A stretch of 63,965 nt of DNA, from IMG/VR virus record IMGVR_UViG_3300037714_000156, positions 1 through 63,965 of that record, one strand, 5' to 3'. Both the position numbers and the translations under genes were made by a program. The first letter of the stretch is position 1. Each line of letters starts with the position of its first letter. This document shows, in pieces, positions 1-63,965 of the stretch. This DNA comes from a virus (lineage: Duplodnaviria > Caudoviricetes). The notes beneath the pieces are model-generated. The model had not been told where the DNA came from. It worked only from the letters and a program-made list of their open reading frames with translations, and searched no databases.

Positions 1-127
1 ACGATGCAACCGATTGGAATAAAATAGCAAAGGCAGCCGTATAAAATAGTAACCGGCTAAAATCAATTTCAGGACTCCCGCTCTGCTATTGCGGAAGCGG
101 GAGTTTTAATAAAAGGACAAATACATT
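1..127. repeat. Terminal direct overlap, identical to 63839-63965 (circular assembly)
   Basis: The first 127 nt (acgatgcaac...aatacatt) match the last 127 nt exactly; 127 is a common assembler k-mer. Confidence 0.95.
72..107 (+). terminator. Rho-independent terminator after the capsid/decoration genes
   Basis: GACTCCCGCT-CTGC-tatt-GCGG-a-AGCGGGAGTT stem-loop followed by a short T run; second copy at ~63910-63945. Confidence 0.75.
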
Positions 128-595
128 ATGGCACTAATCATATCTTCAATAGATACCACATTAAAAATTCCGCCAATGTTTAGAGGTTTAACAGGAGCAA
201 AACCCCTGGAAATATCTTTCATAAAAGGAGAGCCGACAGAAGTTTCCAAAAAGATTGCGGAATATTACACAGCGAATTGGGCGAAGAAATTTAAGTATGC
301 TCATCAGCCGGAACCGGAACCATTCTACAAGCCCGGAGAAATAAATAATGAACTGCCATCAGTATTTGACCCGGAGGCATTCCTCCAGGAGAATTTCAAT
401 AACATATCACAAGCGGTATCTGAATTGAAGAAAAAAGAACTTAATGAGATATGTAAAGTATTGAGATTGAAAGATTATGTTACTCAGTCAGCAGAAAGGT
501 TAAGAGAGAGAATAACCAACGACATCGAAACAAAATTAAAGCAAGAGGAAGAACTAAATAAAAATAAACCAGCTCAGGGAGAGGGTGAAGAATGA
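128..595 (+). CDS. Hypothetical virion-associated protein, possible C-terminal HeH/Rho-N-like helical motif
   Basis: 155-aa ORF with AAAGGA RBS, placed between capsid and head-tail genes; LKKKELNEICKVLRL motif. Confidence 0.6.
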   Translation: MALIISSIDTTLKIPPMFRGLTGAKPLEISFIKGEPTEVSKKIAEYYTANWAKKFKYAHQPEPEPFYKPGEINNELPSVFDPEAFLQENFNNISQAVSELKKKELNEICKVLRLKDYVTQSAERLRERITNDIETKLKQEEELNKNKPAQGEGEE

Positions 596-1149
596 GCCGT
601 GTATCGGACATAGTAATAAAATCTGAATTACAAGAAATATGGGGACCCATTATCGGGTATGAGGGAATTTATGAAATCTCAAATTTTGGGAGAGCAAAAT
701 CTCTTGAAAGGATAGTCAAACTTAGAGATAGTAATAGAACCGTCAGGGAAAGAATCTTAAACCCAAACAAAAATCATAGAACTAATTATTACCATATAAA
801 ATTGTTTTCTAATTGCGAAGGAAAGACTTTCCAAATTCATACTCTCGTTTGGGATCATTTCGGGGATAGGAAAAGAGATGGATTAAAATTACAAGTTGAC
901 CATATAGATGGCAATAAATTAAATAATCGAATTGATAATCTTCAAATTTTGACAAGCCGTGAGAATCTAAGCAAGGGGCACGTTCAAAGAGGGAGAAAAT
1001 TGCCAACGGGAGTTGATTATCATAAAAAATCACAAAAATATCGGGCACAAATTCGACTTAATGGGGAAGGTATTCATCTCGGAATTTTCAATACAAAAGA
1101 GAGTGCTCATCAGGCATATATAAAAGCAATAGGGGGGCAAAATGAGTAG
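592..1149 (+). CDS. NUMOD4-HNH-AP2 homing endonuclease
   Basis: EIWGPIIGYEGIYEISNFGR (NUMOD4), VDHIDGNKLNNRIDNL (HNH), KYRAQIRLNGEGIHLGIF (AP2). Confidence 0.92.
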   Translation: MSRVSDIVIKSELQEIWGPIIGYEGIYEISNFGRAKSLERIVKLRDSNRTVRERILNPNKNHRTNYYHIKLFSNCEGKTFQIHTLVWDHFGDRKRDGLKLQVDHIDGNKLNNRIDNLQILTSRENLSKGHVQRGRKLPTGVDYHKKSQKYRAQIRLNGEGIHLGIFNTKESAHQAYIKAIGGQNE

Positions 1150-1807
1150 AAGCACTGATATTTTAAGTCGAGTATTCAGGAATCTCAAACGGCACGAAAT
1201 CAATATTGACGATATTCTTGATGAGGAAATTTGGGACGTGCTTGTCCTGGCACAAGATAGAATTATTTCCGAAGTCTTCACAGACAAAATAATTGAGATA
1301 ACGCTTGTAGAAGATCAGGACACGTATGATCTGACAACAAATCTTGAAACAGAAGTTGAAGAAGAAGTTGTTATTCCAAGAGCGAATATTGCTTCGATAA
1401 AAGTAGTTGAGATACCAACCGGATGGAAGCCTTTCAATGTTATTCCGAATTACGATTTTGTGAATACAGTAAATGAAACGATCAGGGAAGGACAGCCCTG
1501 CATCGGGACGGTGATTGGAGGGAAACTTAAAATATATCCGGTCCCGACAGAAGATTATGAAGATGAGGTAATTAAATTATATACCTATTTAAGTTCATCA
1601 GCAGGATTAATCAACGCAACTGCGGAACCCGAGATCCCGAATATGTTTGATGAAGCATTAGAGCAATTTGCGACATCAAGATTCCTCTCAGGCGATGAGA
1701 GAAAGGAATGGGACGGCTATTTTGAGAAAGAAGTATTCAGACTAAGACCCATCCCAAACAGGAAACATCACAACATTACAAGACCATCAATAATGCCGGG
1801 ATGGTAA
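1142..1807 (+). CDS. Head-tail adaptor / tail tubular protein A-like
   Basis: Size and position; KLKIYPVP and PEIPNMFDEAL motifs typical of podophage adaptor proteins. Confidence 0.65.
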   Translation: MSRSTDILSRVFRNLKRHEINIDDILDEEIWDVLVLAQDRIISEVFTDKIIEITLVEDQDTYDLTTNLETEVEEEVVIPRANIASIKVVEIPTGWKPFNVIPNYDFVNTVNETIREGQPCIGTVIGGKLKIYPVPTEDYEDEVIKLYTYLSSSAGLINATAEPEIPNMFDEALEQFATSRFLSGDERKEWDGYFEKEVFRLRPIPNRKHHNITRPSIMPGW

Positions 1808-2458
1808 ATGCCAACGCCAAAGTTTGATAATATCGCAATCGAGTTTTTGAAATTAGTCCCGGATGAATTTGAGACCGCTTTCACTCCTGGTATGGCAATG
1901 CCAAATGGTTTTGTTCTAACTAAGGACCAGGTAGTAAATTATGTCAACAGAGCTTTACACAAATTATTCAATGATAGTTGGTTAGAAACAGCAAAGGCAG
2001 GTACACCAAAAAAACAGAAAGAATTATTCATCGGTATATTCCCGGAATTGCTTCGCTTATCAAATACAATAACCCTTCCGTATGTAATAACAACAAGCGA
2101 ATTATACAGAGACATTTTCAAACTATTCGGGGCAAACAGGAACGCAGATAATCTTTACATCCGAATATGGGAAGAAAGCAGACTAACTCACGCAATAGCA
2201 GGAAAATATCTGCAATTCAAAGCGACGGCAACGAACCCGGCGATAATACAAACAAACCAGATCATTCATATTTTCCCTACAACTCTTACTGACAAGGTAG
2301 TAAAAATTCAATACATAAGATTTCCTGTTGACCCGACAAACGGAAATTTCCTAACGCAAAACGGTGATTCAGATTCGCCATATTTTGATTATTGGAACAC
2401 CAGGATTGCACAGATAGCGTTTGAAATTTATCTGGCTGAATCACAGCAAACAGCATAA
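1808..2458 (+). CDS. Second adaptor/ring-like structural protein
   Basis: 216 aa, coupled to the previous gene; IHIFPT...KIQYIRFP pattern resembles adaptor proteins. Confidence 0.5.
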   Translation: MPTPKFDNIAIEFLKLVPDEFETAFTPGMAMPNGFVLTKDQVVNYVNRALHKLFNDSWLETAKAGTPKKQKELFIGIFPELLRLSNTITLPYVITTSELYRDIFKLFGANRNADNLYIRIWEESRLTHAIAGKYLQFKATATNPAIIQTNQIIHIFPTTLTDKVVKIQYIRFPVDPTNGNFLTQNGDSDSPYFDYWNTRIAQIAFEIYLAESQQTA

Positions 2459-2464
2459 AGGATA

Positions 2465-3307
2465 TTGATGCCAAGATCATCAGGACAATGGAAAGAATTT
2501 GATTTCGTTGATGTTCTTGGGATGAACACCAACACTCTCAACCCGCCGAGAAATACTGCGAGAAGAATACTTAATGTTCACTCACATCAAGAACCTGGCA
2601 AACTTAAAGTAAGACCCGGATATACTTTGAAATATCCAGCTCCTACGGAAAGCACAATAATCGAATTCGAGTTTATGAACTTTGATATGTTCTTCGACAG
2701 GCAGGCATCAGACGTAGAAGAAGAAATCACCTGCGAAATTCAAAAAGGTAAGGTAGTTGCGTTAGCCGATTCAGGATTGCCAGACACAGACACACTAATC
2801 GGATATTGGTTTTGGTGCAGACCGCATTGGGACTTAAATCATTGGGAAGACGGATGGGAGTGGGTAAATAAAACAATCATCACGAAGATAACGACAGGCA
2901 GGGACGACATATTTAAGAGTATGATAAAAATATACGGCGGAGATGCACACGGGTTAGGGGATGATTCTTTAAGAAAATATACCATCTGGAATAAAACAAA
3001 AAATCAGTTTGCAAAAATAATTACCTGCAAGGCTGAAGATGCAACAACGCTCAGATTAAATATTACTTTATTTGATAACGAATGGGAAACAAATGATGTT
3101 GTAGTAATATCAAAATATTGGATTGATCTTGACCATCAGACAACATTACACAACACAGTAAATAAAGAAGATATTGTTTTCCATAACATACTGAATGATA
3201 TAAGAATCGGGTTTGGAGGTAAACCGCTAAGGTTAGGAATAGCGATAGGGCAGAGACAAACAAGTTATCAGATCGGGAAGGAAGAAACAGGAGGAGGATC
3301 ATCATGA
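2465..3307 (+). CDS. Tail nozzle/stabilisation protein, N-terminal part
   Basis: FDFVDVLGMNT...NV...PGKLKVRPGY resembles the start of P22 gp10/T7 gp12-like nozzle proteins. Confidence 0.6.
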   Translation: MMPRSSGQWKEFDFVDVLGMNTNTLNPPRNTARRILNVHSHQEPGKLKVRPGYTLKYPAPTESTIIEFEFMNFDMFFDRQASDVEEEITCEIQKGKVVALADSGLPDTDTLIGYWFWCRPHWDLNHWEDGWEWVNKTIITKITTGRDDIFKSMIKIYGGDAHGLGDDSLRKYTIWNKTKNQFAKIITCKAEDATTLRLNITLFDNEWETNDVVVISKYWIDLDHQTTLHNTVNKEDIVFHNILNDIRIGFGGKPLRLGIAIGQRQTSYQIGKEETGGGSS

Positions 3308-5463
3308 TAGATTTTCCCGCACTTCACCCGGATTTACTTGACGAAGACGTAATAAAAAATTTTGCAGAAACAAATGAAATTGTTCTGGACACACATATCC
3401 TGACAGCCGAAAAAGATATTTACGGAATAGATTTATACACCGAACCAGGGGGGACGTTAGAAACCAATATTTATTATTTCAGATTAACCGGGGTTGCCGA
3501 TGGTTACACCGAACAACTTCTTGCGGAAAACTCGATCATCACCGGAGGCACGGAAAAGATTTCGATATTCCCGTATATAAGATTAGGCAGAGAAAACCCA
3601 CGCATAACACATCTTAAATTATATTTCTCTACTGACGATATTACTTATTATAAGACAAAGGAATATCTCGTAAAGAAAACCAATTTCGATATAGCAAGTT
3701 GGAAAATTGATATCTTCGGCAGGTTAATCTTAACAGCAGGGACGGAATTTTATATAGAAGGAAGTGCAGTCAGCACAATCAATGAGCAAAACTCCTTTGG
3801 CTCATGGACAGAACACAATATGGACGGCACATTTGAAATAGATGAAACAGAGGCAGCGTTGGGAGGAGGTTACTCATTCAAGGTGACAGTAGAACCGTAT
3901 GGAGAAGTACCGCCGGATAGTTTAAGAAGAGGAATAAAAGTCCCGATTGATGATTTGAAACTAAACACAACCTATACGGTGCAATGTTACCTGAAGATGC
4001 AACTCCTTGATATCTTTGAGGATTTTGAAGACACAGACTACAATTTGAATACTCTCTGGGGACCAAGAGTAAACACAGGGACACCGATTGGCAGTTGGCA
4101 CAGCTTTGCAGAAGCACATCAAAACCCCTACCCGACAGTCTTCCCTTTCGGTGCGTATGCAAAAATTATTGCCGATAAACCGAAGAAATTAGAATTTTAT
4201 CTAAACGGCGGTCCCGTTACGGTAAGGAAAAGATTTGGTAATGAAAACATCAACAATATGCCAGCGTTACCTGCAACGATTGTAGCTGATGCTTATGGAA
4301 GCAAAGTCACTTGCGAAATAAATGATAGTAGATTGGGAGTCGAAATATATATCATCCACGAACCAGATCATTTTATAGTTGATGAAGGAATGGAAGTTGG
4401 GGTTTGGTTAGACTCATACATGGATAATGTCACTCTAACCATATTATCTCCGAACAGATCCTTCTATGCTTTCATTACAGGAGAGTCATTATCAACCGAA
4501 GGAATATTCCAGGAAGAAATCGGCAATCTTTCAAGCGAGTTTGAGCAACATACTTTTGATGTGACTACCGGGAGTAATGAGACCCCGCTTTATTTTATTT
4601 TTGCTCATCGTCCAACTGAAGACGACCAAACGGTATTCTGGTTAGATGAATTTTCATTTAAGGAAAAAGAGTTAGTTTATTTTGACACGGAAGACTTAGG
4701 CAGTCCAGGTACGGAGATGTTGGCGGAGATGGGCTATAACCCAACCTATAATATGGTAAAAGGATGGGATCAGGCGATGGCTCTCAGAGGCAGAATTTAT
4801 TACCTGAATCCATTGGTTGAAAAAAGATATGAAAACTTTATGCTTGTCTCTCATATACATAGTAGCGGTGCGTATATGTGGGATATAGCAACATTCGGAA
4901 ACTTCCGGGAACTAGAAAGATTTGATTCAAGTCACGCAATAGGAATGGAATTACTATCAACTACCGAAATAATAATTCTTAAAGATAAATCAGTTGAGAT
5001 TCTTAATGACGATGGAACAGTCGGGATATTGAGAGAACCAATATTAGGAGTGACTTGCGTAGCAAGAGAATCAATAGCTAATATTCTTGGGACAATCTTC
5101 TGGTGCGGATTTGAGGAGATATATTCGTTTAATACTTCAAAAGGAGTAACCCCTCTATTGAAAAACACAATAAGGAATGTTTACATAGCACTCCCTGACA
5201 AACATTTAATAAGAGGAATCCGGGACAGATGGCACACGTACAGGATTAGGGTATATGACCCGGTGAATAAAACAGAGTTTTTATTAACAGAAAACGGATG
5301 GATAGAAGAAGCAAGATTCCATTTCCCGGTGATCTATCGAGAAGATATCAATGCGAAAATAAATTTTATGGGTACTGACGGGAATATTTACGGGACACTC
5401 TATGAACTTGAAAATCTCGGATATGGAAAATTATACGCAACAAGATTCGGACAAAGACTATGA
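3304..5463 (+). CDS. Tail nozzle/stabilisation protein, central beta-propeller part with an inserted carbohydrate-binding-like region
   Basis: Beta-rich 719 aa; GVTCVARESI, IFWCGFEEIYSF and MGTDGNIY blade-like motifs; AGGAGGAGG RBS. Confidence 0.6.
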   Translation: MIDFPALHPDLLDEDVIKNFAETNEIVLDTHILTAEKDIYGIDLYTEPGGTLETNIYYFRLTGVADGYTEQLLAENSIITGGTEKISIFPYIRLGRENPRITHLKLYFSTDDITYYKTKEYLVKKTNFDIASWKIDIFGRLILTAGTEFYIEGSAVSTINEQNSFGSWTEHNMDGTFEIDETEAALGGGYSFKVTVEPYGEVPPDSLRRGIKVPIDDLKLNTTYTVQCYLKMQLLDIFEDFEDTDYNLNTLWGPRVNTGTPIGSWHSFAEAHQNPYPTVFPFGAYAKIIADKPKKLEFYLNGGPVTVRKRFGNENINNMPALPATIVADAYGSKVTCEINDSRLGVEIYIIHEPDHFIVDEGMEVGVWLDSYMDNVTLTILSPNRSFYAFITGESLSTEGIFQEEIGNLSSEFEQHTFDVTTGSNETPLYFIFAHRPTEDDQTVFWLDEFSFKEKELVYFDTEDLGSPGTEMLAEMGYNPTYNMVKGWDQAMALRGRIYYLNPLVEKRYENFMLVSHIHSSGAYMWDIATFGNFRELERFDSSHAIGMELLSTTEIIILKDKSVEILNDDGTVGILREPILGVTCVARESIANILGTIFWCGFEEIYSFNTSKGVTPLLKNTIRNVYIALPDKHLIRGIRDRWHTYRIRVYDPVNKTEFLLTENGWIEEARFHFPVIYREDINAKINFMGTDGNIYGTLYELENLGYGKLYATRFGQRL

Positions 5464-5861
5464 TAAATTGGCTTAAAAAGAAATGGACAGAAGAAAAGTG
5501 GGTAATAATATTTCTTATCATTCTATCAATGCTTCGTGCATTACACGAAATAAGTAAATTCAGAATTGAATGGAGCTGGATTCCTTCCTGGGGTTATCCC
5601 TTCGGAATAGAGTCACCGCCATTCGACAGTTATCACGTTTACGGCGGATTATTTGTCCTAATATTTATTGCCGGGTTCAGGGTGAGTTTAAGAGATGAAA
5701 TAATAAACAGGTGGTATGAAATAATCCCGATTGTATTAATTCAATTCGGTATTTATTTCTATTCCTTTAATTGGTTTTATCACGTTATATTTATGAAGCC
5801 AACATTTATGCAATTTGAATATGTTGTGCCCTTTCTCAAATTTATAATGGAGATAATTTAA
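5460..5861 (+). CDS. Multi-pass membrane protein
   Basis: 3-4 hydrophobic segments; start overlaps the upstream stop. Confidence 0.65.
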   Translation: MINWLKKKWTEEKWVIIFLIILSMLRALHEISKFRIEWSWIPSWGYPFGIESPPFDSYHVYGGLFVLIFIAGFRVSLRDEIINRWYEIIPIVLIQFGIYFYSFNWFYHVIFMKPTFMQFEYVVPFLKFIMEII

Positions 5862-6130
5862 TGAACGATACTGAAACAATATTAAAAAAAATAGGTACAC
5901 TTGAAGACAGAATGAAGGTCGAAGTAACAAACGGGAAAATAAAAAAGAAGTGGATTAATGAAGTAGTAGAAGAAATCTGGCATGACATAGAACTTATCAG
6001 GGATCTTAATAAGGCTCACAGGATTACCAAAAAATACAAGCTCTATTGGGTACTAATTGCCATAATCTTATATATGACAGGAACGGGATTAAAAGAAATG
6101 GTAACATCGTTAATTAAATCGTTCAATTAA
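5861..6130 (+). CDS. Small protein with C-terminal membrane anchor (holin-like?)
   Basis: Helical N-terminus plus YWVLIAIILYMTG; GGAG RBS. Confidence 0.6.
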   Translation: MNDTETILKKIGTLEDRMKVEVTNGKIKKKWINEVVEEIWHDIELIRDLNKAHRITKKYKLYWVLIAIILYMTGTGLKEMVTSLIKSFN

Positions 6131-6145
6131 AAGAGAGAAGGGAAA

Positions 6146-6601
6146 ATGAAAAAGTATATTTTATTATTCGCTATAATAGCCGGGTTTTCTTATGCTCAGG
6201 ATGCTCCATCAGGTTACACGGAACATTACGGGCTAAGAAAGTATGCGGAGAATGCAAATCCAAGTGCCGACTCGCTTAATCAAAATTGGACTGATGTTGA
6301 TGAAACCCTTTATGATTTAATCGTATCAACGGACGAAGATCAGTTGGCGATCTTAGATGATGTGCTTACGTTCTCTGATAGTTTATCCGGGATAGGCACA
6401 TTCACGACAACGGCAACTACCTGCACGGTGACAGTATCAGATATGAGCGATGATGATGTAGTAATGCTAACCCCAATCGGTACAGCTTATGATGCAGACG
6501 ATATGCTGAAGGTAAGTGTAGGGAACGGGTCATTTATCGTAACAAGGAACAGTAGCGGGACATCAGGTTTAGAATTTTTTTATCTATGGATTAAAAAATA
6601 A
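6146..6601 (+). CDS. Signal-peptide protein resembling a small tail fibre/spike
   Basis: MKKYILLFAIIAGFSYA|Q, then YTEHYGLRKY...LNQNWTDVD, similar to tail-fibre N-termini. Confidence 0.6.
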   Translation: MKKYILLFAIIAGFSYAQDAPSGYTEHYGLRKYAENANPSADSLNQNWTDVDETLYDLIVSTDEDQLAILDDVLTFSDSLSGIGTFTTTATTCTVTVSDMSDDDVVMLTPIGTAYDADDMLKVSVGNGSFIVTRNSSGTSGLEFFYLWIKK

Positions 6602-6604
6602 TTT

Positions 6605-6811
6605 GTGATATACCTAATAAAAAAAATAGAGTACATCATAGGAATGGGGATTCTTGCTGTTTTATGTTTCACTATGTATGGAGTTATTTTTGTGATAGCA
6701 ATATTTTATAACATCGGAGTACACATAAAAAAGAATTGCTGTAAGATAATGCTCGCAGCAGTTGTCTTATTCGTTATTGCTTCTCTTAATCTTATGGGAG
6801 TATTGTTTTGA
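6605..6811 (+). CDS. Small membrane protein
   Basis: Two hydrophobic segments; GTG start. Confidence 0.5.
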   Translation: MIYLIKKIEYIIGMGILAVLCFTMYGVIFVIAIFYNIGVHIKKNCCKIMLAAVVLFVIASLNLMGVLF

Positions 6812-7074
6812 GTGCGGAGAAGATGGACAGTTGGATGTCAAGAAATTATAAATGGTTCATAACTCTTTGGACGATTATAATCGGTGTCGGAGCTTTTTTC
6901 CTCGGCATACACACAGAACAAAGGGCACTCAGTTTTGAAGTTCATTTTCTTAAAGAGAAAGTAACCATAGTAGATAAAAGATTTGAAGAAATAATTAATA
7001 ACAGGATATGGAATATTGAACAATGGATAGGCAGGGTGAATTTCCCCGGAGAAATATATCAACCAGAGGAATAA
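6808..7074 (+). CDS. Small membrane protein with one TM segment and a coiled coil
   Basis: WFITLWTIIIGVGAFFLG; GGGAG RBS before a TTG start. Confidence 0.55.
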   Translation: MSAEKMDSWMSRNYKWFITLWTIIIGVGAFFLGIHTEQRALSFEVHFLKEKVTIVDKRFEEIINNRIWNIEQWIGRVNFPGEIYQPEE

Positions 7075-7078
7075 TTAT

Positions 7079-9523
7079 ATGGAAAACTTTCTTAAAGAAT
7101 TTTACAAATGGTTAATTGTTATAGCACTTGCTTTTTTGTTCAGCAAAATAGTAAGCGGACAGAATATATCGGGGTCTGGTACGCTTGCGAATCCTTATAT
7201 ACTTTATAATGCTGCTGATGTTGACAGTATACATACATTAGGTGTGAATAACCGTTATCGGTTGGGGGATGATATTGATATGACAGGTATCAGTTGGATC
7301 CCATTAACAGTTACATCAGCCGATTCCTTCGGACTCGATGGTGATGGATATACCCTGAGTGATTTAACAATACTATGGAATCATACATATAAAAATTCAG
7401 GATTTATTGGGGATTTCGCTTCTGGAGGAGGATCTACTTCAATAGACACAGTTTTCCAGCGAATAACTTTTTATAATACTATTGTACATTTTGATAGTAC
7501 AACGGCGACAGCAGACCTGGGAATTATTTTGAATGGTGGTGTGCTAATTGGGTCTGCGACGGTTTCTACAAGTGCTGACTATGATCTTATCTATAACGTA
7601 CTGATTAAAAAATCAAGAGTGTGGTGTAGGAACGGTTATGGTGCAGGTGCAGATGTTAATGCGGGTGGTGTTATAGGAAGATTAAACAGAACTTCTTTTG
7701 GTGGAGAGTTTGATCTCCTTGAAGTTGGTGTTGACAGTAATACCGTTTTTGCCTGGACTACAAATGCACAATCCGATGCACCTGCGGTTGGTGGTTTGAC
7801 CGGGAGAACAAATTGGAATAACAATTCAATATTTCAGGAATGCTTTGTAAAAAATTCTTATTTACAATGTAATTACTCCGGTGCTGAATTTGCTGAGGAT
7901 GGTAATCTTGGCGGATTAGTTGGGACATGCGAAAACGCAAGTTTTACAATAAGTAATTGTTATGTTTTTAATAACACTCTCAGGCATCAGGGAAGGGGTG
8001 GTGGTATATCAGATCCACCACGAGGCGGTGGAATACAGGGTGGGGCTGGTACGATAAATACGCCTGTTAGCAATTCTTATGTTGCAGCGAACACTTATCT
8101 AAGAGACCTTACCGCAATTGAGAATTCTGATTTTTTGGGTTGGTGGTGGGGAGCATTAACAGTTACAATTGACCACTCGACAAATTATCTGGACACAACA
8201 GGAATATTTGTTCCGGTGTGGTTTGGTGTTTATGGACAGGGATCAAATATAAGCTTGGGGGATAGTGTTAATCTCCGGTCAACAGCACTAATGAAAACGG
8301 AAGGGAATTATGTTGATTGGGACTTCGATGATGTTTGGGGGATGATTGAAGATTTTAATGAGGGCTATCCGCATTTACTTTGGGAAAGCCCATATAGTTT
8401 AGAACTCACTTTGCCCGTGGCAGGTTTTTACCTTATTAATACTACAACAGATGTAAAATGGACAAGCTCAGACTTTCAAGATACCTTTATTGTATTTATA
8501 AGTTATGACAATGGAGATTTTTACAATATTGTTGACAGCGTATTTGCTGATTCTGTTTTGGCAATATCCCTTGATACAGTAACCACACAAGCCATTGTAA
8601 AAGTAAAATCTATAAATTACGATGTAGAAGTATTCAGCCAGGTATTTACAATCCTTTCGGACATAAGTATTATGATTACGGATGTTAGTCTGGCGGGGCA
8701 CATAGCCACAGTAGAAGTATTGTCGGTTGGGATAGAAGCCTGGAGAATATTTCAGGATGCGGACACAACGGGAGAATGGGAATATTTGTTAGGAATTAAA
8801 ACCGGGATAGACCCGGACGAATTAACATTCGATACTCTTATAGTTGAATTAGTGGGGATGGAAAACCCGTATATCAAAGCAGAGGAATTCAGAGACACAA
8901 CAGTATATGGATTTAGCGTAGAATTTTTAGATGATGATGGGCTCATTCTTAGTCCGAACCAAATCTGTTATAATCACGATCAATATTTATATGGTTCACG
9001 TTGGATAAGAGACGTGGCTTGCGGATGGGCGACAGTTCCTTTTGAATACGGGACAAGCACGATAGACAGCATTACGCATACGAATCTTCTTTCGATAAGT
9101 TATGAAACAGTATTATCGCCCCCGGCTCCGGTTCCATTCTCACTCCCGGCAAACGAGACAAATTATTCCCCGGATAGTGTAACGGTAGGCGGGAGAAGAT
9201 ACATAGTATCGGGAGAGACTTTGTATATGAGAGATTTGATTAACAATGTAATTTATCCGGTCCATAATCTATCGCCGTATTTTATTGCGGGTCTGTCCGG
9301 GATGCAGAATATGACGGGCATAGCAGAATTTGATGGTAAACTTATTATAGCTTCTCATTGGAAAGCATGGTTATTCACAGCATTTGAAGAACCAAATTTG
9401 GGGGGGGCTTTTATCTACGATATTTATCAAATAGTTGGAGATGTTATAGTCGTAAGAAATTATTTCAGAGGAATACACCCGAAAGCAACAAAAAACTTAA
9501 AGCACGAATGGGATAAAAACTAA
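7079..9523 (+). CDS. Large signal-peptide beta-helix (GLUG-like) protein, candidate receptor-binding protein or adhesin
   Basis: Signal peptide ending IVSG|Q; GSGTLANPYIL start; repeated GGVIG/GGLTG/GGLVG motifs; WDFDDVW...GYPHL. Confidence 0.7.
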   Translation: MENFLKEFYKWLIVIALAFLFSKIVSGQNISGSGTLANPYILYNAADVDSIHTLGVNNRYRLGDDIDMTGISWIPLTVTSADSFGLDGDGYTLSDLTILWNHTYKNSGFIGDFASGGGSTSIDTVFQRITFYNTIVHFDSTTATADLGIILNGGVLIGSATVSTSADYDLIYNVLIKKSRVWCRNGYGAGADVNAGGVIGRLNRTSFGGEFDLLEVGVDSNTVFAWTTNAQSDAPAVGGLTGRTNWNNNSIFQECFVKNSYLQCNYSGAEFAEDGNLGGLVGTCENASFTISNCYVFNNTLRHQGRGGGISDPPRGGGIQGGAGTINTPVSNSYVAANTYLRDLTAIENSDFLGWWWGALTVTIDHSTNYLDTTGIFVPVWFGVYGQGSNISLGDSVNLRSTALMKTEGNYVDWDFDDVWGMIEDFNEGYPHLLWESPYSLELTLPVAGFYLINTTTDVKWTSSDFQDTFIVFISYDNGDFYNIVDSVFADSVLAISLDTVTTQAIVKVKSINYDVEVFSQVFTILSDISIMITDVSLAGHIATVEVLSVGIEAWRIFQDADTTGEWEYLLGIKTGIDPDELTFDTLIVELVGMENPYIKAEEFRDTTVYGFSVEFLDDDGLILSPNQICYNHDQYLYGSRWIRDVACGWATVPFEYGTSTIDSITHTNLLSISYETVLSPPAPVPFSLPANETNYSPDSVTVGGRRYIVSGETLYMRDLINNVIYPVHNLSPYFIAGLSGMQNMTGIAEFDGKLIIASHWKAWLFTAFEEPNLGGAFIYDIYQIVGDVIVVRNYFRGIHPKATKNLKHEWDKN

Positions 9524-9891
9524 TGGCAGATGATTATGGTAATAAAATCCCCGTACAAATAATATCAGCCCCGGTTCTCCTGGATGAAGAAGCTGGCAGT
9601 AGTGCGAGATATGTGCTTGGTTATTTAACAAGTGTTTATGAAACAGACGAAGATATAACGGTTTTATTATTTGTAAGAAGAAACGATGGGATGGTATATG
9701 AGCAAGTTGATTCATTTCTTCTGAGTAAAACCAAAAAAAGGTTTAAGCGAAAAATAAAACTTGTAGGTAGTATAATAGATTTTTATATTAAATTAGATAC
9801 AGAGGTTAAGGAATATGTTATTACGAGTCTGAAAGTATCAGGCAAAGCATTAACGACAGGCAAATTTGAATTAACTAAAGCAAATGCGTAA
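9523..9891 (+). CDS. Probable detached C-terminal domain of the tail nozzle protein
   Basis: Begins ADDYGNKIPVQIISAP, beta-rich, RFKRKIKLVG; resembles the final beta-sandwich of gp10-like nozzles. Confidence 0.5.
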   Translation: MADDYGNKIPVQIISAPVLLDEEAGSSARYVLGYLTSVYETDEDITVLLFVRRNDGMVYEQVDSFLLSKTKKRFKRKIKLVGSIIDFYIKLDTEVKEYVITSLKVSGKALTTGKFELTKANA

Positions 9892-10318
9892 ACAACAAAA
9901 AACAATAATAAGGAGAGTGATCATGATAAAGTTATGGATATTAGCAAGCATATTATTTATAACAACAATAGTATATTGTCAGCCGAATGACGTTGATATT
10001 AATGTTAATTGGCAGCAGAATGCGGAAGCTCAGGGATATAAAATAATCGTATGGGACGGGACAGATACTTTGCTGACACAGCTTGCCGAAGACAAAAGTT
10101 TCTTTGATTTGAACCTTCAGGAAGTTACTGTTTATGATGTCCCTGCGAATCAATCATCTCTTTCGTTTGAATCGGAGATTAATGGAGAGTATGTCCAGGT
10201 AGCGGGTATAGTAGTCGGCGAATTTGGAATACTTAGTTTAATGACAGTCACAGATATACAAAGGAAACCGGATGTTCCTGATAAAATGCAGTTGCTTCAG
10301 TTTAATATTACTCTGTAA
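9884..10318 (+). CDS. Signal-peptide FN3/Ig-like protein (likely start 9923)
   Basis: AGGAG RBS before MIKLWILASILFITTIVYC|Q; VNWQQNAEAQGYKI is FN3-like. Confidence 0.6.
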   Translation: MRKQQKTIIRRVIMIKLWILASILFITTIVYCQPNDVDINVNWQQNAEAQGYKIIVWDGTDTLLTQLAEDKSFFDLNLQEVTVYDVPANQSSLSFESEINGEYVQVAGIVVGEFGILSLMTVTDIQRKPDVPDKMQLLQFNITL

Positions 10319-10577
10319 TATTCAGGCACAATGGGTAGTAAACCCTGCCAACGTCTATACTATTGATAGTCAGGGTGATACTGTTTTCGCAGTAGAAGCA
10401 TCCCTGATGGGCGATCAGATCATTGCCCGATTCCCTAAAGAATTCAGGAACGAAAGGTCTTACATTGTTTATGTGATAAATGTAAGAGATACGGCAGGCA
10501 ACCAAATAGGGGGAAATAATTTTGCGACAGTAACTAAGCCATACATCATTAAACTTGATAGCCTGAGAATGAAATGA
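10272..10577 (+). CDS. Signal-peptide Ig-like protein
   Basis: ...LILLCNIQA|Q; YIVYVINVRDTAGN is Ig-like. Confidence 0.55.
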   Translation: MFLIKCSCFSLILLCNIQAQWVVNPANVYTIDSQGDTVFAVEASLMGDQIIARFPKEFRNERSYIVYVINVRDTAGNQIGGNNFATVTKPYIIKLDSLRMK

Positions 10578-10840
10578 TCTTCAAGCATTACGCAAGCATG
10601 AATATTAGAGGCGAACTTCTAATGACCAGGGGAGATTTTAACAGGTTAGTTAAAGATGGATTTACATCAGAGATAAAGGTGGAACTAATAAAAGTAAAAA
10701 TACGATACGAGAAGTTAAGAGATTCAGGATTGAGAGCGAGTGAGGCAATGGACCTGGTGCAGTCAGAATTCCCGCACATACAATATGAGACGGTCAGAAG
10801 AAAGATTTATCAAAAAAACAAAAAAGAAATTAAATTATAA
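10574..10840 (+). CDS. Small DNA-binding-like (HTH) protein
   Basis: Basic helical C-terminus EAMDLVQSEFPHIQYETVRRKIY. Confidence 0.45.
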   Translation: MIFKHYASMNIRGELLMTRGDFNRLVKDGFTSEIKVELIKVKIRYEKLRDSGLRASEAMDLVQSEFPHIQYETVRRKIYQKNKKEIKL

Positions 10841-10892
10841 AGATTCAGGATAATTCACTTAACTTTATTCATCAATTATATAGAGGTATAAA

Positions 10893-11264
10893 ATGTTCTT
10901 AAAAAGATTCTTTCTGATGTCGCTGATATTCGTAGCGGTTATAATCTCAACGACCTTTGCTCAGGGCGACCCTACACCAGATCCTCAAGTAAATGAGATA
11001 TTAGGTTATCTCGCACCATTGATTGTCATGGGGATAACGGCACTAATGAGGAAGTGGGCTCCTGATTTAAGCGGATGGGTAATCGTAATGATTATCGTCC
11101 CAGGTATTTCGGCGGTACTTGCTTATTTAGCAACGATACTCGTACCAGGATTAGGTTGGGGATTAACCTTTTTGCTTGGATTGCTCTCTATTGTATTTAA
11201 TGAATTCAGGAAGCAGTTGGGGCAAGGAAACGATAACAGTCCGAACTATCCGCCAAAGAAATAG
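10893..11264 (+). CDS. Holin-like membrane protein with an N-terminal signal-like segment
   Basis: Signal ending TTFA|Q plus about 3 TM segments, directly upstream of the amidase. Confidence 0.6.
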   Translation: MFLKRFFLMSLIFVAVIISTTFAQGDPTPDPQVNEILGYLAPLIVMGITALMRKWAPDLSGWVIVMIIVPGISAVLAYLATILVPGLGWGLTFLLGLLSIVFNEFRKQLGQGNDNSPNYPPKK

Positions 11265-11269
11265 GTTCA

Positions 11270-11878
11270 ATGGCGAAGCAATTAAAATATTTGATATGGC
11301 ATTGTACCGCTACGCCATCGGGCAGATGGGTTACGCCTGAAGACATAATCCATTGGCACAAAGATAAACCGCCACAGGGTCGGGGTTGGGACCGCGTAGG
11401 GTACTCAAAACTGATTTTACTTGATGGCACTATTCATTCCTTCATCCAGGAAGATGAAGACGATCTTGTTGATGGTTGGGAATTAACTTATGGAGCAGCA
11501 GGGTACAATGCCGTATCAAGACATTATTGTTATGTAGGCGGATTGAATAAAGACACATTTCAGCCGGAAGATACCAGGACACCGGAACAAAAAGCAGTAA
11601 TGAAAGAACTCACAAAAATATTTCTTGCCAAATACGATCATCTTAACGTGGAGGTCAAAGGACACTATCATTTTGCGAATAAGGCGTGCCCTTGTTTTGA
11701 TGTTGATCTCTGGATGAAAGAGGAAGTCTTGAAGTTCAGCGAACCGATAATCCTCGATGAGACAGAGGAAGCAATAATCACAACTCCAGAAAAAATAAAA
11801 AGTGAAAACAAAATATTAACATTCTTCAAATGGTTAATTAATCTTTTCACAGGAAAGGGTAAAGCAAATGAAGTATAA
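11270..11878 (+). CDS. Endolysin, N-acetylmuramoyl-L-alanine amidase (T7 lysozyme/Amidase_2 type)
   Basis: IWHCTAT, GWDRVGY, CYVGG, DTRTPEQK, GHYHFANKACPCFDV. Confidence 0.92.
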   Translation: MAKQLKYLIWHCTATPSGRWVTPEDIIHWHKDKPPQGRGWDRVGYSKLILLDGTIHSFIQEDEDDLVDGWELTYGAAGYNAVSRHYCYVGGLNKDTFQPEDTRTPEQKAVMKELTKIFLAKYDHLNVEVKGHYHFANKACPCFDVDLWMKEEVLKFSEPIILDETEEAIITTPEKIKSENKILTFFKWLINLFTGKGKANEV

Positions 11879-11893
11879 AGTCATAATCTTATA

Positions 11894-12442
11894 ATGGATA
11901 ATGTAAAACAAATAGCGATAGGATTCGGAGTAGGCATACTGCTGATTCTCGGATTGTATTTATTCATTTATCTTCCCGACACTAAAGATGCTTACAATCG
12001 TGGCAAAGCAGAATGTGAAAGAGATATTGACACAGTAAGAATTCCAGGTAAACCAGAAATAGTTTACCGGGACACAACTATTATAAATATGATATCTCCG
12101 GTCGAGGTAACAGAAACAGATTCGGGAAATATAAATCTATACAGTTCAATAGATACAAGTATTGTTTCCGGGAAAGACACGATCAGCATTCAGGTGACAA
12201 ACTCACAGGAATTAAATTTGAGTGAACTTATAGAAAGCGAACAAGGAAAAATCAAAGGAATATTAGCAAAGTGGTTTATGAAAGTGGAGCATAAGGATTA
12301 TGTGTCGCCAACGGACACAATTAAAATATTCACACCGAAGTATGTCACGGAAGTAAAAGTAGAAACTAATTGGCTAATAACAACGATAGCGTATGTTGCG
12401 GGATTAGTTTCGGCAATAATAATATTTTTCTCAACGAAATAA
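11894..12442 (+). CDS. Spanin-like lysis protein with N- and C-terminal hydrophobic segments
   Basis: Follows the endolysin; TM at both ends; DTV/DTT/DTI beta motifs. Confidence 0.5.
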   Translation: MDNVKQIAIGFGVGILLILGLYLFIYLPDTKDAYNRGKAECERDIDTVRIPGKPEIVYRDTTIINMISPVEVTETDSGNINLYSSIDTSIVSGKDTISIQVTNSQELNLSELIESEQGKIKGILAKWFMKVEHKDYVSPTDTIKIFTPKYVTEVKVETNWLITTIAYVAGLVSAIIIFFSTK

Positions 12443-12445
12443 ATA

Positions 12446-13156
12446 ATGAACCGTCATAATAAATTCCCGGATATAAGAGGACTTGATAATGAACTTGACC
12501 TGCTGATAAAGCAGACTATTGAGCGGACCGGGAAGAAGGTCAAAGATTTTCCTCCATTAAATCAAACTCCGGAATTTGCAAGGTTCATAAAGAAAATATC
12601 AGAGGGGAATTATAAGGAATACATTAAGATTGACGGAGGGTTCAGATTGCTTTGCGGATGCGATACTGAAACCGCTTTCATAGAGTTTAGGGTTGATTCG
12701 GGATTCTTGCAATGGCGGAGTACACCAGACGGCGAGTGGATTAATTTGTTAGACTTGAGTGTATTTATAGGTACAGGTGAGGTTACAGATCCCGACGCAA
12801 TACACGTTAATATATCAAATGAAATAAATGGGGTAGCGTCAAAAACTGCTATAAATGGTAATGATGTTTTCTTAATAGAAGATGGTGAAGATTCATACGC
12901 AAAAAAGAAAAAGAAGGTTATTGATTTTGTTCCAGGTAGTCCTGAAAGTTGGGGTGTATATGGAGCAAAGACTGATCCCTTTAATGATTTAGATAATTTT
13001 CTAATACAGGATAGTGACGACTTTTTAACAACTAAAATAGTTGATTGGGAGAAAATACGTGAGGGGATAATAGATGCAATAACATTTAATATAGATGGCG
13101 GTTCGTCAAGCAGTATATATTTATTTTCACAAATTATAGACGGAGAGGGTGCGTAA
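12446..13156 (+). CDS. Tail fibre-like protein
   Basis: IEFRVDSGFLQWR...WINLLDL, duplicated DxFLIxD..D module, IDGG/IDGEGA end. Confidence 0.6.
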   Translation: MNRHNKFPDIRGLDNELDLLIKQTIERTGKKVKDFPPLNQTPEFARFIKKISEGNYKEYIKIDGGFRLLCGCDTETAFIEFRVDSGFLQWRSTPDGEWINLLDLSVFIGTGEVTDPDAIHVNISNEINGVASKTAINGNDVFLIEDGEDSYAKKKKKVIDFVPGSPESWGVYGAKTDPFNDLDNFLIQDSDDFLTTKIVDWEKIREGIIDAITFNIDGGSSSSIYLFSQIIDGEGA

Positions 13157-13651
13157 ATGAGTGCACAAATACAAATTCGCAGAGACACGGCAGCTAATTG
13201 GACTTCCACTAATCCAACTTTGGCTCAGGGAGAGATGGGCTTAGAGACTGACACTAATAAATTAAAATTTGGCGATGGTTCAACAGCCTGGAATTCATTA
13301 GATTATTTCGCCTTTCCAATCCCTCAGATAACAGTATTAGAATCAACTGATTTGCCTTATACTATAATCGAGCCAGCAGGTACAACTAAGATGGTAGTAC
13401 AGGTAAAGGGGAATATGTTGAATGATGTTTCACTGATAGATGATATTTTTACTTTAACTATGGATGGGGATCCTTATGATACGGTTGCTTGGCAGATGAG
13501 AAATTATACTGGCGACACAACAGACCAGATACCATTTTTCTTACAGATGGTATTTGATGGTAGCGGAAATGATGGGTTGGTATTAGATGTAGTTTCTACA
13601 AACGGGAATAGTTTTGAAAACATTAAATGGGTAATAACTTTTTATCATTAA
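13157..13651 (+). CDS. Tail fibre protein with Mtd-N/hyaluronidase-N-like domain
   Basis: QIQIRRDTAANWTSTNPTLAQGEMGLETDTNKLKFGDGSTAWNSLDY. Confidence 0.85.
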   Translation: MSAQIQIRRDTAANWTSTNPTLAQGEMGLETDTNKLKFGDGSTAWNSLDYFAFPIPQITVLESTDLPYTIIEPAGTTKMVVQVKGNMLNDVSLIDDIFTLTMDGDPYDTVAWQMRNYTGDTTDQIPFFLQMVFDGSGNDGLVLDVVSTNGNSFENIKWVITFYH

Positions 13652-13665
13652 ACTAAAAAAGAGAT

Positions 13666-14034
13666 ATGATAATCAGGGAAGCAAAGCCGGAAGACACGGA
13701 AGAATTAAAATCACTTGCGGAGAAATATAAAATAGATGTTCCGGGTGATGGTAAGATTGTATTAGCGGAAAGTAGTTCGGGAAAGATTGAAGCATTCGTA
13801 AATATCAGACCTGTATTTATGATCGAGCCGTTTGTTTGTGAAAATCCCCTGATAGGTGCGAAGTTATGGGATTACATTGCAAGGAAATCAACAATCGGTG
13901 GGATAAAAATATTAAGATGCTACGCACAGGAAAAGCATTTGAAGTTGTTCAAAAAACTTGGATTTTACAGGGTATTCAAAAAATACATTCCGATGGAAAT
14001 AAACTTTTTTAACAATACGCAAGGTGGAGGTTAA
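13666..14034 (+). CDS. GNAT-fold protein at the T7 gp13-like position before the ejection genes
   Basis: MIIREAKPEDTEEL start and LFKKLGF end typical of GNATs. Confidence 0.7.
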   Translation: MIIREAKPEDTEELKSLAEKYKIDVPGDGKIVLAESSSGKIEAFVNIRPVFMIEPFVCENPLIGAKLWDYIARKSTIGGIKILRCYAQEKHLKLFKKLGFYRVFKKYIPMEINFFNNTQGGG

Positions 14035-14035
14035 G

Positions 14036-14797
14036 ATGCCAGGTCAATCTAAACAAGAAAAGCAGGGCGAAAAACTTTACGGCGATATAAGTAAATACAA
14101 TCCTAATGTGCAGAATCGTTTTAATAATTATGAAAACCCTTTTGAGTTCGGAGATGTATCATCCGAATTAGATAGTGTGTTTGGCGGGTATGAAGATATC
14201 ATCAATCGTGATACAGCAGAGACGATTGCAAACACACAGCAACAGGCAGCATCCTCATTGGCTTCAAGGGGGATAACCGGCGGATCTGCTTTGACAGACA
14301 CTAAAACCGGGATAGCTTCAAATATCAACAAGGGAAAAGCAAACGCACTCTCACAGCTTGGTATAGGAAAATCCTCAGCCCTATCAGACCTAATGCAATA
14401 TTTTAATCAGTTGAAATTCGGAACGACAAAGGCAGCATCAGACGTTGATTTCGGCAATGTTAGAAACAAGTTCGGGAAATTCAGTTCACAGGGAGGAGCT
14501 CTTAGTTTCTTAGACGATGATACGTGGCTCGATGATCTGTTCGCAGGATTTAATGCAGCCGGAAATGTGGGTGGAGGTGTCGCTTCAATTGTTACTGCCT
14601 CAGACATCCGCTTAAAAGAGAACCTCAAGAAAGTTAATCAGATAAACGGAATTAATATTTATGAATTCAATTATATAGGAAACCCAAAGAGATTCAGAGG
14701 TGTTATAGCCCAAGAAGTACCCGAAGCCTCGGTAAACATTGGCGGGGTTTTATTTGTTGATTATCCCAAATTAGGAATTCCATTTGAGGAGGTATAA
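14036..14797 (+). CDS. Ejection/pilot protein with C-terminal peptidase S74 (intramolecular chaperone) domain
   Basis: LASRGITGGS helical Gly/Ala/Gln-rich region; SDIRLKENL...IYEFNY...GVIAQEV...VDY; GGAGG RBS before ATG 14036. Confidence 0.75.
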   Translation: MPGQSKQEKQGEKLYGDISKYNPNVQNRFNNYENPFEFGDVSSELDSVFGGYEDIINRDTAETIANTQQQAASSLASRGITGGSALTDTKTGIASNINKGKANALSQLGIGKSSALSDLMQYFNQLKFGTTKAASDVDFGNVRNKFGKFSSQGGALSFLDDDTWLDDLFAGFNAAGNVGGGVASIVTASDIRLKENLKKVNQINGINIYEFNYIGNPKRFRGVIAQEVPEASVNIGGVLFVDYPKLGIPFEEV

Positions 14798-14800
14798 GCC

Positions 14801-16003
14801 ATGTCAATCGCCAAATCATTAAGGAAAGCAAATTACCTAAGCGGTCTCTCCGGGGGTTTAACTGAAATAGGTATGATCCTTGAGGAAGAAAGAAAGAAAA
14901 AAGAACAAGCGAAGTTCTTTAACACCGTAACAACTCTTTATAAAAAATGGAAAGAAGGTCAGGAAAAAGCATCCAGACCATTCAAACTTAAAGAAGGAGG
15001 AGAAGTAAATAATATCTTCTCTCCAAATATTGTAAGACCAGGGGATAGGATGGGACGGTTTACAGGAGGAATCGGCGGAGAATTAAACGTGCCCGATCTG
15101 CCACCTGAAGTACCGGAAACACAAACACAGCCAATTCCGCAAAGCGAAAAATATTCAAAAGCGTCAGAAAATCTTGATGAGTTTATGCAGGCGATTGCTC
15201 CATCAGTATTAAACCCCAACATAGGCGAAGGGGAATTATCCCGTGTGAATGTATTGAGTGAACTTGCGAAACAGCAAACGGAAAGATTGAGACCTAAAGA
15301 CCCGACATATTTTAATCTGAGTCAGGGAGAAGAAAGATATCAGCAAGATGAGAAGGGTATAAAAAAGGTTGCCTTCAATCCTAAATTAAGCACTTCAAAT
15401 ATCGAAGAATATGAAAGAGATGAAAAGGGAAATTATAAAGTTTATACTATTGAAGGGCAGAAATATTACAATAAATTAAAGAAAGATGCTCAAGGCAATC
15501 AGGTCGGGGAAGAACTTACCAGAATACCGAAATCAGGAGAGGGCGGGACAACTATAAATCTGCCGGAGAATCCGCCGGATATTTCACAACAGGAAAAAGA
15601 TTTAACAAAATCGTGGGATAATTATGAATACTACAATAAGATAACAAAAGAGTTATCAACTGAGTTAGCGAAGATACAGGAAGAATACAAAACGGCAGCA
15701 GATGAAGTCCAGGCAAAAATAAAAATCAGGGCTAACGAAATCAGAGAACAGATAAAAACTGCGGACGAACAAAAAAGTATTTGGTACACAGATGTCAAAG
15801 GTACAACGAATCAACTCGCTAATAAATTAAACAGCAAAATGCCAGGCTTTGAAAAAATCTATAATCTATTATTCCAATCACCGGAAGTAAAAAGCAGAAA
15901 CGCAAAGAAGATTGATGATATGGTTGACAGGGAAATGGAAGGGGCAAGTGACGATGCTAAAAGATGGATGAAAAGAATTCTCAAGGTGAGGGCATTTGAA
16001 TAA
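14801..16003 (+). CDS. Internal virion/ejection protein
   Basis: 400-aa charged helical protein between the pilot and giant proteins; GAGGAGG RBS. Confidence 0.55.
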   Translation: MSIAKSLRKANYLSGLSGGLTEIGMILEEERKKKEQAKFFNTVTTLYKKWKEGQEKASRPFKLKEGGEVNNIFSPNIVRPGDRMGRFTGGIGGELNVPDLPPEVPETQTQPIPQSEKYSKASENLDEFMQAIAPSVLNPNIGEGELSRVNVLSELAKQQTERLRPKDPTYFNLSQGEERYQQDEKGIKKVAFNPKLSTSNIEEYERDEKGNYKVYTIEGQKYYNKLKKDAQGNQVGEELTRIPKSGEGGTTINLPENPPDISQQEKDLTKSWDNYEYYNKITKELSTELAKIQEEYKTAADEVQAKIKIRANEIREQIKTADEQKSIWYTDVKGTTNQLANKLNSKMPGFEKIYNLLFQSPEVKSRNAKKIDDMVDREMEGASDDAKRWMKRILKVRAFE

Positions 16004-19000
16004 TGGCAAAACAACCCTTTGATGATTTAACAAAGATTGCCGATAGGATAGAGCAGAAATATAACCTTGAATGGAAAGACAAGGAAGCTGACACCGACGT
16101 TCAGGATGATCTTACCGGAATAGCGAAACGAATAGAGAACAAATACAATGCCTCAAAACAGAAAACAGATCCGTTTACCGGGATAACCCGGCCAGAACTC
16201 ACTCCCGATTATGGTACATCACAAGATTTATTCAAGTTAGGACAGCCACCGGGAGATAAGCCAATCCAATTAAAAGATACGACAGCAATATCCGAAAGCA
16301 TCAAGCCACCAAAGACAGAGGGGAAAGATGTATTCACAGAGGAAGAATTTGACAATCAAACAAGAAAGATGGAAGGTACGCTCAGGCTGATAAAATCCCT
16401 GGAAGATTATCAAAAGGGAGAGAGTGTATTCGGAGTACCTTTACCAATTCAAACCGTTGCTGAACGACAGAAGAAAATAAAAGACAATCCGTACTTAATG
16501 ACGAGAGAAGAAGCGGAACAATTTTATTCTCAGAATCGGCACTTGCTTAGGGATCTAACTAACACGTCAAGATTAATGTTGAAAAATATTCCGGCAATAG
16601 GGACTATTGTTAATACTCTTTTATATCATGTCAACCCCGAAGGATATCAATATGCAATAGCAGATGAACTCAGACAAAACAAATCCGGGATAGATCAATA
16701 TGCTGATTACGCAGCAGAATTTTCAGGAAGTCTCGCAGGATTGTTTTCAATAGGCGGAGGAATTCATCAGGGAGTCAATACAATAAAAGCAATAGAAACA
16801 TTTGCTAAAACAAACAAAACGATAGCAGATGCAATAGCAGCATTTATCGCAGGAACGACATACGGAGGATTATCAGAAGCAGAAAATCTAAGATTAGGTT
16901 TAATAACACCAGAAGGAGCAATAGCAAACAGTCTCGCATCAGGAGTGGTATGGACTGCATTTACAAAGGTTGGCACAAAAGATTGGTTAAATCTCGGAAA
17001 GAAGATCACACCAACGGTATTGCCCGAAGGTCAAACCCTGAAGGGATTTGTACCGAAATATAAAGCAGTATTGAACGGGCAAAATGTTCAGGTTGGTTAT
17101 GTAAAAGACAAAGGATTTTTAACCACACGAATTGCGAATTGGTTTATTGATACCGGGTTAGTAACAGCCACGGGGACAGTATCGCATAAAGTTGCCAAAG
17201 CAGTAGATGATTCCGAAAAGAATGACACGCCATTAGTTGAGGAATTACAAAAACAATTTACCGAATTAGATTTAACACAGACCGGAATTGAATTTGCGTT
17301 AAATGCGATCTTCACCGGGACAATACCACGCAAATACGGGAAGATGCCACCACCGCCGATAAAAGGTGCGAAGGTTGAACCGAGATTACTTAAACCAGGA
17401 GAAGAAAACATTGATGCAACGGTAAGAGAATCAATGCAACCGAAACCAACCGGACCGCAGGATGTTCAGAGACCAACCGAAGTACAGCCCGTACCTCCTC
17501 CTCCGGTAAAGCCAACAGTAACACCACAGGAAGAAATAGAATTAACTCCCGAACCGGCTATAACTGAAGAACCCGTACAGCAAAGGACAATAGAAGACGA
17601 TGCTCAGGCGTTAAATATTCTTGCACAAAAAATGAGTAGGGGTGAAACCGATTTCACTCCCGAAGAATTACAGCTCCAACAAAGCTATCCTAATTACATC
17701 GAGGGACAGTTAAAGCAGATAAAAGAATCTCCCGAATACCAGGAACAACAAAGAGTCAAAAGACAGCAAGTAAAAGAAACAACTAAATCAGATAACGATA
17801 CCTATGCAGAAATAACCAGACGATTTAAGAACGCTCAGAGGAAGGGACAGCTTGCCGGGATTGAATCAATCAGGGAGGGCGTAACAACAATAACAACGCC
17901 TGAAGTCAGAACTAAAGCGGACGAATTACTGAAACAAGTTGAACAGCATAACAACAAGCTCAGGGAGAAAAATGAATTCACGCTTGAGAATTTAAGCAAG
18001 AAAATATATGGTAAAACAGATCTGAATACTCTTACCGTAGAACAGCAGCAAGGATTACTCGCTGAATACAACGAAATGAAGAAACAGGGAATCACAGAAT
18101 TCAGACCATTAAAAGGACCGGATGAAACACCATTAATAAAAGGAGATAAAGATGCCGTACAAAAGCGAAGCCCAGAGAAAATACTTCAACGCCAACCGGA
18201 AGAAATTGGAGAAGCAGGGAGTGAACGTGGAGGAATTCAACCAATCGTCAAAGGGCAAAAAATTACCGAAGCGGAAGAAGAAGGATTCCTTAAAAAAGAA
18301 AGTGATGAAGAAACTCGGATATTAAAACCCGAAGATGATCTGGAAGTAGAACCCGAACCGTCTGAAGCTCAGAAGGAAGCTGGAAACTATAAAAAAGGTC
18401 ACGTAGAAAGAGACGGACTCGACATCTCACTTGAGAACCTAAAAGGTTCTACCAGATCCGGCACAAATAAATCCGGGAAGAAGTGGGAAATAGAATTGCA
18501 GAATGATTACGGGTATATCAAAGGAACGACAGGAAAAGACAAAGATCATCTTGATGTTTTCCTGGCAGAAGATTATCAGGAAGACTCACCCGTATTTATA
18601 ATTAATCAGACAACCCCGGATGGGAAATTTGATGAACATAAAGTAATGCTCGGATTTGAAACTATGCTGCAAGCAGAGCAAGCGTATAACTCTAATTATG
18701 AAGAAGGAAAAGCATTTCATTCAGATGTTATTGAAATGCCGATGGAAACATTCAAGGTCTGGAGTAAAGAACCTCTCCTAACTAATAAACCTGCGGTAGA
18801 TAAAACTTCCATTGACAACAACAAAGTAGCTATTCAAAGGATGCTCAAACAGGGAAAGAGCATCAAGCAGATCGCCAAAGCACTTAATTTCTCTACTGAT
18901 GAAGTTATTAAGCAAGGAGGTTTGAAAGACCTGGCAGAATATTACGAGGGTGATGAGGCAGCGAGTATTTTGGAAGATGTTAAAGCAGGTAACGTAGTAA

Positions 19001-22000
19001 CTATTGACGCTGATGCTGAATCAAAACAAGAGGCGATGAAAAGAGTAAATCCGACTCTTTACAAGTTAGCACAAAAATCAGCCACGGTTGACGATTTTAT
19101 TAAAGCGGTTGCTAAATCAAGTAAAACAAGTGTTGAAAATATTTCTGCTGAAAATTTAACTGAATTTTATAACCGAGTAGAACCAATAAAGAAAGAGGTT
19201 GAAGCTGAGGTTGAACCGGAAACAAATATCGCCACAGATGCAAAGGGCTACCCGATAGTAACGGATAATTATGGTTATGACCACACAATAAAACTTTGGG
19301 GGACACACGTAGTCAGGACAAGCCCGATAAAAGAAGAAATATCAGAGAGCGGAATAAAGACAAGCAATTATACATTAGGCGGTTCAGGGTGGGAATGGTG
19401 GGGATTCAAAAAGCAGGGAGATATTTGGGAGGGTTATGTAGAGGGATTTGAAAATGAGTTTGGAACTTTTCTTGAGAGCGAATTAAAAGAAAACGGAATT
19501 AAGATTGTTACAGACCCAAAAGAATTACAAGAACTTAATCCTCCAATAGAGTGGAAGTGGAAACAGAAAAAAGTTACTAAGCCACAGAAACCACAGGAAT
19601 TGCCACAGGAATTGAAAGCAGAGAAAAAACCAACCAAGGCTCCGGAGCCCCAAGTTAAACCAGGGAAGAAGTCTGAAAAGCCATCGGTCATTGATGATGA
19701 AATGAAAAACATCATCAAGGATATAGAAAAAGGATTGGAAGGAATTACATTCCAATTAAAGAAACCACAACAGCCGGAGTTTAAGAAAGACATAGGACCC
19801 AAGGCAGTCCTCGGTAAAAAGAAACCTTCATTCCAATTAAAACCCGGTGAAAAGATTCCATCAGACGTACAGACTAAAGCGAATGATCTGATAGGAAAAT
19901 TTATTGATAAAGAAGTTTATCGTTTCAAAGATATTGTAGAAGCAACAGGGAACGCATTTGGAGAAGAAACTCTACAAAGAATATTCCCCGCACTCAAAGC
20001 AGGCTACACAGCATATCTTACTAACGCTACTGATGCCGAAACCAAAGAGATGGATTCTTTTGATATAGTAAAAAAATTCACTCTCGAATCTCCCGAAGGG
20101 AAAGAATACGATAGTTTACGCAAAGAAGTAAAACAACTTCTGATTGATGTTAATGAAATGACTCCCGCCCAAGCTGATTATAAGTTGAGGGGAACAAACG
20201 CAGCGACAATGGCAGGATGGAAGAAAGAACTTACAGAAAGAGCGGAAGCTAAAGGAGAGACAGGAATATCGAGACCCTTCATCCAGAGAGTAAGAGAAGA
20301 AATCCGGTCCGGAAACCAACTCAATAAAACTCAATTAGAAAAAATAGCTAATGAATTCGGTATCACAGATCCCAACGTCGCAAAGGAACAAGCTGAACTT
20401 GCCATAGTTGCTGAAGCAAGGAAGATTATTAACGAGAGCAAAAACGAAAAAGAAGCCTACGACAATATTGTTGAGCTTTACAATAATCAACCAAACCTTA
20501 CCCACAGGACAAATATCTCCGTTGAGAAACAGCAATACTCAACCCCTGCACCGATAGCCTATATTGCGGGATTGTTTGTTGCTGATGGAGTTGGTAACGG
20601 TGATGTATTAGAACCGTCCGCAGGGAACGGTATGCTTGTTATCTCATTTAACACAGGGCAGGTATATGTAAATGAAATAGATTCAGTAAGAAATACAAAC
20701 CTGAGACAGACCGGGTATGAAGGTATTGCAAATATTGATGCTGAAAAGAACGATAATATTTTCGGTAAAAAATTTGATGGGATAATAACCAATCCGCCTT
20801 TCGGAAAAAGTTCGGGCGAAAAGAAATTTAACGATTACAAGCTGAATAAACTTGAACACATTATGGCTGCCAATGCACTAAAACAAATGAACGCAGACGG
20901 CAGGGCTGCAATAATAATAGGCGGACATAATAGTTATGACAACAAGGGCAGATTGCAGAATGATAGGATATTCTTTAATTGGCTGAACCATTATTATAAT
21001 GTAGAGGCGGTATTAAACATTGAAGGTGATCTTTACAAGAAACAGGGGGCACAATTTCCTGTACGCCTTATATTAATTAATGGTAAGAAGGAAACCCCGC
21101 AAGGAGCATCACCGTTATACGATGCTCAAAAAGATGCGGTAATAAAAGATTTTGAAGATTTGTATAACAGAGTAAAGGAGATCAGAGATGAAACTTTATT
21201 ACGACCCGGAGATGATGTCCAACGAAGACCAGGCGGAATTACTGATGTGCGAAGTCCCGGAGGACGCAAAGTTCAAGAACCCGAAGGAGCTGAAACCTTA
21301 CCTGAAGTGGAGGTTGGAAGACCTGATAAAGAAAAGCCCACAAAGCCTTCCGAAGTTGGAGAGTTTGGTGTACGACCTTCTGGAACAGGAAAACCCGTAC
21401 GTGGAGACACCGGAACAGTTGGCAGACCTGATTCTGGAAAGCCCACATTACCAGGAAGTGTTCCAGGTGGTAAAGCAGGACAAGAAGGACGCAGAGACAT
21501 TGACACAGGAAGAAGCGGAAAAGATGTTCAACAAGGTTTCGATAGAGAGCCTCCTTCAGCTATTGCAAGAGCAATTTTAGAAGAAGGGAAACCCAATCTT
21601 CCATATAAAGCAGAATCTAAAGGAGTAACTCTTGAGACCGTCATACCCCGGAATATGGCTTATGAAACATCTAAACAATTACGGAATCTTGCTGAAGATG
21701 TTGGCGGTGATCTTGACCAATTCGTAGCAGACAAACTCGGATATAAAGACAAAGAAGAACTGTACGGTTACTTAGGTGCAGAGCAAATTGATGCGACAGC
21801 TATGGCTATCATTGCTATTGAGCAGGGGCAGGGAATGATTATCGGGGATATGACAGGAGTTGGCAAAGGTAGAATTGCTGCATCTATAATAAAGTATGGA
21901 GTAAGAGAAGGATATAAACCCGTATTCTTCACAGAGAAAGCTGATCTGTTTAGTGATTTCTACCGGGATCTGGTTGATACCGGAAGCAAAGATTTAATTC

Positions 22001-25000
22001 CATTCATTGTGAATAATCCAAGCGCTAAGAACTCCCCGAATATTGTTGATGAGGACGGCAACTTAGTTCATACTGCTTTATCCGGTGATAAGAAAAGTAC
22101 AATATTAAGAATCGGAGATTTGGGAAAATACGATTTTGTTCTCAGCACATATTCACAAGTAAATAGCGAGAGGAGCGGATTAAAAAGAAACTTCATAGAA
22201 GATTTAGTCAGAGACAATATTCTTGTTATGGATGAGAGTCATAATGCAAGCGGTGACTCAAACACAGGCGAATTTTTCAGAGACCTTGTTAGAGATGCTA
22301 AAGGGGTGACATATCTTTCGGCAACATTCGCCAAGAGACCGGACAACATGCCTGTTTATGCTGTTAAGACTGCGATCAGCGAAGCCAATTTAACAGAAGA
22401 TGGGCTTGTCGCAGCGATAGAAAAGGGAGGAGTAGCTTTACAGGAAATTCTTTCAACTGATATGGTAGAAGCCGGACAGATGATAAGAAGGGAAAAAAGT
22501 TATGAAGGAATTAAGATTGATTATAAACCATTAACCGAAAAGAAAACAGAGCATACAAAAATAGTAGATAGTGTTACTGAAATTATCCGGGACATAATTG
22601 CTTTCCAAAAGAATCATGTCAACGGAATAGTTGATGCTATGGATAATGATGCAGTCATGGAAGGAGAAAGAATCGGAGTTGAAACAGGAACAAATATGGC
22701 GGGGATTGATAACACCCCATTCGCTTCAAAAGTATTTAATGTAGTTGACCAATTACTCTTTTCACTAAAAGCAGATTCCGCAGCAGACGAAGCAATCGCA
22801 ACATTTAAGCAAGGGAAAAAACCTGTTATAGCAGTTAAGAATACTATGGAATCATTTCTTGATTATCTCGGAGTACAGGTCGGCGATATTATAGAGAATA
22901 CTGATTTCAGTTCGGTTCTTGAAAGAGGATTAAGAGGGATATTCAGAATAAGACGTGTGGATGTAACCGGGGAAAGTACACCGGACGAATTATCTATTAA
23001 CGATTTATCAGAAGATGGAAGAAAAGAATACAAAAGACTTCTTGATAAAATCAAAAGTACAACTGTTGGTATCACCATATCACCGATAGATCATATTATA
23101 TACAAGTTGAACAAAGCCGGATATAAGGTTGGTGAAATTACAGGCAGAGATATAACATTAAAATTCAGAGATGATGGCAAAGCCATAGTTGAAAAACGTA
23201 CAGAGAAAGACAAGAAAAAAACAATCAGAGATTTTAATAATTGGGAAAACCCCGGCACACCAAGAGGAATTGATAATTATACAGAGATGGCATTAATTGT
23301 AAATGCGTCCGGGTCGGCAGGAAGATCAGCCCACTCATCACCGAAATTCAAAGATCAACGCCAGAGGAAAATGGTAACAGTCCAGGTCGAGCTAAACATC
23401 AATACAGAAATTCAGAAGCGGGGAAGAATCAACAGGACCGGACAAGTAAATAAACCTGAGTATGTTACAATAGCAAGTGCTATCCCGGCAGAGCAAAGAT
23501 TGTTGATGATGGCGAAGAAGAAATTAAAATCGCTTGATGCAAACGTATCATCCGATCAATCGCAGGCAGGTACAACATTCGAGGCGAATGATTTTCTCAA
23601 TAAATATGGCGACAGGATAGTAATAGAATATCTAAAAGAGAATCGTGAATTAAATGATATGCTTTTAGACCCGCTAAAAATGAACATAATGAACGAGGAA
23701 GAAATTGAGAAGTTCACCAACAAAGAAAATGCTGCACATAAAGTAACGGGCAGAGTCGCAATACTGCCGACACATTTACAGGAAGAATTCTATAAAGAAA
23801 TAGGATTCAGATATGACGATCATATTGAATATCTAAACTCGATAGAAGAAAATGACCTTGAAGTAAAGATAATGCCCCTGGAAGCAATGACCACAAATAG
23901 CAGGATGATTGTAGCCGGGAAAGGTGGCGTAAGTCCTTTCGGCAGAGATTCAATGTTGGAGACAGCAGAAGTAAACGTCCTGAAAAAACCTTTCCGTATT
24001 GAAAAAGTAAATGAGTTGCTTGATAAATATTTAGATGGTAAAGGGAAAGATGAAAAGAAAAAAGGAATCATCAATGATTTACGAACATTCTGGAAAGGAT
24101 GGACGGAGGAACATCTTAACAGGAAAGTTCAAACCATCGCAAAGGATTTAAGAATAGAAAAAGAAGATGTCGTTAAATATGCTTCGAGAGGATTAGACGG
24201 CTTACCGGACCTGGTAATTAAATATCCACACTTGCTAAACAAAGAAGTATTTGTTGATACGGAGTTTAACAAATACAGACAGTTATCCGAAAGATTGGAA
24301 GCTCAGGGAAATTATGTATTCAATAATATCTTAGACAGATATGATATAGGCAGAGCATATAAAGTCCCACTTGTCAGAGATAATGTTGCCCCTATCTATT
24401 CAAACGGAATATTTTTAGGATGGGAGATCAGCCCAAAGAGAAGAAATCCCTATGCCCCAAGTGCTATCAAGATGAAATTTGCTGTTGCTGATTCCCGACA
24501 GATAGCACAATTCCAAGGTTCCAACAGGGATTGGCTTAATGATATAACGAGTGAAAGCAGTTCATTAAGTGCATGGCAGCAAAAAGATATGATCGAGGAT
24601 TGGGATAACGCTTTGTCCGATCACCGCCGGGAGATTAAACCGATAGTAACAGGTAATATACTTCAGGTAATGGGCGGGAACGATGTTAAGGGAGGACAGT
24701 TAATTTCCTATACGACAAAAGACGGAGGAATAAAAAGAGGTATTCTTATACACGACAGCAAATCAATTGCAGGAACAGACATAAGAGTACCGATTAAGAG
24801 AGCAAGAAAATACATTCAACAATTACCTCTCGGTGATTTTATAGAAAGTTCAGCCGGTGAAATAGTAATTGCTAATACCGGAAATAATTATTGGGAAATA
24901 GAAGTACCCGCAAGCAAAGCAAAGGGAGGGAAATTCTATCTCGATGAAGGAATGAAAGGATTAGTCAAAGACGGAAGATTCGATAAGGTTGGTAATGCAA

Positions 25001-28000
25001 TGAGAGCTGAATTCAAAAGAGATAATCTTGATAAGCTCATTGATATACTTCAGAAAGATTTCGGAATATCCGTAAGACTATCACAGGAACAGATGAGGAA
25101 GATCAGCGATGATGATAACACCTTTCAGTTAAAACCAGGGAAGGCTTATAAAGATGATTTTAATAATAACATTCCCCCGATATTCAGTAAGCATCACGAA
25201 TATAAATTAAGCCATCCATATCTGAAGCATACGGAAGTTGAATTCGCACAGCCCAAGATAGCATTCTGGACGAGAGAACATATTAAATCTATTGGCTATA
25301 CAGACGCTTTTGTTAATACATTACCCAAATTAGAAAAAGGAGATTATGGTTATGAACAAGGAAAAGAAAAATTCGCAGTCGAAATTGCAGGATACTCCGG
25401 CTATGACCCTGAAGGGGGCGGGGCAATCATCATTGTCAGCAGCACAGCGACTCCATCTGCTTATACCGAAGAAATTATCCACACAATCCAGAAAAGACTT
25501 AAAACAGAAAATCCAGAACTCTTACAAAAAATTGAGCAATGGGAATCCATAGTAAAGAAAGAGGGTAAGGAATTCGGAGTAGAGATTCCAGATGGATATG
25601 AAACATTTGCACAAGCAATGGTATTCACTCATCTCGGATATGCAAATGAAAATCCGGATGTTGCTGAAGTATTTGAGATCCCGAAAGACATTCTTGATGA
25701 ATTCACAGCAATACTAAATCTTGGGAAAATATCTTCTGACGTATTAAAAGGAGAATCACAGAGAGGGATAATCAGACTGCCTTCCGGTAAGATTGACAAC
25801 TCATTACAAAACTTCCGGCAAAAACGACAGGGGACAGCGTTACAACTAAAACCGCCGGAAGATAAGAAACTAAGCAGAGCGAAGGGATTATATTCTCAGT
25901 TAAAATCAGAACTTGGAGAGAAAGCAGACGTTTATCCTGAATGGATTAAACAGATGAGAAAGGAATATGGCAAAGAGTTTGATAAGGAGGCGAGAAAAGT
26001 ATGGAAGGATATGAAAGAACCTGCGGGATTAACTGAAAAAGAATTTCAGAAAAAATATTACTCAAGACACATAGATATTCGGGGCAGAGGCGGGGAAGCA
26101 CTTGAGAACATTGAAAAAATAAAAAGAGAAGGATTCCACTCTGTTTATGCAAACGCATTGCCAATGGGCGTAGGAGAAGGAAAACCGGGTACGGAAACTA
26201 TAACAGACAAACAATATTCTGTTAGAAAAGGCGATGTAGTTTACCTGATTCCAAAAGAATATGTGCTGAATATAGGGACATCAAAACCGGAAAAAATAAA
26301 AGCAGGATGGAAGCCGAAAGACGAAGATATAGTAATTGCAGAATATGATAAACAACCATTATATGAACTTTACAAAAAGAAGTTTGAGCAACAATCATCA
26401 CACCAACTCAAACCTGCGTCCAAAGAATTAATCAATAAGGTCGAAGCCAAAGGGTTGATGATAGATCAGAACCTTGTTGCGACATATAACATAAAAGGTG
26501 AGCCGAGAGAATTCATATCAGTCAGTACACCTGGTCCGGGGCGGAAGCATACCTTATCTTTAGAGGTCAGCAAACTTGACGATGAATTAAAAAAATTCAC
26601 CGGAATAAAAAAATCAATGTTGCTATCTCCGAATGAGATATTATTAAATAGTAAAGGCAGATTCCCGACTCCACTTGCCATAGCAGAAGCCAAAGAAATT
26701 CTCAAAGATAAGTTTGACTCGGAATACCAGAAATTCAGGGAGGAGAATAAACCGCCCAAAAATTTCGATTTAATTTTTGAAGAAGGATTAATCTTAGAGA
26801 ATTTTGCCCGGAAAGTTGTTGCAGCAGATAAACTTGGTATAAAAGATATTAATGCTGATTTGTGGAGTGAGGCGACAAAGATTGAGCGACCAGGAAAATC
26901 AGCCTTCCAACTCAGGAAACCAAAGAAGGACCGGTCCGAAAAACTATTAGGTAAGAAAAAAGAAACAGAAATAGCCAGAGAACAGAACCGGGAACCCGAG
27001 AGCGGAGAAGGTAACGTAGTTGATTTCGGAGTTGGGTTAGGTCAGGTATTTACAGTCACGGCGGATAAGATAAATGATTTTATCAAGAACAACAGGCTTG
27101 AAAAAGAATTAGGAATAGAAGGAGACCCAAAACTAAGAAAGTTATACCGGGAATTTCTTACAGCTCCCCAATGGTTTTTCGATAAAGAACCGCAGTTGAA
27201 AAGAATATGGGATATTGTTGACAGACACTTCGTAAGAAATGTTAATGAAGAAACTGCAATCCTCAGAGAAGATAAATGGCAGAATGGAAAGCCCTGGAGA
27301 AAATTAAGCGAAACAGAGAAAACCGAATTCTTGTCTGCACTAAAAGAATATGAGCAAGTTCAATATGAACTTCAAAGAGACGGCGAATCTCTTGAGTTAC
27401 TTGATTGGGCTGATTACGCAGATGAACATGCTCTGACACCGGGAGTAACAGAATTATTATTCAATGTTTATAAACCTGTAATTGAAACCGCTCTTGATAT
27501 GGTTAAAGATGTTGACCGATATAAAATCATCAATGAGACGAAAGTAAATCCATATCTTGAAAATTACTACATAGCAAAAGAGAGCGGTGCAAGACAGGAA
27601 TTTCTTGATAACACATTAGAGAAAGCGAGAGAAGAATTCTTTAATGACGACCCTAATGCGGAAGCCCTTTACGAAAACGAATTATTAAGGATGGCAACGG
27701 GGAAAGCAGATCCGGTCAGAGCCTTAGAGTTAGCTTGGGGGAACAATCCAAATTTAAGAGAGACACTTGCAGAAGTATTAATCGGTAAGAAATATGAGAA
27801 GATAGACGGCAAAGTTTATTTCCCATCATCAAGATTAGAGAATAAATATTTCCTAAGTGCAATCAAGAAGTCAACGCCTGAAGAAAAACTTATTGAGGGA
27901 ATACAGGATGATAAATTCTTCACAACGAATAATAGCCTGGCAAAGCTGAACACTATAAAAGAGGAATTAGAAGCTCAGGGATATGACACTAAGGTAGGAA

Positions 28001-29967
28001 AGTTTGCAGAAGCTCAGCAGGAGATATTAAATAATGCGATCACTCAGGAAGATTTACTTGACTTGGCATTATCGGCAGGCATCGAGAACGATAATCCATT
28101 ACTTGAACGATTAGTAAAAACAATTCAGGCGAAAGGATTCAGCAGGCATTTCATTCCAAAAAGATTTATTCCGGGATTTGAATACACAACAGAGAATTTT
28201 GAGAAAGCAATCTTCAGATATATGAACTCTGTACCGTTTTATAAAAACAGAACGATAGGCGGAAAAGAATTCGGCAAGGTGATGGGGTTACTCAAACACA
28301 CCGGAGTATTAAAACCAGGGTCAGCGAATGATAAGTATCTTCAGGATCTAAGAAATAAAATTGAGAATAGAGATATAAAATTATCTCAGGCATTAAGGGC
28401 GGTAGCATCAACATATTATCTGGCGTTATCTCCTGCTTATTTATCTCAGCAGATCGTACAACCTCTTAATACATTACTCCCGTATCTCCCGATAGTAGCA
28501 AAAGAACTTGGATTAAGAGGAGCTGAAGCTGAAAAGGCATTTGGTGAGTCGTTAGCAACATCATTACAATATTGGGCTTGGAAAACTTATGACAAAATAA
28601 ACAGAATGACGGGCAGACCGACCAGGGGCAGATTCGGATTAGACCCTGAATTCTTGAGTATCATCAGATCGCTTGAGAGACAGGGAGTAGGCAAGCCATT
28701 AAGGACACTCGAATTAGCCGGTCATGAGGTTGACCCGCAGAAACATTATGATGCAAATCTTTTATCTAAAGGCGTGAGCGGAGTGGCGTGGTTAGGGAAG
28801 ATATCAGGTATGCCAGGTATTCTTGTTGAGGATTTCACACGGACAATCGGCATAAGAGCGTTATACCTGATGGGGAAAAAAGCAGGACTCAGGGGAGCAA
28901 AGATGGAGGACTTTATTTCAACAAACATTGCGAAAACTTTCGGTCCGGCTTCAGGAAGATTGGCGAAACCTCCTGGTTACTACATAGCCGGAGAAGGTAG
29001 AGCAAAACCAATGAAAGAGATTGCACAATCAACAATAGAGTCGTGGTTAACATTCAAGAATTTTGCATTTATGAATTACGGTCAATGGGGAAAAGTATGG
29101 AGAGCGTTAAAGAACGATAATATGTTCAGACCTTTAGCATATAAAACCGGGGCACAGATTGGATTGGGCGGAGTAAAATATATGATGTGGACTGCATCAA
29201 TACTTACTTTACTGAGTGGCATATACGCAATGCTCAATATAACAGAAGACCCGGAAGAACAATATGAGGACTTATTCAAACACTTCAATAAACTAGTTCC
29301 GGGATTAGGTGACGCACTATACAAAGGAATATCATCAATAACATTCAAGGTTGATCTATCCGCTCTGTTTGCTCAGACCGCACCATTAGAAGAACCGTTT
29401 ACGAAAGATGCTATTGAACTTATAGGCGGGGCTCCTGCATCTGCGATAAAAGATATAGTAACAGGTACACCACCGAGAGCGTTGAGAGGTTTTGAGATGG
29501 CGGAGAGATACGAAGAAGAAGGAGTAAAGTTAGGCAGCAGAAAACTTATTCCGTCGGATGAAGTATCTGAATCAGATAAAACAAAAAGGAAACTTGGATT
29601 TACCCCGTTAGATATTTCAGACACATATCAAAAAGAAAATACACGGCAGTTCAAGTCAAGTCAATACACAGATATCATCAGGAAGAAAGTTGCAGAAGAA
29701 ATTATCCCGATGATAAACGCAGGCAACGGAAGCCAGGCAAAAGAAGAATTCAAAAAATTATTTGCTGATATGAAAGCTGATAATGTTTTAACCGAAGGAC
29801 AATTAAAATCCATCGAGGGAGTGAATTCATTTATCTCCCAAGTTGTATTAACTCGTCTTGAAGGTGATGAGAGAGAGACAATAAAGACCTGGAAAAATAA
29901 AGGAGTAACTCCAAAGACCGACAGCAGAAACCGGGAAAGATCAACAAGCCGGGAAAGAACCCGCTAA
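16003..29967 (+). CDS. Giant polyvalent (DarB-like) ejected protein: InPase-like, DUF2958-like, N6-adenine MTase, Strawberry-notch/SF2 helicase and C-terminal membrane-associated region
   Basis: EAQKEAGNYKKGH...DYGYI...DHLDVF (InPase); VLEPSAGNG and ITNPPFG (MTase); GDMTGVGKGR, MDESHNA, QKRGRINRTGQ (helicase). Confidence 0.9.
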   Translation: MAKQPFDDLTKIADRIEQKYNLEWKDKEADTDVQDDLTGIAKRIENKYNASKQKTDPFTGITRPELTPDYGTSQDLFKLGQPPGDKPIQLKDTTAISESIKPPKTEGKDVFTEEEFDNQTRKMEGTLRLIKSLEDYQKGESVFGVPLPIQTVAERQKKIKDNPYLMTREEAEQFYSQNRHLLRDLTNTSRLMLKNIPAIGTIVNTLLYHVNPEGYQYAIADELRQNKSGIDQYADYAAEFSGSLAGLFSIGGGIHQGVNTIKAIETFAKTNKTIADAIAAFIAGTTYGGLSEAENLRLGLITPEGAIANSLASGVVWTAFTKVGTKDWLNLGKKITPTVLPEGQTLKGFVPKYKAVLNGQNVQVGYVKDKGFLTTRIANWFIDTGLVTATGTVSHKVAKAVDDSEKNDTPLVEELQKQFTELDLTQTGIEFALNAIFTGTIPRKYGKMPPPPIKGAKVEPRLLKPGEENIDATVRESMQPKPTGPQDVQRPTEVQPVPPPPVKPTVTPQEEIELTPEPAITEEPVQQRTIEDDAQALNILAQKMSRGETDFTPEELQLQQSYPNYIEGQLKQIKESPEYQEQQRVKRQQVKETTKSDNDTYAEITRRFKNAQRKGQLAGIESIREGVTTITTPEVRTKADELLKQVEQHNNKLREKNEFTLENLSKKIYGKTDLNTLTVEQQQGLLAEYNEMKKQGITEFRPLKGPDETPLIKGDKDAVQKRSPEKILQRQPEEIGEAGSERGGIQPIVKGQKITEAEEEGFLKKESDEETRILKPEDDLEVEPEPSEAQKEAGNYKKGHVERDGLDISLENLKGSTRSGTNKSGKKWEIELQNDYGYIKGTTGKDKDHLDVFLAEDYQEDSPVFIINQTTPDGKFDEHKVMLGFETMLQAEQAYNSNYEEGKAFHSDVIEMPMETFKVWSKEPLLTNKPAVDKTSIDNNKVAIQRMLKQGKSIKQIAKALNFSTDEVIKQGGLKDLAEYYEGDEAASILEDVKAGNVVTIDADAESKQEAMKRVNPTLYKLAQKSATVDDFIKAVAKSSKTSVENISAENLTEFYNRVEPIKKEVEAEVEPETNIATDAKGYPIVTDNYGYDHTIKLWGTHVVRTSPIKEEISESGIKTSNYTLGGSGWEWWGFKKQGDIWEGYVEGFENEFGTFLESELKENGIKIVTDPKELQELNPPIEWKWKQKKVTKPQKPQELPQELKAEKKPTKAPEPQVKPGKKSEKPSVIDDEMKNIIKDIEKGLEGITFQLKKPQQPEFKKDIGPKAVLGKKKPSFQLKPGEKIPSDVQTKANDLIGKFIDKEVYRFKDIVEATGNAFGEETLQRIFPALKAGYTAYLTNATDAETKEMDSFDIVKKFTLESPEGKEYDSLRKEVKQLLIDVNEMTPAQADYKLRGTNAATMAGWKKELTERAEAKGETGISRPFIQRVREEIRSGNQLNKTQLEKIANEFGITDPNVAKEQAELAIVAEARKIINESKNEKEAYDNIVELYNNQPNLTHRTNISVEKQQYSTPAPIAYIAGLFVADGVGNGDVLEPSAGNGMLVISFNTGQVYVNEIDSVRNTNLRQTGYEGIANIDAEKNDNIFGKKFDGIITNPPFGKSSGEKKFNDYKLNKLEHIMAANALKQMNADGRAAIIIGGHNSYDNKGRLQNDRIFFNWLNHYYNVEAVLNIEGDLYKKQGAQFPVRLILINGKKETPQGASPLYDAQKDAVIKDFEDLYNRVKEIRDETLLRPGDDVQRRPGGITDVRSPGGRKVQEPEGAETLPEVEVGRPDKEKPTKPSEVGEFGVRPSGTGKPVRGDTGTVGRPDSGKPTLPGSVPGGKAGQEGRRDIDTGRSGKDVQQGFDREPPSAIARAILEEGKPNLPYKAESKGVTLETVIPRNMAYETSKQLRNLAEDVGGDLDQFVADKLGYKDKEELYGYLGAEQIDATAMAIIAIEQGQGMIIGDMTGVGKGRIAASIIKYGVREGYKPVFFTEKADLFSDFYRDLVDTGSKDLIPFIVNNPSAKNSPNIVDEDGNLVHTALSGDKKSTILRIGDLGKYDFVLSTYSQVNSERSGLKRNFIEDLVRDNILVMDESHNASGDSNTGEFFRDLVRDAKGVTYLSATFAKRPDNMPVYAVKTAISEANLTEDGLVAAIEKGGVALQEILSTDMVEAGQMIRREKSYEGIKIDYKPLTEKKTEHTKIVDSVTEIIRDIIAFQKNHVNGIVDAMDNDAVMEGERIGVETGTNMAGIDNTPFASKVFNVVDQLLFSLKADSAADEAIATFKQGKKPVIAVKNTMESFLDYLGVQVGDIIENTDFSSVLERGLRGIFRIRRVDVTGESTPDELSINDLSEDGRKEYKRLLDKIKSTTVGITISPIDHIIYKLNKAGYKVGEITGRDITLKFRDDGKAIVEKRTEKDKKKTIRDFNNWENPGTPRGIDNYTEMALIVNASGSAGRSAHSSPKFKDQRQRKMVTVQVELNINTEIQKRGRINRTGQVNKPEYVTIASAIPAEQRLLMMAKKKLKSLDANVSSDQSQAGTTFEANDFLNKYGDRIVIEYLKENRELNDMLLDPLKMNIMNEEEIEKFTNKENAAHKVTGRVAILPTHLQEEFYKEIGFRYDDHIEYLNSIEENDLEVKIMPLEAMTTNSRMIVAGKGGVSPFGRDSMLETAEVNVLKKPFRIEKVNELLDKYLDGKGKDEKKKGIINDLRTFWKGWTEEHLNRKVQTIAKDLRIEKEDVVKYASRGLDGLPDLVIKYPHLLNKEVFVDTEFNKYRQLSERLEAQGNYVFNNILDRYDIGRAYKVPLVRDNVAPIYSNGIFLGWEISPKRRNPYAPSAIKMKFAVADSRQIAQFQGSNRDWLNDITSESSSLSAWQQKDMIEDWDNALSDHRREIKPIVTGNILQVMGGNDVKGGQLISYTTKDGGIKRGILIHDSKSIAGTDIRVPIKRARKYIQQLPLGDFIESSAGEIVIANTGNNYWEIEVPASKAKGGKFYLDEGMKGLVKDGRFDKVGNAMRAEFKRDNLDKLIDILQKDFGISVRLSQEQMRKISDDDNTFQLKPGKAYKDDFNNNIPPIFSKHHEYKLSHPYLKHTEVEFAQPKIAFWTREHIKSIGYTDAFVNTLPKLEKGDYGYEQGKEKFAVEIAGYSGYDPEGGGAIIIVSSTATPSAYTEEIIHTIQKRLKTENPELLQKIEQWESIVKKEGKEFGVEIPDGYETFAQAMVFTHLGYANENPDVAEVFEIPKDILDEFTAILNLGKISSDVLKGESQRGIIRLPSGKIDNSLQNFRQKRQGTALQLKPPEDKKLSRAKGLYSQLKSELGEKADVYPEWIKQMRKEYGKEFDKEARKVWKDMKEPAGLTEKEFQKKYYSRHIDIRGRGGEALENIEKIKREGFHSVYANALPMGVGEGKPGTETITDKQYSVRKGDVVYLIPKEYVLNIGTSKPEKIKAGWKPKDEDIVIAEYDKQPLYELYKKKFEQQSSHQLKPASKELINKVEAKGLMIDQNLVATYNIKGEPREFISVSTPGPGRKHTLSLEVSKLDDELKKFTGIKKSMLLSPNEILLNSKGRFPTPLAIAEAKEILKDKFDSEYQKFREENKPPKNFDLIFEEGLILENFARKVVAADKLGIKDINADLWSEATKIERPGKSAFQLRKPKKDRSEKLLGKKKETEIAREQNREPESGEGNVVDFGVGLGQVFTVTADKINDFIKNNRLEKELGIEGDPKLRKLYREFLTAPQWFFDKEPQLKRIWDIVDRHFVRNVNEETAILREDKWQNGKPWRKLSETEKTEFLSALKEYEQVQYELQRDGESLELLDWADYADEHALTPGVTELLFNVYKPVIETALDMVKDVDRYKIINETKVNPYLENYYIAKESGARQEFLDNTLEKAREEFFNDDPNAEALYENELLRMATGKADPVRALELAWGNNPNLRETLAEVLIGKKYEKIDGKVYFPSSRLENKYFLSAIKKSTPEEKLIEGIQDDKFFTTNNSLAKLNTIKEELEAQGYDTKVGKFAEAQQEILNNAITQEDLLDLALSAGIENDNPLLERLVKTIQAKGFSRHFIPKRFIPGFEYTTENFEKAIFRYMNSVPFYKNRTIGGKEFGKVMGLLKHTGVLKPGSANDKYLQDLRNKIENRDIKLSQALRAVASTYYLALSPAYLSQQIVQPLNTLLPYLPIVAKELGLRGAEAEKAFGESLATSLQYWAWKTYDKINRMTGRPTRGRFGLDPEFLSIIRSLERQGVGKPLRTLELAGHEVDPQKHYDANLLSKGVSGVAWLGKISGMPGILVEDFTRTIGIRALYLMGKKAGLRGAKMEDFISTNIAKTFGPASGRLAKPPGYYIAGEGRAKPMKEIAQSTIESWLTFKNFAFMNYGQWGKVWRALKNDNMFRPLAYKTGAQIGLGGVKYMMWTASILTLLSGIYAMLNITEDPEEQYEDLFKHFNKLVPGLGDALYKGISSITFKVDLSALFAQTAPLEEPFTKDAIELIGGAPASAIKDIVTGTPPRALRGFEMAERYEEEGVKLGSRKLIPSDEVSESDKTKRKLGFTPLDISDTYQKENTRQFKSSQYTDIIRKKVAEEIIPMINAGNGSQAKEEFKKLFADMKADNVLTEGQLKSIEGVNSFISQVVLTRLEGDERETIKTWKNKGVTPKTDSRNRERSTSRERTR
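18152..18325 (+). CDS. Nested +1-frame gene: 57-aa basic protein MPYKSEAQRKYFNANRKKLEKQGVNVEEFNQSSKGKKLPKRKKKDSLKKKVMKKLGY
   Basis: AAAGGAGA RBS just upstream; resembles small phage proteins starting MP[FY]KSxAQ; below the ORF-track length cutoff. Confidence 0.7.
   Translation: MPYKSEAQRKYFNANRKKLEKQGVNVEEFNQSSKGKKLPKRKKKDSLKKKVMKKLGY
21188..21580 (+). CDS. Nested +1-frame gene: 130-aa acidic helical protein
   Basis: AAGGAG RBS at 21175-21180; globular-looking composition while the host frame is a G/R/P-rich linker over the same span. Confidence 0.7.
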   Translation: MKLYYDPEMMSNEDQAELLMCEVPEDAKFKNPKELKPYLKWRLEDLIKKSPQSLPKLESLVYDLLEQENPYVETPEQLADLILESPHYQEVFQVVKQDKKDAETLTQEEAEKMFNKVSIESLLQLLQEQF

Positions 29968-30005
29968 AATCCTCCAATTCCTGCCATAAATCAAACAAAA
30001 ACTAC

Positions 30006-30036
30006 TTGACACAAGTACGTTTATACCGTATATTTG
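30006..30036 (+). promoter_or_regulatory. Early promoter
   Basis: TTGACA-17 nt-TATATT; the -10 extends to TATATTTG (TAnnTTTG, FCB-type). Confidence 0.8.
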
Positions 30037-30072
30037 TTCAGAACAAAATAAGACACCAATAGGATTACTACA

Positions 30073-30294
30073 ATGAAATCAATTCAAGACTTAGTACAAG
30101 CATTAGACGGCATCGTCAAGAAAACTCAAATCATTATGGACATACGTTTGGGTAGTCACGGCATTACTGCAATAAAAGTTGGAAACAGTTATGCCATCGA
30201 GGATGATGTAGCGGAGAAATATATCTTAACCCGAAAAAAACTTCACGCACAGAAAACAAGAAAAGCCAAGAGGAAAGAACTTAGTATTAATTAA
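30073..30294 (+). CDS. Excisionase-like/HTH DNA-binding protein
   Basis: ITAIKVGNSYAIEDDVAEKYI resembles the HTH_17 wing; first gene after the promoter. Confidence 0.6.
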   Translation: MKSIQDLVQALDGIVKKTQIIMDIRLGSHGITAIKVGNSYAIEDDVAEKYILTRKKLHAQKTRKAKRKELSIN

Positions 30295-30326
30295 TACCTA
30301 ATCAGCATTTAGAAAGGAAACAGTAA

Positions 30327-31022
30327 ATGATACGATACATACAGAAAGACGAACCATTAAATATCAATCACTATGCACTCGAAGGTGGTGACAGTTCCTC
30401 CGGTAACTCTCCTATACAAATAAAAGTATTACCATTCAAAAGCTGTTATCCTCACAATAGAGGAGAGTCCTTCAAAATATGGGAAAGAATAGCTTGCGTT
30501 TGTTTCCCGTATGACATATATCATTCAATAAAATTTGATGAAATGGAATTCGGGACTCAGAAATATATTCCCGAATATACAGTAAATCATTGGGTGCAGG
30601 GGAATGGTGATTTTGTTTTTACTTCTAAGACAGGAAGAAACTTATTCAGGCATGATAAAGCCGTCGAAGCCATTATGAAAGTTCTGAAAGATACAATCAT
30701 CCCGGAGATCAACAACATAATAAAAATGAAAGCGGATCTTACGAAAATGATGGAATGCTTCCCCGATTTGCTGAAAGACAAAGAACTATCGGGGATTAAA
30801 TCAGATATTATGAACATAAAAGATTTTGTCGGATGGTTCCCAAAAGATTTTCCTCTCGACAAAAATGATTCATTGATGAGTGCTTTTGCCAAAATGGATG
30901 AGAGGTTTGCGAAGGTAGAAAAACAAGTAAACGATATTAACAAATACCTTGACTCTGAGATTCCGGTTATTCTGCCAACAAAACCTCCTCGTATAATAAA
31001 GAGAAAGAGAGCAGGGAAATGA
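30327..31022 (+). CDS. Hypothetical early protein, possibly regulatory
   Basis: 231 aa, AGAAAGGAA RBS, C-terminal coiled coil. Confidence 0.6.
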   Translation: MIRYIQKDEPLNINHYALEGGDSSSGNSPIQIKVLPFKSCYPHNRGESFKIWERIACVCFPYDIYHSIKFDEMEFGTQKYIPEYTVNHWVQGNGDFVFTSKTGRNLFRHDKAVEAIMKVLKDTIIPEINNIIKMKADLTKMMECFPDLLKDKELSGIKSDIMNIKDFVGWFPKDFPLDKNDSLMSAFAKMDERFAKVEKQVNDINKYLDSEIPVILPTKPPRIIKRKRAGK

Positions 31023-31267
31023 GCGAGTCTATAACTATATGCAAAAGTTGTGGAGAGAAAGCACACGGAGAGGATATTGATATGATGTATTGCAGGCATT
31101 GTGACCAACACGTAATTTTTATAGAAATATCAGATTGTCCGGTATGCGGAGGAAGCGGTTCGGTTGATGAAATTGATACTGAAAAAGTAAACGGACAAAC
31201 AACAACTCCACCATATCACAAGGTTGGATGTAATACTTGCAACGGAGAGAGTTGGGTAGAGGCATAA
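31019..31267 (+). CDS. Zinc-finger protein with DnaJ-type CxxCxGxG motifs
   Basis: CKSC, CRHC, CPVCGGSG, CNTCNG. Confidence 0.7.
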   Translation: MSESITICKSCGEKAHGEDIDMMYCRHCDQHVIFIEISDCPVCGGSGSVDEIDTEKVNGQTTTPPYHKVGCNTCNGESWVEA

Positions 31268-31470
31268 TGAAAATTAAAATATCTTATTGCTTAGACGATA
31301 ACTACCATCCAGAGGGAAAGTGTGTTGCACAGGCTCGTAAGGAAGGAAAGTTATTTATAGGACACGGTGATAATTTTGATGACGCAAAAGAATCGCTTAT
31401 CAAAGTTATTAGAAAAGATATTGAAGAAAGAAAGATGATAATACCACCAGACGAAGAAGTAGAGCTATGA
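31267..31470 (+). CDS. Small HicB-like protein
   Basis: FIGHGDNFDDAKESLIKVI resembles the HicB GxT/N-EEA motif; TAATG coupling. Confidence 0.45.
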   Translation: MKIKISYCLDDNYHPEGKCVAQARKEGKLFIGHGDNFDDAKESLIKVIRKDIEERKMIIPPDEEVEL

Positions 31471-32081
31471 CAAACGCACAAGCAAATATATTGACCTATA
31501 ATGATTCTAAGCACGAATACAAAGTTAATGGAGTAATAGTCCCATCAGTAACGCAGTCAATCAAAACAGCAGGGTTGATTGATTTATCATTTGTAGATAA
31601 AGAATTACTTGAATACAAATCAGACATAGGGAATAAAGCTCACAAGACAACAGAACTTTATGACACAAACAATCTTGATGAAACTACTCTGCATCCTATG
31701 TTGTTTGGATATTTACAGGCTTGGAAGAAATTCAGAGCAGACTATCAATTCAAACCAATCCATATTGAGTTAGCAATGGTTCATAAGTTATACAGATATG
31801 CAGGAAGGATTGATCGGATTGGGACGATAGAAAATACCACACACATTATTCAGGCTGATATTAAGACCGGAGTAAAGCATCATTCATACGCTATTCAATC
31901 AGCAGGATATGTTGAACTATATAATTATGGTAAGCCAAAGAAAGAACAAATCAAGAGAAGGTTCACCGTTTACCTTAACGAAGACGGCACTTACAAAGTA
32001 GATGAACACAAAGATAAAACAGACATATCAATATTTTTAGCAGCATTATCAATTACAAATTACATGAGGAACCATAAATGA
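31467..32081 (+). CDS. PD-(D/E)XK exonuclease (RecB/Cas4-like phage exonuclease)
   Basis: VPSVTQ, GNKAH, YAGRIDRI, DIKTG, QSAGY. Confidence 0.85.
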   Translation: MTNAQANILTYNDSKHEYKVNGVIVPSVTQSIKTAGLIDLSFVDKELLEYKSDIGNKAHKTTELYDTNNLDETTLHPMLFGYLQAWKKFRADYQFKPIHIELAMVHKLYRYAGRIDRIGTIENTTHIIQADIKTGVKHHSYAIQSAGYVELYNYGKPKKEQIKRRFTVYLNEDGTYKVDEHKDKTDISIFLAALSITNYMRNHK

Positions 32082-32770
32082 AGAACGTGAAAGGAAACAG
32101 TATCAGCGTAAACATTGATACCACCAAAGAGAAACAAAAAACCGCCGATGTTCCGGCATTGTGCAAGAAAGCTGAATTAGTTATCACCAACCAGGAGCAA
32201 TACAATGTTGCTACGGATGTGTTGAAGGATGTCAAGGCACGGTACAAAGAACTCGACACACAGAGAAAGAGTATTACCCAACCTCTCGACGAAGCTAAGA
32301 AACAGGTTATGGAATTGTTTCGGATGCCCTTAGAACTATTGGATGGTGCGGAAAAGAAAATCAAAGGATTGATGATAGGATATACCAATAAAAAAGAGCA
32401 AGAAGCGAGGGAAGAACAGGCTCGGTTGCAGAAACTCGCTGATGCCGAAGCAGCAAAACAAAAAAAGATTTTAGATGAAAAGATTGCAAGGGCAGAAGCA
32501 TCCGGGAAAAAAGAGAAAGTTGAGGAACTCGAAGCACAGAAAGATGCAGTAGTCTCTATTGCTGTTCCGGTAATATCTTCAAACATTGACACACCGACAG
32601 GGCTTTCTTATCGGGAGAAATGGAGTGCAATTATTGTTGATCCGAACCTTATTCCGAGAGAATACCTGATCGTAAATGAAAAAGCATTGGAAAAAATTGC
32701 ACAGGCGACAAAGGGAAGTCTTCAAATACCGGGGGTAAGATTTGAGAAAAGCAAGGTAGTGGTAGCATAA
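32078..32770 (+). CDS. Coiled-coil Gp157/Mu-Gam-like protein
   Basis: RKSITQPLDEAKK; IVDPNLIPREYL...IPGVRFE C-terminus. Confidence 0.65.
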   Translation: MKNVKGNSISVNIDTTKEKQKTADVPALCKKAELVITNQEQYNVATDVLKDVKARYKELDTQRKSITQPLDEAKKQVMELFRMPLELLDGAEKKIKGLMIGYTNKKEQEAREEQARLQKLADAEAAKQKKILDEKIARAEASGKKEKVEELEAQKDAVVSIAVPVISSNIDTPTGLSYREKWSAIIVDPNLIPREYLIVNEKALEKIAQATKGSLQIPGVRFEKSKVVVA

Positions 32771-32956
32771 CACCATAGGGCTTAACGGGAAGCCCAGAAA
32801 GGAAGCAAATGAAATATTATAAGATTAAATATAGTTGCGGATGTGAGTATGAAGGGCACAATCCATCATCTCCAAGATGCCCTTCAGACCATAATTCCAA
32901 TATTGTAGAATATGCCTGGGAGGATGATAGCTTGCCCGTTGAAGCCAAAGTTAGCA
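32765..32956 (-). mobile_element. attC-like site A, inverted; loop holds the RBS and 5' end of ORF 32809
   Basis: GCATAAC...GGCTTAACGGGAAGC pairs with GCTT(G)CCCGTT(G)AAGCC-aaa-GTTAGCA; two unpaired bases 6 nt apart. Confidence 0.75.
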
Positions 32957-33168
32957 ATGCAAATGGCGGCGACCTTGAAAGACAAGAACAATTATTAGGG
33001 TTGCTTTATAGGTTTGCTGAGTGCCAGAAAAATAAAATTGGTAAAGAAATTAGGTACACACAAAAAGATAAAAACATTAATCCCGAAATAAAACATATTT
33101 ACAGCGTGGGCGATTATTTAGGAAAGATATTAGAACTGTTTGGTAAAAAAGTAATACCGATAGACTAA
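32809..33168 (+). CDS. Cassette-borne hypothetical protein
   Basis: AGAAAGGAA RBS; lies wholly in unit 32771-33185; the attC arm encodes SLPVEAKVS. Confidence 0.65.
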   Translation: MKYYKIKYSCGCEYEGHNPSSPRCPSDHNSNIVEYAWEDDSLPVEAKVSNANGGDLERQEQLLGLLYRFAECQKNKIGKEIRYTQKDKNINPEIKHIYSVGDYLGKILELFGKKVIPID

Positions 33169-33179
33169 GCCGTTTGTCT

Positions 33180-33221
33180 TGCTAACATTCAGATGAACCT
33201 TGTTCGATCTGATAGTTATGC
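33180..33221 (-). mobile_element. Minimal attC-like site (resident insertion platform)
   Basis: TGCTAAC-at-TCAGATGAAC-ctt-GTTC(G)ATCTGA-ta-GTTATGC; GTTATGC is complementary to GCATAAC at 32765. Confidence 0.7.
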
Positions 33222-33255
33222 GACTAAAAAAGTATAAGAAAGGAAACACAACAAA

Positions 33256-33456
33256 ATGAAAAAGCAGACATCAGTAAAAAAACAATTTAAGAAATTGTTG
33301 GATGACACAATTAGGTCTGCGGAAGAATATGGCAGTAAAAAAGAAACCAAAGAAATGGCGACAAATTATATAGCAGGGGCTTTAAGCATACTTAAATGGA
33401 ACAAAAGGAAATTGAACACATTTGTTAATAAAAATTTTCTAAGGAAAGTAAAATGA
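33256..33456 (+). CDS. Hypothetical protein
   Basis: 66 aa, AGAAAGGAA RBS. Confidence 0.6.
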   Translation: MKKQTSVKKQFKKLLDDTIRSAEEYGSKKETKEMATNYIAGALSILKWNKRKLNTFVNKNFLRKVK

Positions 33457-34148
33457 AAACACAAGCAAGAAAGAAAAAACCACCAGTAAAGAAGAAACCC
33501 AGACTAACACCGGAGAAAGCATTTCTCAAAGCATTTTTAGCTTTGCAAAGTGAATTGCCGGAGTTAAAGAGAACGGAGAAAGTCAACGGGGGCGAACATA
33601 CATATTCATACACTCCATTACCTGTAATGAGAAAGGTATTACAGCCCTTACTAACCAAACACGGATTTGTATATGCTTGGGACTCAAAGGAAGTAAGCAA
33701 TAACAGGATAGAATACACTTGCATACTTACCCATATTGAAGGACACTCAAAAAGTTCAAGCATAATAGCCGATAAGGACAGCACGGCGGATATGAATAAT
33801 GTTCAGGCAGTTGGTAGCACAACGACATACTTGCAGAGATACACGCTTAAAGCCGTTCTCGGATTAACTTCTGCCGATGATGATGATGATGGGAAGTCAG
33901 CAGGGAAGAAGAATAAAAAAGAAGAAATTCCGGGACCGAACGCTCTCACACAGTCAACAAATGGCTATGAGAATATGGATATAGAATCTCTGATGATATT
34001 AACGGACAAAAAAGTAGTGAAGGATTTTATTAAAAAGAAATACAAGAAAGATGAAATGAACTTGTTTGGATTTTCTGATATTGAAAAATACGAGATAAAA
34101 GAATTCCTGATAAAAACTATAAAAGAAAACGAGAAACCGAGGAAGTGA
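33453..34148 (+). CDS. erf: ERF-family single-strand annealing protein
   Basis: YSYTPL, LTKHG, QAVGSTTTYLQRYTLKAVLGL...DDDG. Confidence 0.88.
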   Translation: MKTQARKKKPPVKKKPRLTPEKAFLKAFLALQSELPELKRTEKVNGGEHTYSYTPLPVMRKVLQPLLTKHGFVYAWDSKEVSNNRIEYTCILTHIEGHSKSSSIIADKDSTADMNNVQAVGSTTTYLQRYTLKAVLGLTSADDDDDGKSAGKKNKKEEIPGPNALTQSTNGYENMDIESLMILTDKKVVKDFIKKKYKKDEMNLFGFSDIEKYEIKEFLIKTIKENEKPRK

Positions 34149-34354
34149 AATTGCCCGAAGACATAACGCTCAGGGATTATTTTGTAGCTCATATCGTGGA
34201 GGGAATATTATCTAATGAGTTTGAGACCTTAGAATTATTCAAAGGTAAGACGAAAGAAGAAGCGGTTAAAGACCTTGCTAACGCTGTATATAAAATAGCA
34301 GATGCTTTAATAGCGGAAAAACAAAGGAGAGAGGGAAAGAAGGGAGATGATTAA
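34145..34354 (+). CDS. Conserved small phage protein
   Basis: TLRDYF...AVYKIADALIAE motif. Confidence 0.7.
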   Translation: MKLPEDITLRDYFVAHIVEGILSNEFETLELFKGKTKEEAVKDLANAVYKIADALIAEKQRREGKKGDD

Positions 34355-34568
34355 ATACTTTATTTTTTTAATTCTATCACTTGTGATTGTTGCAGGTTTT
34401 CACGTGTTGGTGATAACTCTTGCTGATATTGAGACTGATGTGAACAATCCATCAACTTGGGTATTCATTTTTATTATGTGTTTTAACTTAGTCATAACTG
34501 AAAAAACATTCACTCATTGCTATAAACAATATCTACATTCAAAAGAAAAAGGAGAAAAATTCCTATGA
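34347..34568 (+). CDS. Small membrane protein
   Basis: Two hydrophobic segments, coupled start. Confidence 0.55.
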   Translation: MIKYFIFLILSLVIVAGFHVLVITLADIETDVNNPSTWVFIFIMCFNLVITEKTFTHCYKQYLHSKEKGEKFL

Positions 34569-35584
34569 TAAAAACAATCAAAGCAAACCGGATAAACATT
34601 GATAAGCGGGGGAAGATCACAACGGGGATAAAAAAGAAATCAGAATCAACCGGGAAAGAATATCCGGCAACAACGGATTATTTTGTTATTGACGATTTTC
34701 CAGAACTGAAACCTATCTATGGTGAGAAGCCGAAGAAATTAGTTGTTGTTTTCCCGACAAACATCATGATAGATTTCTTTACCGTAGACTATGTGCTTTA
34801 CGGTTCCAACAACACTATGATTCGTAAGTGTGATGGTGAGGAATGCATGCATCGTATTGACGAAGAACTGTTATTGGTATCAACACTTGATGATGAAGGG
34901 AACGCACAGGAGTCAGAACATCGTAATAAAAAATACATTGCCGGAGAATTATCAGAATGTTGCTGCAAGTTGATGGCACAGACCATTGATAAGAACGGCA
35001 AAGAAGCTAAGAACCCAAAACATTGTAGTTGTGCAATGTACCTGAAAGCATTTCTCGTTGATTACAAAACAAAGAAAATCATATCTCCTTTGTGCTATCA
35101 TTTCTATTCTGGCAGCGAGAACACGGCAGCGAACATTTACAGCGAACTCACAAAAATACAGACAATGATGAACGGCAGAATAGCAGGATTACCGTTTGGT
35201 TTGTCGGTAGATATGGTTCCCGGTAAGACAAATGCTAAGATAAAATACCCGATCTGGACATTGCAAATATTAGGGACGATGGCACAGCTTGAACAGGCAG
35301 CAGAATCCTTCCTGTTTGATTACCGGGAGATATTGCAGATCGGTAAAGACACACCAAATCAATTACCTCAAGGAGATAACGAAACGCTGAACAAAAATCT
35401 TACTGATGAAATACAAGAAAAGCTCAACCCCGATTATTGGGTAAATGAAATTAAAAAACTAAAATCAGCAAGTGCTATTGATAAGTTTGAGAAAAGCTAT
35501 TCCCTTGAATTATCTCAATTTGGCGGGGAGGATGAAGTAAAGATTCTCCAGGCATTTGAACATCAAAGAAATCTATATCAATAA
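34565..35584 (+). CDS. Gp3-like ('recombination directionality factor-like') protein
   Basis: GKITTGIKK...YPATTDYF, RKCDG, Cys-rich middle, GRIAGLPFGL. Confidence 0.65.
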   Translation: MIKTIKANRINIDKRGKITTGIKKKSESTGKEYPATTDYFVIDDFPELKPIYGEKPKKLVVVFPTNIMIDFFTVDYVLYGSNNTMIRKCDGEECMHRIDEELLLVSTLDDEGNAQESEHRNKKYIAGELSECCCKLMAQTIDKNGKEAKNPKHCSCAMYLKAFLVDYKTKKIISPLCYHFYSGSENTAANIYSELTKIQTMMNGRIAGLPFGLSVDMVPGKTNAKIKYPIWTLQILGTMAQLEQAAESFLFDYREILQIGKDTPNQLPQGDNETLNKNLTDEIQEKLNPDYWVNEIKKLKSASAIDKFEKSYSLELSQFGGEDEVKILQAFEHQRNLYQ

Positions 35585-35593
35585 GGATGCAGT

Positions 35594-35791
35594 ATGACTA
35601 TTATATTAATATCTTGGCTGATCGGCGGGACTCTTGTTGCGTGGGTTATTATAAGAGCAATCAGGAAGGGAAAGAGGCTACGGAAAGAGATGGATGATAT
35701 TTATAAAGATGCCCTTCGCAAAACAGGAGGAGGTAAATCGGGGATTAAAAAATTTGCAGTTTGGAAATTACGTGAGCATAATTTGAATTAG
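35594..35791 (+). CDS. Small membrane-anchored protein
   Basis: N-terminal TM, basic tail. Confidence 0.5.
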   Translation: MTIILISWLIGGTLVAWVIIRAIRKGKRLRKEMDDIYKDALRKTGGGKSGIKKFAVWKLREHNLN

Positions 35792-35851
35792 TAAGTTGTC
35801 ATAAAGACAGTAATAAATCATCAACAAACAACAAAAGGAAAGAGGTTATTT

Positions 35852-36301
35852 ATGCCGGGAAAAAACAAAAACACAGGTAAAGGCAAGAAGGCTGACAAAG
35901 TGAAAAAGGAAAAGGCTTCTAAGAAAGATAAGAAAGAAGTTGTTCAGCAGAGTCCGCCAGACGGTCAAATGAGCCACGTACAGATTATTTCTAAAGAAAA
36001 GAAATTGACCGTACAGGAAACCGCCGATTGCGGTTCTGAGCTTGCACAGGAAGAATTACAGTTGGACCAGGTGCGAAAGGAAAAGAAAGAAACAAATCGT
36101 GGATTCGACACCACCATCAAAGATCACCTTGTTAAGATTATGCAATTGTCTCAAGCGATTGATACCGGAATTCTTACTACTAACATCGAGTGTGACGTTG
36201 TTCTTGAGCGGGAAAAGGAGAGAAAGGTATGCTATCCGAAAAGCGGAGAAGAATCTTTCATCCTGCCAATGACACCGGACGATTACGATCTTCTTACTTA
36301 A
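35852..36301 (+). CDS. Hypothetical protein with Lys-rich N-terminus
   Basis: 149 aa, GAGG RBS. Confidence 0.65.
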   Translation: MPGKNKNTGKGKKADKVKKEKASKKDKKEVVQQSPPDGQMSHVQIISKEKKLTVQETADCGSELAQEELQLDQVRKEKKETNRGFDTTIKDHLVKIMQLSQAIDTGILTTNIECDVVLEREKERKVCYPKSGEESFILPMTPDDYDLLT

Positions 36302-38193
36302 TGAATGAGAAGATAGAAATAGTAAGAAAATCCATCAAGGAACTTGCGGGAGTATGTGACTACGCAAGTTCTGTTGATGGTGCAGGGTTTAACAAAACCG
36401 ATACAGGCTTCGGTCATTCCCTTGCGACACAGGAGACCTGGACTGATAAGCAGGCTAAATATGCTTGCAGGCTTGTAATTAAATATCACAAACAACTTCC
36501 TCATGTGGATGTAAATATTATTAGGGAATTAATGGGACAGCTCGAAGAAAGAATCCAAAAAGTTGAACTGTATAAAGAAACACAAATCACCATCTCACTA
36601 CTTACAACCAAAGAAGGAATTAAGAAGTTAGCCGTTGTGCTACCATACAATAAACAAGCGGTAGATAAAATAAAAACCTTAGAAGGAAGAAAGTGGAACG
36701 CTGAACTATTGCGATGGGAATTGACTATTCAGAACCTTCAAAGATTAAAAGAAATGTTTCCATTAGCGACATTTTCCGACGGCATAAAGGATTATGAAGG
36801 ATTGCGTGAGCAAAAGGATAAGTTAATATCAGAGGAATTCAAAAAGATTTCTGCTGATATTGATTTAACCAAACAATTACCAAACGGGAAAACGCCCTTC
36901 AAGCATCAGCAAACAGGAATACTAAGGATGCTGAAATACCGGAGACAGATCCTCGCAGACGATATGGGTTTAGGAAAAACACTCCAAGCCCTGGTAGTAG
37001 CAAAAGAATTGTCAAAGCATTATGGTTCACAGATCATAATAATATGCCCGGTATCATTAAAAGAGAATTGGGCGAGAGAGGCTAAGTCAATAAAAATACC
37101 TGTTGGGAAGATATCAATATATTCTTGGGCGAAAATTCCTGAACCGGGAACCAAGGAATATATAATGATTGCTGATGAGGCTCATTATGCACAGGCGGGA
37201 ACAAAAACATTAAGAGGGAAAGCATTCCTGAAACTTGCAGGACACGATAACTGCAAAGCGTGTTATTGTTTAACCGGCACACCGATAAAGAACGGAAGAC
37301 CTATAAATATCTTTCCTTTGCTTCAAGCGACACGGCACGAATTAGCAGGGGACACAAGATATTTTCAGACAAGATTCTGCAATGCTCATCTTCGGGAATT
37401 GGGAAGAAAGAATAAGAGGATAAAATTTTGGGACACAAGCGGTTCATCACATCTGGACGAACTTCATCAGAAGACAACAAATATTATGATACGCCGGACA
37501 AAAAAAGAATGCCTGGATTTACCGGACAAGCTCAGGGTACTTAGGGAAGCTGAATTATCCCAAGAATCTATTGACCTTTATAATAGAACATTGGATGATC
37601 TAAGAAACCGATACCAGGAAAGAATTAAGAGCGGAGAAATTAAGGATGATGCAGAAGCAATGGTAATGTTACAGCACTTAGCACACGCAGGAGCAATAGG
37701 CAAGGTTGATAGTGCTTACGAATTAGCGGAAGAAGTAGTTGAGGAAGGAAACCAGGTAGTTATCTTTTCAACATTCATCGAACCTCTAAAAACATTAAGA
37801 GATAAATTCAATAAAGCAAATATCCCGGTTGATATGCTGATCGGTGAAACCAAAGAGCGTCAGAAGCTCGTAGATAATTTTCTCGCAGGGAAAAGCAGAG
37901 TATTCTTATTGAGTATGGCGGGAGGAGTAGGTATTGATCTTTACACAGCAACAACAATCATATTAATAAATAGGGCGTGGACTCCGGGAGACGTACTTCA
38001 GATCGAGGACAGACTGCACAGGATAGGACAGAAAAATCAGGTAACATCAATATGGTTGCAGCACGGAGAGGTTGATATACACGTTGATGCAATACTCGAA
38101 TCCAAGAGTATGAATATATCCCAAGTGCTTCAAAGCAAAAACCGGGAAGATGATGTTATCACATTCGCAAAGAAATTTTTTAAGGGTAATTAA
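36301..38193 (+). CDS. SNF2/HARP-like helicase
   Basis: LADDMGLGKT, IADEAH, LTGTP, QIEDRLHRIGQ; start at the TAATG overlap 36301. Confidence 0.92.
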   Translation: MNEKIEIVRKSIKELAGVCDYASSVDGAGFNKTDTGFGHSLATQETWTDKQAKYACRLVIKYHKQLPHVDVNIIRELMGQLEERIQKVELYKETQITISLLTTKEGIKKLAVVLPYNKQAVDKIKTLEGRKWNAELLRWELTIQNLQRLKEMFPLATFSDGIKDYEGLREQKDKLISEEFKKISADIDLTKQLPNGKTPFKHQQTGILRMLKYRRQILADDMGLGKTLQALVVAKELSKHYGSQIIIICPVSLKENWAREAKSIKIPVGKISIYSWAKIPEPGTKEYIMIADEAHYAQAGTKTLRGKAFLKLAGHDNCKACYCLTGTPIKNGRPINIFPLLQATRHELAGDTRYFQTRFCNAHLRELGRKNKRIKFWDTSGSSHLDELHQKTTNIMIRRTKKECLDLPDKLRVLREAELSQESIDLYNRTLDDLRNRYQERIKSGEIKDDAEAMVMLQHLAHAGAIGKVDSAYELAEEVVEEGNQVVIFSTFIEPLKTLRDKFNKANIPVDMLIGETKERQKLVDNFLAGKSRVFLLSMAGGVGIDLYTATTIILINRAWTPGDVLQIEDRLHRIGQKNQVTSIWLQHGEVDIHVDAILESKSMNISQVLQSKNREDDVITFAKKFFKGN

Positions 38194-38326
38194 ATGAAAA
38201 GCAAAATTAAAAACTTTTTTCAAGTCTTGATTTATTGGTTGATTGTGATTGGGGTTGGTGTACTTGTATTAGCCTTATTAGTGGGGTTGTGGTATTTAGA
38301 TCACGTAAGATTTATATGGTGAAAAA

Positions 38327-38584
38327 ATGAGTGTTACACCTTTACAGTTAGAACAATTAAAAGAATTTGAAGAAGAATATTTTCAGACTTCCGGGATATG
38401 CTTTCAATTTACTTATTCAAAAATTAGAAAGAAATGGGTTGCCTATACCTTCGGGAAAAAGTTTGAGGACGCAGACTTCTTCAAGATGCTTAACAAGGTA
38501 ACTGACTACATTATAAAAAATAGAATCCCGACTAACAAGGAAAATTATCAATTCAAAAATAGATTTTGGGTTAGGAAAAACTAA
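38327..38584 (+). CDS. Hypothetical protein
   Basis: 85-aa ORF in the operon. Confidence 0.55.
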   Translation: MSVTPLQLEQLKEFEEEYFQTSGICFQFTYSKIRKKWVAYTFGKKFEDADFFKMLNKVTDYIIKNRIPTNKENYQFKNRFWVRKN

Positions 38585-39367
38585 ATGCCGAGAGGAAGAA
38601 TGTTAAACAAAAAGATAAGTTTCGATGAAGTTGTCGCCAAACTTTCACTCAAGTCAGCACTTTTTTTCAGTTGGAGCATCGCACATCTCGATGTTGGAGG
38701 GAAAATTTTAGGTGATCTCAACTATTTGAAGGGAAATATTGTCCCGTACCGACAAGATTTTACTGTAAAAGACATACAAAAGTGTCTTGATGAACTCTCT
38801 GATGCAGGTCTTGTTATTGTCTATGGAGATACTCATAAGTATCTGAAATTCAAAGGGTTTGAGAAGAATCAAAAGGTAAATGTAGATAAAGAAGCACAAT
38901 CGGAAATACCCAACCCTACTCCAGAGCAACTCCAGAGCAATTCCAGAGTAACTCCCGGTAAAGTAAAGGGAAGTATAAGTTTAAGGGAAGGGAAAGACGG
39001 CGGAGTAGATCCTCCGCCTTCCCCCTTTTCTTCTATACTCGATGTTTGGAATTCTTTCGCTAAGAAGAACGGATTAGCAACGATAGTTAGTCTTTCAGAT
39101 AAAAGAATAAAATCAATAGACAAACGAGAGAGAGAAAAAAAATTTAATCTACAAAGTATATTTGACGAAATTGAAAAGAGCGAGTTCTTACGAGGGAAGA
39201 ATGATCGGGGGTGGAAAGTTGATTTTGATTTTGTTTTTTGTAGTGCTAACAATTATCTAAAAATCTTAGAAGGAAAGTACAGAACAAATGGAACAAATAG
39301 GAAGCAAGATCGGGGAAGTGTTGACATCAATAAGTACATCGAAGAAGCCGACACAATCATTAAGTAA
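38585..39367 (+). CDS. Phage replication initiator (replisome-organiser type)
   Basis: MPRGRMLNK...D.GG N-terminus; GWKVDFDFV...YLKILEGKY C-terminus; internal tandem repeat. Confidence 0.75.
   Translation: MPRGRMLNKKISFDEVVAKLSLKSALFFSWSIAHLDVGGKILGDLNYLKGNIVPYRQDFTVKDIQKCLDELSDAGLVIVYGDTHKYLKFKGFEKNQKVNVDKEAQSEIPNPTPEQLQSNSRVTPGKVKGSISLREGKDGGVDPPPSPFSSILDVWNSFAKKNGLATIVSLSDKRIKSIDKREREKKFNLQSIFDEIEKSEFLRGKNDRGWKVDFDFVFCSANNYLKILEGKYRTNGTNRKQDRGSVDINKYIEEADTIIK
38918..38955 (+). repeat. 11-bp tandem repeat (x3.5), candidate origin iterons
   Basis: ACTCCAGAGCA ACTCCAGAGCA ATTCCAGAGTA ACTCC within the initiator gene. Confidence 0.7.
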
Positions 39368-39884
39368 AAAGAAATCACTTCACGAATGGTTTCCGACAAA
39401 TTCAGAATGGAGTAAGCAGTTCAATGAAACGGATCTCGAGTACCATCCATTTTGTACCGGGATATTCGCAAATTTAGAGGCAGCGAAAAGAGAAAAATTC
39501 CCTAAAGAAACAATGAGGGTATGGTTCATTGAATTTGTAAAGCGGGGATGGACAAAGAAAATGCTATTGAAAAGATATGAAGCATTATTAGCAAAACCGA
39601 TTTTCGGGAAGGAGAATTTGGAGTTTGCTGATTGGGTTAATGCTGTCCCTGTTTATGCGGAAGATGAAATGAGTAGCATAGTTAACCGGCGAGTAGATGC
39701 GATAATCCAAAAAGGACAATTCCTTAAAGACAAGAAAGTAAAATTGACGGCGGAAGATAAGCAAGCAATTGAGGCAGCGATAGCGATGGAGATCGCCTTC
39801 AAGTATTCAAACAACAGATACGAACTCTTGGATAATTATAAAGCACTCAGGAAAGAAAAACGATTGAAGGAATTAAAGAAATGA
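39288..39884 (+). CDS. Hypothetical replication-associated protein
   Basis: Overlaps the initiator 3' end by 80 nt with an MEQIG start. Confidence 0.55.
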   Translation: MEQIGSKIGEVLTSISTSKKPTQSLSKKKSLHEWFPTNSEWSKQFNETDLEYHPFCTGIFANLEAAKREKFPKETMRVWFIEFVKRGWTKKMLLKRYEALLAKPIFGKENLEFADWVNAVPVYAEDEMSSIVNRRVDAIIQKGQFLKDKKVKLTAEDKQAIEAAIAMEIAFKYSNNRYELLDNYKALRKEKRLKELKK

Positions 39885-39969
39885 CAGTTGTTATAATAGC
39901 GTTAATTTGCGTTACCATTATATCTATCGTTGGTCTGATTTTAATTTATATGGATGGGAGGAAAAAGAA

Positions 39970-40275
39970 ATGAAAGCAGAAGTAATATTTCTGACGGAAG
40001 AAGATTTAATAAATAATTTTACAAGCCATTGGTTAGAGTTTGTTATTTACGCCCGATCAGAAAAAACCGTAGCAATTAAAGTCAGGAACAAAGAGGAAAA
40101 CCAAACCATTGGGATAATCGCCTGGTATAAAGAATTCAGAGCTTACGCCTTTAGACCGTTCCCATCAACAGTTTTTGAACGTGTATGTTTGCGGGATATT
40201 ACAAATGTTCTTGAGGAACTAGAAAAAATCAGGAAAGGCAGAATAACAAAGCGAAGGAATAAAAATGAAAGTTGA
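39970..40275 (+). CDS. Hypothetical protein
   Basis: GGGAGG RBS before ATG 39970; IGIIAWYKEFRAYAFRP...CLRDI. Confidence 0.6.
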   Translation: MKAEVIFLTEEDLINNFTSHWLEFVIYARSEKTVAIKVRNKEENQTIGIIAWYKEFRAYAFRPFPSTVFERVCLRDITNVLEELEKIRKGRITKRRNKNES

Positions 40276-42112
40276 CATAGGGATAGAAGTAAATCTTGAA
40301 AGGCTGATCGAAACAAGATTGCTCATCCAAGCAAACTCAGGCGGAGGGAAAAGCTATGCAATCCGGAAACTGCTTGAAGCGACACACGGAAAGGTTCAAC
40401 AAATAGTTCTTGATCTTGAAGGAGAGTTTTCATCACTCAGGGAAAGGTATGATTTTATTTTATTCGGAGAGCAGGGAGATTACCCGGTCAACATAAAATA
40501 TGCAGAGAAAACAGCGAGAACATTACTTGAATTAAATGTATCAGCTATCATTGATCTGTATGAACTTAAACATCACGAAAGGATTACATTCGTAAAGCGG
40601 TTTCTTGACTCGATGATAAACGCACCAAAAGGTTTATGGCATTCCTGTTTGGTTGTAGTTGATGAGGCACACATATTCTGCCCGGAGAAAGGACAGTCTG
40701 AAGCGATGGGATCTGTAATTGATCTAATGACGAGGGGGAGAAAAAGAGGTTATTGCGGGATATTGGCTACTCAAAGATTATCTAAACTACATAAAGATGC
40801 AGCAGCAGAAGCGAACAATAAGCTAATCGGACGTACCGGGTTAGATGTTGATATGAAACGAGCGGGAGAGGAATTGGGGTTCACAAGTAAACAGGATATG
40901 CTTTCATTAAGAAACTTATATCCGGGAGAGTTCTACGCCTTCGGTCCGGCGATAAGCAACACAATCGAATCAATAAAAATCGGGAAGGTATTCACAAGCC
41001 ATCCAAAAACAGGAGCAAGAATAACTGCGGTTCCACCTGCAAGCGAGAAGGTGAAAAAAGCACTCAGCAGAATTAAAGAACTGCCGGAAGAAGCTGAAAA
41101 AGAATTGCAGACAATCCAGGATTACAAAAAGGAAGTTCATTCATTGAGAGGGCAGTTAGTCCAGGCAAAGAAACAACAGCCGATCAATAGTGGGTATGCT
41201 ATGAAATATCAAGAGATTATTACAGGACTTAGGGAAGAAAACAAATTATTAAAATTTCAATTAACGGAACTCAAAGGATTCCAGGATAAAATAAAGATGG
41301 CGGTTGTTATTCTTGGAAACCATGCTATGTATTTAAGCACTAAAGTTGTAGATCAGATACAGAGCAAAGCAAACGATATAAAAAATGTTGTTGAAGACCT
41401 CACCAATATCAAACCGCCAGAACTGAAAAGAGCAAAGAATGTAAGAATAGACGTTCAACAACTTGACCCTATACGATTGTCTGATACAGAACATATTAAG
41501 AGAGAGTTTGTCAGCCGAGAAGAATTAAAGAAAAAATATCCGATTGCTGTTATTCCTGAGATTAAGCATAATCGAGAAGCATCAATTTTTAGAAACGCAT
41601 TGGATAAAACCGAAGGGAGATTTTTTGTTAGCGAGAATAAAGAAATTAAACTCCGGGAAGGTGCAAGACGTATGCTTGCTGCATTGGTTCAATGGAGCCC
41701 TAACGGAATGACCGAAGGGATGATGAGAAGCCAGGCAGGGCTAAAAAAGAGCGGGACATATTCAGCCTATAAAACAGATTTGAAGAACGCAGAATTCTTT
41801 CATGAGAGTAATGGACTATTCTATGCAACACGGGCAGGAATAGAATGGCTCGGACACGACATCCCATCACCCGCAACGACACAGGACGTTCTTGATGTAT
41901 GGAAACCAAAGTTACGATTAGGAGCGAGAAGGATGCTCGATGTATTGATTAGTTACAACGGGGAATATATTACAGACGAACAATTGTTAAGCGAAGCAGG
42001 ATTGAGTAAATCCGGGACATATAGTGCTTACAAGACGGATCTAAAAACAGCAAACTTAGCGATAGTCGAATCGGGGAAGATTGCTGCAAACAAAGAGACA
42101 TTATTTTTATGA
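40265..42112 (+). CDS. HerA/FtsK-like (DUF87) ATPase with coiled coil and two C-terminal wHTH-like repeats
   Basis: QANSGGGKS, LDLEGEF, VVDEAH, RGRKRG, ATQR; duplicated KLRxGARRML...GLxKSGTYSAYKTDLK. Confidence 0.85.
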   Translation: MKVDIGIEVNLERLIETRLLIQANSGGGKSYAIRKLLEATHGKVQQIVLDLEGEFSSLRERYDFILFGEQGDYPVNIKYAEKTARTLLELNVSAIIDLYELKHHERITFVKRFLDSMINAPKGLWHSCLVVVDEAHIFCPEKGQSEAMGSVIDLMTRGRKRGYCGILATQRLSKLHKDAAAEANNKLIGRTGLDVDMKRAGEELGFTSKQDMLSLRNLYPGEFYAFGPAISNTIESIKIGKVFTSHPKTGARITAVPPASEKVKKALSRIKELPEEAEKELQTIQDYKKEVHSLRGQLVQAKKQQPINSGYAMKYQEIITGLREENKLLKFQLTELKGFQDKIKMAVVILGNHAMYLSTKVVDQIQSKANDIKNVVEDLTNIKPPELKRAKNVRIDVQQLDPIRLSDTEHIKREFVSREELKKKYPIAVIPEIKHNREASIFRNALDKTEGRFFVSENKEIKLREGARRMLAALVQWSPNGMTEGMMRSQAGLKKSGTYSAYKTDLKNAEFFHESNGLFYATRAGIEWLGHDIPSPATTQDVLDVWKPKLRLGARRMLDVLISYNGEYITDEQLLSEAGLSKSGTYSAYKTDLKTANLAIVESGKIAANKETLFL

Positions 42113-42291
42113 AAGAAATAATTAAGAACATAAAAGCACAAATTAAAAGCTGTAAGAAATATAAACAGGATTTAGATGAGGCAAGTTGGGGATATGAAAC
42201 AGGCGTACTATTGACTGCTAACGAAGCACAAAAAATCGTGGATAAATTAAATGAAGAAAAAAAGAGAAAGAAAAAAACCTGCCTGCCATAA
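42109..42291 (+). CDS. Hypothetical protein
   Basis: 60 aa, ATGA coupling. Confidence 0.5.
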   Translation: MKEIIKNIKAQIKSCKKYKQDLDEASWGYETGVLLTANEAQKIVDKLNEEKKRKKKTCLP

Positions 42292-42490
42292 CTGCGGAGA
42301 GGAAATAATGTTCACCTGGAATCATACCGAAAAGAAGTGGACATTGGTTGAACCGTACGAAATGGATGTTGGCGAGAGAGAATTGGCGAGAGTGAAAACC
42401 CCAATTCCCTATGACCCGAATCGGCACAAAAGACATTATTGCGATCAGAACAGACAGCAAGAAAATATTGATAGGATATATCGTGGCTAA
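42251..42490 (+). CDS. Small Zn-binding protein
   Basis: CHNCG...HYC. Confidence 0.55.
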   Translation: MKKKRERKKPACHNCGEEIMFTWNHTEKKWTLVEPYEMDVGERELARVKTPIPYDPNRHKRHYCDQNRQQENIDRIYRG

Positions 42491-43121
42491 ATCAAAAATC
42501 GAATGGCATCAGAAGACGGCAGCTAAGAGGTTGGGTATTACTTTACAAGAATATCAAAAACATTTATTCAATAATGAAAAATGGTGTATAACTTGTAGAT
42601 GTTGGCACGGTAGGGGATTATTCGGTTCCGATAAAAGCAGAGGAGATGGGAAGAAATCAAACTGTAATAATAAAGCAAAGAGAAAACCTCTACAACTAAG
42701 TCTGTTTGCTAAAGATGAAAAAAGACTGAGGGCAAATCAAAGTTATCGTAAATATTACGCAAGTAAAGCAGGAGAAGACATTCGCCAAAGAATATATGCC
42801 AGAAAAAGGAACACAGAACCAATACCGGGTTGGTGGAGAAGTGAATTGCTTGAAAATTCATTATGTGCTTATTGCGATAATAAAGCAGAGACAGTTGATC
42901 ATGTTATCCCTATATCAAGAGGAGGTAGAACCGAAGAAGGAAACTTAGTTCCATCCTGTAAAAGTTGTAATAGTAAAAAGAAAAATAGCGATCCTAATTT
43001 ATGGATTGGCAAAATGAGAGAGGAACAAATAGAAAGAATAGGTGTTCAGCCGTTCATAGGGTTGGGAGCGTTAGAGATAATTGAATTATTAGGAGGATAT
43101 GATGGCTTCAACTACTATTGA
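42483..43121 (+). CDS. HNH endonuclease
   Basis: CAYC...TVDHVIPISRGG...NLVPSCKSCNSKK; likely GTG start 42483 after an AGGA RBS. Confidence 0.88.
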   Translation: MAKSKIEWHQKTAAKRLGITLQEYQKHLFNNEKWCITCRCWHGRGLFGSDKSRGDGKKSNCNNKAKRKPLQLSLFAKDEKRLRANQSYRKYYASKAGEDIRQRIYARKRNTEPIPGWWRSELLENSLCAYCDNKAETVDHVIPISRGGRTEEGNLVPSCKSCNSKKKNSDPNLWIGKMREEQIERIGVQPFIGLGALEIIELLGGYDGFNYY

Positions 43122-43821
43122 ATGGACTCAAGGACCAAATGGTGAAAAAGGAATGGTATGGAATCCAGTAACCGGCTGTACTAAAGTTTCTCCTGGATGC
43201 AAGAATTGTTACGCAGAAGATATTGCGGTAAGATTTTGGGGAAAGAGAAAGTTTACAGATATAATTTGTCACGAAGATAGATTAGAACATCCGTTGCATT
43301 GGAAAAAGCCAAGAATGATATTCGTTAATTCTATGAGTGATCTGTTTCATGAAGATGTGCCATTAAGTTTTATAAATGAAGTTTGGTCTATAATGAAGCG
43401 GACGGAATCAATCCACACTTATCAGATACTAACTAAACGACCCGAAAGGATGAATAAATTATTATTAGGAGGAAATTACGTTCTTAAAAATGTTTGGCTC
43501 GGAGTATCAGTAGAGAACCAGAAAACAGCAGATGAGAGAAGGGAATATTTAAGACAAACACCAGCATCAATCAGATGGGTCAGCTATGAACCAGCATTAG
43601 AAAAAATAAATTGGAAGGGGTGGGAGTTTATAGATTGGTTGGTCGCCGGTGGAGAATCTGGGGCTAAGAAAAGACCGTGTGATTTAGAATGGTTCAGATA
43701 CTCAAAAGCTTGGGCTGAGGCACACAACGTAAAATTCTTTATGAAACAAGTTGATAAAGTTCAACCAATACCAGGGGATCTAAGAATAAGAGAATATCCG
43801 AATGGACTCAATAAAAATTAA
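43102..43821 (+). CDS. Gp37/Gp68 (DUF5131) family radical-SAM-like protein
   Basis: IEWT, WNPVTGCTKVSPGCKNCYAE, FVNSMSDLFH, QILTKRP, GGESG, FFMKQ. Confidence 0.92.
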   Translation: MASTTIEWTQGPNGEKGMVWNPVTGCTKVSPGCKNCYAEDIAVRFWGKRKFTDIICHEDRLEHPLHWKKPRMIFVNSMSDLFHEDVPLSFINEVWSIMKRTESIHTYQILTKRPERMNKLLLGGNYVLKNVWLGVSVENQKTADERREYLRQTPASIRWVSYEPALEKINWKGWEFIDWLVAGGESGAKKRPCDLEWFRYSKAWAEAHNVKFFMKQVDKVQPIPGDLRIREYPNGLNKN

Positions 43822-43844
43822 AAGTCACCTGACATTTTTTGTAG

Positions 43845-44030
43845 ATGGATAGCGGGTTTCCGCTTGCGATACTTTGTATTTTGTCTGTGTTTTTAGTTGC
43901 TTACTCAATCGCTGTTACAAAGATGCTGATTGAGAAGGAAGAAATAATTGATAAATTCTACAACGGGCAGAAGCCAGCGAGAGTGAGCAAGTTACTATTA
44001 TTCCTTACAACAATGATAGGTAAGATATGA
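43845..44030 (+). CDS. Small membrane protein
   Basis: Hydrophobic N-terminus. Confidence 0.45.
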   Translation: MDSGFPLAILCILSVFLVAYSIAVTKMLIEKEEIIDKFYNGQKPARVSKLLLFLTTMIGKI

Positions 44031-44212
44031 AACAAGAAGACCAAATATCTTTAGCAAAAGAATTAGCTACTCTTTGGGATAGCTATGAAGAAGAAAACGG
44101 AGAACAAGCATCGTATCTATTGGCTTGCTCTGAGTTAGGTATAGACCCCAATGATGGATATGAATTGTTAGCTTTGATTGCTGATAATCCAAAGGAACAA
44201 AACAATGACTAA
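44027..44212 (+). CDS. Small acidic hypothetical protein
   Basis: 61 aa, coupled start. Confidence 0.55.
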   Translation: MKQEDQISLAKELATLWDSYEEENGEQASYLLACSELGIDPNDGYELLALIADNPKEQNND

Positions 44213-44369
44213 GCCAAAAATAAAATTAACCAAGAAAGAAATAGTCGCTTTGGCAAAAGCCATAGCGACCGTATTCAAAGCTAAAACTTTAACTGATGAA
44301 CAAAAAGAAAAAGAAATGATCTCACAGCTAAATACAGTGTGCGAGGGAAAATTAACTTGGAAGGATTAA
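44205..44369 (+). CDS. Small hypothetical protein
   Basis: AAGGA RBS before ATG 44205 (MTKPKIK...). Confidence 0.5.
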   Translation: MTKPKIKLTKKEIVALAKAIATVFKAKTLTDEQKEKEMISQLNTVCEGKLTWKD

Positions 44370-44372
44370 ACA

Positions 44373-44669
44373 ATGAAACATATAAAAGCATTATTAGACG
44401 CAAAAGAAATAAAAATAACTTGGGAATTTGACGAAGCACAAGCAGATGCAGTCCATAATCAATTCAGTTTGGAAAAACTTAAAGAAGAAATTAGCAGTCA
44501 GCTTGAACCGCAAGTTCTGAAGAAAATTGCGGACGTGACTAAAGACGAACAAGCATATTTGCATTACCTCTTAATACTAAAACAGAATGAATTGGAGTTA
44601 AGAAATAACGAGTTAGATAAAAAAGAAATTGACTCAATAAAATTACTTAGAATAAAAATAAGTGAGTAA
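44373..44669 (+). CDS. Hypothetical protein
   Basis: 98 aa, AAGGA RBS. Confidence 0.55.
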   Translation: MKHIKALLDAKEIKITWEFDEAQADAVHNQFSLEKLKEEISSQLEPQVLKKIADVTKDEQAYLHYLLILKQNELELRNNELDKKEIDSIKLLRIKISE

Positions 44670-44680
44670 GCAATTTTTCT

Positions 44681-44899
44681 TTATAACAGATTGGGCGATA
44701 AGCTGATGGCAGAACAAACATATAAATATTGCTGGGGGAATAACCCTAAACGAGAAACAATGAAAAACAGAGTTTGCAAGGTTTTACACAGAGGCAAAAT
44801 GAATAGTGCTTTAATTGAATTCATTGATAATAAACAAAGAGAAGTAACAAGCCGAAACGCATTGCGTAAATACCATTCAGCTTGATTGCTTAGTTATAA
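44681..44899 (-). mobile_element. attC-like site B, inverted; loop contains an entire small gene
   Basis: TTATAAC-agattgggc-GATAAGCTGATGG pairs with CCA(T)TCAGCTT(G)ATT-gctta-GTTATAA. Confidence 0.75.
44706..44885 (+). CDS. Small protein inside the attC B loop
   Basis: MAEQTYKYCWGNNPKRETMKNRVCKVLHRGKMNSALIEF...SRNALRK. Confidence 0.6.
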   Translation: MAEQTYKYCWGNNPKRETMKNRVCKVLHRGKMNSALIEFIDNKQREVTSRNALRKYHSA

Positions 44900-44917
44900 T
44901 TTAATTGCGGGAATAAA

Positions 44918-45067
44918 ATGAAACGTAAATGTAAGTGGTGCGGAATTATTTATAATACGAAAGAAACAAGTTCAAGACATTGTATCTACAACCCTAACAG
45001 AGAAAAAAATTTTAAGCATTACCCTATAAAGCCAAGCATTGTAAAAATATTAGCAATTAAATTATAA
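44918..45067 (+). CDS. 49-aa Cys/His protein in cassette 2
   Basis: MKRKCKWCGIIYNTKETSSRHCIYNPNREKNFKHYPIKPSIVKILAIKL; the stop codon lies in the TAAC box. Confidence 0.55.
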   Translation: MKRKCKWCGIIYNTKETSSRHCIYNPNREKNFKHYPIKPSIVKILAIKL

Positions 45068-45252
45068 CAGATTGGGCGATAATTTGCCGCCCAGAAAGGA
45101 ATAAAATATGGCACTTGACTTAAAAGAATTGGAACGGAAATTAGATGAATGCTTGCAAAAAGAGACGCCCGAAAGTTTGCGAGAATGGTTAAATAAAAAA
45201 CGTGCAGAAGAAAAAGAAGCAGATGGCGGTCAAATTGATTGCAAAGTTAGTT
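45062..45252 (-). mobile_element. attC-like site C, inverted; loop holds the RBS and 5' end of ORF 45108
   Basis: TTATAAC-agattgggc-GATAATTTGCCGCC pairs with GGCGG(T)CAAATT(G)ATT-gcaaa-GTTAGTT. Confidence 0.78.
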
Positions 45253-45491
45253 TGCGACCAGAATTACAAAAATTTGCAGAGGCGATGGAAAAAATATTAG
45301 AATATCAGGATAGGTATAAAAGTGGTTGGGAAAATTGCACATTACAATATTTGAGTATGAGGTTGACACAAGAACGGAAAGAACTTGCCGAAGCATTTCA
45401 GAAAAAAGACAAAGAAGCAATTAAACACGAATGTTGCGACATAGCAAATTTTTGTATGATGATTTATGATAATATTGACAAAGCAAACTAA
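45108..45491 (+). CDS. Cassette-borne protein with MazG-like C-terminal helical motif
   Basis: LTQERKELAEA...HECCDIANFCMM; the attC arm encodes GGQIDCKVS. Confidence 0.65.
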   Translation: MALDLKELERKLDECLQKETPESLREWLNKKRAEEKEADGGQIDCKVSLRPELQKFAEAMEKILEYQDRYKSGWENCTLQYLSMRLTQERKELAEAFQKKDKEAIKHECCDIANFCMMIYDNIDKAN

Positions 45492-45565
45492 CTCTGTGAT
45501 AACGAGAATGGAGTCTCATATCAGGATAATGTATCAGAATAAATCTACAAAGAGGAACATTAAAT

Positions 45566-46192
45566 ATGTCAATAGACAACTCAATACTTCGAGAACAAAT
45601 GCGTCAGCAGGAACGTCAGCAACAGAAGCAGCAGAAGTTACAGAAAAAAAAGAGAGAGGAATATTTTAAGTCTCTTTCTAAAAAGAAAAAACATACTTCC
45701 GACATTATCACGGTAAGCGATTATAAAAAATTAACAGAGCCTGCCACAAGGAAAACATATAATAATCTCAAAAGATGGTTTAATATTTATATAAAAGTCA
45801 GAGATTTATTTGTTGACCATGACGGAAGAATTAAAGGAAGGTGTATAGCTTGCGGGAAATTATGGGTAGTTGAGTTTTGGGAGGATGGGACAATAAAGAA
45901 CAACGAGCTATGGTGTGCTTCTCATTACTTCCTTGCGGATGAATTTACTTCAGTCGAGTTCTACGAAGCAAACGTAAATCTATCCTGTTATAAATGTAAC
46001 AGGCGTTTATCCGGGAATCTTGCTATGTATAAAATCCATCTTGAAATGAAAATCGGTCACGATGAATTCCGTAAACTTGAATTCAAAAAGAACGAAACAC
46101 TTAAACTGAATGTGCTTGATATGATTAAGCTCAAAGAACTTTATATGGATAAAGCGAAAAAAGAAATTAAACGATTAGGGATTAAACTTTGA
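45566..46192 (+). CDS. ninG: NinG/Rap-like recombination nuclease
   Basis: FNIYIKVRD, CIACG, ASHY, EANVNLSCYKCNRRLSGN. Confidence 0.82.
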   Translation: MSIDNSILREQMRQQERQQQKQQKLQKKKREEYFKSLSKKKKHTSDIITVSDYKKLTEPATRKTYNNLKRWFNIYIKVRDLFVDHDGRIKGRCIACGKLWVVEFWEDGTIKNNELWCASHYFLADEFTSVEFYEANVNLSCYKCNRRLSGNLAMYKIHLEMKIGHDEFRKLEFKKNETLKLNVLDMIKLKELYMDKAKKEIKRLGIKL

Positions 46193-46205
46193 AAGGAAAA
46201 GATAA

Positions 46206-46421
46206 ATGGAATCGGAAGACGAAAAACCAGGAGCGACAGGGAAATTCCCGGAAGGGAAGTTGAACGAAGACGACAAGGGAGAAATTAAAATGATTATCGG
46301 CATAGATCAGGGAAAAGTAATTATTCATTTTGGTAATATCCCGATCAGTTGGATTGCAATGACAAAAGACCAGGCATTAGCTATGGGAAGAATGTTATTC
46401 GAGAAAGCAGATTTATTATAA
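46206..46421 (+). CDS. Conserved small phage protein
   Basis: GATGKFPEGKLNEDDKGEI; GAAAGGAA RBS. Confidence 0.65.
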   Translation: MESEDEKPGATGKFPEGKLNEDDKGEIKMIIGIDQGKVIIHFGNIPISWIAMTKDQALAMGRMLFEKADLL

Positions 46422-46430
46422 GGTAAGCAA

Positions 46431-46712
46431 ATGAATTCAGATGTTTGGACGGAATATAGAAGGCAGCAAAACCAACGAAGAAAAAAGAGACTACCTCATC
46501 GCATTGAACTACTCTATAAAATATGCGGGACTCTTAATCTCAAGGTAGAAAAGAAAACTGAATATCAATACCGCATCAGCAACGACGAAAGATCAATAGA
46601 TATTTATCCAATTCATTATAGATGGCATGATATAACAACCAACAAGCGAGGACAAGTCAAAGGGGATGGCGGACTCAAAGAATTGTTGATACTTAAATTG
46701 ATAAAACAATGA
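46431..46712 (+). CDS. Hypothetical protein
   Basis: 93-aa basic ORF. Confidence 0.55.
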   Translation: MNSDVWTEYRRQQNQRRKKRLPHRIELLYKICGTLNLKVEKKTEYQYRISNDERSIDIYPIHYRWHDITTNKRGQVKGDGGLKELLILKLIKQ

Positions 46713-47035
46713 TTGACAAGCTCAGGCACTTAGAATTGTTTGCCGGGATAGGCGGATTCTCTTTAGCATTAAAGAACGCATACAAAGGGGAGATTCAAAC
46801 AGCATACTCCGAAAAAGCAATGGAATACAGAGAATTCCAAGATCAGTTTATTAAAGACGGCAAATATCGAGTAGTGGACAGAGAAGACTCAACATTGCAG
46901 TTACAATGGTATGTATATAAAAATACCAGAAGATATTTTCATACTGTAAATGTTGACAAGAAATCATTAATTGATATTGTCCTACTAACAATAGAAATGT
47001 TTCCAGAAGAATTTAAGAAAGAGAGGAAGAAATGA
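46709..47035 (+). pseudogene. ORF beginning with a C5-cytosine methyltransferase motif-I fragment joined to unrelated sequence
   Basis: LRHLELFAGIGGFSLAL present, but no PCQ or ENV motif in 108 aa. Confidence 0.55.
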
Positions 47036-47517
47036 AAAACCAATTAACAAACAAACACTACGAACTTATCGGGATGATAGCGTTAAATCTTCCAGACGAT
47101 ACGGACGAAGTAGCTTGTCTTAAAGTATCTGAATTATTCCACGACGAAGCCATCTACGCTCACGAAAATGGAGAATGGATATTCCACACAAGCGAATATT
47201 TACGTTTACATCCGACAGAACAAGATGCAGAATGGTTCGCAAAACAAATACTTGAAATTGTCCGTCCTGAACCAAAGGAAATAAAAACAAAAACAGTTGC
47301 ACCAAAAGAAACATTGTTTCAAGTATTTTGTACTTCATCTTTGATGGAAGACGATTGTATAGTAGTTACCACAGACAGGGGTATAGAAAGGGCAATAGAA
47401 ATAGCTAACGCATATCTAACGGAAAAATATGATGATGAACCCGGTAATGAACCATACAACATCCAACAAGTAAAGCAGATTGATTTAATATGCGAAGACG
47501 AAGAAGGGGGGCTGTAA
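47032..47517 (+). CDS. Acidic hypothetical protein
   Basis: 161 aa, GAGG RBS. Confidence 0.6.
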   Translation: MKNQLTNKHYELIGMIALNLPDDTDEVACLKVSELFHDEAIYAHENGEWIFHTSEYLRLHPTEQDAEWFAKQILEIVRPEPKEIKTKTVAPKETLFQVFCTSSLMEDDCIVVTTDRGIERAIEIANAYLTEKYDDEPGNEPYNIQQVKQIDLICEDEEGGL

Positions 47518-47523
47518 AACAAT

Positions 47524-47718
47524 ATGAGACTAATCAGAATTCAAATATTCGCAGGGCTAAAAGGAGTGAGCAGACAGACGGTACACAGTTTGATAAAATC
47601 CGGAAAACTAAAAACCAGAAAGTTATCGGGGATGAAACTGATCGTAATGGACAGCACGGCGAAGAAATGGAAGCCAACACCGGGAAAACGTACAGATTTA
47701 CGGAAGGGCGGACAATGA
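47524..47718 (+). CDS. HTH DNA-binding protein
   Basis: FAGLKGVSRQTVHSLIKSGKL. Confidence 0.75.
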   Translation: MRLIRIQIFAGLKGVSRQTVHSLIKSGKLKTRKLSGMKLIVMDSTAKKWKPTPGKRTDLRKGGQ

Positions 47719-47993
47719 AAACATACGCAGTATTTCATTTCGATGATGATAAGAAAGGATTCGAGAGATATAAATTCATTGAAGATGCAGAAACAGACAC
47801 ACCCGAAAAACTCGCAAGAGAATATTACGAAGATGAATGGGGCATTGACCCGAACAAAGAAGTAAAAGTATCTGTTTTAGATTCTCAGATAACAATTCAC
47901 AGATTAAAATTCGCAAGTCAAACAGTAGCATACATTCCACGCAACGGCGGGAAAGCAATAGTTTTTGCGGAAAGGATAAAAACAAATGCCTAA
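47715..47993 (+). CDS. Hypothetical protein
   Basis: ATGA-coupled start MKTYAVFHF within the longer 47490 frame. Confidence 0.55.
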   Translation: MKTYAVFHFDDDKKGFERYKFIEDAETDTPEKLAREYYEDEWGIDPNKEVKVSVLDSQITIHRLKFASQTVAYIPRNGGKAIVFAERIKTNA

Positions 47994-48198
47994 ACCAACA
48001 GTAGATTTATCAAAAGAGACATTCAAGAAAATCAAAACCTTCAGCGATTTAACGCTATGGTTAAGATATGTTGAGGGGAAAATCCCTGCTAACACTCCTA
48101 TCTTAATGCAATCAGATGAGGAAGGGAATCAGATCAATAAAATCCTTTGTTTGGATTACACGGAGATAGGATTAGTAATAGTACCATTAGAAGAATAA
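47986..48198 (+). CDS. Small hypothetical protein
   Basis: PILMQSDEEGN motif; AAGGA RBS. Confidence 0.6.
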   Translation: MPKPTVDLSKETFKKIKTFSDLTLWLRYVEGKIPANTPILMQSDEEGNQINKILCLDYTEIGLVIVPLEE

Positions 48199-48243
48199 CA
48201 AATTAACAAAACACACATACACAAAACAGAAAGGAACAACGCT

Positions 48244-49509
48244 ATGCTAAAAGAATTCAAGATTCTCACCAACAATTTCAGCTTCAAGGGATTGAAAGCA
48301 GAAATACAAACCTTCGAGGGAATACTGCATCGTCTCACTCATATCAAATCATACAGAATGGAGAGAAGCGGAATCATCGGGAAGGAAGAAATCAGGGAAA
48401 CAGTATTTTTCGTAATGTTCGGACAGGAACAACTCAGACAGCCGGAAGAATTTATTGTTAAGAATGATAAGTTCTTTTCTAACCTCAACGGAAAAACGCT
48501 CACCATTGCAGACCTACCGGGAATAAAGAAAGAGATCGGCGAAATATTTGATGCTCATGTACCGCTCGAAGATCGGACAAAGACACCGGAACAGCACGGA
48601 GCGGAATTGATTGAACGAAACAAAATCCACGCAGAGAATGAAGTAAAGCAGGCTGAGATAAATAAACAAAAAGCAATCGAGAAGGAAAGAGTAAAAAAAG
48701 AATATGGTTATCTATTACAATCAGATGGAAATATTTCTTCCCGGTTACTTGCAACAAAGAACATTCGCCGAGAACTTGACAATGAATTTCCCGGACACAA
48801 ATTTTCTATTACATCAGAAACATTCGCAGGCGGAGATGCAATAGACGTGAGATGGGAAGACGGAGTAACAGAACCCGAAGTAAGAGAAATCATCGGGAAA
48901 TATCAGGAGGGGCATTTTGACGGAATGACAGATATGTATAACTATTCTTATAATCCATTCAACGATCTATTCGGCGGTGCGAAATATGTTCACGCTAACA
49001 GGAAACTAACTAACGAAAGATTTATCGAAGTTGGAAAAGAGATGGGATATGATGTAGTATTTAATGATTACAAGATGATTGTTGATGGTGAAATAGCACA
49101 ACACGACGGTTCAAAGGTTGATAAGGTAAGAACGGAAACGTATAGCAGATCATTCTATGAAAAACCTGCTGCAAACAAAAAAATCGAAGTTACGGCGGGA
49201 GAAATCAACACATCAAACGGATCTATTGAAATCCGTGAGAACGTAGAGAAGGACGGAATTGAAATAAAGTTCGCAAGCAAGCCTGAAGCGGAAGTTATAG
49301 CCAAGCTAAAGATGAATGGTTTCCGATGGAGTCACGTTCATAAGGTATGGTACAAGAAAGCATCAGCTAACGCAAGGATATTCGCTGAAAGTTTAATTAA
49401 GCAGAATAACAGCAACAAAAACGGAAACACCGAAGAAGGGCTAATCACTCAAGAGAACCAAACATTTGAAACAAATCTTCAGGGAGAGAGCAGGCAGGAA
49501 CAAATCTAA
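48244..49509 (+). CDS. LPD29-domain (polyvalent-protein-associated) protein
   Basis: KNIRRELDNEFPGHKFSI...IDVRWEDG...FDGMTDMY; C-terminal GIEIKFASKP...LKMNGFRWS...WY. Confidence 0.78.
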   Translation: MLKEFKILTNNFSFKGLKAEIQTFEGILHRLTHIKSYRMERSGIIGKEEIRETVFFVMFGQEQLRQPEEFIVKNDKFFSNLNGKTLTIADLPGIKKEIGEIFDAHVPLEDRTKTPEQHGAELIERNKIHAENEVKQAEINKQKAIEKERVKKEYGYLLQSDGNISSRLLATKNIRRELDNEFPGHKFSITSETFAGGDAIDVRWEDGVTEPEVREIIGKYQEGHFDGMTDMYNYSYNPFNDLFGGAKYVHANRKLTNERFIEVGKEMGYDVVFNDYKMIVDGEIAQHDGSKVDKVRTETYSRSFYEKPAANKKIEVTAGEINTSNGSIEIRENVEKDGIEIKFASKPEAEVIAKLKMNGFRWSHVHKVWYKKASANARIFAESLIKQNNSNKNGNTEEGLITQENQTFETNLQGESRQEQI

Positions 49510-49582
49510 AAATATATTATGTTTGTAATGATGGATTAATAAATACAAACAGCAGATAGTAGCCTCCGAAGCTATGACTGCT

Positions 49583-49628
49583 AAAAAGACCGTTGATTGT
49601 GAACTTAGTTTCCTTTCAACGGTTTTTT
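49583..49628 (+). terminator. Probable bidirectional terminator at the early/late boundary
   Basis: AAAAAGACCGTTGA...TCAACGGTTTTTT inverted repeat. Confidence 0.7.
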
Positions 49629-49666
49629 ATTTATGTTTGCCACAAATGAAAGGACAGGAACAAATA

Positions 49667-50119
49667 ATGAAGAAGGAAAGAAGGAAATACACACGGAAGA
49701 CCGGAAGCAATCCTCCCGGCAATCCTAAAATCCAACCGAGACAATCCAAATATAAAACAGCCGATGAAATGCAAATTAAAGTTGATGAATATTTTAAGAA
49801 TTGCGACAAGAAGAAAAAACCATATTTGGTTACAGGATTAGCACTCGCACTCGGATTTAATACTCGTTTAGCATTGATAAATTATGAAAAAGAAGAAAAT
49901 CACAAGGATCTGGAGGAGGAGGAACGGAAGATGATAGTAAACACGATTAAAAAAGCCAAAGCCAGAGTTGAACAATATGCAGAAGATAATTTATTTACAG
50001 GCAGACAAGTAGCGGGAACAATTTTCAGTTTGAAAAATAACTACGGATGGATTGACAGGCAGGACTTAGCACACTCAGGAGATTTAATTGTGAACATAAA
50101 AGGTATTGATGAGTTTTGA
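49667..50119 (+). CDS. terS: Terminase small subunit (P22 gp3-like)
   Basis: VDEYF, VTGLALALGF, IFSLKNNYGWID; upstream of terL; start uncertain (49646 or 49667). Confidence 0.8.
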   Translation: MKKERRKYTRKTGSNPPGNPKIQPRQSKYKTADEMQIKVDEYFKNCDKKKKPYLVTGLALALGFNTRLALINYEKEENHKDLEEEERKMIVNTIKKAKARVEQYAEDNLFTGRQVAGTIFSLKNNYGWIDRQDLAHSGDLIVNIKGIDEF

Positions 50120-50361
50120 AAATGGAAAGAAAAGACGGCAAAACATTTATTCACGATGCTAATACAAATCAGATTCGCATAGTAAGGAAGAAGAAAACGA
50201 ACAGCACACAGGCGGAGATCAGGAAACGTAAGAAATTATTGGATGAACAATACAAGAATGTTTTGAAAATGGAAAGTTTTATCGGGTAAATACAAATCAA
50301 TGGAATACTGCAAAAATAATTCTTCATTAGAAGCCATTAGAGAGACGATATCTATAATAAT

Positions 50362-50661
50362 ATGATTGATCTCATCAGGTGGTTCAGGCGGAGACCAATC
50401 GAAAGAGAAATAGCAAAGCACAGACTCCAAGCACTTAAAAGAAAATATAAACATTGCTCAAGGAGATGGGAGACTAATCAGTCAAATATGAATATGTCAA
50501 CTCTGAGATTAATGGAAGCTAAAATAATTTACTATGAAGAATGTTTCAGAGCTTGGGGAAAGTACAGACCAGAATTTTCATTCAATGATAAGCAGAATAA
50601 AAAATACGAAGATGAACTAACAGAATTGCAGATCCCATTTGAGAAAGTGAAATGGATATAG
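50362..50661 (+). CDS. Hypothetical protein
   Basis: 99-aa ORF between terS and terL. Confidence 0.45.
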   Translation: MIDLIRWFRRRPIEREIAKHRLQALKRKYKHCSRRWETNQSNMNMSTLRLMEAKIIYYEECFRAWGKYRPEFSFNDKQNKKYEDELTELQIPFEKVKWI

Positions 50662-52241
50662 AACTCCAACCAATACAAAACCAACTTTGGAAACTATACG
50701 ATAAAGGTAAAGCAACAAAGATAGGATTCGGCGGACCTCGGGGAGGGACTAAATCTCATAGTGCTGATTCGCTGATGATAATGAGAAGATTAAAGTATCG
50801 AGGGACAAACGGATTATTCATTATGAGAGTCTATCAGGATATGCTTGACATTCATATCCGTCCGATGTTTGATGCTTACCCTGAATTAGAAGCAGGTTTT
50901 AATAAACAGGATATGATATTAAAACTACCTTACGGCAGTTACATTAGATTTTTGTCAGGAGAGAATCTTGAATCATTTCAGAAAAGAAAGGGCAGAGGAT
51001 TCGCTGATGTTATGATAGATCAGTCAGAACTATTCAGCAAAGAGGAAATAGAATTTCTTTACACGATCAACAGGTCAGTTAAGCCAGGTATTACTCCGAA
51101 AATGTTACTTTGTTTTAACCCTGGTAACATCGGACACGCATATCACAAGCGGGTATTTTATGATAAAATTTATGAAGACAATGAAGTACCTGAAGACTTC
51201 GCATACTTGCAAGCGAAGGGATGGGACAATGCGTATTGGGCTATAAAAGATATGGCAAGAATAAAAGGATTAGAACCGGGCGGTTTGGACGGGCAACAAA
51301 TATTAAAATTGATTCACGAATATCACAAGCTGAACGAAGACACCCGATTCAAAATATTTATAAGAACCGATTACGGGAAAGTTCTTGACGGACTACCAGA
51401 CAGCAAACGAAGGGCGGAGTTGTTAGGTGATATGGAAATCTTTGAAGGTATGTTCTTTGAAGACTTCAGAAGAAAGTATCACGTTATAGAATACGAAATA
51501 AGTAATTTCAGGAAGGCAAGTATAGGCGGACTTGATTACGGCAACGTGACAGTCTTAATAGTTTTGCAGCGAGATTCAGAAGGAACAATCATTGCAGGAG
51601 GGGAATGTTACTTGCCGGATCTCACGAACCCGACAGAGAGAGCGAATGCAATAGCAGATTATCTTCTGGAGAATGAACTACACAGGCTTGATATAGTTTA
51701 TGATACTGATATGGAGATCAGTCAGCTTAGCAACATAGGAGTTGATAAAACACCAATAACAATATTCCGGGACGTGTTCAAACAGAGGATGGGAGAGAAA
51801 GCCCCGAAGATGAGATGCGTAAATAAAACATCACTTGATAAGAAGAAACATTACCGGGTAGTTGTCAATGATGCAGTGAAAGAATATCTTCACATCAGAA
51901 AACTTTGTTCACAATGCAAAATGATGCTGAGGAAAGACGAAGATAAATGTATCAGATGCAAAGCGACAGTAATTTACCAGACGAAGTTATTCATATCAGA
52001 GAATTGTAAGTTTCTGATTAAGTTTTTAGGCGAAGCAATTTATGACCCGCTCGATACAGCAGGCAGAGACTTCGACAGGTCACAGACACCAAAGAAAGAT
52101 CACCCGTACGATGCAATGAAATATGGATTTATGGAATTGTATGTACCGAAGAAACCAAAGGAAGACAGTCGCCCGAAGTGGTTAAGAGATTTAATCAAAG
52201 CGAGAAACCTGGAAATGAGCCAAGACTTTATGGAAGCATAA
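50652..52241 (+). CDS. terL: Terminase large subunit
   Basis: GGPRGGTKS Walker A, CFNPG coupling motif, GGLDYG and DHPYDAMKY nuclease motifs. Confidence 0.92.
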   Translation: MDIELQPIQNQLWKLYDKGKATKIGFGGPRGGTKSHSADSLMIMRRLKYRGTNGLFIMRVYQDMLDIHIRPMFDAYPELEAGFNKQDMILKLPYGSYIRFLSGENLESFQKRKGRGFADVMIDQSELFSKEEIEFLYTINRSVKPGITPKMLLCFNPGNIGHAYHKRVFYDKIYEDNEVPEDFAYLQAKGWDNAYWAIKDMARIKGLEPGGLDGQQILKLIHEYHKLNEDTRFKIFIRTDYGKVLDGLPDSKRRAELLGDMEIFEGMFFEDFRRKYHVIEYEISNFRKASIGGLDYGNVTVLIVLQRDSEGTIIAGGECYLPDLTNPTERANAIADYLLENELHRLDIVYDTDMEISQLSNIGVDKTPITIFRDVFKQRMGEKAPKMRCVNKTSLDKKKHYRVVVNDAVKEYLHIRKLCSQCKMMLRKDEDKCIRCKATVIYQTKLFISENCKFLIKFLGEAIYDPLDTAGRDFDRSQTPKKDHPYDAMKYGFMELYVPKKPKEDSRPKWLRDLIKARNLEMSQDFMEA

Positions 52242-52270
52242 CAATAAAAATTTAATGGAGAGAGAATAAA

Positions 52271-54448
52271 ATGTATAACAAATCACGCACCTGGAATTTC
52301 CGGGATGAGCAAACGATCTACGAAGCAATGAGATTGTATCAGAACCTAAGCAGTCAGTTCACTCCATTCTATGATGAGCAAAACAAGTTATTTGATTTCA
52401 CAGTAGCATCACTCCAATGGGATAAAGCAATCCGGGCAAGATTAAGGAGAGAGGGCAGACCTGCAAACAGTTACAATCTAATCAGAACAATACTCAACGT
52501 TATCTTCTCAGTAGAAAGAGACAACCGGATGATAGGCAAGCCGAAGCCGAGAACGACAGGAGATAACGAACTCACAAATGTAGTTTGGCAGACACTCAAT
52601 TTTTATTTGTACCACGCAGGATTCAGCAAAGCACAGAAGCGGGTATTTATGGATAAGGTAGTTGCAAGATTAGGAGTCTATCACGTCGGATGGAGATACA
52701 CAGGCAGTACAGACGACAAAGGAAAACTATTTACTGAGTCTTGTGACCCCAGAGAATTTATGTGGGAGCTGAACTATAACGACACGCTATGGGAACAATC
52801 AAGTTATGTAATGCGAAAGCATCAGATGAGTCTGGAAGAAATACTCAGCACCTTTGCACTCAACGATAGAGAGTTAGCCGAAGTAATTCAATGGGAAGCG
52901 AAACAGTTCTTTGAGCATGACCCGGAGAAAGGCAAGTGGATAAGCCGGAGATTGAAAGCTATGATAACGGCAGTATATGAAACGGCGACAGGGTTCAACA
53001 GCAACCGGGATAATTTATTCACTAACTACCTGCAATGGTGGGACCCCTCAACAGGAAAGTTTGATGTACTTGAACTTCACGAAAAGAGAATGGAAAAAAG
53101 ATTGATAGTCCCGGATAGCGAGAGGAACAAAGACATTGACATCACCGACACGTACAACAGAATGTATAAAGAATCCAACGGCAAAGAATCAGAAGATTAT
53201 TTATTCGACAATGAATTGGTAGGCAAAATAAGAGAGCAGTACGGATTGCAGGGTGAACCGAAAGAAGATTTACAAAACCGGAAATTCACAACGGCAGTAA
53301 TACCAACCTTCAACATAAAAGTAAATGAACAGCCCTATCCTTTTGAAAGCAAGTATTATGTTTACATTCCTGAATATTGTTACGACACGCACGCAGACCC
53401 GATAAAGGTTCAATCAGTAATGGACGACTTAGTAGATCCGCAGGCAGATTTCAATAAAGCAAAATCTTTAATACTCGAACTTCTTGCAAGATACGCCAAC
53501 AAGGGATGGATAATGGATGAGAACGCAATAGACGGACTCGAAGAAGATTGGACGACAAACAGGATTGCACCATACCGCAGAGTCAGATCGGGTTACATAA
53601 ATATGATTAAGCCAGAACCGGCACAAACTATCAGCGAAGAATTAGTAAGGATGCCATTAGAAGTTCAGCAGTTGATGAAAGTCATAACGAATGCTGATGA
53701 TGAGATCAGAGGGAACAGATCACCGGGAGTAACATCCGGAAAACATTTCATAGCGAAGGAAGAACGGCAGGCTAAGAGCTTTGCAATGATTCTTGAAAAC
53801 AGGGACGACTCACAGAAAGCAGTATCAGAACTTTCTCTGCAATTCATTCAGCATTATGTAAAGACACAGGAAGTAATCCGAATCACTCAGGATATACCAG
53901 GTATGGATATGAAAACCAATGATGAACTCATCATCAATCAATCAGTCTTTGATATGAAGAATGGTGAACTTAGTGAGCGGGTAGTCAACGATATTGATGC
54001 CATTGAGTATGACATTGAAATAACAGAAGAACCATATTCAATATCAGCACAGGATGAGCGGTACAACAAACTCGGAGATATTTTTAATGCTGCACTTGCA
54101 GTTGATCCGAAGAAAGCAAATGCAATGTTGCCTATAATTGTTAAAGCCACAGGTTCACCGGAGTCAACAGAAATATTAAAGCAATGGGAGAAATTAGATC
54201 AGCCGAATCCTCAAGCAGATATGTTACAGCAGATGATGATTCAAATACAAATGATAATGGCAAAGTTGGGAGTTGAAGAAAAGAAAACAGACATCGAAGG
54301 TAAGAAGCTGGATAACATCGAGACCGCAAAGAACATTGAGAATTTGGAGAGAGATAATTTTTTTAATACTTTAGACCGAGTAAAAGGAAACGATCAGCCA
54401 AAAAAGAAAACCAACGGAAAACAACAGCCACAAAAGAAAGCAGTCTGA
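52271..54448 (+). CDS. Portal protein (P22-like, long C-terminal barrel)
   Basis: LQWD...GRPANSYNLIR, DPQADFNK, SGKHF, YDIEITEEP; 725 aa after terL. Confidence 0.88.
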   Translation: MYNKSRTWNFRDEQTIYEAMRLYQNLSSQFTPFYDEQNKLFDFTVASLQWDKAIRARLRREGRPANSYNLIRTILNVIFSVERDNRMIGKPKPRTTGDNELTNVVWQTLNFYLYHAGFSKAQKRVFMDKVVARLGVYHVGWRYTGSTDDKGKLFTESCDPREFMWELNYNDTLWEQSSYVMRKHQMSLEEILSTFALNDRELAEVIQWEAKQFFEHDPEKGKWISRRLKAMITAVYETATGFNSNRDNLFTNYLQWWDPSTGKFDVLELHEKRMEKRLIVPDSERNKDIDITDTYNRMYKESNGKESEDYLFDNELVGKIREQYGLQGEPKEDLQNRKFTTAVIPTFNIKVNEQPYPFESKYYVYIPEYCYDTHADPIKVQSVMDDLVDPQADFNKAKSLILELLARYANKGWIMDENAIDGLEEDWTTNRIAPYRRVRSGYINMIKPEPAQTISEELVRMPLEVQQLMKVITNADDEIRGNRSPGVTSGKHFIAKEERQAKSFAMILENRDDSQKAVSELSLQFIQHYVKTQEVIRITQDIPGMDMKTNDELIINQSVFDMKNGELSERVVNDIDAIEYDIEITEEPYSISAQDERYNKLGDIFNAALAVDPKKANAMLPIIVKATGSPESTEILKQWEKLDQPNPQADMLQQMMIQIQMIMAKLGVEEKKTDIEGKKLDNIETAKNIENLERDNFFNTLDRVKGNDQPKKKTNGKQQPQKKAV

Positions 54449-54451
54449 CAA

Positions 54452-54817
54452 ATGAAAGAATTAGCAGGAATGAAACTCACCCTAAAAGACCCATCAATGA
54501 AATATGGTTTAATATTCTGGACTATGGATGAACTCTCCCAATCAATTCAATTCAACGATGAGAAAAAATGCGATGAGATATTGAATGATATTAAAGAAGG
54601 AAAGGGAGTTGAACTTTATTATAATTTTTGCGAAAGAAGTGTAAGAGTATTCCCGCATAGAGTATTAAGAATAAAATTCACAGATGAATACTCTATAAAC
54701 TTTAAGGATCTACCAGAGATACCAGAAAGTATGACTCCCGAAATAAAGTTTCCCGGCGACGGTTATTTTGTCGGATTGAATAGACACCAAGCAAGATTAG
54801 CAGAGGAGGCAAACTAA
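54452..54817 (+). CDS. Hypothetical protein
   Basis: 121 aa after the portal. Confidence 0.55.
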   Translation: MKELAGMKLTLKDPSMKYGLIFWTMDELSQSIQFNDEKKCDEILNDIKEGKGVELYYNFCERSVRVFPHRVLRIKFTDEYSINFKDLPEIPESMTPEIKFPGDGYFVGLNRHQARLAEEAN

Positions 54818-55050
54818 TGAACACACCGGAAATGATATACACCCTCATAAAGTTTTTCTTCTCAAACATCTGGACATACTTAGGATTATTGCTCCTGGTT
54901 ATTACAATAAGGGGTGACATCAGCAAAGCAGTATCAGTAGTCAGCAGATTCTTCGGGAAGATAAGAGACAACTACCGAAGCAAAATAAAAGCACGCTTGG
55001 AATTTGAAGATAAGGTAAAAACTTTCAAAGCCGAAAATCCTAAGAGGTAA
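54817..55050 (+). CDS. Small membrane protein
   Basis: FFFSNIWTYLGLLLLVI; GAGGAGG RBS. Confidence 0.6.
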   Translation: MNTPEMIYTLIKFFFSNIWTYLGLLLLVITIRGDISKAVSVVSRFFGKIRDNYRSKIKARLEFEDKVKTFKAENPKR

Positions 55051-55228
55051 TGGAGAAAGTAACAGTAGCAGAATTAAAGCAGGAAATAATGAAAGCAAAA
55101 AATAAAAGTATAACAGACCCATTAGCAAAACAGATGCTTGAAAAAATCGAGACGGCTGTATCAGTCTGCCCCCCGCAATTCCTACGCATATCAAAAATGT
55201 ACCATACAATAAAACAGAGGTATCAATA

Positions 55229-55435
55229 ATGCCATTCAGATATATCAAAGTCAGAACCAGACCATTGTCAGGATTCGATTCATTGGATGAGGAGAATCAT
55301 TTCTTTCGTTATCATTCACTAATCATTACCAACGGGATCAAGATTTATGCTTATCAATACAGGATGTATATGAGAGAATTAATACATCCCGACAATAAGG
55401 ATATGCAACAGACAATAAAAACCTGGAGAAATTAA
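55229..55435 (+). CDS. Hypothetical protein
   Basis: GAGG RBS, 68 aa. Confidence 0.45.
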   Translation: MPFRYIKVRTRPLSGFDSLDEENHFFRYHSLIITNGIKIYAYQYRMYMRELIHPDNKDMQQTIKTWRN

Positions 55436-55681
55436 ATGCCGTTCTATGATTACAGATGCCCGGATGAAGGGTGCAATAATATCCAGGAGTTTTATGAAAG
55501 AACAACAGATGATGAGAAAGAACATCTCTGTAAGGCTTGCGGTTCATTGATGCACAGGATAATAACAACAGCTCCGGCAGTAAAACACAAGAAATTACCG
55601 AAGGGACATAACCTATCAGCAACCAAACGCCGGGAGTTATGGGGAAGTGACGACCCGAACAATTTTAGAAAGTTAATGTGA
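55436..55681 (+). CDS. FmdB-family zinc-ribbon protein
   Basis: MPFYDYRCP..GC...CKACGS.MHRII. Confidence 0.85.
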   Translation: MPFYDYRCPDEGCNNIQEFYERTTDDEKEHLCKACGSLMHRIITTAPAVKHKKLPKGHNLSATKRRELWGSDDPNNFRKLM

Positions 55682-55899
55682 TGCAGAAAGAAAACTTATT
55701 CACCGCATATTGGTATAACTCAAGATTCCGTTCCAAGACGCACATCTTCAAAAAAGGTTCACTAACCCTTTGCGGGTTACTTAGATTTAATAATCAATGG
55801 ACGGCGAGATTTGTTAATCTAAATAATGTAGAGTGTGCCAAGTGTAAAAAGATTTATAAAGAACTACAAAACTCTAAACTAAAAGGAAAAACCAAATGA
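55678..55899 (+). CDS. Small Zn-binding hypothetical protein
   Basis: THI...LCG...CAKC. Confidence 0.5.
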   Translation: MMQKENLFTAYWYNSRFRSKTHIFKKGSLTLCGLLRFNNQWTARFVNLNNVECAKCKKIYKELQNSKLKGKTK

Positions 55900-56138
55900 A
55901 AGAATTCGCAACACAAATCATCACCCGCATGATAGATCACCCGAAAGAATTGAAGATCACCGAAGAAGAAGTAAAAGAAGATAGCAGTATTCTTCTGAGA
56001 GTATGGGTCAATGCTGATGATGTTGGCAAGCTGTTAGGAAGGAGGGGCGGAAACATCCAGGCGATAAGAACAATATTGAAAGCAGTAGCATCGAAAGATT
56101 TGAAGAAAAGATTAGCATTAAAATTGGCGGACGAGTGA
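55896..56138 (+). CDS. khpA: KhpA-like single-KH-domain RNA-binding protein
   Basis: MIDHPKELKI, VNADDVGKLLGRRGGNIQAIRTIL with intact GxxG loop; 80 aa. Confidence 0.88.
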   Translation: MKEFATQIITRMIDHPKELKITEEEVKEDSSILLRVWVNADDVGKLLGRRGGNIQAIRTILKAVASKDLKKRLALKLADE

Positions 56139-56683
56139 TATTTTATTGCATCCCTTATAGCACAAACGGAAGATTATTCCAGGCATACAACGAATACGCA
56201 TCATTAGTAAAAGACCCCAATGATTATATATGTTTCCTTGATGGCGATACAATGTTCCTCGTAAAACATTGGGGACACGTAATCGAAAGGTATGTGAAAG
56301 AATATCCGGACGCAGGACTTTACACCTGTTACGCATCAAGATGCAGTTACCGGGCACAGATCCCGAAACACGGAGATAACACTAACCCCAATCTGAATTT
56401 TCATATCGGGGTAGCGAAACTTCTTAATAGAAAACACTCGTTGAAATTGGGAGTTAAATATCTGAACAGAAGAATAGCCGGACACCTGATGATGATTAAA
56501 AAATCTACATGGGACGAAATAAAAGCAGATGTAGCAAAAGAAGTTGAGGACCGGGACAAAAGAATACTTGGAGTTGACACCATAATATCCAGAGCAATAT
56601 TAAAACGGGATAAGAAAATTCTTGTGATGAGAGCGGTTTATCTTTTACATTTATTCAGGCTTGACGGGAGGTTATACAGATGA
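56135..56683 (+). CDS. GT-A fold glycosyltransferase
   Basis: DYICFLDGDTMF DxD motif; C-terminal YLLH. Confidence 0.7.
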   Translation: MIFYCIPYSTNGRLFQAYNEYASLVKDPNDYICFLDGDTMFLVKHWGHVIERYVKEYPDAGLYTCYASRCSYRAQIPKHGDNTNPNLNFHIGVAKLLNRKHSLKLGVKYLNRRIAGHLMMIKKSTWDEIKADVAKEVEDRDKRILGVDTIISRAILKRDKKILVMRAVYLLHLFRLDGRLYR

Positions 56684-57612
56684 AAATTTTAGTAGCGAAT
56701 CATTGGCTGAAAAAAATAGGCGGAAGCGAAACTTTTACTTATGCTCTCGCAGTTGAACTCAGGAACCAAGGTCACGATGTAGATTTCTATACTTTCGAGG
56801 AAGGAATAGTTTCTCAAAGACTGAAAGCTCAGGGAATAAAGCTGAGAGTACAGGAGAGCTATGATCTTGTTTTAGCGAGTCATTATACCTGCGTTAATTA
56901 TCTTCACGAAAGAGGATATACAATCCAGACGGTACACGGGACGACACCACGATTAGAGAGACCTAATGTTAAAGCGAATCTGCTTGTTGCAATATCAATC
57001 GAGGTTAATGACCACCTGAAGAAAGAGTATAATTACACAAGCAGAGTGATTTCAAACGGAGTTGATTGCGAAAGGTTCTCACCTAAGAAAAAGATAAAGA
57101 CACCGGGACTGCCGGAAAGAGTCTTATCGTTATGCCAATCCCAAAGATTAAATAATGAACTTGAAAAAATATTTAAGAAACAGAATATTCTTTTCCTTTC
57201 CCTGAATAAATTTCAAAACCCCGTATGGAATGTAGAAGATCACATTAACAGTTCCGATATGGTGATTTCAATAGGCAGAGGAGTATTAGAATCAATGGCT
57301 TGCGGAAGACCTGTTGTAATACTTGATGAAAGAGATTACCAGGGATTGATGGGAGACGGATTCCTCACGCCGGGAATGTTACTCTTTTCCTCGCAGTATA
57401 ATTTCTCAGGAAGATTTGGGAAGCGGGTTGACGTAGCGGATATAATTTCAGAATCTCTCTATCAGTATAACATCACAGCAGAATCAATAACTCATTTTCT
57501 TAGAGGGATGGCACTAACACATTACAACATAACACATCAGGCAGCAAAATATTTGGAGGTATTCAATGAGCATAACGCCAAAGGAAAAGTACACTCAGGA
57601 ACAATTTCTTGA
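56680..57612 (+). CDS. GT4-like (GT-B) glycosyltransferase
   Basis: MKILV...GGSETF, ISNGVDCERF, LESMACGRPVV. Confidence 0.85.
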   Translation: MKILVANHWLKKIGGSETFTYALAVELRNQGHDVDFYTFEEGIVSQRLKAQGIKLRVQESYDLVLASHYTCVNYLHERGYTIQTVHGTTPRLERPNVKANLLVAISIEVNDHLKKEYNYTSRVISNGVDCERFSPKKKIKTPGLPERVLSLCQSQRLNNELEKIFKKQNILFLSLNKFQNPVWNVEDHINSSDMVISIGRGVLESMACGRPVVILDERDYQGLMGDGFLTPGMLLFSSQYNFSGRFGKRVDVADIISESLYQYNITAESITHFLRGMALTHYNITHQAAKYLEVFNEHNAKGKVHSGTIS

Positions 57613-58225
57613 AGCATTAAAAGACCCGGAAGTAAAGCATCTGAAAGACCGGGAAGTATTCAAAGGTTTTTATGACAGACTCGGAGAAATGGAAGTTCAG
57701 AAGACTCAGGATTATAAAGAATGGAGAATGGACTTCATTAAGATGGGAACGCCGAATATCTTCGATCAGGTTATTGAACTTGGTTGTCATGCAGGATTTA
57801 ATTTAATACACTATGCCAGGTTGGGATATAATGTTACGGGAGTTGATGTATCTACTTCTCTGATCGAGTTAGCAAAAGAAAAGATATCAAAAGAATCACC
57901 CGATGTCAGAAACAGGATAACGCTCGTAAATGCTTTTATTGAAGACCTCCCGGACAGCTTTGATGTGAAATACAAATTCGCAATCATCACAGAAACATTG
58001 GAACACGTTCAAGACCCGCTCAGGATTTTGCAGAGGACTACCAGATTATTAACAAGGAAAGGGATTGCTTTTATTTCAGCTCCATCCACAAGAACAGGAC
58101 TATACAACCACGTACGGGGGATTAATCCTGCCGAAATGAAAAGACTGCTTATCAAGGCAGGACTTACCGTAAATCAAATTTGGGTCAAAAGAAAATTAAC
58201 ATTTGCAATGGCAGTTAAGAGATGA
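57566..58225 (+). CDS. Class I SAM-dependent methyltransferase
   Basis: VIELGCHAG, VTGVDVS, ETLEHVQDP. Confidence 0.88.
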   Translation: MSITPKEKYTQEQFLEALKDPEVKHLKDREVFKGFYDRLGEMEVQKTQDYKEWRMDFIKMGTPNIFDQVIELGCHAGFNLIHYARLGYNVTGVDVSTSLIELAKEKISKESPDVRNRITLVNAFIEDLPDSFDVKYKFAIITETLEHVQDPLRILQRTTRLLTRKGIAFISAPSTRTGLYNHVRGINPAEMKRLLIKAGLTVNQIWVKRKLTFAMAVKR

Positions 58226-58944
58226 TAATCGGAATTACACGGGTGAGGAATGAAGAACATATCATCACCGATACGCTTAACCACGTTTCAGAATTAGTTG
58301 ATATGATATGCGTATATGATGATGCTTCAACAGACAGTACAGTAAAGAAGTGTCATGAGCATCCGAAGGTACGGCACGTAATAGTAAATACATTATGGGA
58401 GAAAGAACCGGCGAAAAGAAGATTGCTCGAAGGAACGCAAAGACAAAAACTTTATCAGGCAGCATTACCTTTTAACCCTACCTGGATTTATTACTTCGAT
58501 GCTGATGAGTTCGCAGACTTCAAAGGAATTGATTTCAAAGCAGACGCATACAAGCTGAGACTGTTTGATTATTATATCACCGAAGAAGATAAGAACCTGG
58601 ATTACAGATGCAGAAAATGGATAGGACCGGAATACCGGGACATCACTATGCTATTCAGACCTTATCCGGGAATAAGATTCACAAGCAGAGTACCGAAACT
58701 TCCAAACCATTATAAAGTAGCAACGCAAGGATCTGTAATGCACTTTGGTAAAGCCATTTCAATAAAGCATTGGGAAGAAACCTGCAAGTATTATATTCAT
58801 CACCGACACCCGGAAGGAAAGAAGTCAGTAGAAAAATGGAAGGGAAGAATAGGTAAAGCAGTTCACACCAAATCAGATTTCGGGAATGATTTAATAAAGT
58901 GGAACGAAAGAGAAACAAAAGGAATAAAGTTAAATGAAGCCTGA
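58222..58944 (+). CDS. GT2 glycosyltransferase
   Basis: RVRNEEHII, YDDASTDST, YFDADEF. Confidence 0.88.
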   Translation: MIIGITRVRNEEHIITDTLNHVSELVDMICVYDDASTDSTVKKCHEHPKVRHVIVNTLWEKEPAKRRLLEGTQRQKLYQAALPFNPTWIYYFDADEFADFKGIDFKADAYKLRLFDYYITEEDKNLDYRCRKWIGPEYRDITMLFRPYPGIRFTSRVPKLPNHYKVATQGSVMHFGKAISIKHWEETCKYYIHHRHPEGKKSVEKWKGRIGKAVHTKSDFGNDLIKWNERETKGIKLNEA

Positions 58945-59656
58945 CATAGTTTACTTGTTTGCGATGGGGCATACTTTCTGGAGAGACCAGGAGCTGAGAT
59001 ACAGTTTGCGATCTTTAGAAAAACAGGGAGAGAATTATGGGAACATTATTCTTGTCGGGGATAAACCGCCATACCTGAATGGTAAGATCATACACATCCC
59101 GCAAAGTGATAATTCCCTGCATTGCCACGAAAGAAGGATATACGAAAAATTATTAGTTGCTTGCAACACGCCAGAGATAAGCGACCCGTTTATATTTTTC
59201 AACGACGATTATTTTTTAACCAAGCCGATAGACTTTTCCAATATCGGTTATTACTTCAGTATAAATATCGAAGATAAGATTATCAAAAGATCTCGCAATG
59301 ATTTGTATAAAAAAACAATGCGGAATACATTCGCAGTTCTGAAAGAGAAGGGATTAAAAACCCGGTACTTTGATATTCATTACCCGATGCAATACTATAA
59401 GAATAAATTTATTGAGGCGATGAAGAAATATGATTGGGAAATAAATGCCGGTTACTTAATAAAATCTCTTTACGCAAACACTCTCAGGATAAAAGGAGAG
59501 AAGCGGAAGGATTATAAAATAAAAAACAATTTAAGCAAAGATGAACTAAAGCGGTTGATAATTCTGACTGATTTATTCAGCACGGAAAAAATTTACAGAA
59601 ATACGGCTGAATATCTTGTAAAGAAATACAGGGCTAAATCATCATACGAGGAATAA
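58934..59656 (+). CDS. Stealth-like sugar-phosphotransferase
   Basis: DIVY, ELRYSLRSLEK, FIFFNDDYFL motifs. Confidence 0.75.
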   Translation: MKPDIVYLFAMGHTFWRDQELRYSLRSLEKQGENYGNIILVGDKPPYLNGKIIHIPQSDNSLHCHERRIYEKLLVACNTPEISDPFIFFNDDYFLTKPIDFSNIGYYFSINIEDKIIKRSRNDLYKKTMRNTFAVLKEKGLKTRYFDIHYPMQYYKNKFIEAMKKYDWEINAGYLIKSLYANTLRIKGEKRKDYKIKNNLSKDELKRLIILTDLFSTEKIYRNTAEYLVKKYRAKSSYEE

Positions 59657-59662
59657 AAGAGT

Positions 59663-59692
59663 TTGACAATTACCAAAAATATTCTATGTTTA
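59663..59692 (+). promoter_or_regulatory. Putative promoter upstream of the structured RNA and head genes
   Basis: TTGACA-16 nt-TATGTT(TA). Confidence 0.6.
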
Positions 59693-59695
59693 CAT

Positions 59696-59881
59696 CCTGT
59701 ATGTGTTCCTTTCTTAATGCTTAGGTCGGTAGAGGAGAATTTTAACGATTTTCTTCTACCTTCCTCTGATAACGAGGACAGAAAATTTTGATTGACCCTG
59801 AGTAATCAGGGGTAAAAAATCGTAAGACGGTTGTTTGTTTTGGATAATGGGAGAATCCAGGACTAACAACCGTTTTTTTTT
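59696..59881 (+). ncRNA. Candidate structured sRNA or leader, ~185 nt, four hairpins, 5' anti-RBS segment
   Basis: Non-coding gap; stems 59728-59760, 59762-59778, 59796-59811 (GTAA loop) and 59824-59876 followed by T9. Confidence 0.55.
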
Positions 59882-59904
59882 AATCTAACCCTGGAGTAAT
59901 TAGA

Positions 59905-60231
59905 ATGGTTGACAAAACCGTTAAATCAAAGGTTGCTCAGAAACTTAATCTCGCAGGAGATATTCACGATGCTAAAATACAAACCTCGATCAGCCAGGTA
60001 AAAAAAGTAGATGGAAAAATATCAGCATCTTTTGAAATATCCGGTCTGCCTACAAAGAAAGAAGGGGGCTATTCAGATTCCTACAAATCAATTCCAAAAA
60101 TATTTGACACAATAGAAAAGTTTGCAGAATACGCAACAACATTTTTCAATGCAAGTGATGATGAAATAATTAAAATGTGTAAAGCCTCTTATTCATCTGA
60201 CTCCAATTCACCAAAGGTGAGCAGATATTAA
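59905..60231 (+). CDS. Hypothetical head-module protein
   Basis: GGAG RBS; 108 aa. Confidence 0.65.
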   Translation: MVDKTVKSKVAQKLNLAGDIHDAKIQTSISQVKKVDGKISASFEISGLPTKKEGGYSDSYKSIPKIFDTIEKFAEYATTFFNASDDEIIKMCKASYSSDSNSPKVSRY

Positions 60232-60708
60232 TTGGGACAATTTAATAATCAATTAAAAATGTATAGGTCAGCTATGCCGGATAAAAAACCGAAAAATATT
60301 AACAACAAACTCGCAAATGAGTTTGAATCACGTGAGAGACACAGGGCACAGTCTCAAGGGAATGTGTTCGAGGGATTAGGCAAAGTAGAACAGCCAAAAA
60401 TGAGAATGATGAGAACACATACACGGAAAACGATCACTCAACCATACATTCGACCATTGAGTGAACCGAACAATAACAGAGTCAGAAGCCACGAAGAAAT
60501 ATCCGCCCTTGATAAAAAATACAGACCGAAGGGTGACGTGAATGCTTCTAAAAATGTTTTCACGAATATTAAGAAATCAGCAGACAGCAAAGGCAACAAA
60601 GGCTACCGCAAAGGACCCACGATAACAGGGAATCCGTCAGACCTGGAAAAAGATAAATTAAAAACGAAATTCAAGCAAAACAAAGTCAACAAAATATTAG
60701 GGTACTAA
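60232..60708 (+). CDS. Basic, low-complexity head-module protein (possible internal DNA-binding protein)
   Basis: K/R/N-rich 158 aa; N-terminus resembles that of the major capsid protein. Confidence 0.6.
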   Translation: MGQFNNQLKMYRSAMPDKKPKNINNKLANEFESRERHRAQSQGNVFEGLGKVEQPKMRMMRTHTRKTITQPYIRPLSEPNNNRVRSHEEISALDKKYRPKGDVNASKNVFTNIKKSADSKGNKGYRKGPTITGNPSDLEKDKLKTKFKQNKVNKILGY

Positions 60709-60709
60709 A

Positions 60710-62173
60710 ATGACAGACAGTTATTCCAAAGTTCACGGCAAAGAGGAAATTTACTTCGATGAAGATAAACGCATGAAGGCAATCGAAGAATTAGAAGATC
60801 CGAAGGAGATTGACGCTGCCTTAGAAATCCTGGACGAGAAAATTGGTGAAACCTTAAAAGATGAGGACACTTCACCAAGCGAATCAGAAACCCCCGATGA
60901 AGAACTTTCTCCCGAAGAAAAAAAGGAGAAAGAGGGTGAGGACACTTCTGGTAAGCAAAAAGAAAAGGATGATAAAGAGCAGGGCGAAATAAAGAAGGAC
61001 GATGCTAAAGATGATCTCCATCAAAAAATTGCCGACAAACTTGAAGGTAAAGAATCCGGTAAAGCAGGAGATAAATTTCTTCTAACAGAAGACGTTATCA
61101 ATAGTCAGCCGGAAGCAGACAGGAAAATTCTCATCAACTACAAAGACAAAGACAAGGCAGAATTAGCGAAGTCCGCAGCAAACGCAATCGCTGTTAAGTC
61201 TCCTTATTTGAAAGACAATGAGGAAGCTATCAGCTTGCTTGCGAAACAACTCGAAAGCAAACCAGAAGCGGAATTGTTAAAAACGCTTGTTGATGTTCAA
61301 AGAGAAGCCGGGAAGGCTGAACCCGCTCAGGAGAAAGAACAGATAGTGGAGGATATTGAACTCCCCGATCTGACCGACTCCGATCCAAAAATAAAAGTAA
61401 TATTAGAAACGGAAACTTTGAAACGCCTTAAAGCAAGTTATCCGAATATGCCTGATGTTACTTCTATGGATAGTGAGGAATATAAAGAGTGGAGACGAGA
61501 CCAAAATGTTGATAATCCTGATAACACCTTCAAGGACGACTTGGAATCAACGAGAGAGGATGTAAAAACTGAATTATCAAAAATAGTTTTCATCCAAAAT
61601 AATCTGCCAAACTTATTTGAAGAATCCCCGATAGAAGTTCTACCAATGCTCACGCCGGAGAATCTCCCACGTCTGAAAGCTCTTAATGATAATCCTATGG
61701 AATTGTTAGTCAATGACATCAACACAGAAATAGTGACTATAAAAAAGGGATTAGAAAAATATGGACTGACCGAAAAAGATTTGAATATTGATCTCACAAT
61801 AACCAAAGATGCAGACGGTTATCCGTATAACGAAACCTTAAATAGTCTTGTCTCTGAAGGATTAACAAGCGATGGGAAACCAATCCCAAGCCCTAAAATA
61901 ATCGGGCAGAGAGGAAATGTATTCTGGCTGAAGCAGGGAGAATTAGCAAAGAAGTTCAAAGATGAGTATGACGATAAAATCCTTACGGCTTTTGTTAATA
62001 AAAAAACACAGACAGATAAAAAGGTCAAGGAAAAATTAAAGGAAGAAACACTCATTGCGGGGACAGGTAAAACAAAAAGCGGAAGCGGAAAAACCATCAC
62101 GCTTGAAGACATTGAGAAAGAACAAAATCCGGCAGTCATTGATAAAATGATTGCTCAGTTAGAAAAAGTATAA
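60710..62173 (+). CDS. Capsid scaffolding protein (putative)
   Basis: Highly acidic and helical, directly upstream of the capsid gene. Confidence 0.65.
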   Translation: MTDSYSKVHGKEEIYFDEDKRMKAIEELEDPKEIDAALEILDEKIGETLKDEDTSPSESETPDEELSPEEKKEKEGEDTSGKQKEKDDKEQGEIKKDDAKDDLHQKIADKLEGKESGKAGDKFLLTEDVINSQPEADRKILINYKDKDKAELAKSAANAIAVKSPYLKDNEEAISLLAKQLESKPEAELLKTLVDVQREAGKAEPAQEKEQIVEDIELPDLTDSDPKIKVILETETLKRLKASYPNMPDVTSMDSEEYKEWRRDQNVDNPDNTFKDDLESTREDVKTELSKIVFIQNNLPNLFEESPIEVLPMLTPENLPRLKALNDNPMELLVNDINTEIVTIKKGLEKYGLTEKDLNIDLTITKDADGYPYNETLNSLVSEGLTSDGKPIPSPKIIGQRGNVFWLKQGELAKKFKDEYDDKILTAFVNKKTQTDKKVKEKLKEETLIAGTGKTKSGSGKTITLEDIEKEQNPAVIDKMIAQLEKV

Positions 62174-62204
62174 TTTTAATTTTAATCAAGGAGTTTAATT
62201 AACT

Positions 62205-63503
62205 ATGGGAAATCTAAATCAAGAACTAAGGATGTACCGTACGGCTTTATCGAAGAAACTCGGTATGAGCCAATGGTTTCAGATCCCGGTTTGGGGTGAT
62301 CTCATCGGTCACATCGGCGGGATGAATGAATACGGTTATCCACGTTCAGTACCTTATGGTGCGACCAAAGGTAGAAAACTAAAACCAACAGGTAAGGTAG
62401 TTGAAGTTTTAACCGACTGGTTCCATCAGGGCGGTTGGGATATTGACATACCAATGTTACTGCCATTAACAGAAGACCCGGTTGTTGGAGACGATCAGGC
62501 GAAAGGCAACGAGGAAGATAGAAAGTGGGTATATAATAAAGCGTACATCACTCAAGTCAGAAAACCTGCTAAAATCTCCGACGGGGCAATGGGTGATCTT
62601 GCTATCAATCCTGACTATCTAAAGCAGATGTGGAATAACCTTCACAAAGATTTTTCTGAATTTAATATGCGGTTACAGGCGTACAGTCCGTATGATGCAA
62701 TTTACAGAGGGTTCGATAATCAGCTTATCAGAAGCAAAGAACTTCCTGATTGCGTTCAGAAATCTCATCCAAACTTCTACATAGAAGGTTTCGGGAAAGT
62801 TCCTTACAACGCCAACAACACCACCTATGAAACAGCGATTGCAGCACAGCTCGCTAACTTAGGTGCAGAGGATAAAATGACAATGAAGACTCTCCGGAAA
62901 ATGCAAATGGCTGCAAACGAACACATGATAGTACCGCCGACAATGACAGTATTAGGACATCAGATAAAAGGTATTTGCATTATGAACGACAGACAGTTCG
63001 CTCAGCTTGCCGAAGACCCGTTGTTTGAAAAAGTTCATATCGCCCTTATCACTAAGGACGGAAACCAGGCAGCACTTTTCACAGGTGCTTATGAAGTACA
63101 CCTCGTCGAGGGAGTTCTAATCCTGGTTGATGTGAATAATCCTGGTATATGGTTAGCCGGTGATGATCCTGCCTATGACGCAACAAAAGGAATAATCAAC
63201 TATGGAAATCCGCATCCATTAAAAAACCCGGTTCATAACTCAGACATAAAAGTTGCGATCTTCTTAGGAGCATCTGCAATCCTTTGTGGAACAACAAAAC
63301 AATTGCAGTTCAAGAATGAAACTGACGATTATGAGAATGTTCGAGGCGAAGCATCCATCACAGTCGTAGGTTATAACAGAGCAGACAGAATAAATGCCGA
63401 CAGAAAAGTTCCTGATGCTGAACACATCCTGAACTCAAGTTCTTTGGTTGTTGCGACATACACACCACAGAACATTGCATGGCAGACTCAGCAAAGTTCG
63501 TAA
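62205..63503 (+). CDS. Major capsid protein (N4 gp56/DUF4043-like)
   Basis: 432 aa; PVVGDDQAKGNEE, ALFTGA, AIFLGASA, FKNETDDYEN; AAGGAG RBS. Confidence 0.8.
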   Translation: MGNLNQELRMYRTALSKKLGMSQWFQIPVWGDLIGHIGGMNEYGYPRSVPYGATKGRKLKPTGKVVEVLTDWFHQGGWDIDIPMLLPLTEDPVVGDDQAKGNEEDRKWVYNKAYITQVRKPAKISDGAMGDLAINPDYLKQMWNNLHKDFSEFNMRLQAYSPYDAIYRGFDNQLIRSKELPDCVQKSHPNFYIEGFGKVPYNANNTTYETAIAAQLANLGAEDKMTMKTLRKMQMAANEHMIVPPTMTVLGHQIKGICIMNDRQFAQLAEDPLFEKVHIALITKDGNQAALFTGAYEVHLVEGVLILVDVNNPGIWLAGDDPAYDATKGIINYGNPHPLKNPVHNSDIKVAIFLGASAILCGTTKQLQFKNETDDYENVRGEASITVVGYNRADRINADRKVPDAEHILNSSSLVVATYTPQNIAWQTQQSS

Positions 63504-63555
63504 TCAAAAAAATTGATTAAATAATATTGATAAATAATAAAAGGAGATTTTAATT

Positions 63556-63882
63556 ATGGCTAAATTAGGTAACAGGGCAACCTGGGGCGTACTGATAACG
63601 TCAGACAGACCACGGGATGTGCTAAAAATATCAGAAGAAACAGAAGCCACATTGGACCTGGTTGCCGGACTCAATGGTAAAAACCAAGCAGGAGAAAACA
63701 AACAACTGATTATTATTGTTCATAACGGCTCAGTTGCTCCTGTTCTGACAGATTACCCGGATGTCCCGGTAGGCACATTAATCCTCACTCCCGGAGTGAG
63801 CGTAATTTTCGGTTATCAACGCATTGTGAAATCTGCGGACGATGCAACCGATTGGAATAAAATAGCAAAGGCAGCCGTATAA
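63556..63882 (+). CDS. Capsid decoration/minor head protein (putative)
   Basis: 108 aa after the capsid gene; AAGGAG RBS; followed by a terminator. Confidence 0.55.
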   Translation: MAKLGNRATWGVLITSDRPRDVLKISEETEATLDLVAGLNGKNQAGENKQLIIIVHNGSVAPVLTDYPDVPVGTLILTPGVSVIFGYQRIVKSADDATDWNKIAKAAV

Positions 63883-63965
63883 AATAGTAACCGGCTAAAA
63901 TCAATTTCAGGACTCCCGCTCTGCTATTGCGGAAGCGGGAGTTTTAATAAAAGGACAAATACATT
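63839..63965. repeat. Second copy of the terminal overlap
   Basis: Identical to 1-127. Confidence 0.95.

Follow-up and report, generated by a model that had tools for sequence, protein, structure and literature searches.

The window, our term for the whole stretch of DNA that was analysed, is a complete viral genome of 63,965 bases. On its forward strand, one giant open reading frame (ORF) encodes 4654 amino acids (aa), and its Pfam domains mark the product as a polyvalent virion protein (Table 1). An InPase domain (PF18823, residues 788-922) is followed by an HTH (941-965) and an N6-methylase-like region (about 1560-1647), with AAA_34 (1940-2177) and Helicase_C_4 (2361-2611) C-terminal to these. 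Several unrelated effector domains are thus joined in one polypeptide. The context is that of a virion module: the gene upstream encodes an ejection/tail-fibre-like domain, and terminase and portal genes are found elsewhere in the genome.

An earlier note on this DNA had proposed that a 57-aa gene is hidden in the +1 frame of this ORF, behind a ribosome-binding site. We find exactly that arrangement. The small ORF (P0001) lies wholly within the giant one on the same strand, starts at ATG 18152, ends with TAA 18323-18325 after 57 codons and translates, residue for residue as first given, to MPYKSEAQRKYFNANRKKLEKQGVNVEEFNQSSKGKKLPKRKKKDSLKKKVMKKLGY. In the host frame, its ATG straddles an Asp and an Ala codon. 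It has start signals of its own: AAAGGAGA stands upstream of the ATG at 18139-18146 and includes the Shine-Dalgarno (SD) core AAGGAG. An SD core of at least 4 nt precedes 27 of the window's 45 genes. Just upstream, two TAA codons close the small frame, so the 57-aa protein cannot continue the upstream host sequence by frameshift. A search for an internal promoter gave one weak sigma-70-like site, against 1.5 expected.

In the host frame, the same nucleotides encode residues 717-775, a stretch rich in E, K, Q, G and P in which Pfam finds no domain; its description in the note as a linker just before InPase was accurate. A second ORF (P0334) is nested further downstream in the same giant ORF. 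It is preceded by TAA (21173-21175) and AAGGAG (21175-21180) and overlies a G/P/R-rich host linker between methylase and helicase, which suggests that the phenomenon is not a one-off.

Table 1. Positions of the nested genes, their host and associated sequence elements in the window
Feature	Position	Strand	Remarks
Host giant ORF	16003..29967	+	4654 aa, polyvalent virion protein; Pfam domains
Two +1-frame TAA codons	18134..18139	+	Close the nested frame just 5' of the start; stop-to-stop run opens at 18140
Shine-Dalgarno core AAGGAG	18140..18145	+	6-nt spacer to ATG 18152; direct sequence reading
Dual-coding stretch, host residues 717-775	18151..18327	+	Acidic hydrophilic linker between N-terminal 716 aa and InPase
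Nested gene P0001 (putative)	18152..18325	+	57-aa basic protein; +1 frame of ORF 16003..29967
Conserved N-terminal module, residues 1-41	18152..18274	+	MPYKSxAQxKYFNANRKKLEKQGVNVxEW/FNxxSKGKKLPK; alignments A1, A2
Variable Lys/Arg-rich C-terminal tail, residues 42-57	18275..18322	+	Partly conserved with L034
A_AAA_AAG heptamer, nested codons 47-49	18292..18298	+	Rejected as conserved -1 frameshift site
InPase domain of host	18364..18768	+	E 4.1e-49; begins 39 nt past nested stop
Second nested ORF P0334	21188..21580	+	130 aa; +1 frame of the same giant ORF

Homology of the nested ORF

One explanation to weigh was that the frame is open by chance, the coding region being rich in A and in purines. 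When the codons of the giant gene were shuffled synonymously (300 shuffles), 47% of the shuffles contained one or more ATG ORFs of at least 57 aa in an alternative frame, and we rejected length as evidence for a gene on that ground. Moreover, two ATG ORFs in the same frame of the giant gene are longer than the small ORF, and another alternative-frame ORF (at 25346, 68 aa) exists without frame-specific selection. Against this, a search of 5.8 billion proteins matched 431 small proteins at E<=0.01, with a best E of 1.6e-15 and 58-88% identity to P0001 among the matches listed. A profile of the family retrieved 1015 cluster representatives at E<=0.001, 357 of them at E<=1e-10, and its one match in the complete genome is the nested copy (E 2.8e-29). 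It is this homology, together with the frame-specific selection described below, that lifts the ORF above chance. The two refute a chance ORF, to which we assign next to no probability.

We call the relatives the MPYKS small-protein family, defined here by alignments A1 and A2. P0001 carries all invariant A2 columns (P2, S5, Q8, F12, G23, V24, L38 and P39), and its 57 aa with a Lys/Arg-rich tail fall within the size rule of the family, whose free-standing members have 43-84 aa. Over the 41-residue module, 28 to 36 residues are identical between P0001 and each of 59 other unique copies. In L034, the closest relative, the tail region contains an in-phase insertion of 27 nt. An AF2 model of the 57-aa protein (mean pLDDT 81.8) predicts helices at residues 6-14, 16-21 and 26-33.

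Neither Pfam nor PHROGs contains the family. P0001 had no Pfam match at E<=1, and its sole PHROGs match was phrog_30301 (E 0.019), with two single-member matches among 117 relatives. No match was returned by tblastn in 50,697 GenBank phage records with the low-complexity filter on. Searches with the 57-aa model found nothing in the PDB at E<=10 (Foldseek), a best E of 0.32 in BFVD, to a 44-aa uncharacterised phage protein, and a best Z of 2.4 in the wide VIA search. In the literature, we found no paper that deals with the MPYKS family or with nested genes in polyvalent proteins.

Two known families were considered. DUF3008 (PF11450) presumably has a similar N-terminal motif in small proteins, and the protein atlas places a viral cluster at score 0.84, with DUF3008 in 15% of its members. 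In HMMER, DUF3008 matched neither P0001 (E<=1) nor any of 117 family members (E<=10); we rejected the identity and treat the relation as a lead only. A likeness to ribosomal protein bS21 was likewise dropped, as no such Pfam match occurs among the 117 members.

Free, fused and nested copies

The module occurs in three states: as a free-standing gene, as the N-terminus of longer proteins and nested in another ORF. Free-standing homologues, placed in phage head modules by the earlier note, do exist. They are found among the 431 small matches, and copies adjoin terminase or portal genes in three loci (L039, L013 and L072). In a further locus (L064), a free-standing copy lies directly 5' of the gene for a protein with a weak ART-PolyVal match. 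Among 331 fetched members, the module begins at residue 1 in 291; the first residues are MP in 324, VP in 3 and LP in 2. Fused partners include DUF6321 (9/77), NUDIX (2), Zn peptidase (2) and SET (1). DUF6321 is absent from the window genome, and we found no literature on it.

Nesting recurs, in proportions that depend on the sample: 40 of the 80 best-scoring viral loci (from 416 viral relatives) have the module ORF inside a long ORF of 427 to over 3370 codons, vs 13 of 67 loci in an independent set from MAGs in which the host frame is open, about 6 to 8 of them in giant or long ORFs. The MAG loci point to Acidobacteriaceae or Bacteroidota as the bacterial hosts. In all 40 nested viral loci, the small ORF is in the +1 frame relative to its host ORF. 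The nested copy is the sole copy in all six genomes checked, that is, in the window and in each of five further genomes.

The host ORFs are mostly unrelated to each other, several of them encoding polyvalent proteins. Their upstream parts form 16 and their downstream parts 8 BLAST-unlinked clusters. In a Pfam scan of nine nested hosts, four had no domain and five had domains: GGACT with a Zeta_toxin match below the Pfam cut-off (L001), DUF3293 (L003), ART-PolyVal and RadC (L005), ART-PolyVal (L012), and DUF7178 with a weak ART-PolyVal match (L070). None of 80 loci that carry InPase-bearing relatives of the host has the module within 4 kb; the small module is optional for the host protein.

Since 87 of 95 longer relatives bear the module in frame at the N-terminus, one might suppose that the nested ORF is translated and that some ribosomes then slip by -1 in its Lys-rich tail, yielding a module-InPase-methylase-helicase protein. 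The tail does carry a classical, correctly phased heptamer, and ribosomes that slip by -1 out of the small frame would enter the host frame. Yet only 12 of 33 unique nested ORFs have a heptamer (11 of 28 among the non-nested ones), its codon and type differ between ORFs, and the closest relative has none at the corresponding site. Nested and free-standing tails are also alike in length range and composition. No heptamer is conserved at one place, and we rejected a programmed -1 frameshift cassette; slippage as the explanation of the locus strikes us as very improbable.

Selection on the two frames

The earlier note had named frame-specific substitution rates and the accumulation of stops in relatives among the ways to judge its claim. 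We compared 32 unique nested with 28 non-nested copies. In the nested copies, entropy at small-frame codon positions 1, 2 and 3 is 0.57, 0.36 and 0.92, and small-frame amino-acid identity is 0.735, vs 0.463 for the host frame. Based on raw proportions, with synonymous sites near saturation (pS 0.69-0.91), pN/pS is 0.25 for the small frame and 1.93 for the host frame of the nested copies, and 0.24 for the non-nested copies. These patterns indicate that the small frame of nested copies is under purifying selection.

The host frame leaves its own mark. It has no stop in any of the 32 nested copies and 1 to 10 stops in each of the 28 non-nested ones. Correspondingly, T at small-frame position 3, which is host codon position 1, occurs in 0/617 and 13/695 cases in nested copies vs 126/490 and 90/658 in non-nested copies. 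The small frame, for its part, does not gather stops: the 41-codon module is stop-free in 40 of 40 nested viral loci. In 39 of them a start codon still coincides with module residue 1; in the other (L012) it lies one codon further on.

SD use was compared among unique loci with at least four ORFs, which left out 8 nested and 2 non-nested ones. Where the genes of a locus mostly use SD, the nested ATG has an SD core upstream in 5/5 cases; where they do not, in 2/19. The figures for non-nested copies are 10/12 and 1/14. SD presence before the nested ATG thus tracks local SD usage.

Could the ORF be a decaying relic, swallowed by the giant ORF, intact in appearance yet neither expressed nor needed any more? 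Ribosomes may start poorly within an ORF that is itself being translated, as such a reading would have it. A relic, on the other hand, should not show the same pN/pS as free-standing copies at near-saturated synonymous divergence, an intact module and start in nearly every nested locus, SD use in step with its neighbors and the genome's sole copy. We give a relic very little chance. The proposal that the gene is still translatable fares well on the same evidence: its own SD and ATG, the difference in pN/pS between the frames and its status as the only copy.

A further possibility is that the DNA or RNA itself is what matters, as a junction at which polyvalent genes recombine their exchangeable parts or as an RNA signal, with peptide conservation a by-product. 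The stretch does sit at the border of variable upstream and downstream host parts, which combine differently (16 vs 8 clusters). However, variation is concentrated at the small-frame third codon position, free-standing copies, in which the other frames are closed, show equal constraint at the protein level, mean DNA identity is only 0.65-0.74, and RNA folding around the 18152 start predicts no more structure than in shuffles (z 0.21). A junction role could coexist with coding; as the whole explanation, it has in our view a very slim chance.

Proposed account and origin

Given the homology and the selection on the small frame, we consider it likely that 18152..18325 is a real, selected and separately initiated overlapping gene. 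Judging from the sequence signals and the selection, ribosomes would initiate independently at AAGGAG and ATG 18152 on late mRNA. The product would be a 57-aa basic protein in which a 41-residue three-helix module, requiring a free N-terminus, is followed by the Lys-rich tail. In the host frame, the same 174 nt would give a hydrophilic linker, with codon choice keeping both frames open, and translation on the host frame could hinder internal initiation.

As to function, context and composition lead us to propose, tentatively, an accessory role for the protein in the virion or among injected effectors. Its invariant helical head would bind a partner shared by phages of widely differing hosts, and its basic tail would bind nucleic acid.

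Because the small gene belongs to an old, widespread family with three states, the giant ORF would be the newcomer over the dual-coding stretch, having read through, or engulfed, a pre-existing small gene. The earlier note had argued that the giant protein grew in this way. Its premise of a pre-existing gene finds support, in that the family extends well beyond any one host ORF and the InPase relatives lack the module. The direction and mechanism of read-through are less secure. A search for split relatives, which would combine the same flanks with a free-standing module, gave no match at E<=1e-6, and no shared upstream neighbour turned up. Mapped on a tree built from 60 unique module DNAs, the nested state requires at least 6 changes, but well-supported branches force only 1; the tree, biased by dual-coding constraint, is compatible with one or several origins of nesting. 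The nested state could equally well have come from a gene in which the module was fused to the N-terminus of an effector, since most longer relatives (87/95) have the module in frame at their N-terminus.

A bolder proposal, which we hold to be rather doubtful, is that giant polyvalent virion proteins of uncultivated phages systematically hide conserved, separately translated small genes in the alternative frame of their inter-domain linkers, two of them in the present ORF, and that injected effectors share the MPYKS protein as a near-universal cofactor that needs a free N-terminus. It might then act as a loading or delivery adaptor, or bind DNA ends or the nucleoid. For a module that works only with a free N-terminus, dual coding would be the one way to persist within a fused giant gene. 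Were this so, the enclosing frame would be the newcomer, a reversal of overprinting, and current annotation would overlook much of a widespread phage protein family.

Some consequences follow from the likelier account of a separately initiated gene as well. Gene callers as a rule skip ORFs overlapped by a longer ORF on the same strand. Nested copies would therefore usually go uncalled, and the distribution of the family and the gene content of phages are probably underestimated. Free, fused and nested states of one gene can be compared, which makes the family a clean natural system for the sharing of DNA by two frames, and it ties a protein to the poorly understood injected polyvalent effectors.

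Comparison with known systems

Same-strand nested genes are already known in phages; what is new is the combination of an undescribed conserved family, same-phase nesting in linkers of many unrelated giant polyvalent proteins and a nested frame that is the older one. In one such pair, the spanin genes Rz and Rz1, Rz1 is in the +1 frame. Embedded, overlapped and separated architectures of these genes in lambda and its relatives are described by Kongari et al. 2018 (PMC6139136). The likeness is that a small phage gene lies inside a larger one, on the same strand and in another frame, and several architectures occur. Unlike Rz1, the 57-aa protein has no Cys, lipobox, signal peptide or hydrophobic stretch. 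Lacking Cys, lipobox and signal peptide, it is not an o-spanin. Further, the host is a giant polyvalent virion protein rather than a partner of similar size, and a third state, the in-frame N-terminal fusion, exists here.

Among the polyvalent proteins of phages and conjugative elements, Iyer et al. 2017 (PMC5512222) place InPase in phage-type ones. The host ORF resembles the proteins covered there, joining InPase, methylase and a Sno-type helicase in a virion gene context. It differs from them in the gene nested in a linker, an arrangement not described in the main text of that paper, where 'frameshift', 'overlapping' and 'alternative reading' have 0 occurrences.

In viral overprinting, a new protein arises inside an older gene, as reviewed by Pavesi 2021 (PMC8227390). 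With overprinting, our case shares one DNA stretch, two proteins and two frames under opposing constraints. The ages appear to be reversed: what is old and widespread here, with free-standing homologues, is the nested frame (pN/pS 0.25), whereas the enclosing frame is derived and changes fast (pN/pS 1.93).

A nested small gene in the giant ORF

The window is a complete virus record of 63,965 bases with direct terminal repeats. Reading and translating the sequence recovered the small ORF that an earlier note had described at ATG 18152, in the +1 frame of the giant ORF 16003..29967 (4654 aa). Host residues 717-775, which that note had described as a disordered-looking linker, form a hydrophilic, domain-free stretch ending 12 residues before the InPase domain. 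The giant protein's N-terminal 716 residues (window 16003-18150) and C-terminal ~1000 residues (about 27000-29967) contain hydrophobic stretches and no Pfam domain; these parts are reminiscent of internal or ejection proteins. A weak match to the T7 capsid-assembly family lies at residues 4008-4070 (E 0.039).

Nested ORFs, associated signals and domains of the enclosing (host) proteins
Feature	Position	Strand	Details
Nested ORF	18152..18325	+	ATG 18152, 57 codons, TAA stop 18323-18325
AAGGAG core	18140-18145	+	6 nt 5' of nested ATG
Two TAA codons	18134-18139	+	Nested ORF's own frame
Second nested ORF (P0334)	21188..21580	+	130 aa; +1 frame; TAA then AAGGAG 5' of ATG
68-aa alternative-frame ORF	25346-25552	+	Open in relative L162 too, 49% identity
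Giant-ORF Pfam domains	residues 788-922; 941-965; ~1560-1647; 1940-2177; 2361-2611		InPase; HTH; methylase-like; AAA_34; Helicase_C_4
Nested host, locus L001			GGACT; Zeta_toxin match just below Pfam's cut-off
Nested host, locus L003			DUF3293
Nested host, locus L005			ART-PolyVal, RadC
Nested host, locus L012			ART-PolyVal
Nested host, locus L070			DUF7178; weak ART-PolyVal match

Length does not set the nested ORF beyond chance, because its frame of the giant gene holds two longer ATG ORFs (130 and 68 aa) and 47% of 300 synonymous-codon shuffles yielded one or more alternative-frame ATG ORFs of ≥57 aa. By homology, as judged from database comparison, it is more than chance, and a chance ORF is excluded. 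A homology search matched the peptide to 431 small proteins of 31-100 aa (E≤0.01, among 5.8 billion; best E 1.6e-15), with 58-88% identity among the matches listed. With a profile built on 117 members, the cluster representatives matched numbered 1015 at E≤0.001, of which 357 reached E≤1e-10. The consensus of this MPYKS family reads MPYKSxAQExYFNANRKKLEKQGVNVDEWNxASKGKKLPK; the Lys/Arg-rich tail after it is variable. Profile searches found the family in neither Pfam nor PHROGs, tblastn with the peptide gave zero matches in 50,697 GenBank phage records, and literature searches on the family motif returned nothing relevant.

Genomic states of the module

Of 331 fetched members, 291 have the module (conserved residues 1-41) starting at residue 1, 38 at residues 2-60 and just 2 beyond that. 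Its opening residue pair is MP in 324 members, VP in 3 and LP in 2, so a start codon practically always opens the module. Free-standing genes of 43-84 aa lie in tightly packed late operons. The earlier note had placed similar small basic proteins, as genes of their own, in phage head modules, and free-standing copies do exist beside terminase and portal genes: directly 5' of a small-terminase-like gene followed by the large terminase (locus L039), after terminase (L013) and 5' of a portal gene (L072). Another copy has, as its immediate downstream neighbour, a gene whose product weakly matches ART-PolyVal (L064). In the fused state, 95 longer proteins (101-1380 aa) bear the module, 87 of them at the exact N-terminus. 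Partners in the 77 longer proteins scanned were DUF6321 (9), NUDIX (2), Zn peptidase (2) and SET (1), with most unassigned. At L010/L011 (6001-7356) and in 9 of these 77, the module is in frame with proteins ending in DUF6321 (PF19846), sometimes plus NUDIX. The window genome is without DUF6321, for which a literature search found nothing relevant.

The nested state accounts for 40 of the 80 best-scoring viral loci (best 80 of 416 relatives), a 50% share that follows from ranking the set by likeness to the query. Enclosing ORFs run from 427 to >3370 codons, and in all 40 the small ORF lies at +1 of its host, as in the window. A second sample, drawn from species-representative genomes, comprised 67 loci, every one in a MAG and none in an isolate, spanning many Acidobacteriaceae and Bacteroidota as well as Verrucomicrobiae, Clostridiales, Burkholderiales and others. 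Here 49 copies are free-standing and 3 fused, the host frame is open across the module in 13 (long or giant ORFs in 6 of these), and only a short third-frame run is open in 2; by these counts nesting is a substantial minority state. Long Acidobacteriaceae contigs, the largest of 3.8 Mb, hold many of the 67 loci (L164-L230), an indication of integrated prophages.

Nested hosts differ widely from one another. L034 alone encodes a protein closely related to the window's giant one (56-76% identity), and the 41 nested hosts, window included, sort into 16 clusters by their upstream parts and 8 by their downstream parts, none of them connected to another by BLAST. A Pfam scan of nine hosts besides the window found domains in five (see table) and none in four. 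Conversely, the module lies within 4 kb of InPase in 0 of 80 loci whose InPase is 48-56% identical to the window's; in the mapped loci (53 of the 80) InPase is inside a long ORF. From host diversity and these module-free InPase loci it follows that the module does not belong to the architecture of the host protein itself. At L061, L066, L069, L071 and L074, the large ORF begins only ~45 codons 5' of the module, and the short N-terminal peptides that result have a loose motif in common, ..E.ELK.YL..GGL...DLSKIK.; the L018-L058 group has a similar DLS.FKNIK motif 5' of the module. This motif may be a small conserved host-frame element adjoining the module.

Frame-specific selection

We compared 32 unique nested with 28 unique non-nested copies, using pN/pS as raw proportions with synonymous sites near saturation. 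The frame-specific test proposed in the earlier note, run in this form, gave 0.25 for the nested small frame versus 1.93 for the host frame; non-nested copies gave 0.24 and 1.45. Mean pairwise amino-acid identity was 0.735 (nested) and 0.719 (non-nested) in the small frame, and 0.463 and 0.328 in the host frame. A purely nucleic-acid role could also conserve such a stretch, but the codon-position pattern contradicts it: entropy at small-frame positions 1/2/3 was 0.57/0.36/0.92 in nested and 0.63/0.48/1.39 in non-nested copies. The stretch may additionally serve as a recombination junction. These comparisons show that the module, when nested, codes for protein and is subject to purifying selection.

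The host frame is stop-free over the 42 codons spanning the module in 32/32 nested copies and in 0/28 non-nested copies (1 to 10 stops each), so an open host frame is not the default and has to be maintained. Codon choice is the means: T occupies the small-frame third position where a host-frame stop would result in 0/617 nested versus 126/490 non-nested cases. In other contexts the counts are 13/695 and 90/658; that T is almost missing from nested copies even where harmless suggests a constraint beyond avoiding stops. T-initial codons, including those for Phe, Tyr, Cys and Trp, appear to be kept out of the host frame, as expected of a translated hydrophilic linker.

Two further alternative-frame ORFs were assessed. 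The 130-aa ORF P0334 overlies a G/P/R-rich host linker between methylase and helicase and is intact from start to stop in L034 (9553-9936; 72% identity); its pN/pS is 0.29, that of the host frame 1.55. It has a single homologue (133 aa, 45% identity, full coverage, E 1.1e-21). Its best AF2 model reached pLDDT 81.5 and pTM 0.74 (four other models, 37-46), and searches gave neither a Pfam family nor a fold match. The 68-aa ORF, our negative control, has no frame-specific signal (pN/pS 0.65 versus 0.73), and its ATG is TTG in the relative; it probably stays open as a side effect of conservation in the host frame.

Start signals and copy number

For Shine-Dalgarno (SD) use, the comparison took in unique loci having four or more ORFs of ≥80 aa; 8 nested and 2 non-nested ones fell below this. 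Where half or more of a locus's genes bear an SD core, one precedes the nested ATG in 5/5 loci, against 2/19 where fewer do; non-nested copies behave alike (10/12 SD-rich, 1/14 SD-poor loci). The start signals of the nested module are matched to the host's translation system. SD cores precede 27/45 genes of the window; that of the nested gene, AAGGAG, ranks among the strongest, and the gene's start region is predicted to be unstructured. The nested copy is the genome's sole family copy, as in 5/5 other nested genomes tested, two of them complete. Were the ORF a relic gene, it might persist without function; selection, start signals and single-copy status contradict this. A -1 frameshift from the nested into the host frame could occur at A_AAA_AAG (18292-18298), but the heptamer is not conserved, and we reject frameshifting as a conserved feature.

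Proposed expression, origin and function

On sequence grounds, the nested ORF is a real, conserved, dual-coding gene. The 57-aa protein would arise by internal initiation on the giant-gene mRNA. The earlier note had the giant protein growing by read-through of a pre-existing, still translatable gene. The nested gene's selection and start signals fit the still-translatable part of that account; the giant ORF may have gained the stretch by read-through of, or fusion across, such a gene. Alternatively, the arrangement may derive from a module-effector fusion gene. The module's strict N-terminal position would explain its retention in a separate frame, not in frame within the giant polypeptide.

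In an AF2 model of the protein (mean pLDDT 81.8), three short helices are followed by a tail that is basic and helical; fold searches with this model gave no convincing match. Relatives share 28 to 36 of 41 residues with the window's copy across phages of 31-65% GC, with and without SD use. Such high conservation suggests a partner shared among very different hosts, and the Lys-rich tail suggests contact with nucleic acid. Our best guess, a tentative one, is a virion- or effector-associated accessory.

Comparison with known systems

The giant ORF's domains match the make-up of phage polyvalent proteins (Iyer et al. 2017, PMC5512222). The main text of that paper has zero occurrences of 'frameshift', 'overlapping' and 'alternative reading'; its supplementary files could bear on the point. 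The module family's architecture resembles that of spanin genes, which occur in embedded, overlapped and separated states (PMC6139136); the 57-aa protein, however, is without lipobox or signal peptide. Classical overprinting (PMC8227390) differs in that here the nested frame would be the old one. This kind of arrangement is known; the variant, the family and the context are new.

Follow-up and report, generated by a model that had tools for sequence, protein, structure and literature searches.

In this study, the comparison of related genomes indicates that positions 21188..21580 (+ strand) of the window, that is, the whole stretch of phage DNA analysed here (63,965 nucleotides), are a genuine protein-coding gene with a predicted product, nested wholly within a giant gene and lying in its +1 frame. 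The host gene (16003..29967, + strand) encodes a polyvalent protein of 4654 aa with InPase, HTH, N6-methyltransferase and Strawberry-notch helicase domains followed by a long C-terminal part, and the nested gene runs from an ATG start to a TAG stop over 130 codons at the junction between methyltransferase and helicase. Moreover, the G/R/P-rich linker that the giant frame reads from this DNA (21176..21580, + strand; giant-protein aa about 1725-1859) appears, judging from how both frames have diverged, to be the off-frame shadow of the nested gene. Taken as a whole, an account that combines a nested gene, a shadow linker, an origin by read-through and a separate initiation of translation is very probably the best explanation of these observations.

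The polyvalent character of the host gene is seen in the presence of InPase, methylase and Sno helicase in a single ORF of this virus record, which is complete at 63,965 bp, with Pfam matches to PF18823 (InPase, aa 788-922), PF01170 (methyltransferase, aa 1564-1644) and, for the Strawberry-notch helicase, PF13872 (aa 1940-2177) and PF13871 (aa 2361-2611); the linker thus has the methyltransferase upstream and the helicase downstream. Within this gene, the stop-free +1 run at 21176..21580 (134 codons) is the longest off-frame run on the same strand, the next ones having 84 codons (+2 frame) and 72 codons (+1 frame); the reverse strand of the giant gene has longer open runs of 191, 160 and 122 codons. 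A Shine-Dalgarno-like AAGGAG (21175..21180, + strand), which the giant frame reads as G-ending Lys and Glu codons, stands 7 nt 5' of the nested ATG and is invariant in the window and in its two close relatives, L001 and L002. Strong motifs of this kind accompany 10 of the 53 gene starts of the same genome versus 2% of random positions. Synonymous sites become conserved about 45 nt 5' of the nested ATG, in a block (21142..21187, + strand) where the giant-frame third positions are identical across the three genomes in 13 of 16 codons, compared with only 9 of 37 in the preceding 21031-21141, and which contains a 26-nt invariant run (alignment A3). This block is probably the translation-initiation region of the nested gene and possibly carries other signals as well; a promoter scan called no sigma-70-like promoter on the + strand 5' of the nested start.

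Further evidence comes from the manner in which the region has diverged among three genomes, the window and the relatives L001 and L002, whose giant proteins are 77% and 72% identical to that of the window and whose giant ORFs are open over 4645 and 4878 codons. The start, stop, frame and AAGGAG of the nested ORF are kept in both of these close relatives, and the nested protein shares 72% and 62% amino acid identity with its counterparts there, whereas over the same DNA the giant-frame linker shares 57% and 49%. Divergence at the first, second and third giant-frame codon positions is.34/.20/.17 in the overlap versus.10/.06/.45 in the flanks. In the 390-nt overlap, Nei-Gojobori dN/dS is 0.14-0.20 in the +1 frame and 1.44-1.71 in the giant frame, while in the flanks it is 0.06-0.09 in the giant frame and 1.4-1.9 in the off-frames. 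Likewise, 39-49 differences alter the giant protein but not the nested one, versus 17-20 of the converse class, an asymmetry with a binomial p of 6e-6 to 2e-7, to be read with the fact that only three genomes enter and the three pairwise comparisons are not independent. As judged from these substitutions, the linker sequence is without constraint of its own beyond freedom from stops and otherwise evolves as an off-frame. In the contigs of four DNA runs we found only short identical pieces, none of them spanning 21104-21545.

It seems that the giant frame is kept open by the choice of codons in the nested gene. When the nested protein was recoded with the codon usage of the genome, a mean of 10.2 stops appeared in the giant frame and none of 5000 recodings left it open; with about 10 giant-frame stops expected from such recoding, both frames are held open. 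The nested ORF has T at only 8% of its third positions, versus 26-27% in the genome, and none of its 10 T-ending codons stands before an AA, AG or GA codon even though 52 codons have such a follower. The giant frame thus stays open because the nested gene avoids T-ending codons in front of these codons, and the composition of the linker follows from the Glu, Asp, Lys, Leu and Pro codons of the nested gene being read one base early. In sum, an alternative frame that is open with conserved start and stop in three genomes, purifying selection on the +1 frame with synonymous change held down in the host frame, and stops actively kept out of both frames are the features by which overlapping genes are recognized. 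The first-pass annotation of this DNA had proposed a 130-aa overprinted gene with an AAGGAG at the methyltransferase-helicase junction, and had regarded the linker as the off-frame shadow of a real gene. The ORF is confirmed at 21188..21580, the check for a conserved ribosome-binding site and ORF in homologues that it had suggested found start, stop and frame unchanged in the two close relatives, and the shadow is borne out by the contrast in dN/dS together with the family and the fold described below.

The product of the nested gene is predicted to be a small, acidic, non-enzymatic and mostly helical protein of an uncharacterized family. It has a net charge of -13 and a pI of 4.47, contains no TM-like window and looks cytoplasmic. 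Structure prediction of the protein alone, another check that had been suggested, gave with a 12-sequence alignment an AlphaFold2 model with a mean pLDDT of 88.7 and a pTM of 0.83, consisting of a beta-hairpin and seven helices. When 1.84 billion proteins were searched with a profile of the three nested sequences, 15 matched at E<=1e-3 and three of these at <=1e-10; the majority have 110-138 aa and ends that coincide with those of the nested ORF. Homologues at the protein level have 24-45% identity, and the 12 aligned members are all acidic (net charge -7 to -17, pI 4.2-4.7), with R42 as the only invariant polar residue and no conserved catalytic residues. Three proteins of about 130 aa (P0003, P0006, P0016) and a 43-aa fragment (P0012) have Met at the equivalent first residue. 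The distribution of the family is patchy and rare, and includes one tandem duplicate as well as five proteins of 319-487 aa (P0005, P0010, P0011, P0013, P0019) in which the domain is C-terminal, in four of them after TM-like segments. A scan of genome contigs with the subfamily alignment A5 found the domain in a 252-aa ORF of a Bacteroidota MAG (L011), which we verified on the DNA as non-nested. Several of the matches of about 130 aa lie on contigs of only 556-3525 bases and may therefore be themselves nested copies called on fragments.

The family has no match above curated cut-offs in Pfam (best E 0.22), PADLOC (best E 0.0066, 1 of 12 members) or NCBIfam (best E 0.0077, 1 of 12 members), none in PHROGs and no significant one in a PDB sequence profile search (best E 0.029). 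With the nested-protein model, Foldseek returned nothing at E<=0.001 from PDB and BFVD, the wide search with VIA-align reached a best Z of 3.0 with no known fold, and ESM Atlas gave no usable match. The protein thus defines a family for which a confident model is available and known folds gave no match. By tblastn, the 130-aa protein produced only noise (E>=4) against 50,697 phage records, and no match was obtained for P0017 or P0006 in plasmids or for P0013 in phages. A viral-contig scan with P0017 found none, a search for longer fused forms of the domain found P0005 alone, and among 401 genomes of the phylum of G001 scanned with alignment A4 the sole match was G001 itself.

Three readings would explain the conserved +1 frame without a separately initiated small gene. 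An open +1 frame at 21188..21580 is unlikely to arise by chance: among 5000 shuffles per null model it stayed open in 0.0002 when the order of codons was shuffled and in 0.0014 when synonymous codons were drawn anew according to the usage of the whole gene, and each of the eight xTA/xTG codons within the +1 run has a stop-avoiding next base. It might still be a compositional by-product of a hydrophobic-poor linker with few xTA/xTG codons, encoding nothing, inasmuch as only 23 of 134 linker codons are for V, I, L, M or F, +1 runs of 99 and 121 codons are also open in distant relatives whose linkers are similarly hydrophilic, and synonymous shuffling within the region is merely marginal (P 0.064 for the window, 0.077 for L002). 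However, we consider this highly improbable, for such a by-product cannot account for the conserved start and stop, the low dN/dS of the +1 frame beside 1.4-1.7 in the giant frame, the drop in divergence at giant-frame third positions (about.45 to.17), the profile matches to proteins elsewhere or the confident predicted fold; moreover, the other divergent linkers of the giant gene are without such a signature, and the hydrophilic linker of Acinetobacter phage MD-2021a has no such open +1 run at its junction. An element acting as RNA or DNA (an RNA structure, a packaging site or a regulatory site) and encoding no protein would equally conserve the giant-frame synonymous sites, but the divergence is three-base periodic in the +1 phase and fastest at +1 third positions, and the low +1 dN/dS, the confident fold and the protein-level homologues at identities where DNA similarity would be gone speak for a protein, so that we give this explanation hardly any weight. 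Programmed +1 frameshifting, by which a truncated N-terminal product through the methyltransferase would end in the domain, is very unlikely. It would agree with the C-terminal place of the domain in the five larger homologues and with the +1 frame of L002, which is open 12 codons further upstream. In prfB, an SD-like element just upstream of the shift site stimulates +1 shifting, and an SD-like element adjoins the nested frame here too. In the window and L001, however, a +1 stop four codons before the ATG leaves 12 nt for a shift, with no slippery or stop-codon shift site evident in them; in addition, the ATG is invariant, four family members begin with Met at the equivalent residue, and the spacing of 7 nt between AAGGAG and ATG is typical of initiation. 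We therefore prefer the nested gene, and suggest from its conserved signals that ribosomes would start independently at the AAGGAG-N7-ATG on the mRNA of the giant gene and make an acidic, mostly helical, presumably non-enzymatic protein of 130 aa.

Because the small-protein family also exists outside the overlap, the small gene most likely existed first, with the giant ORF later coming to run across it. Its birth de novo within this lineage is less likely, since a gene born in this way is expected to have no homologues outside the overlap, whereas the profile search gave 15 matches and the domain of L011 is not nested. By codon usage, it is the nested frame of the two that has the appearance of the "novel" one, which conflicts with the phylogenetic case for a pre-existing gene; the avoidance of stops explains this skew.

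With regard to function, we tentatively favor, as one possibility among others, that the nested protein is translated from the mRNA of the giant protein and serves as its partner, acting as an inhibitor, chaperone or assembly adaptor, the giant protein itself being probably delivered with the virion. The main alternative, nearly as probable, is that the nested gene is real but independent, and that an acidic decoy, counter-defense or exclusion protein merely shares the giant transcript. The uniform acidity of the aligned members, the lack of conserved catalytic residues, the patchy distribution with TM-like N-terminal fusions and a tandem duplicate, and the host gene being a polyvalent protein of the conflict type (described in PMC5512222) are all consistent with such a decoy. 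Strong acidity, a trait of Ocr/ArdA-like DNA mimics, is present, though charge alone is not specific, and such mimics are absent among the Foldseek and VIA-align results. In the absence of any family or fold match, to known DNA mimics or to any other structure, charge and size are what the decoy draws on. The gene also lies in a late or structural-looking region, adjoining an ejection-protein-like gene, and late or structural regions are not the usual place of early anti-restriction genes. Extending the partner role, giant polyvalent genes may grow by swallowing live small genes, so that some disordered linkers would be shadows of live nested genes, and the inhibitor, chaperone or adaptor would be made beside the nascent giant chain, regulate the injected giant protein and be left behind at packaging; we offer this as a rather unlikely speculation.

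In more distant relatives of the giant protein, no recognizable homologue of the nested protein was found. In BS-TP4, whose record has one CDS only across the region, and in L007, the +1 frame is open at the junction, and similarity of these ORFs to the family was not detected (hhalign probabilities 0.1-0.9%, no BLASTP match), nor did they have a match in Pfam; AlphaFold2 on the L007 junction ORF as a single sequence gave a pLDDT of 50.9. A metagenome scan with the junction alignment A2 recovered the two known relatives again and L007.

Similar arrangements are known in other viruses. Rz1 of phage lambda lies in the +1 frame of Rz. It is embedded out of frame in Rz, as described for two-component spanin genes (PMC5295617; PMC6139136), and is thus, like the gene studied here, a complete small gene that has a start of its own and shares the strand, but not the reading frame, of the larger phage gene around it. 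Both Rz and Rz1 are made and form one complex as partners; the function that we favor is modeled on this pairing. The two cases differ in that Rz is a protein of the 153-aa class rather than a multidomain host of 4654 aa, Rz1 is a lipoprotein of known function rather than a cytoplasmic-looking member of an uncharacterized family, and both frames are functional there, whereas the host frame of the present gene reads an unconstrained linker. In the polymerase of hepatitis B virus, the spacer between two enzymatic domains is described as overlapping preS-S in another frame, so that tolerant linker DNA also encodes a different protein, and the spacer has been proposed to originate from a short gene between two genes that later fused (PMC8227390). 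However, that animal virus has a 3-kb genome under extreme compaction while the 64-kb phage has no obvious size pressure, and the families are unrelated, with no homology implied. Phage phiX174 has the nested genes B in A and E in D. The open alternative frame, the reduced synonymous change in the host frame and the asymmetric selection seen here resemble viral overprinting as treated in PMC8227390. Yet most overprinted genes are young and confined to a lineage, and many are disordered, whereas here the nested frame is the well-folded and more constrained one, with homologues outside, and the disordered frame is that of the host. As for the host gene, the DNA methylase-helicase dyad of DarB in phage P1 is a comparator. 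Its many-domain architecture with InPase, methylase and Strawberry-notch-type helicase is like that of the polyvalent proteins described in phages and conjugative elements (Iyer, Burroughs, Anand, de Souza, & Aravind, 2017; PMC5512222), and the main text of that paper does not mention nested genes in them, nor contain the words "overlapping", "frameshift" or "linker".

A second nested gene in the same host (18152..18325, + strand; 57 aa, +1 frame, AAGGAG at 18140), to which the first-pass annotation had also pointed, proves real by the same tests: the gene and its ATG are conserved in L001 and L002, and dN/dS is 0.07-0.31 in the +1 frame versus 0.91-1.19 in the giant frame. When the whole 14-kb giant gene was scanned, only the 21188..21580 segment and 18091-18240 were flagged; a third candidate, the +1 run at 25334..25552, has no selection signature and was rejected as a gene. 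The proposal of systematic dual coding in the linkers of polyvalent proteins therefore stands in so far as two nested signals occur in one gene, but the other linkers are without one. Among 29 virus records with a nested 57-aa gene, none matched alignment A4 and none A2, an empty scan that is uninformative. Nested genes of this type are invisible in phage annotation, since gene callers report the giant ORF only. A linker that arises when the DNA for a folded, conserved protein is read in the wrong frame would give some disordered linkers a concrete origin and would suggest a possible route for the assembly of giant polyvalent genes. Giant-frame-silent knockouts exist for both frames, so that function is cleanly testable. 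The 57-aa protein has 417 small homologues, and at 34 of 80 viral loci the family is nested in long or giant ORFs; its recurrence in many uncultured phages indicates that the phenomenon may be common, and suggests a widespread coding layer in phages that gene callers miss.

In this study, we show that the G/R/P-rich linker (~aa 1725-1859) between the methyltransferase and helicase domains of a giant phage protein occupies exactly the DNA of a second ORF (21188..21580, +), which lies in the +1 frame of the giant gene, begins with ATG, ends with TAG and encodes 130 aa. The giant protein (4654 aa) is encoded by a single ORF (16003..29967, +) in a virus record that is complete at 63,965 bp and carries direct terminal repeats. 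Its Pfam domains, an InPase domain (PF18823, aa 788-922), an RMKL-like N6-methyltransferase (PF01170, aa 1564-1644) and a Strawberry-notch helicase (PF13872, aa 1940-2177; PF13871, aa 2361-2611), form a polyvalent-protein architecture. Two genes upstream, 14036..14797 (+) has PHROGs matches annotated as DNA ejection/virion structural (E 1.9e-11), consistent with a virion-associated giant protein. The first-pass annotation, which had placed a ribosome-binding site and a +1-frame ORF over the linker, was right to the base. AAGGAG (21175-21180, +) precedes the nested ATG with a 7-nt spacer. The nested ORF is confirmed as an observation, and its interpretation as a putative gene that casts the linker as its off-frame shadow is supported.

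Junction-region scans of IMG/VR and JGI metagenomes yielded two close relatives, the contigs L001 (77% identity) and L002 (72%) over 733 aa, which recur under the handles L006 and L005, and one distant relative, L007 (35%). Among GenBank phages, Bacteroides phage BS-TP4 (39%) and Acinetobacter phage MD-2021a (28%) are related. Both close relatives keep the nested ORF in the same place and frame with the same ATG and stop position (3785..4171, 128 aa, in L001; ATG at 3785 and end at 4174 in L002, with a TTG upstream at 3749), and AAGGAG, spacer and ATG are invariant in the three genomes. In the giant frame AAGGAG reads as Lys and Glu codons, both G-ending in all three, and across 21142-21187 the three genomes share the giant-frame third base in 13 of 16 codons, compared with 9 of 37 directly upstream. 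SD-like motifs are enriched ahead of genes in the window genome, strong ones preceding 10 of the 53 gene starts (versus 2% of random positions) and weak ones 32 (versus 14%). Ribosomes would initiate the nested gene independently at this SD-ATG or, less probably, reach the +1 frame by +1 frameshifting out of the giant frame. Initiation at the SD-ATG is favored because, in the window and L001, a +1-frame stop lies four codons ahead of the ATG, and because several homologues of ~130 aa (P0003, P0006 and P0016), as well as a 43-aa fragment (P0012), have their initial Met at the corresponding position; both points speak against frameshifting.

The nested proteins of L001 and L002 are 72% and 62% identical to that of the window in a three-sequence alignment, and the giant-frame linkers over the same DNA 57% and 49%. 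When the window is compared with L001, the divergence of the three giant-frame codon positions, in order, is.098/.059/.453 across the methyltransferase flank,.159/.120/.465 across the helicase flank and.336/.195/.172 in the overlap. The usually fast giant third position is thus the slowest in the overlap, where the fastest is the first position, equivalent to the third of the +1 frame. Nei-Gojobori dN/dS in the +1 frame is 0.14-0.20 in the overlap and 1.4-1.7 in the flanks; in the giant frame it is 1.44-1.71 and 0.06-0.09, respectively. Single-base differences that are silent in the +1 frame but alter the giant frame number 39, 42 and 49 in the three pairwise comparisons, against 17, 20 and 17 of the converse class (mutational expectation for the +1-silent class 0.40-0.43; binomial p 6e-6, 8e-6 and 2e-7, in comparisons that share branches and are not independent). 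Within the overlap, then, the +1 frame evolves as a gene does and the giant frame as an off-frame reading does. By these substitution patterns the nested gene is shown to be under purifying selection, and the linker to be its unconstrained off-frame reading, the shadow that the first-pass annotation had supposed.

At 134 codons, the +1 stop-free run at the linker exceeds every other same-strand off-frame run in the giant gene, the runners-up having 84 and 72 codons. Longer runs exist on the reverse strand, 26466-27041 (191 codons, the longest) and 19434-19916 (160 codons), in an antisense frame that often stays open. Since a hydrophilic linker has few codons able to make +1 stops, we scored whether the +1 frame stays open in 5000 shuffles per scheme. 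It did so at frequencies of 0.0002 when codon order was shuffled (mean 5.4 stops), 0.0014 when synonymous codons were redrawn from gene-wide usage (5.1) and 0.064 when they were shuffled within the region (1.8); the same schemes gave 0.000/0.0006/0.001 in L001 and 0.0002/0.019/0.077 in L002. All eight xTA/xTG codons within the run have a stop-avoiding next base. The reciprocal constraint is also seen. At third positions the nested ORF has 8% T and 46% G, whereas the genome has 26-27% T and 18-20% G. A T-ending codon ahead of one starting with AA, AG or GA would create a giant-frame stop; 52 codons of the ORF have such a follower, yet its 10 T-ending codons are not among them. Recoding the nested protein with phage codon usage introduced a mean of 10.2 giant-frame stops and left that frame open in 0 of 5000 trials, which shows selection on giant-frame translation through the linker as well. 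Codon choice in each frame is thus shown, as judged from these simulations, to be constrained to keep the other frame open. Avoidance of giant-frame stops explains the local rise in G+C (0.50 versus ~0.38), and the linker owes its composition to nested Glu/Asp codons that read one base early as Gly/Arg and Pro/Leu codons that read as Pro/Ser/Thr/Ala.

A profile of the three nested sequences matched 15 of 1.84 billion representative proteins at E<=1e-3 (three at <=1e-10). Nine are 110-138 aa and colinear with the nested ORF over its full length, the 43-aa fragment covers only the N-terminal 36 profile positions, and in five the domain ends proteins of 319-487 aa, four of which have 3-4 TM-like segments ahead of it and one of which has two copies. 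A second search added P0016 (45% identical), P0017 and P0018. Many matches come from contigs of only 556-3525 bases, so that they too could be nested copies, predicted as genes on fragments. The member whose DNA was inspected belongs to a Bacteroidota MAG (L011), where it ends a 252-aa ORF with no overlapping same-strand ORF; its neighbours there are a DUF6642 protein (79-666, E 3.6e-33) and a 452+-aa protein (2045-3400) that weakly matches DUF559 (E 0.0032). In a Bacteroidetes MAG (L010), an 83-aa ORF (5986-6237) matches the N-terminal half of the family only and overlaps ORFs 5658..6200 (+) and 5770..6315 (-); it could be what is left of a copy after truncation or a frameshift. The family is rare, being present in one of 401 genomes of the phylum of L011, the one already known, and it has no above-threshold match in Pfam, PHROGs, PADLOC, NCBIfam or PDB sequences. 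AlphaFold2 with a 12-sequence alignment gave a confident model (mean pLDDT 88.7, pTM 0.83) in which seven helices follow a short beta-hairpin. Foldseek found no match for it in PDB or BFVD at E<=0.001, and the best Z from an exhaustive structure aligner was 3.0, which for a helical model is unusually low. The 12 members are without exception acidic (net -7 to -17, pI 4.2-4.7). As R42 is the sole invariant polar residue, binding is a more likely role than catalysis. We tentatively consider that the protein may work with the giant protein, from whose mRNA it would also be made, as an inhibitor, chaperone or adaptor, on the basis of obligatory co-expression, its small, acidic and non-catalytic nature and the analogy to Rz/Rz1. 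Nearly as probable is that it acts freely, as an acidic decoy or in counter-defence.

The same junction is open in the +1 frame, with in-frame ATGs, in BS-TP4 (6794-7159, 121 codons; shuffle P 0.001/0.035/0.006), where no other +1 run in the 14-kb stretch examined is as long, and in L007 (3288-3587, 99 codons; 0.039/0.025/0.28). No similarity could be detected between their +1 translations, or between either of them and the 130-aa family, and a single-sequence fold of the L007 ORF reached a pLDDT of 50.9. These runs could be copies that have diverged beyond recognition, other nested genes or by-products. In MD-2021a the linker at the junction is acidic and lacks a +1 run. The available part of the main text of the 2017 polyvalent-protein paper (PMC5512222) does not contain 'overlapping', 'frameshift' or 'linker', and the accessible portions of the literature on polyvalent proteins, phage overprinting and out-of-frame nested phage genes hold no report of nesting in polyvalent proteins. 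As far as those portions go, lambda Rz/Rz1 comes nearest in concept, together with the HBV polymerase spacer over preS (PMC8227390). Out-of-frame nested phage genes are an already known kind, of which the linker setting and the family are a variant; what our comparisons support as new is a putative gene of this kind within a giant polyvalent-protein linker, encoding a new family.

The first-pass annotation had also pointed to a gene at 18152 and proposed systematic dual coding in linkers; at that position lies a 57-aa ORF just upstream of the InPase domain (18152..18325, +; +1 frame, AAGGAG at 18140). The smaller ORF holds up as a gene: it and its ATG are conserved in L001 and L002, with dN/dS of 0.07-0.31 in the +1 frame and 0.91-1.19 in the giant frame. 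It has 417 small homologues (64-88% identity among the matches listed) and no Pfam match. Across the giant gene, a scan of 449 windows (40-codon sliding windows, three-way codon alignment) found only 18091-18240 and 21133-21520 with third-position divergence <0.30 and no higher than first-position divergence. The proposal therefore stands for two linkers, which by these signatures hide real genes, and not for every linker; the others flagged are simply saturated at all codon positions. A third candidate (25334..25552, +; 72 codons, AAGGAG at 25337, in-frame ATGs, open in all three genomes) is probably not a gene, with poor identity and no purifying-selection signature (+1 dN/dS 0.5-1.05).

Both small-protein families are also found away from overlaps, so the probable origin is that small genes were in place first and the giant ORF was later extended through them. 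A codon-usage criterion would mark the nested frame as younger, but stop avoidance accounts for its codon skew. None of 29 virus records with a nested 57-aa gene matched the 130-aa family or the methyltransferase-helicase junction, empty answers that carry little weight. Among the best 80 viral loci of 165 relatives, the 57-aa gene is free-standing or heads a longer in-frame ORF in 46, and in 34 it lies wholly inside a same-strand ORF of at least 300 codons in the same relative frame; its nesting is widespread.

Follow-up and report, generated by a model that had tools for sequence, protein, structure and literature searches.

A candidate integron-type gene cassette, with its site in front of the gene, in the variable gap of a phage recombination module

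The window, by which we mean the whole 63,965-nucleotide stretch of phage DNA analysed here, carries on its + strand a 415-bp segment (32771-33185) that we consider, on balance, to be one integron-type gene cassette, located in a variable gap between an exonuclease-like gene and an ERF gene. It would be a variant of the cassette format: the orientation is reversed, with the site in front and the gene behind, and the gene starts inside the site.

The backbone gene upstream of this segment (32078-32770, +) encodes an exonuclease-like protein matching phrog_10477 ("exonuclease", 3.9e-31), and its stop codon TAA (32768-32770) falls within the first box of the site described below. The first-pass annotation had placed a landing pad across the stop codon of a Gp157-like gene; the overlap stands, but the label does not, since the protein matches phrog_10477 and gave no Pfam Gp157 match, even at E <= 10. 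Downstream are ORF66 (33256-33456, +), which is in the variable gap but outside the cassette, and the gene for an ERF-family single-strand annealing protein (33453-34148, +; Pfam ERF, 1.2e-21). The cassette has a phage recombination module around it, made up of a PD-(D/E)XK nuclease gene, the exonuclease-like gene and ERF. Searches of IMG/VR, run with the upstream protein both singly and in aligned form, yielded a single relative, G001, whose counterpart is 84% identical; the same phage was the only one returned by an exact scan of IMG/VR for the left junction, and blastn with 11-base words found no match to 31400-35600 among GenBank phages. DNA homology to G001 stops precisely at GCATAA|C (32770) and resumes at 33442, at the ERF start. 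Stop codons are a frequent place for phage mosaic joints, and the left breakpoint coincides with one. In the same gap G001 has two unrelated ORFs, neither a hairpin site nor a landing pad, and no ORF66. The first 18 nt of ORF66 are identical to the start of the ERF gene in this relative.

At locus A, where every string quoted was verified on the window letters, the site in front of the gene (site A, 32765-32956, +) is 192 nt long and combines AAC and GTT boxes with a 15-bp stem and bulges at positions 16 and 23. It opens with the 5' R box GCATAAC (32765-32771), a 7-nt spacer (32772-32778) and the 15-nt 5' arm of the L stem, GGCTTAACGGGAAGC (32779-32793), which is present in the minimum-energy DNA fold. 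The loop, or variable terminal structure (32794-32929), contains the RBS AGAAAGGAA, the ATG at 32809 and codons 1-40 of ORF119. The 3' arm, GCTT(G)CCCGTT(G)AAGCC (32930-32946), bears the bulges G32941 (position 16) and G32934 (position 23), numbered from the 3' box end; these are 6 bp apart on the arm opposite AAC, and the second is G, not the usual T. After AAA comes the 3' R box GTTAGCA with its extension, GTTAGCAATGCAAATGGC (inner box 2, 32950-32967), which is translated as VSNANG, with GTT in frame as codon 48. The arrangement is asymmetric, with spacers of 7 versus 3 nt and box-to-bulge distances of 12 nt on the AAC side versus 8 nt on the other, and the R boxes agree in part with the consensus RYYYAAC/GTTRRRY, from which they deviate at one and two positions. 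Both strands have the long stem in their minimum-energy DNA fold (z = -2.95 on + and -2.35 on -).

Site A shares its design with other sites. Six with the strict geometry were found, all on the coding strand: A, B and C in the window, D in G001, and F and G in L010, a 5.8-kb fragment of a third phage; a seventh, H, has one mismatch to that geometry. Four of the seven (D, F, G and H) lie outside the window, in two other uncultured phages, and the genomes of G001 and of the window phage (G000) are complete. The strict scan of the window returned three sites, all on the + strand, against a mean of 0.13 and a maximum of 2 in 100 shuffles scanned on both strands. Only this geometry separates signal from background: loose hairpin scans were near chance (6 at a score of at least 9 versus 2.9 in shuffles), as was a box-pair scan at its loosest threshold (14 versus a mean of 6.2 and a maximum of 13), so that the argument from paired boxes draws on their coincidence with hairpin sites, and not on the raw count. 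Four extra hits lacking an AAC box (1.87 expected) were taken as chance. A conserved spacer motif of 19-20 nt had six hits in 596 billion bases of genomes, none with site structure, and these were rejected because by our own estimate about eight would occur by chance; matches to a wider spacer motif in IMG/VR were confined to L010 and G001.

While locus A consists of one full site and a small atypical hairpin, a second cluster at 44.5-45.5 kb comprises sites B (44681-44899) and C (45062-45252), which with their bracketed genes occupy 44681-45492 (+), and the half-site I (44494-44687, +). The latter has the 3' arm GCAG(T)CAGCTT(G)AACC, a GTT box at 44514 that lies in frame as codon 48 inside ORF98, and a partner box at 44670-44687. 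All seven full sites have AAC and GTT. The bulges are G16 and T23 in B, C and F, G16, A20 and T24 in G, and at positions 15 and 22 in D; site H, with positions read by eye, has them in the order (T) then (G), 6 bp apart. From AAC to the bulge junction there are 12 nt in A, B, C, D and G and 11 nt in F, with 8 nt on the other side (7 in D). Spacers measure 10 versus 6 nt in B, C and G and 9 versus 6 nt in F, and the sites are 192 (A), 219 (B), 191 (C) and 122-128 nt (D, F and G) in length. B and C share the 20-nt TATAACAGATTGGGCGATAA, and their arms differ yet stay complementary; the stems covary while the spacers remain alike. The assignment of site A to the same family as the sites at 44.7-45.5 kb, made at first pass, agrees with the common 12 nt between AAC and bulge junction and the bulges at 16 and 23. 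The sharing of an arm-plus-RBS string between sites A and C is also correct, GCCCAGAAAGGAA occurring exactly twice in the window, at 32792 and 45089, but as 9 of its 13 bases are early-gene RBS, the repeat is weak evidence if taken by itself. Another phage (L004, L005) carries the head of site C at about 93% nucleotide identity, counted by eye; there it lacks the hairpin arms and is followed by two different tails, and heads can therefore be swapped without such a site.

The boxes follow a rule that ties each site to the next. In 8/8 cases the extension of the GTT box is complementary to the stretch that runs up to and includes the next AAC box, and a single gene lies between the two. Each of these brackets contains 10-17 Watson-Crick pairs, and the rule holds even where a site's own boxes pair at only 4/7 positions (A, C and G). 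At locus A, inner box 2 pairs with inner box 3, GCCGTTTGTCTTGCTAAC (33169-33186), which begins immediately after the stop codon of ORF119; an ungapped recount confirmed the 15 Watson-Crick pairs of 18 reported earlier and added two G.T wobbles, leaving one mismatch. The outer boxes GCATAAC and GTTATGC are complementary at 7/7 positions, and the adjacent boxes within each present site of the locus at 4/7 only. The bracket of half-site I has 15 Watson-Crick pairs, one wobble, one mismatch and one indel. This pattern is the circular-permutation footprint expected of cassette exchange. The G.T wobbles of the R stems occur on the + strand (two in A in the ungapped count, one each in I, D and H), which fits folding of the + strand; the remaining mispairs, one each in A, I and G, are plain mismatches that would be unpaired on either strand.

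When 32771-33185 was sliced out in the script, a 42-nt hairpin was formed whose ends pair 7/7, with a DNA-fold energy of -11.3 kcal/mol compared with -7.3 kcal/mol for the present 41 nt; the hairpin with perfect ends described in the first-pass annotation is thus reproduced. Likewise, the circular-junction model of the cassette folds better than the present site A (-37.4 versus -28.4 kcal/mol). The proposed right half of this landing pad is the small hairpin AT-TCAGATGAAC-CTT-GTTC(G)ATCTGA-TA followed by GTTATGC (33187-33221, +; hairpin 33189-33212, GTTATGC 33215-33221; z = -3.32), with a bulged G at position 16. A TAAC-hairpin-GTTA element with a span of 20-45 occurs once on the real + strand, at 33183-33215, and in 200 shuffles six times among 53,129 TAAC boxes, or 1.1e-4 per box; the small hairpin is non-random at its location. 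As a terminator it was rejected, there being no T run behind it and no call in the terminator scan. The pad departs from the site family in having a single bulge (G16), a mostly paired spacer and 8 nt, not 12, on the AAC side. The complementary outer boxes of locus A predict an exact empty site, a feature absent from the larger array.

This prediction was compared with the available relatives and reads, and no empty or excised form was found in G001, in exact scans of IMG/VR or in four sequencing runs. The small-hairpin string was present in no other IMG/VR contig, and no contig of the four runs, compared over 31000-46500, joins across 32771-33185; X1 is probably the run of origin, X2, X3 and X4 gave short contigs of the phage only, and the single joint listed runs from 35584 to 35784, in X2. 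Gaps in coverage carry no evidential weight here. The check for an empty or alternatively filled junction that had been put forward for relatives came out negative: G001 has unrelated genes and no pad, and on the right its homology resumes at the ERF start (33442) instead of at the pad. The idea that a pad in the phage backbone captured a 415-bp cassette is retained in part: the box complementarities fit an exchange at AA|C and the hairpin is non-random, whereas an empty allele was not found and the pad is atypical. The locus gives independent support to the site family, as had been proposed, but not to a dated single capture event, and the single-capture story is only partly supported.

Ordinary phage mosaicism, in which an accessory gene was swapped at gene borders by general or illegitimate recombination and the repeats are chance or a terminator, would account for the unrelated genes of G001, for breakpoints that coincide with a stop and a start codon, for the 18 nt that ORF66 shares with the relative's ERF gene and for the movement of the site C head without hairpins in L004 and L005. 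We regard it as very improbable. It is already disfavoured by the statistics, namely three sites with the strict geometry against 0.13 expected and a small hairpin at 1.1e-4 per TAAC box that has neither a T run nor a terminator-like call, and also by the recurrence of the design in two other phages and the 8/8 brackets.

The gene of the cassette, ORF119 (32809-33168, +), encodes a chimeric protein of 119 aa, newly described here, in which a linker encoded by the site joins a head (aa 1-47) to a start-less tail (aa ~53-119). Site A itself codes for the protein's first third: the head comes from the loop (40-47 codons), and the linker is translated from the 3' arm and the R box. In the AlphaFold2 model (mean pLDDT 68), residues 40-53 fall below pLDDT 50 between two folded parts, and the linker is predicted to be disordered. 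The head was found with three other tails in sequences from ENA or Logan: P0002 and P0003 share aa 1-47 and break at or right after the Val encoded by GTT, and P0004 shares the first ~33 residues. Conversely, the tail matches stand-alone proteins of 66-74 aa (P0039, P0043 and P0044) and is also found with other heads. The DNA of the head module had no match in IMG/VR, JGI metagenomes or GTDB genomes; neither ORF119 nor its relatives matched a Pfam or PHROG family, and the model had no Foldseek match in the PDB at E <= 0.001. In the window genes of A, C and I, the GTT is read in frame, as codon 47 or 48. It is possible, though in our view doubtful, that the sites combine gene shuffling with protein building: the loop would supply the RBS, the start and a head of 40-47 codons, the arm and R box would be read in the fixed frame (G)AA-xxx-xxx-GTT (Val 47/48 in three window genes), and start-less cargo would follow, so that exchange at the boxes would yield in-frame chimeras of early proteins, one head with many tails and one tail with many heads.

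Each full site has an ORF start within its loop, and its 5' arm stops immediately ahead of the RBS. These features, together with the location of all sites on the coding strand and the G.T (in RNA, G.U) wobbles on the + strand, could also be read as a sign that the stems act in mRNA, where long-range pairing, both near the RBS and start and about each ORF, would regulate early transcripts through their translation, coupling, processing or stability, and the boxes would serve as an RNA motif bound by a protein. Such a role seems quite unlikely to us: neither the window nor locus A has a match to an Rfam family, the boxes are the points at which heads and tails are swapped, and regulation of this kind leaves unexplained why adjacent boxes pair poorly while boxes one gene apart pair well, why the outer boxes are complementary and why the distances are those of attC sites.

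Under the cassette reading, the + strand would fold into a single-stranded attC-type hairpin, in which AAC and GTT would close the R stem, to be followed by an unpaired spacer, the L stem and a large loop. Because the strand that would fold like the bottom strand of an integron is here the coding (+) strand, the site comes to stand in front of the gene. A tyrosine recombinase acting in trans, for which the candidates are an integron integrase of the host and a Xer-like enzyme from related phages, would bind the folded + strand, cut between A and C of AAC (A32770|C32771 and, as the second proposed crossover, A33185|C33186) and exchange strands with a second folded site. The unit would thereby have entered a small AAC...GTT hairpin 3' of the upstream gene's stop codon, and its product would be a site-encoded head joined through a disordered linker to a cargo tail without a start of its own.

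The same box pairings can be divided the other way round. Site A and the head would then be resident, and the mobile unit would be 32951-33215, a start-less tail followed by the small hairpin, with exchange at G|TT; this restores the classical order of gene then site, and each incoming tail would be fused in frame to the resident head. The pairings fit equally well, and as far as they go only the side that bears the bulges speaks against this division: the cassette start (TTAGCAATGC...) is matched to the box that precedes the unit's own small hairpin, and in the site left behind GCATAAC and GTTATGC would pair at 7/7 positions. A head with different tails, the breaks of P0002 and P0003 at or after GTT, the in-frame GTT (codon 47 or 48) of A, C and I, and a tail family that is start-less here and stand-alone elsewhere are all compatible with it. 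Nevertheless, we hold this division to be unlikely, if not negligible: the small hairpin has neither a second bulge nor an unpaired spacer, the bracketed genes of B, D and F have their own RBS and start, which makes fusion unnecessary, and the published rule, in the excerpted text of its source, puts the cut at the AAC opposite the bulges, and hence the crossover at the + strand AAC boxes and not at GTT (PMC5027507).

As regards the enzyme, a search for tyrosine recombinases (PF00589) gave nothing at E <= 1 in G000, G001 or the L010 fragment, with 14/14 control genomes positive, and Y1 HUH transposases (PF01797) were likewise not detected at E <= 1 in G000 and G001. The lack of a tyrosine recombinase in either complete genome would suit another structure-guided DNA process whose attC-like numbers are convergent, such as single-strand annealing or template switching at short inverted repeats, driven by the phage's exonuclease and ERF module, a cruciform-cutting nuclease or an HUH-type enzyme. 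The position of the cassette inside the phage recombination module, R stems of 10-18 bp, far longer than a 7-bp R box, and a spacer asymmetry unlike that of attC point in the same direction. We judge a process of this sort unlikely. No Y1 HUH transposase of the PF01797 family was detected, annealing-driven exchange requires no bulges, and the combination of AAC/GTT with bulges at 16, 20, 23 and 24 and a 6-bp spacing (6/7 sites) is hard to explain without an IntI-like reader.

Integrons are bacterial gene-capture platforms, and the origin of their cassettes is debated; to our knowledge, integron cassettes always carry the site behind the gene. In the phage sites the order is reversed, the site preceding and overlapping the gene start and the coding strand being the bulge strand in 7/7 sites. 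Moreover, the loop contains an RBS, a start and up to 47 codons, and the arm and R box are translated, which is unlike attC. According to the excerpted text on attC geometry, AAC is cleaved between A and C, the bulges lie on the opposite arm with a G at 16, the last at 23/24 and an optional one at 20, with 6-bp spacing, spacers are 5-6 nt per arm and sites are 57-141 nt long (PMC5027507). Within the scope of that text, the present sites resemble the attC sites of integrons (IntI; class 1 and Vibrio chromosomal integrons) in the folded hairpin, the AAC/GTT R box, the spacer, the L stem and the bulge positions, in the conservation of structure while sequence varies, and in a cassette far end that complements its own site (8/8 brackets). 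The same source names attCoxa2 with a three-bulge pattern, as in the 16, 20 and 24 (G, A and T) of site G (PMC5027507). Measured against the same excerpt, they differ in R stems of 10-18 bp, in an AAC-side spacer 4-5 nt longer than the 5-6 nt given there, and in the length of A, B and C (191-219 nt), D, F and G being within the range (PMC5027507). A complete integron is a further step away, as neither an integrase (in the PF00589 search) nor an attI is present.

Another comparison is offered by the promoter-early stem-loop (PeSL) cassettes of T4-type phages, in which repeats of an early promoter plus stem-loop stand ahead of each small gene of hyperplastic regions and recombine by homology. 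The phage sites are like them in that small accessory genes are flanked by structured motifs thought to shuffle genes. Unlike PeSL, they have attC geometry, their sequences differ from site to site, and no promoter-like site lies at the boxes: a promoter scan of 32000-34000 returned two promoter-like sites, at 32883-32911 and 33425-33454, compared with 4.8 in shuffles. Elements of the IS200/IS605 type are set apart by their Y1 HUH transposase (PF01797), for which G000 and G001 gave no match at E <= 1.

CALINs are clusters of attC sites, two or more lying near one another, that have no integrase. In phages, 17 CALINs were reported among 10,705 genomes, and IntI1 recombined some of their sites (Qi et al., 2023; PMC9892861). 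As described in the excerpted text, these share with the present loci attC-type sites, small cassettes that include DNA methyltransferase genes, and the lack of an integrase (PMC9892861). They form the usual gene-then-site arrays, with some divergent sites, and that excerpt mentions neither gene starts inside a site nor chimeras (PMC9892861). What is seen here is the folded-site design of integrons, turned round and translated, in lytic-looking phages without an integrase. If the sites are active, these phages would trade small early genes, with plausible counter-defence functions as cargo, by integron-type exchange, and the sites would offer natural substrates with which to find out what recombinase recognises attC-like hairpins outside bacteria. 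Active sites would, in addition, be a case in nature of a recombination site that doubles as coding sequence, which, in the excerpted account, has so far been shown only with designed sites (PMC7439510). MazG-like genes are among the cargo of the family, as are Lar-like and DNA methyltransferase-like genes, both of which were named by eye.

The locus at 32761–33225 (locus A) lies within the recombination module of the phage, whose genome, an uncultured virus record of 63,965 bp, is complete, has direct terminal repeats, and carries all of its long ORFs on the + strand. Upstream on this strand are a PD-(D/E)XK nuclease gene (31467–32081) and a gene for a 230-aa exonuclease-like protein (32078–32770) that matches phrog_10477 'exonuclease' (3.9e-31); a Pfam search with this protein gave no Gp157 match and did not confirm the label 'Gp157-like' attached to the gene in the first-pass annotation. 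Next come ORF119 (32809–33168), which is the gene of locus A, ORF66 (33256–33456), a gene for an ERF annealing protein (33453–34148; Pfam, 1.2e-21), and, downstream of it in the same module, a Gp3-like gene, all on the + strand. The 5′ 18 nt of ORF66, AAAATGAAAAAGCAGACA, are also the start of the ERF gene in a related phage (window 33250–33272; relative's region L002, 5280–5300), and the ERF start of the window itself differs from that of the relative. A duplication of the ERF 5′ end may lie at the origin of ORF66.

Site A, the attC-like hairpin of this locus (32765–32956, +), consists of GCATAAC, 7 nt, a 15-nt arm, a 136-nt loop that contains the RBS and the ATG, GCTT(G)CCCGTT(G)AAGCC, AAA, and GTTAGCA. 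The strings that the first-pass annotation quoted for the locus are all present where it placed them. The long stem is part of the minimum-energy DNA fold on both strands (z = -2.95 on +, -2.35 on -). The extension of the GTT box (32950–67) pairs with 33169–86 through 15 of 18 Watson–Crick pairs, as had been claimed, plus two G.T wobbles, and GCATAAC, the left outer box, is perfectly complementary to GTTATGC, the right one.

Locus A truly belongs to a family of attC-like sites in phages. In a strict scan, which required AAC, 8–13 nt to the bulge junction and a contiguous 5′ arm, then a 3′ arm of 3 bp or more, a bulge (extrahelical base), 6 bp, a bulge, 2 bp and 6–9 nt to GTT, the window yielded three sites, all on +: A, and B and C from the second cluster at 44.5–45.5 kb. 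All three have bulges at 16 and 23, counted from the 3′ box end, which bears out the earlier view that site A shares the design of the 44.7–45.5 kb sites. Dinucleotide shuffling of the window (100 times, with both strands scored) gave a mean of 0.13 sites and a maximum of 2. Looser scans gave results near chance level, which indicates that the signal resides in the exact geometry. Directly behind the cassette is the only small TAAC-hairpin-GTTA element of the actual + strand; in shuffled sequence, such an element was found 6 times per 53,129 TAAC boxes. The window also contains a 3′ half-site (I), located within ORF98.

The family extends to other phages. The sole relative found (G001; 66,436 bp, with 84% identity in the upstream protein) has a site, D, of the same design and different sequence, with bulges at 15 and 22. 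Behind it is a gene that looks SET-domain-like by eye, followed by half-site E, which consists of an AAC box, a spacer and a 5′ arm, lacks a 3′ arm, and has TAACGGGAA in common with the 5′ arm of site A (D to E in G001: L009 6121–6243 and L006 1–375). A 5,818-bp fragment of a third phage (L010), located through the conserved spacer motif, has three consecutive sites (H, F, and G), with cassettes at 4987–3593 on the minus strand of the record. The arm base of site H, GGCTT/AAGCC, is that of site A; site F has the arms of window site C, a different, shorter loop, and bulges at 16 and 23; site G has three bulges (16, 20, and 24). The cargo of this fragment, named by eye from translations, comprises a DNA methyltransferase with a DPPY motif, a zinc-ribbon protein of Lar-like type, and an ORF of 57 aa.

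In the sections of PMC5027507 drawn on here, integron attC sites recombine between A and C in the R-box AAC of the folded bottom strand. Their extrahelical bases are on the arm facing AAC, usually with a G at 16, a last T at 23 or 24, and in some sites a third at 20 (G16, A20, and T24 in attCoxa2); the bulge spacing requires a 6-bp stem, the spacer is 5–6 nt per arm, and site length is 57–141 bp. By these rules, as given in those sections, the phage sites agree with attC in box, bulges, and spacing, but depart from it in the spacer, which is 4–5 nt longer on the AAC side, and sites A, B, and C fall outside the length range. Moreover, in the phage sites it is the + (coding) strand that resembles the bottom strand, so the unit is reversed relative to classical cassettes, with the gene start in the loop. 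In the portion of Qi et al. (2023; PMC9892861) considered here, a survey of 10,705 phage genomes is reported to have found 17 attC clusters without integrase; they have the usual cassette layout, and IntI1 acted on some of them. Among the titles of the 15 best of 27 matches in a full-text literature search on integron-like hairpin cassettes in phages, none concerned reversed cassettes with an in-site gene start.

In all eight cases (A, B, C, I, D, H, F, and G), the GTT-box extension pairs with the bases up to and including the next AAC box, through 10 to 17 Watson–Crick pairs that enclose one gene; the G.T wobbles of these stems are on the + strand. Boxes that are now adjacent in the arrays are paired at only 4 of 7 positions in A, C, and G. 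Both ends of each cassette match each other, and this pairing is the expected remnant of site-specific exchange at the core. Exchange at G|TT instead of AA|C, the mirror decomposition, accounts for the box pairings equally well; the sole argument against it is the side carrying the bulges.

ORF119 is a head-linker-tail chimera whose tail lacks its own start, as supported by the recurrence of head and tail elsewhere and by a disordered junction. Its residues 1–47 recur at ~90% identity in two proteins (P0002 and P0003), where the break falls at a Val encoded by GTT, and its first 33 residues also occur in P0004; the three tails are each unrelated. Full HMMER searching across 1.84 billion representatives yielded 11 matches. 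Besides ORF119 itself and the three heads, these are five tails and two giant proteins that match weakly in multiple stretches. Among the tails, three are stand-alone 66–74-aa proteins that start just at the end of the ORF119 box, and the other two are fused to other heads. In the AlphaFold2 model (mean pLDDT 68; small sheet, helix-hairpin-helix tail), residues 40–53, encoded by arm, spacer, and box, are disordered. GTT is in frame as codon 48 (A), 47 (C), and 48 (I). In each giant (P0038, 2339 aa; P0042, 2923 aa), 6–7 separate stretches match ORF119 residues 24–68 (E = 9.5e-9 and 1.3e-6, respectively), a likeness that could reflect repeats or low complexity.

The preferred reading of 32771–33185 is a single reversed cassette, to which we give slightly better than even chances. 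When the flanks were joined in silico at AA|C, the 42-nt hairpin predicted by the first-pass annotation was regenerated (-11.3 vs. -7.3 kcal/mol now), and in the model the cassette closed on itself has a site of -37.4 vs. -28.4 kcal/mol now. Several observations point the other way. This small hairpin, the proposed landing pad, has one bulge only, and most of its spacer is paired. Single capture into such a pad of 42 bp is a coherent, testable model, but the corresponding empty allele was not found: neither an empty nor an excised form appeared in four sequencing runs or IMG/VR string scans, and the same gap in G001, with neither hairpin site nor pad, holds two ORFs unrelated to those of the window. 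Homology with G001 ends at 32770, where AA|C and the stop codon coincide; it restarts only at the ERF start. Neither a tyrosine recombinase nor a Y1 transposase was found in the window genome, G001, or L010. In addition, an AT-rich phage (L004 1063–1450 and L005 514–880) carries the 39-aa head of the site C ORF (45108), at ~93% nucleotide identity by eye, with two different tails in an otherwise identical backbone. Hairpin arms are absent from this head region, which implies that the hairpin is not required for head swapping.

Elsewhere in the genome, one contig of run X2 links 35584 to 35784 and may represent an allele without the spacer there, as it omits 199 bases that lie behind the Gp3-like gene and before the ORF that follows. 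In all four runs, many unrelated contigs with loose ends on both sides map to 42541–42574 and 43314–43362, which are probably conserved motifs common to other organisms. Finally, a single ORF (16003–29967; 4,654 aa) occupies 22% of the genome.

Follow-up and report, generated by a model that had tools for sequence, protein, structure and literature searches.

The window, by which we mean the whole 63,965-nucleotide stretch analysed here, is a complete genome of a virus of the Caudoviricetes (IMG/VR record IMGVR_UViG_3300037714_000156) with direct terminal repeats of 127 bp. Two structured sites, B and C, lie 381 nt apart in a region of small genes, and a third, A, is followed at once by a compact hairpin, E. 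The features of both regions are as follows.

32765 to 32956, + strand: site A, 13/13 pairs, reading GCATAAC, N9, CTT AACGGG AAGC, loop, GCTT(G)CCCGTT(G)AAG, CCAAA, GTTAGCA
32771 to 33185, + strand: putative cassette A, containing a 119-aa ORF (32809-33168)
33180 to 33223, + strand: site E, a 44-nt hairpin directly after cassette A, with TAAC/GTTA paired, 6 bp, unpaired G16, 4 bp and a 3-nt loop
44681 to 44687, + strand: R' box of site B, TTATAAC, where the crossover would fall between 44686 and 44687
44687 to 45067, + strand: putative cassette 1, 381 nt, delimited by site geometry and box complementarity
44688 to 44696, + strand: left spacer of site B, 9 nt, AGATTGGGC, its 3' part able to pair with the right spacer
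44697 to 44709, + strand: left arm L' of site B, GAT AAGCTG ATGG, including the ATG of the 59-aa ORF
44706 to 44885, + strand: 59-aa ORF, entirely inside the loop of site B, its TGA stop using the unpaired G
44873 to 44887, + strand: right arm L'' of site B, CCAT(T)CAGCTT(G)ATT, with unpaired T 44877 and unpaired G 44884, then GCTTA
44893 to 44908, + strand: R'' box of site B, GTTATAA with its extension, pairing 16/16 with 45053-45068
44918 to 45067, + strand: 49-aa cargo ORF of cassette 1, its TAA stop being the TAA of the next TAAC box
45053 to 45068, + strand: end box of cassette 1, which is also the R' box of site C, pairing 16/16 with 44893-44908
45068 to 45491, + strand: putative cassette 2, 424 nt, delimited by site geometry and box complementarity
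45069 to 45090, + strand: left spacer (45069-45077) and left arm L' (45078-45090, GAT AATTTG CCGC) of site C
45108 to 45491, + strand: 127-aa ORF, its first ~46 codons within the loop and right arm of site C
45226 to 45240, + strand: right arm L'' of site C, GCGG(T)CAAATT(G)ATT, with unpaired T 45230 and unpaired G 45237, then GCAAA
45246 to 45255, + strand: R'' box of site C, GTTAGTT with its extension, pairing 10/10 with 45483-45492
45483 to 45492, + strand: end box of cassette 2, GCAAACTAAC

A first-pass annotation had described sites B and C as sharing a 21-nt left end, each with a bulged inverted repeat and a GTT-side box complementary to the next TAAC box (16/16 and 10/10), and we recovered all of these elements at the same coordinates. 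The 21-mer occurs as exact copies at 44681-44701 and 45062-45082; the window holds no further match at up to three mismatches, and none of 100 shuffles gave any match. The right parts of the two sites are 80% alike over 20 nt. Only two GTTA-X...X'-TAAC pairs with at least six extra bases exist genome-wide, those of sites B and C, and the complement between 45246-45255 and 45483-45492 sits inside a 14-nt pair of 93%. The inverted orientation, the position 5' of the gene, the 9-nt first spacer and the loop holding the ribosome binding site and start codon are likewise present at both sites. The observation is confirmed as real and not a product of chance. No complete site was found 3' of the cassette 2 end box (after 45492). 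The 59-aa ORF (44706-44885) has no Pfam family match, and the 127-aa ORF (45108-45491) gives a weak MazG-like match that falls under the Pfam cut-off.

We scanned both strands of the window for the geometry TAAC, 2-12 nt spacer, 3+6+4 bp, loop, 4 bp, (N), 6 bp, (N), 3 bp, N5, GTTA. At a threshold of at least 12.5/13 pairs exactly three sites were returned (32768/32950, 44684/44893 and 45065/45246), all on the + strand and each with a 9-nt left spacer, and none of 200 dinucleotide shuffles gave any site at this threshold. The pattern was itself drawn from sites B and C, so that the independent confirmation is site A. Its unpaired bases are G at position 16 and G, not T, at position 23, and the box starting at 32950 pairs 15/18 with 33169-33186 when read by eye. 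Measured from R' to R'', sites A, B and C are 192, 219 and 191 nt long, with loops of 135-163 nt; all lie on the coding strand and enclose a ribosome binding site and start codon in the loop. Site E folds as predicted (-8.5 kcal/mol), and 0/200 shuffles were equally stable. Two further scans, one very relaxed and one limited to R boxes, returned mostly noise and are left out of the results. The expectation that the + strand of sites B and C would fold into the long-range arms as single-stranded DNA was not borne out, since their minimum free energy folds lack these arms (z -0.1 and +0.3). In such folds the arms form in site A and three relatives and do not form in B, C and five relatives, where local hairpins win over them.

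Eight more phage contigs carry sites of this design, in every case on the coding strand: the relative G001, G002 (5 sites), G003 (3), G008 (1), G009 (2), G011 (5), L111 and L059. G002 gives no blastp or tblastx match to the window or to G001, and some of the contigs that bear the family have no detectable protein in common with the window phage. Across 14 sites an average of 12.86 of the 13 positions pair between cognate arms, compared with an average of 7.65 in 182 non-cognate combinations; 10 of the 13 stem positions show at least two Watson-Crick pair types, and the mismatches are six G.T against one A.C. The scan left both unpaired bases unconstrained, and position 16 is nevertheless G in 12/14 sites and the far base T in 13/14; eight further sites have G and T in 8/8, giving family totals of 20/22 for G and 21/22 for T. 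The offset complementarity expected of circular cassettes holds throughout: the GTT box matches the end box of its own cassette over 8-16 bases in 9/9 cases, compared with 3-8 for the left box of the site itself, and with G011 (5/5) and G009 (1/1) the total is 15/15 cassettes scored. The same complementarity was read by eye in L111 and G001. Spacers in the relatives measure 4-6 nt on the right and 7-9 nt on the left, and six of the relatives' sites are 122-129 nt long. In at least 14/22 sites an ORF with its start in the loop continues across the right arm, always in the same frame, and in those ORFs the unpaired G is the first base of a D or E codon. Methyltransferase cargo is present in related arrays.

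As a positive control, the scanner found canonical GCCTAAC...GTTAGGC sites in the unrelated contig L021, where the genes lie on the opposite strand. We left out of the counts G001 6984 (C/C unpaired bases, AT-rich), G002 14089 and L041 287/290 (compact, uncertain), and the minus-strand rows 7793 and 13047 of L150 together with L154 3803 (no G/T, AT-rich); L041 H was retained despite a score of 11.5. The right arm of a half site at ~356 in G001 was looked for and not found. Short sequence motifs recovered few members: a scan with 16-17-mers gave 13 stretches, only three of which are family sites and the remainder of which look like chance; a 17-mer common to G001 and G002 had seven more matches in IMG/VR, 0/7 with a site; and a 19-20-nt motif scan of the genomes of 185,579 species gave six matches, none with a right arm or site. 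Polaribacter phage P12002L gave 12 weak rows, none above 12/13, and no family member.

We consider it probable that 44687-45067, 45068-45491 and 32771-33185 are integron-type gene cassettes, each starting with a folded site that resembles the bottom strand of attC. The site consists of an AAC box, a spacer, a 13-bp stem, a 5-nt spacer and a GTT box, with unpaired G16 and T23 (G in site A) in the 3' arm, and its long loop contains the ribosome binding site and start codon and, besides these, a small leader ORF or else the N-terminal ~45 codons of the cargo. Compared with classical cassettes the arrangement is back to front: the site stands ahead of the gene and it is the coding strand that folds. 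In our model the folded single-stranded + strand would be bound by an IntI-type tyrosine recombinase that a host or another element provides in trans, and strand exchange would take place at AA/C of the AAC box, after its second A. The excised cassette would be circular, its end box and GTT box could pair into a stem of 10-18 bp, and the circle might then insert at a further site of this type or at a compact hairpin resembling the one at 33180-33223.

The first-pass annotation had recognised no tyrosine recombinase in the genome, and six-frame searches of the complete sequence with PF00589 and TIGR02249 agree in finding nothing. The complete relative genome G001 has no tyrosine recombinase either. 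Both genomes being complete, we suggest that the enzyme would act in trans. PF00589 has no match in G000-G005 or G008-G010. It does match in G011, where the distance to the array would be ~4.6 kb should the contig be circular, and in G012, in which we found no site. This pattern over G000-G005 and G008-G012 shows no association between a tyrosine recombinase and the arrays, and no recombinase gene was found beside any array. DUF5131 was considered as a partner and rejected, as it is missing from G002, G008, G010, G011 and G012.

Comparison with relatives and reads did not bear out the mobility that had been predicted. The INPHARED phage collection holds no DNA match to 43000-47000 of the window, IMG/VR holds no exact copy of the 21-mer, and the NinG-like protein, the 127-aa ORF and the 119-aa ORF are each without a close relative in IMG/VR. 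The closest genome found is G001, whose DUF5131 protein is 69% identical. A metagenome scan for DUF5131 gave 80 loci, the best of which (69% identical) comes from the same record as G001 and thus provides no presence/absence pair; no close relative with an empty site was found. Precise gain or loss at the TAAC boxes was not seen against G001: the replaced blocks (43.8-47.0 kb and 32.77-33.44 kb of the window) exceed the cassettes in size, and their right borders do not coincide with TAAC boxes. Nor did the contigs of two runs, X1 (probably the source sample) and X2 (with low, patchy cover), contain circle or deletion junctions. In X2, which comes from a different study, a near-identical phage is present as ~200-nt contigs; its missing cover at 44432-45015 is uninformative, because other bins are empty too. 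We infer cassette mobility and cutting at AA/C from the sequence of the sites.

An alternative is that the boxes act as conserved linkers, or as terminal inverted repeats, for homologous or illegitimate shuffling, as proposed for PeSL motifs, or belong to miniature transposable units, with no structure-specific recombinase involved. Left motifs and GTT-side boxes are identical or nearly so across different cassettes and phages while the cargo differs; between phages, site halves (arms), GTT boxes and gene bodies have been recombined into arrangements for which a single AA/C cut cannot account; and the mosaic replacement in G001 extends beyond the cassettes. All of this would suit such linkers. 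The PeSL motifs of T4-type phages, as described in PMC2839356 and PMC4122927, also resemble the sites in being short conserved motifs that flank small variable genes in hyperplastic regions and are tied to gene gain and loss. However, PeSL are described there as promoter-plus-terminator elements thought to act through homology, whereas a scan found no sigma-70-like promoter or terminator consensus on the + strand of any site (one terminator-like hairpin lies within site C at 45093-45073, on the - strand). The middle of each box, moreover, is private to its cassette, and the covarying long-range stems, the fixed spacing to AAC and GTT and the conserved unpaired G and T argue for recognition of a folded structure, not for sequence homology. 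We therefore regard shuffling through linkers as unlikely.

A role in RNA fits several of the same observations. The sites could be structures of an early mRNA in which one helix forms between the 5' leader and codons 30-45 and each cargo ORF is closed by a second, the two together controlling translation coupling, processing or stability. Such a role would account for the restriction of every site to the coding strand, the constant presence of the ribosome binding site and start codon in the loop, the fixed reading frame across the right arm in at least 14/22 sites with the unpaired G starting a D or E codon, the tolerance of G.T pairs in the stems, and the GTT-side box abutting the ribosome binding site of the cargo. 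We nevertheless judge it improbable. The second helix would have to span 144 to ~690 nt of translated RNA; private boxes that always start with GTT and end with AAC have no RNA rationale and are classically associated with circular cassettes; the fixed distances and the unpaired G and T match the rules for IntI substrates given in PMC5027507; the same sites occur in phages without common proteins; and no Rfam family matches. That the sites are a functionless remnant of local tandem duplication combined with chance inverted repeats, as the 21 identical bases and similar right parts of B and C might suggest, is very hard to reconcile with 0/200 shuffles giving a site, an independent third site 12 kb away and a covarying family in eight other contigs, and we give it almost no weight.

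If the sites are indeed cassette recombination sites, a broader reading follows that we offer tentatively, as one that may well prove wrong: unrelated phages would share a pool of back-to-front cassettes in which a single folded site acts at once as recombination site, as translation start module and as in-frame N-terminal linker, and integrases of the integron type, not encoded by the phages, would move these cassettes. The usual view of integrons is of bacterial devices in whose cassettes the site stands behind a promoterless gene. A pool of this kind would make phages clients of host integrons, or of an unknown recombinase, that swap anti-restriction and other accessory genes. Should the sites be active, the variable early regions of virulent-looking phages would be shaped by structure-specific cassette exchange as well, unrelated phages that do not carry the enzyme would have cassettes in common, and an attC site could be written into the ribosome site and first codons of a gene. 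Activity would also provide a concrete, testable route for gaining methyltransferases and other counter-defence genes, and it would mean that integron-finding software has a defined blind spot for long, inverted, gene-overlapping sites.

The closest known structure is the attC bottom strand, for which Nivina et al. 2016 (PMC5027507) give the rules R' RYYYAAC, R'' GTTRRRY, unpaired G16, a 6-bp stem, T at 23/24, an optional base 20 and a spacer of 5-6 nt, with known attC sites 57-141 bp long and more G.T pairs on bottom strands. The first-pass annotation had likened the sites to this strand, and the likeness holds up when the layout is compared with these rules: the AAC and GTT boxes, G16, the 6-bp stem, the unpaired T at 23/24 and the optional base 20 are shared, as are the 5-nt spacer on the GTT side, the excess of G.T pairs on the folding strand and the complementarity of the cassette's own ends. 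The fit to RYYYAAC is partial (TTATAAC agrees at 2/4 RYYY positions and GCATAAC at 3/4), and AAC and GTT, though present in all sites, were required by the scan. The left spacer is 5-6 nt in attC (PMC5027507) but 8-9 nt here (7-9 nt in relatives), and lengths of 57-141 compare with 191-219 nt in the window and 122-129 nt in six relatives. A canonical attC lies 3' of an ORF that is antisense to the bottom strand, whereas here the gene is sense to the folding strand and the site encloses its start; the loop differs from that of a canonical attC in being 135-163 nt long in the window and in containing coding sequence. A complete integron has intI, attI and Pc, which this phage is without (PF00589 and TIGR02249 negative). 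The function of attC depends on structure, such that it can be written into almost any sequence, genes included (Nivina et al. 2020, PMC7439510); the coding-embedded sites of that work were engineered, whereas the natural sites described here appear to be dual-coding in a fixed frame.

Clusters of attC sites without an integrase are termed CALINs, which IntegronFinder defines as two or more sites called by the attC covariance model with no integrase close by; the candidate sites B and C stand 381 nt apart in a genome that has no integrase. Such clusters have already been published in phages (Qi et al. 2023, PMC9892861). Like the sites described here, they place attC-type sites between small accessory genes in phages that lack an integrase, and methyltransferase cargo, common there, is found in related arrays here. 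That report describes attC clusters of virulent phages recombining with IntI1 in assays, with 5/6 of the phage sites tested active. Its sites were found by IntegronFinder/HattCI and are for the most part described as classical in layout; in the present family the site instead lies ahead of the gene and overlaps it, it is the coding strand that folds, the window sites measure 191-219 nt and the R stem reaches 10-18 bp.

The window holds exactly two exact copies of the 21-mer that the first-pass annotation had placed at the left ends of two hairpin sites (44681 and 45062). With up to three mismatches allowed, 100 shuffles yielded no match at all. These two sites, B and C, also have an identical 9-nt left spacer sequence. 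When both strands of the window were scanned for their exact layout, with the unpaired bases left free, three sites emerged, all on the + strand and all with a 9-nt left spacer; 0/200 dinucleotide shuffles gave a match. The offset complementarity from which cassettes had been proposed was reproduced: the box at 44893 is complementary to 45053-45068 (16/16), the box at 45246 is complementary to 45483-45492 (10/10), and GTTA-X...X'-TAAC pairs occur genome-wide in the window only at sites B and C. The feature is real, structured and recurrent, and its sites and cassettes have the following anatomy.

attC-like sites and proposed cassette units of the window
32768/32950, + strand: site A, the third site from the geometry scan
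32771-33185: cassette A
33180-33223, directly after cassette A: site E, a compact 44-nt hairpin (3-nt loop) in which TAAC pairs with GTTA and position 16 is a single unpaired G
R' box at 44681, + strand: site B, TTATAAC, 9 nt, GAT AAGCTG ATGG, 163-nt loop, CCAT(T)CAGCTT(G)ATT, GCTTA, GTTATAA
44687-45067: cassette 1
R' box at 45062, + strand: site C, TTATAAC, 9 nt, GAT AATTTG CCGC, 135-nt loop, GCGG(T)CAAATT(G)ATT, GCAAA, GTTAGTT
45068-45491: cassette 2

Other phages carry the same kind of site, on the coding strand in every case. G001, the closest genome found (66,436 bp; conserved genes 67-92% identical in DNA, DUF5131 protein 69% identical), has one full site (13/13 pairs, unpaired T and G) as well as a half site with an almost identical left motif. 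Motif scans of IMG/VR located five sites within 2.8 kb in G002 and an array of three in G003, and a third scan added G008 (one site), G009 (two) and G011 (five). Metagenome loci fetched through DUF5131 (80 loci, 465 kb) gave two matches at 12.5/13, both family-like in appearance. Since G002 has no blastp or tblastx match to the window or to G001, the site family crosses phage lineages.

The counts were made after rows including G001 6984, G002 14089, L041 287/290, L150 7793 and 13047, and L154 3803 had been dropped; covariation was scored in 14 sites. Cognate arms pair at a mean of 12.86/13 versus 7.65 for 182 non-cognate combinations, between two and four kinds of Watson-Crick pair are seen at 10 of the 13 positions in the stem, and the stems contain six G.T pairs versus one A.C pair. 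Among the unpaired bases, G occupies position 16 in 12/14 sites and T the far position in 13/14; eight later sites all have G and T (totals 20/22 and 21/22). With the threshold relaxed to 12, shuffled windows yield 0.475 matches per genome, so a few single-site finds could be false, whereas the arrays could not.

Offset complementarity has classically been used to argue that cassettes are circular and that exchange takes place at a fixed triplet. In the window, G002 and G003, each of the nine cassettes has a GTT-start box that matches the reverse complement of the same cassette's end box over 8-16 bases, compared to only 3-8 bases for the left box of its own site; non-cognate box pairs average 5.1 bases, and 5/72 reach 9. 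This chain complementarity is also present in G011 (5/5) and G009 (1/1) and, by inspection, in the contig L111 and the G001 cassette. The middle of the box is private to each cassette, and the distal part, which adjoins the RBS of the cargo gene, is often common. In several arrays (L154 (G011) 1653-3476, L148, L039 and L041), the extended stem beyond the GTT box often has an extra base in its left (AAC-side) strand some 10 nt away from the box, together with a common distal part that ends in GGCGG beside the cargo RBS.

The sites overlap coding sequence. The loop of site B contains a complete 59-aa ORF, followed by a 49-aa ORF between the boxes; the cargo protein of sites C and A itself begins within the loop, and its frame runs on through the right arm. 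A loop-start ORF crosses the right arm in one frame in at least 14/22 sites, where the unpaired G opens a D/E codon and the translation is x-x-[VIL]-[DE]-x-x-V (window 44873-44899, 45226-45252 and 32930-32956, and relatives). Cassette 2 has a cargo that weakly resembles MazG, with a match that does not reach the Pfam cut-off, and related arrays carry DNA methyltransferase genes.

Minimum-free-energy folding as single-stranded DNA, proposed as a check of the hairpins, recovered the arms of site A (z -3.65) and of three relatives. The arms of B, C and five others, where there are competing local hairpins, did not form. One such hairpin, GGGCG...CGCCC at 45073-45093, lies in the left half of site C, and the L041 site has a similar competitor. 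None of 200 shuffles matched site E in stability. Between the R box of site E and the flank left of cassette A, 9/10 bases would pair, so this hairpin reads like the site where cassette A was inserted.

Contigs from two sequencing runs, one probably from the source sample, gave no direct recombination trace or junction joint. The other, a soil metagenome of a separate study, has fragments nearly identical to this phage: of 51 contigs aligned to window 31000-48500, 42 are at least 99% alike. Homology to G001 stops immediately behind the TAA that belongs to the box at 32770, which is also where the upstream gene ends, and resumes only at 33442, where there is no box. Ordinary mosaicism is acting as well, since the entire block at 43.8-47.0 kb is non-homologous in G001. 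G002 and G003 have homologous methyltransferase bodies with different sites and boxes, and like arms with different boxes, a pattern left unexplained by one cut at AA|C.

The record is a complete virus (63,965 bp, direct terminal repeats of 127 bp) that encodes a portal and a large terminase; its long ORFs, one of 4,654 aa, are all on the + strand, and no close cultured relative was found. A block at 40254-42112 (G001 21097-22844), with an ORF weakly matching a large-terminase-like PHROG, differs in position between the two genomes; the window has a second large-terminase-like ORF at 50652-52241. At 42411-43821, immediately before the variable block, the DUF5131 gene starts within an HNH endonuclease gene. 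The 'linear' G001 record has ends (L032 6306-6436, L029 1-130) that overlap by about 130 nt with a few differences, so circular permutation or terminal redundancy of this contig is probable. GC skew of the window + strand is positive throughout and, if it marks the lagging-strand template, the folding strand may be exposed during replication, the arrangement described as more recombinogenic (PMC11023631).

No tyrosine recombinase is detectable in the complete genome of the window, as the annotation had noted, nor in that of G001 or in seven partial genomes; two partial records have one, not beside an array. A recombinase, if involved, would therefore act in trans. The left motif in site context is absent from the bacterial genomes of the species collection. 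DUF5131 was rejected as a partner, its co-occurrence with the sites being inconsistent. The arrays are best read as integron-type cassettes whose layout is reversed and overlaps the genes, with no recombinase of the phage's own; we infer that they are mobile, and suggest that they would be exchanged as circles at a fixed triplet by an enzyme supplied in trans.

In classical cassettes, genes are expected on the strand opposite to the folding strand. As a control, our scanner recovered canonical GCCTAAC...GTTAGGC sites in an unrelated viral contig (L021, IMGVR_UViG_3300033146_001838; 30% complete), a classical cassette array whose genes lie opposite the sites. Its two canonical-looking sites (GCCTAAC...GTTAGGC/T; on the reverse strand at about 5404-5497 and 5975-6102, in reverse-complement numbering) have 13/13 arm pairs, unpaired T and C and small genes opposite; no tyrosine recombinase was found in this record. 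A 43.6-kb record with terminal repeats (L025/G007) has one attC-like site, TTCTAAC...GTTAGGT, about 2 kb from a tyrosine recombinase match (368-aa open frame, 29.5 bits, far below the IntI family cut-off of 265). Seventeen integrase-less attC clusters have been reported in phages, and IntI1 recombined 5/6 phage attC sites (Qi et al. 2023, PMC9892861, in the sections consulted); the geometry scanner found no member of the present family in the Polaribacter phage of that study. Our literature search, which covered papers in part, found no published description of attC-type sites in front of a gene and enclosing its start.

The recombinogenic bottom strand of attC is given as 5'-RYYYAAC, L', variable loop, L'', GTTRRRY-3' (PMC5027507). 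Position 16 has an extrahelical G and position 23 or 24 a conserved T, the two being separated by an obligatory 6-bp stem, and a third base may occur at position 20; spacers measure 5-6 nt and the whole site 57-141 bp (PMC5027507). When positions are numbered backwards from the GTT box, G lies at 16 and T at 23 in both B and C, in agreement with attC; site A agrees at 16, but its far unpaired base at 23 is also G. The RYYY consensus is matched only partly and, unlike attC, the window sites have a left spacer of 9 nt, are 191-219 nt long and fold on the coding strand.
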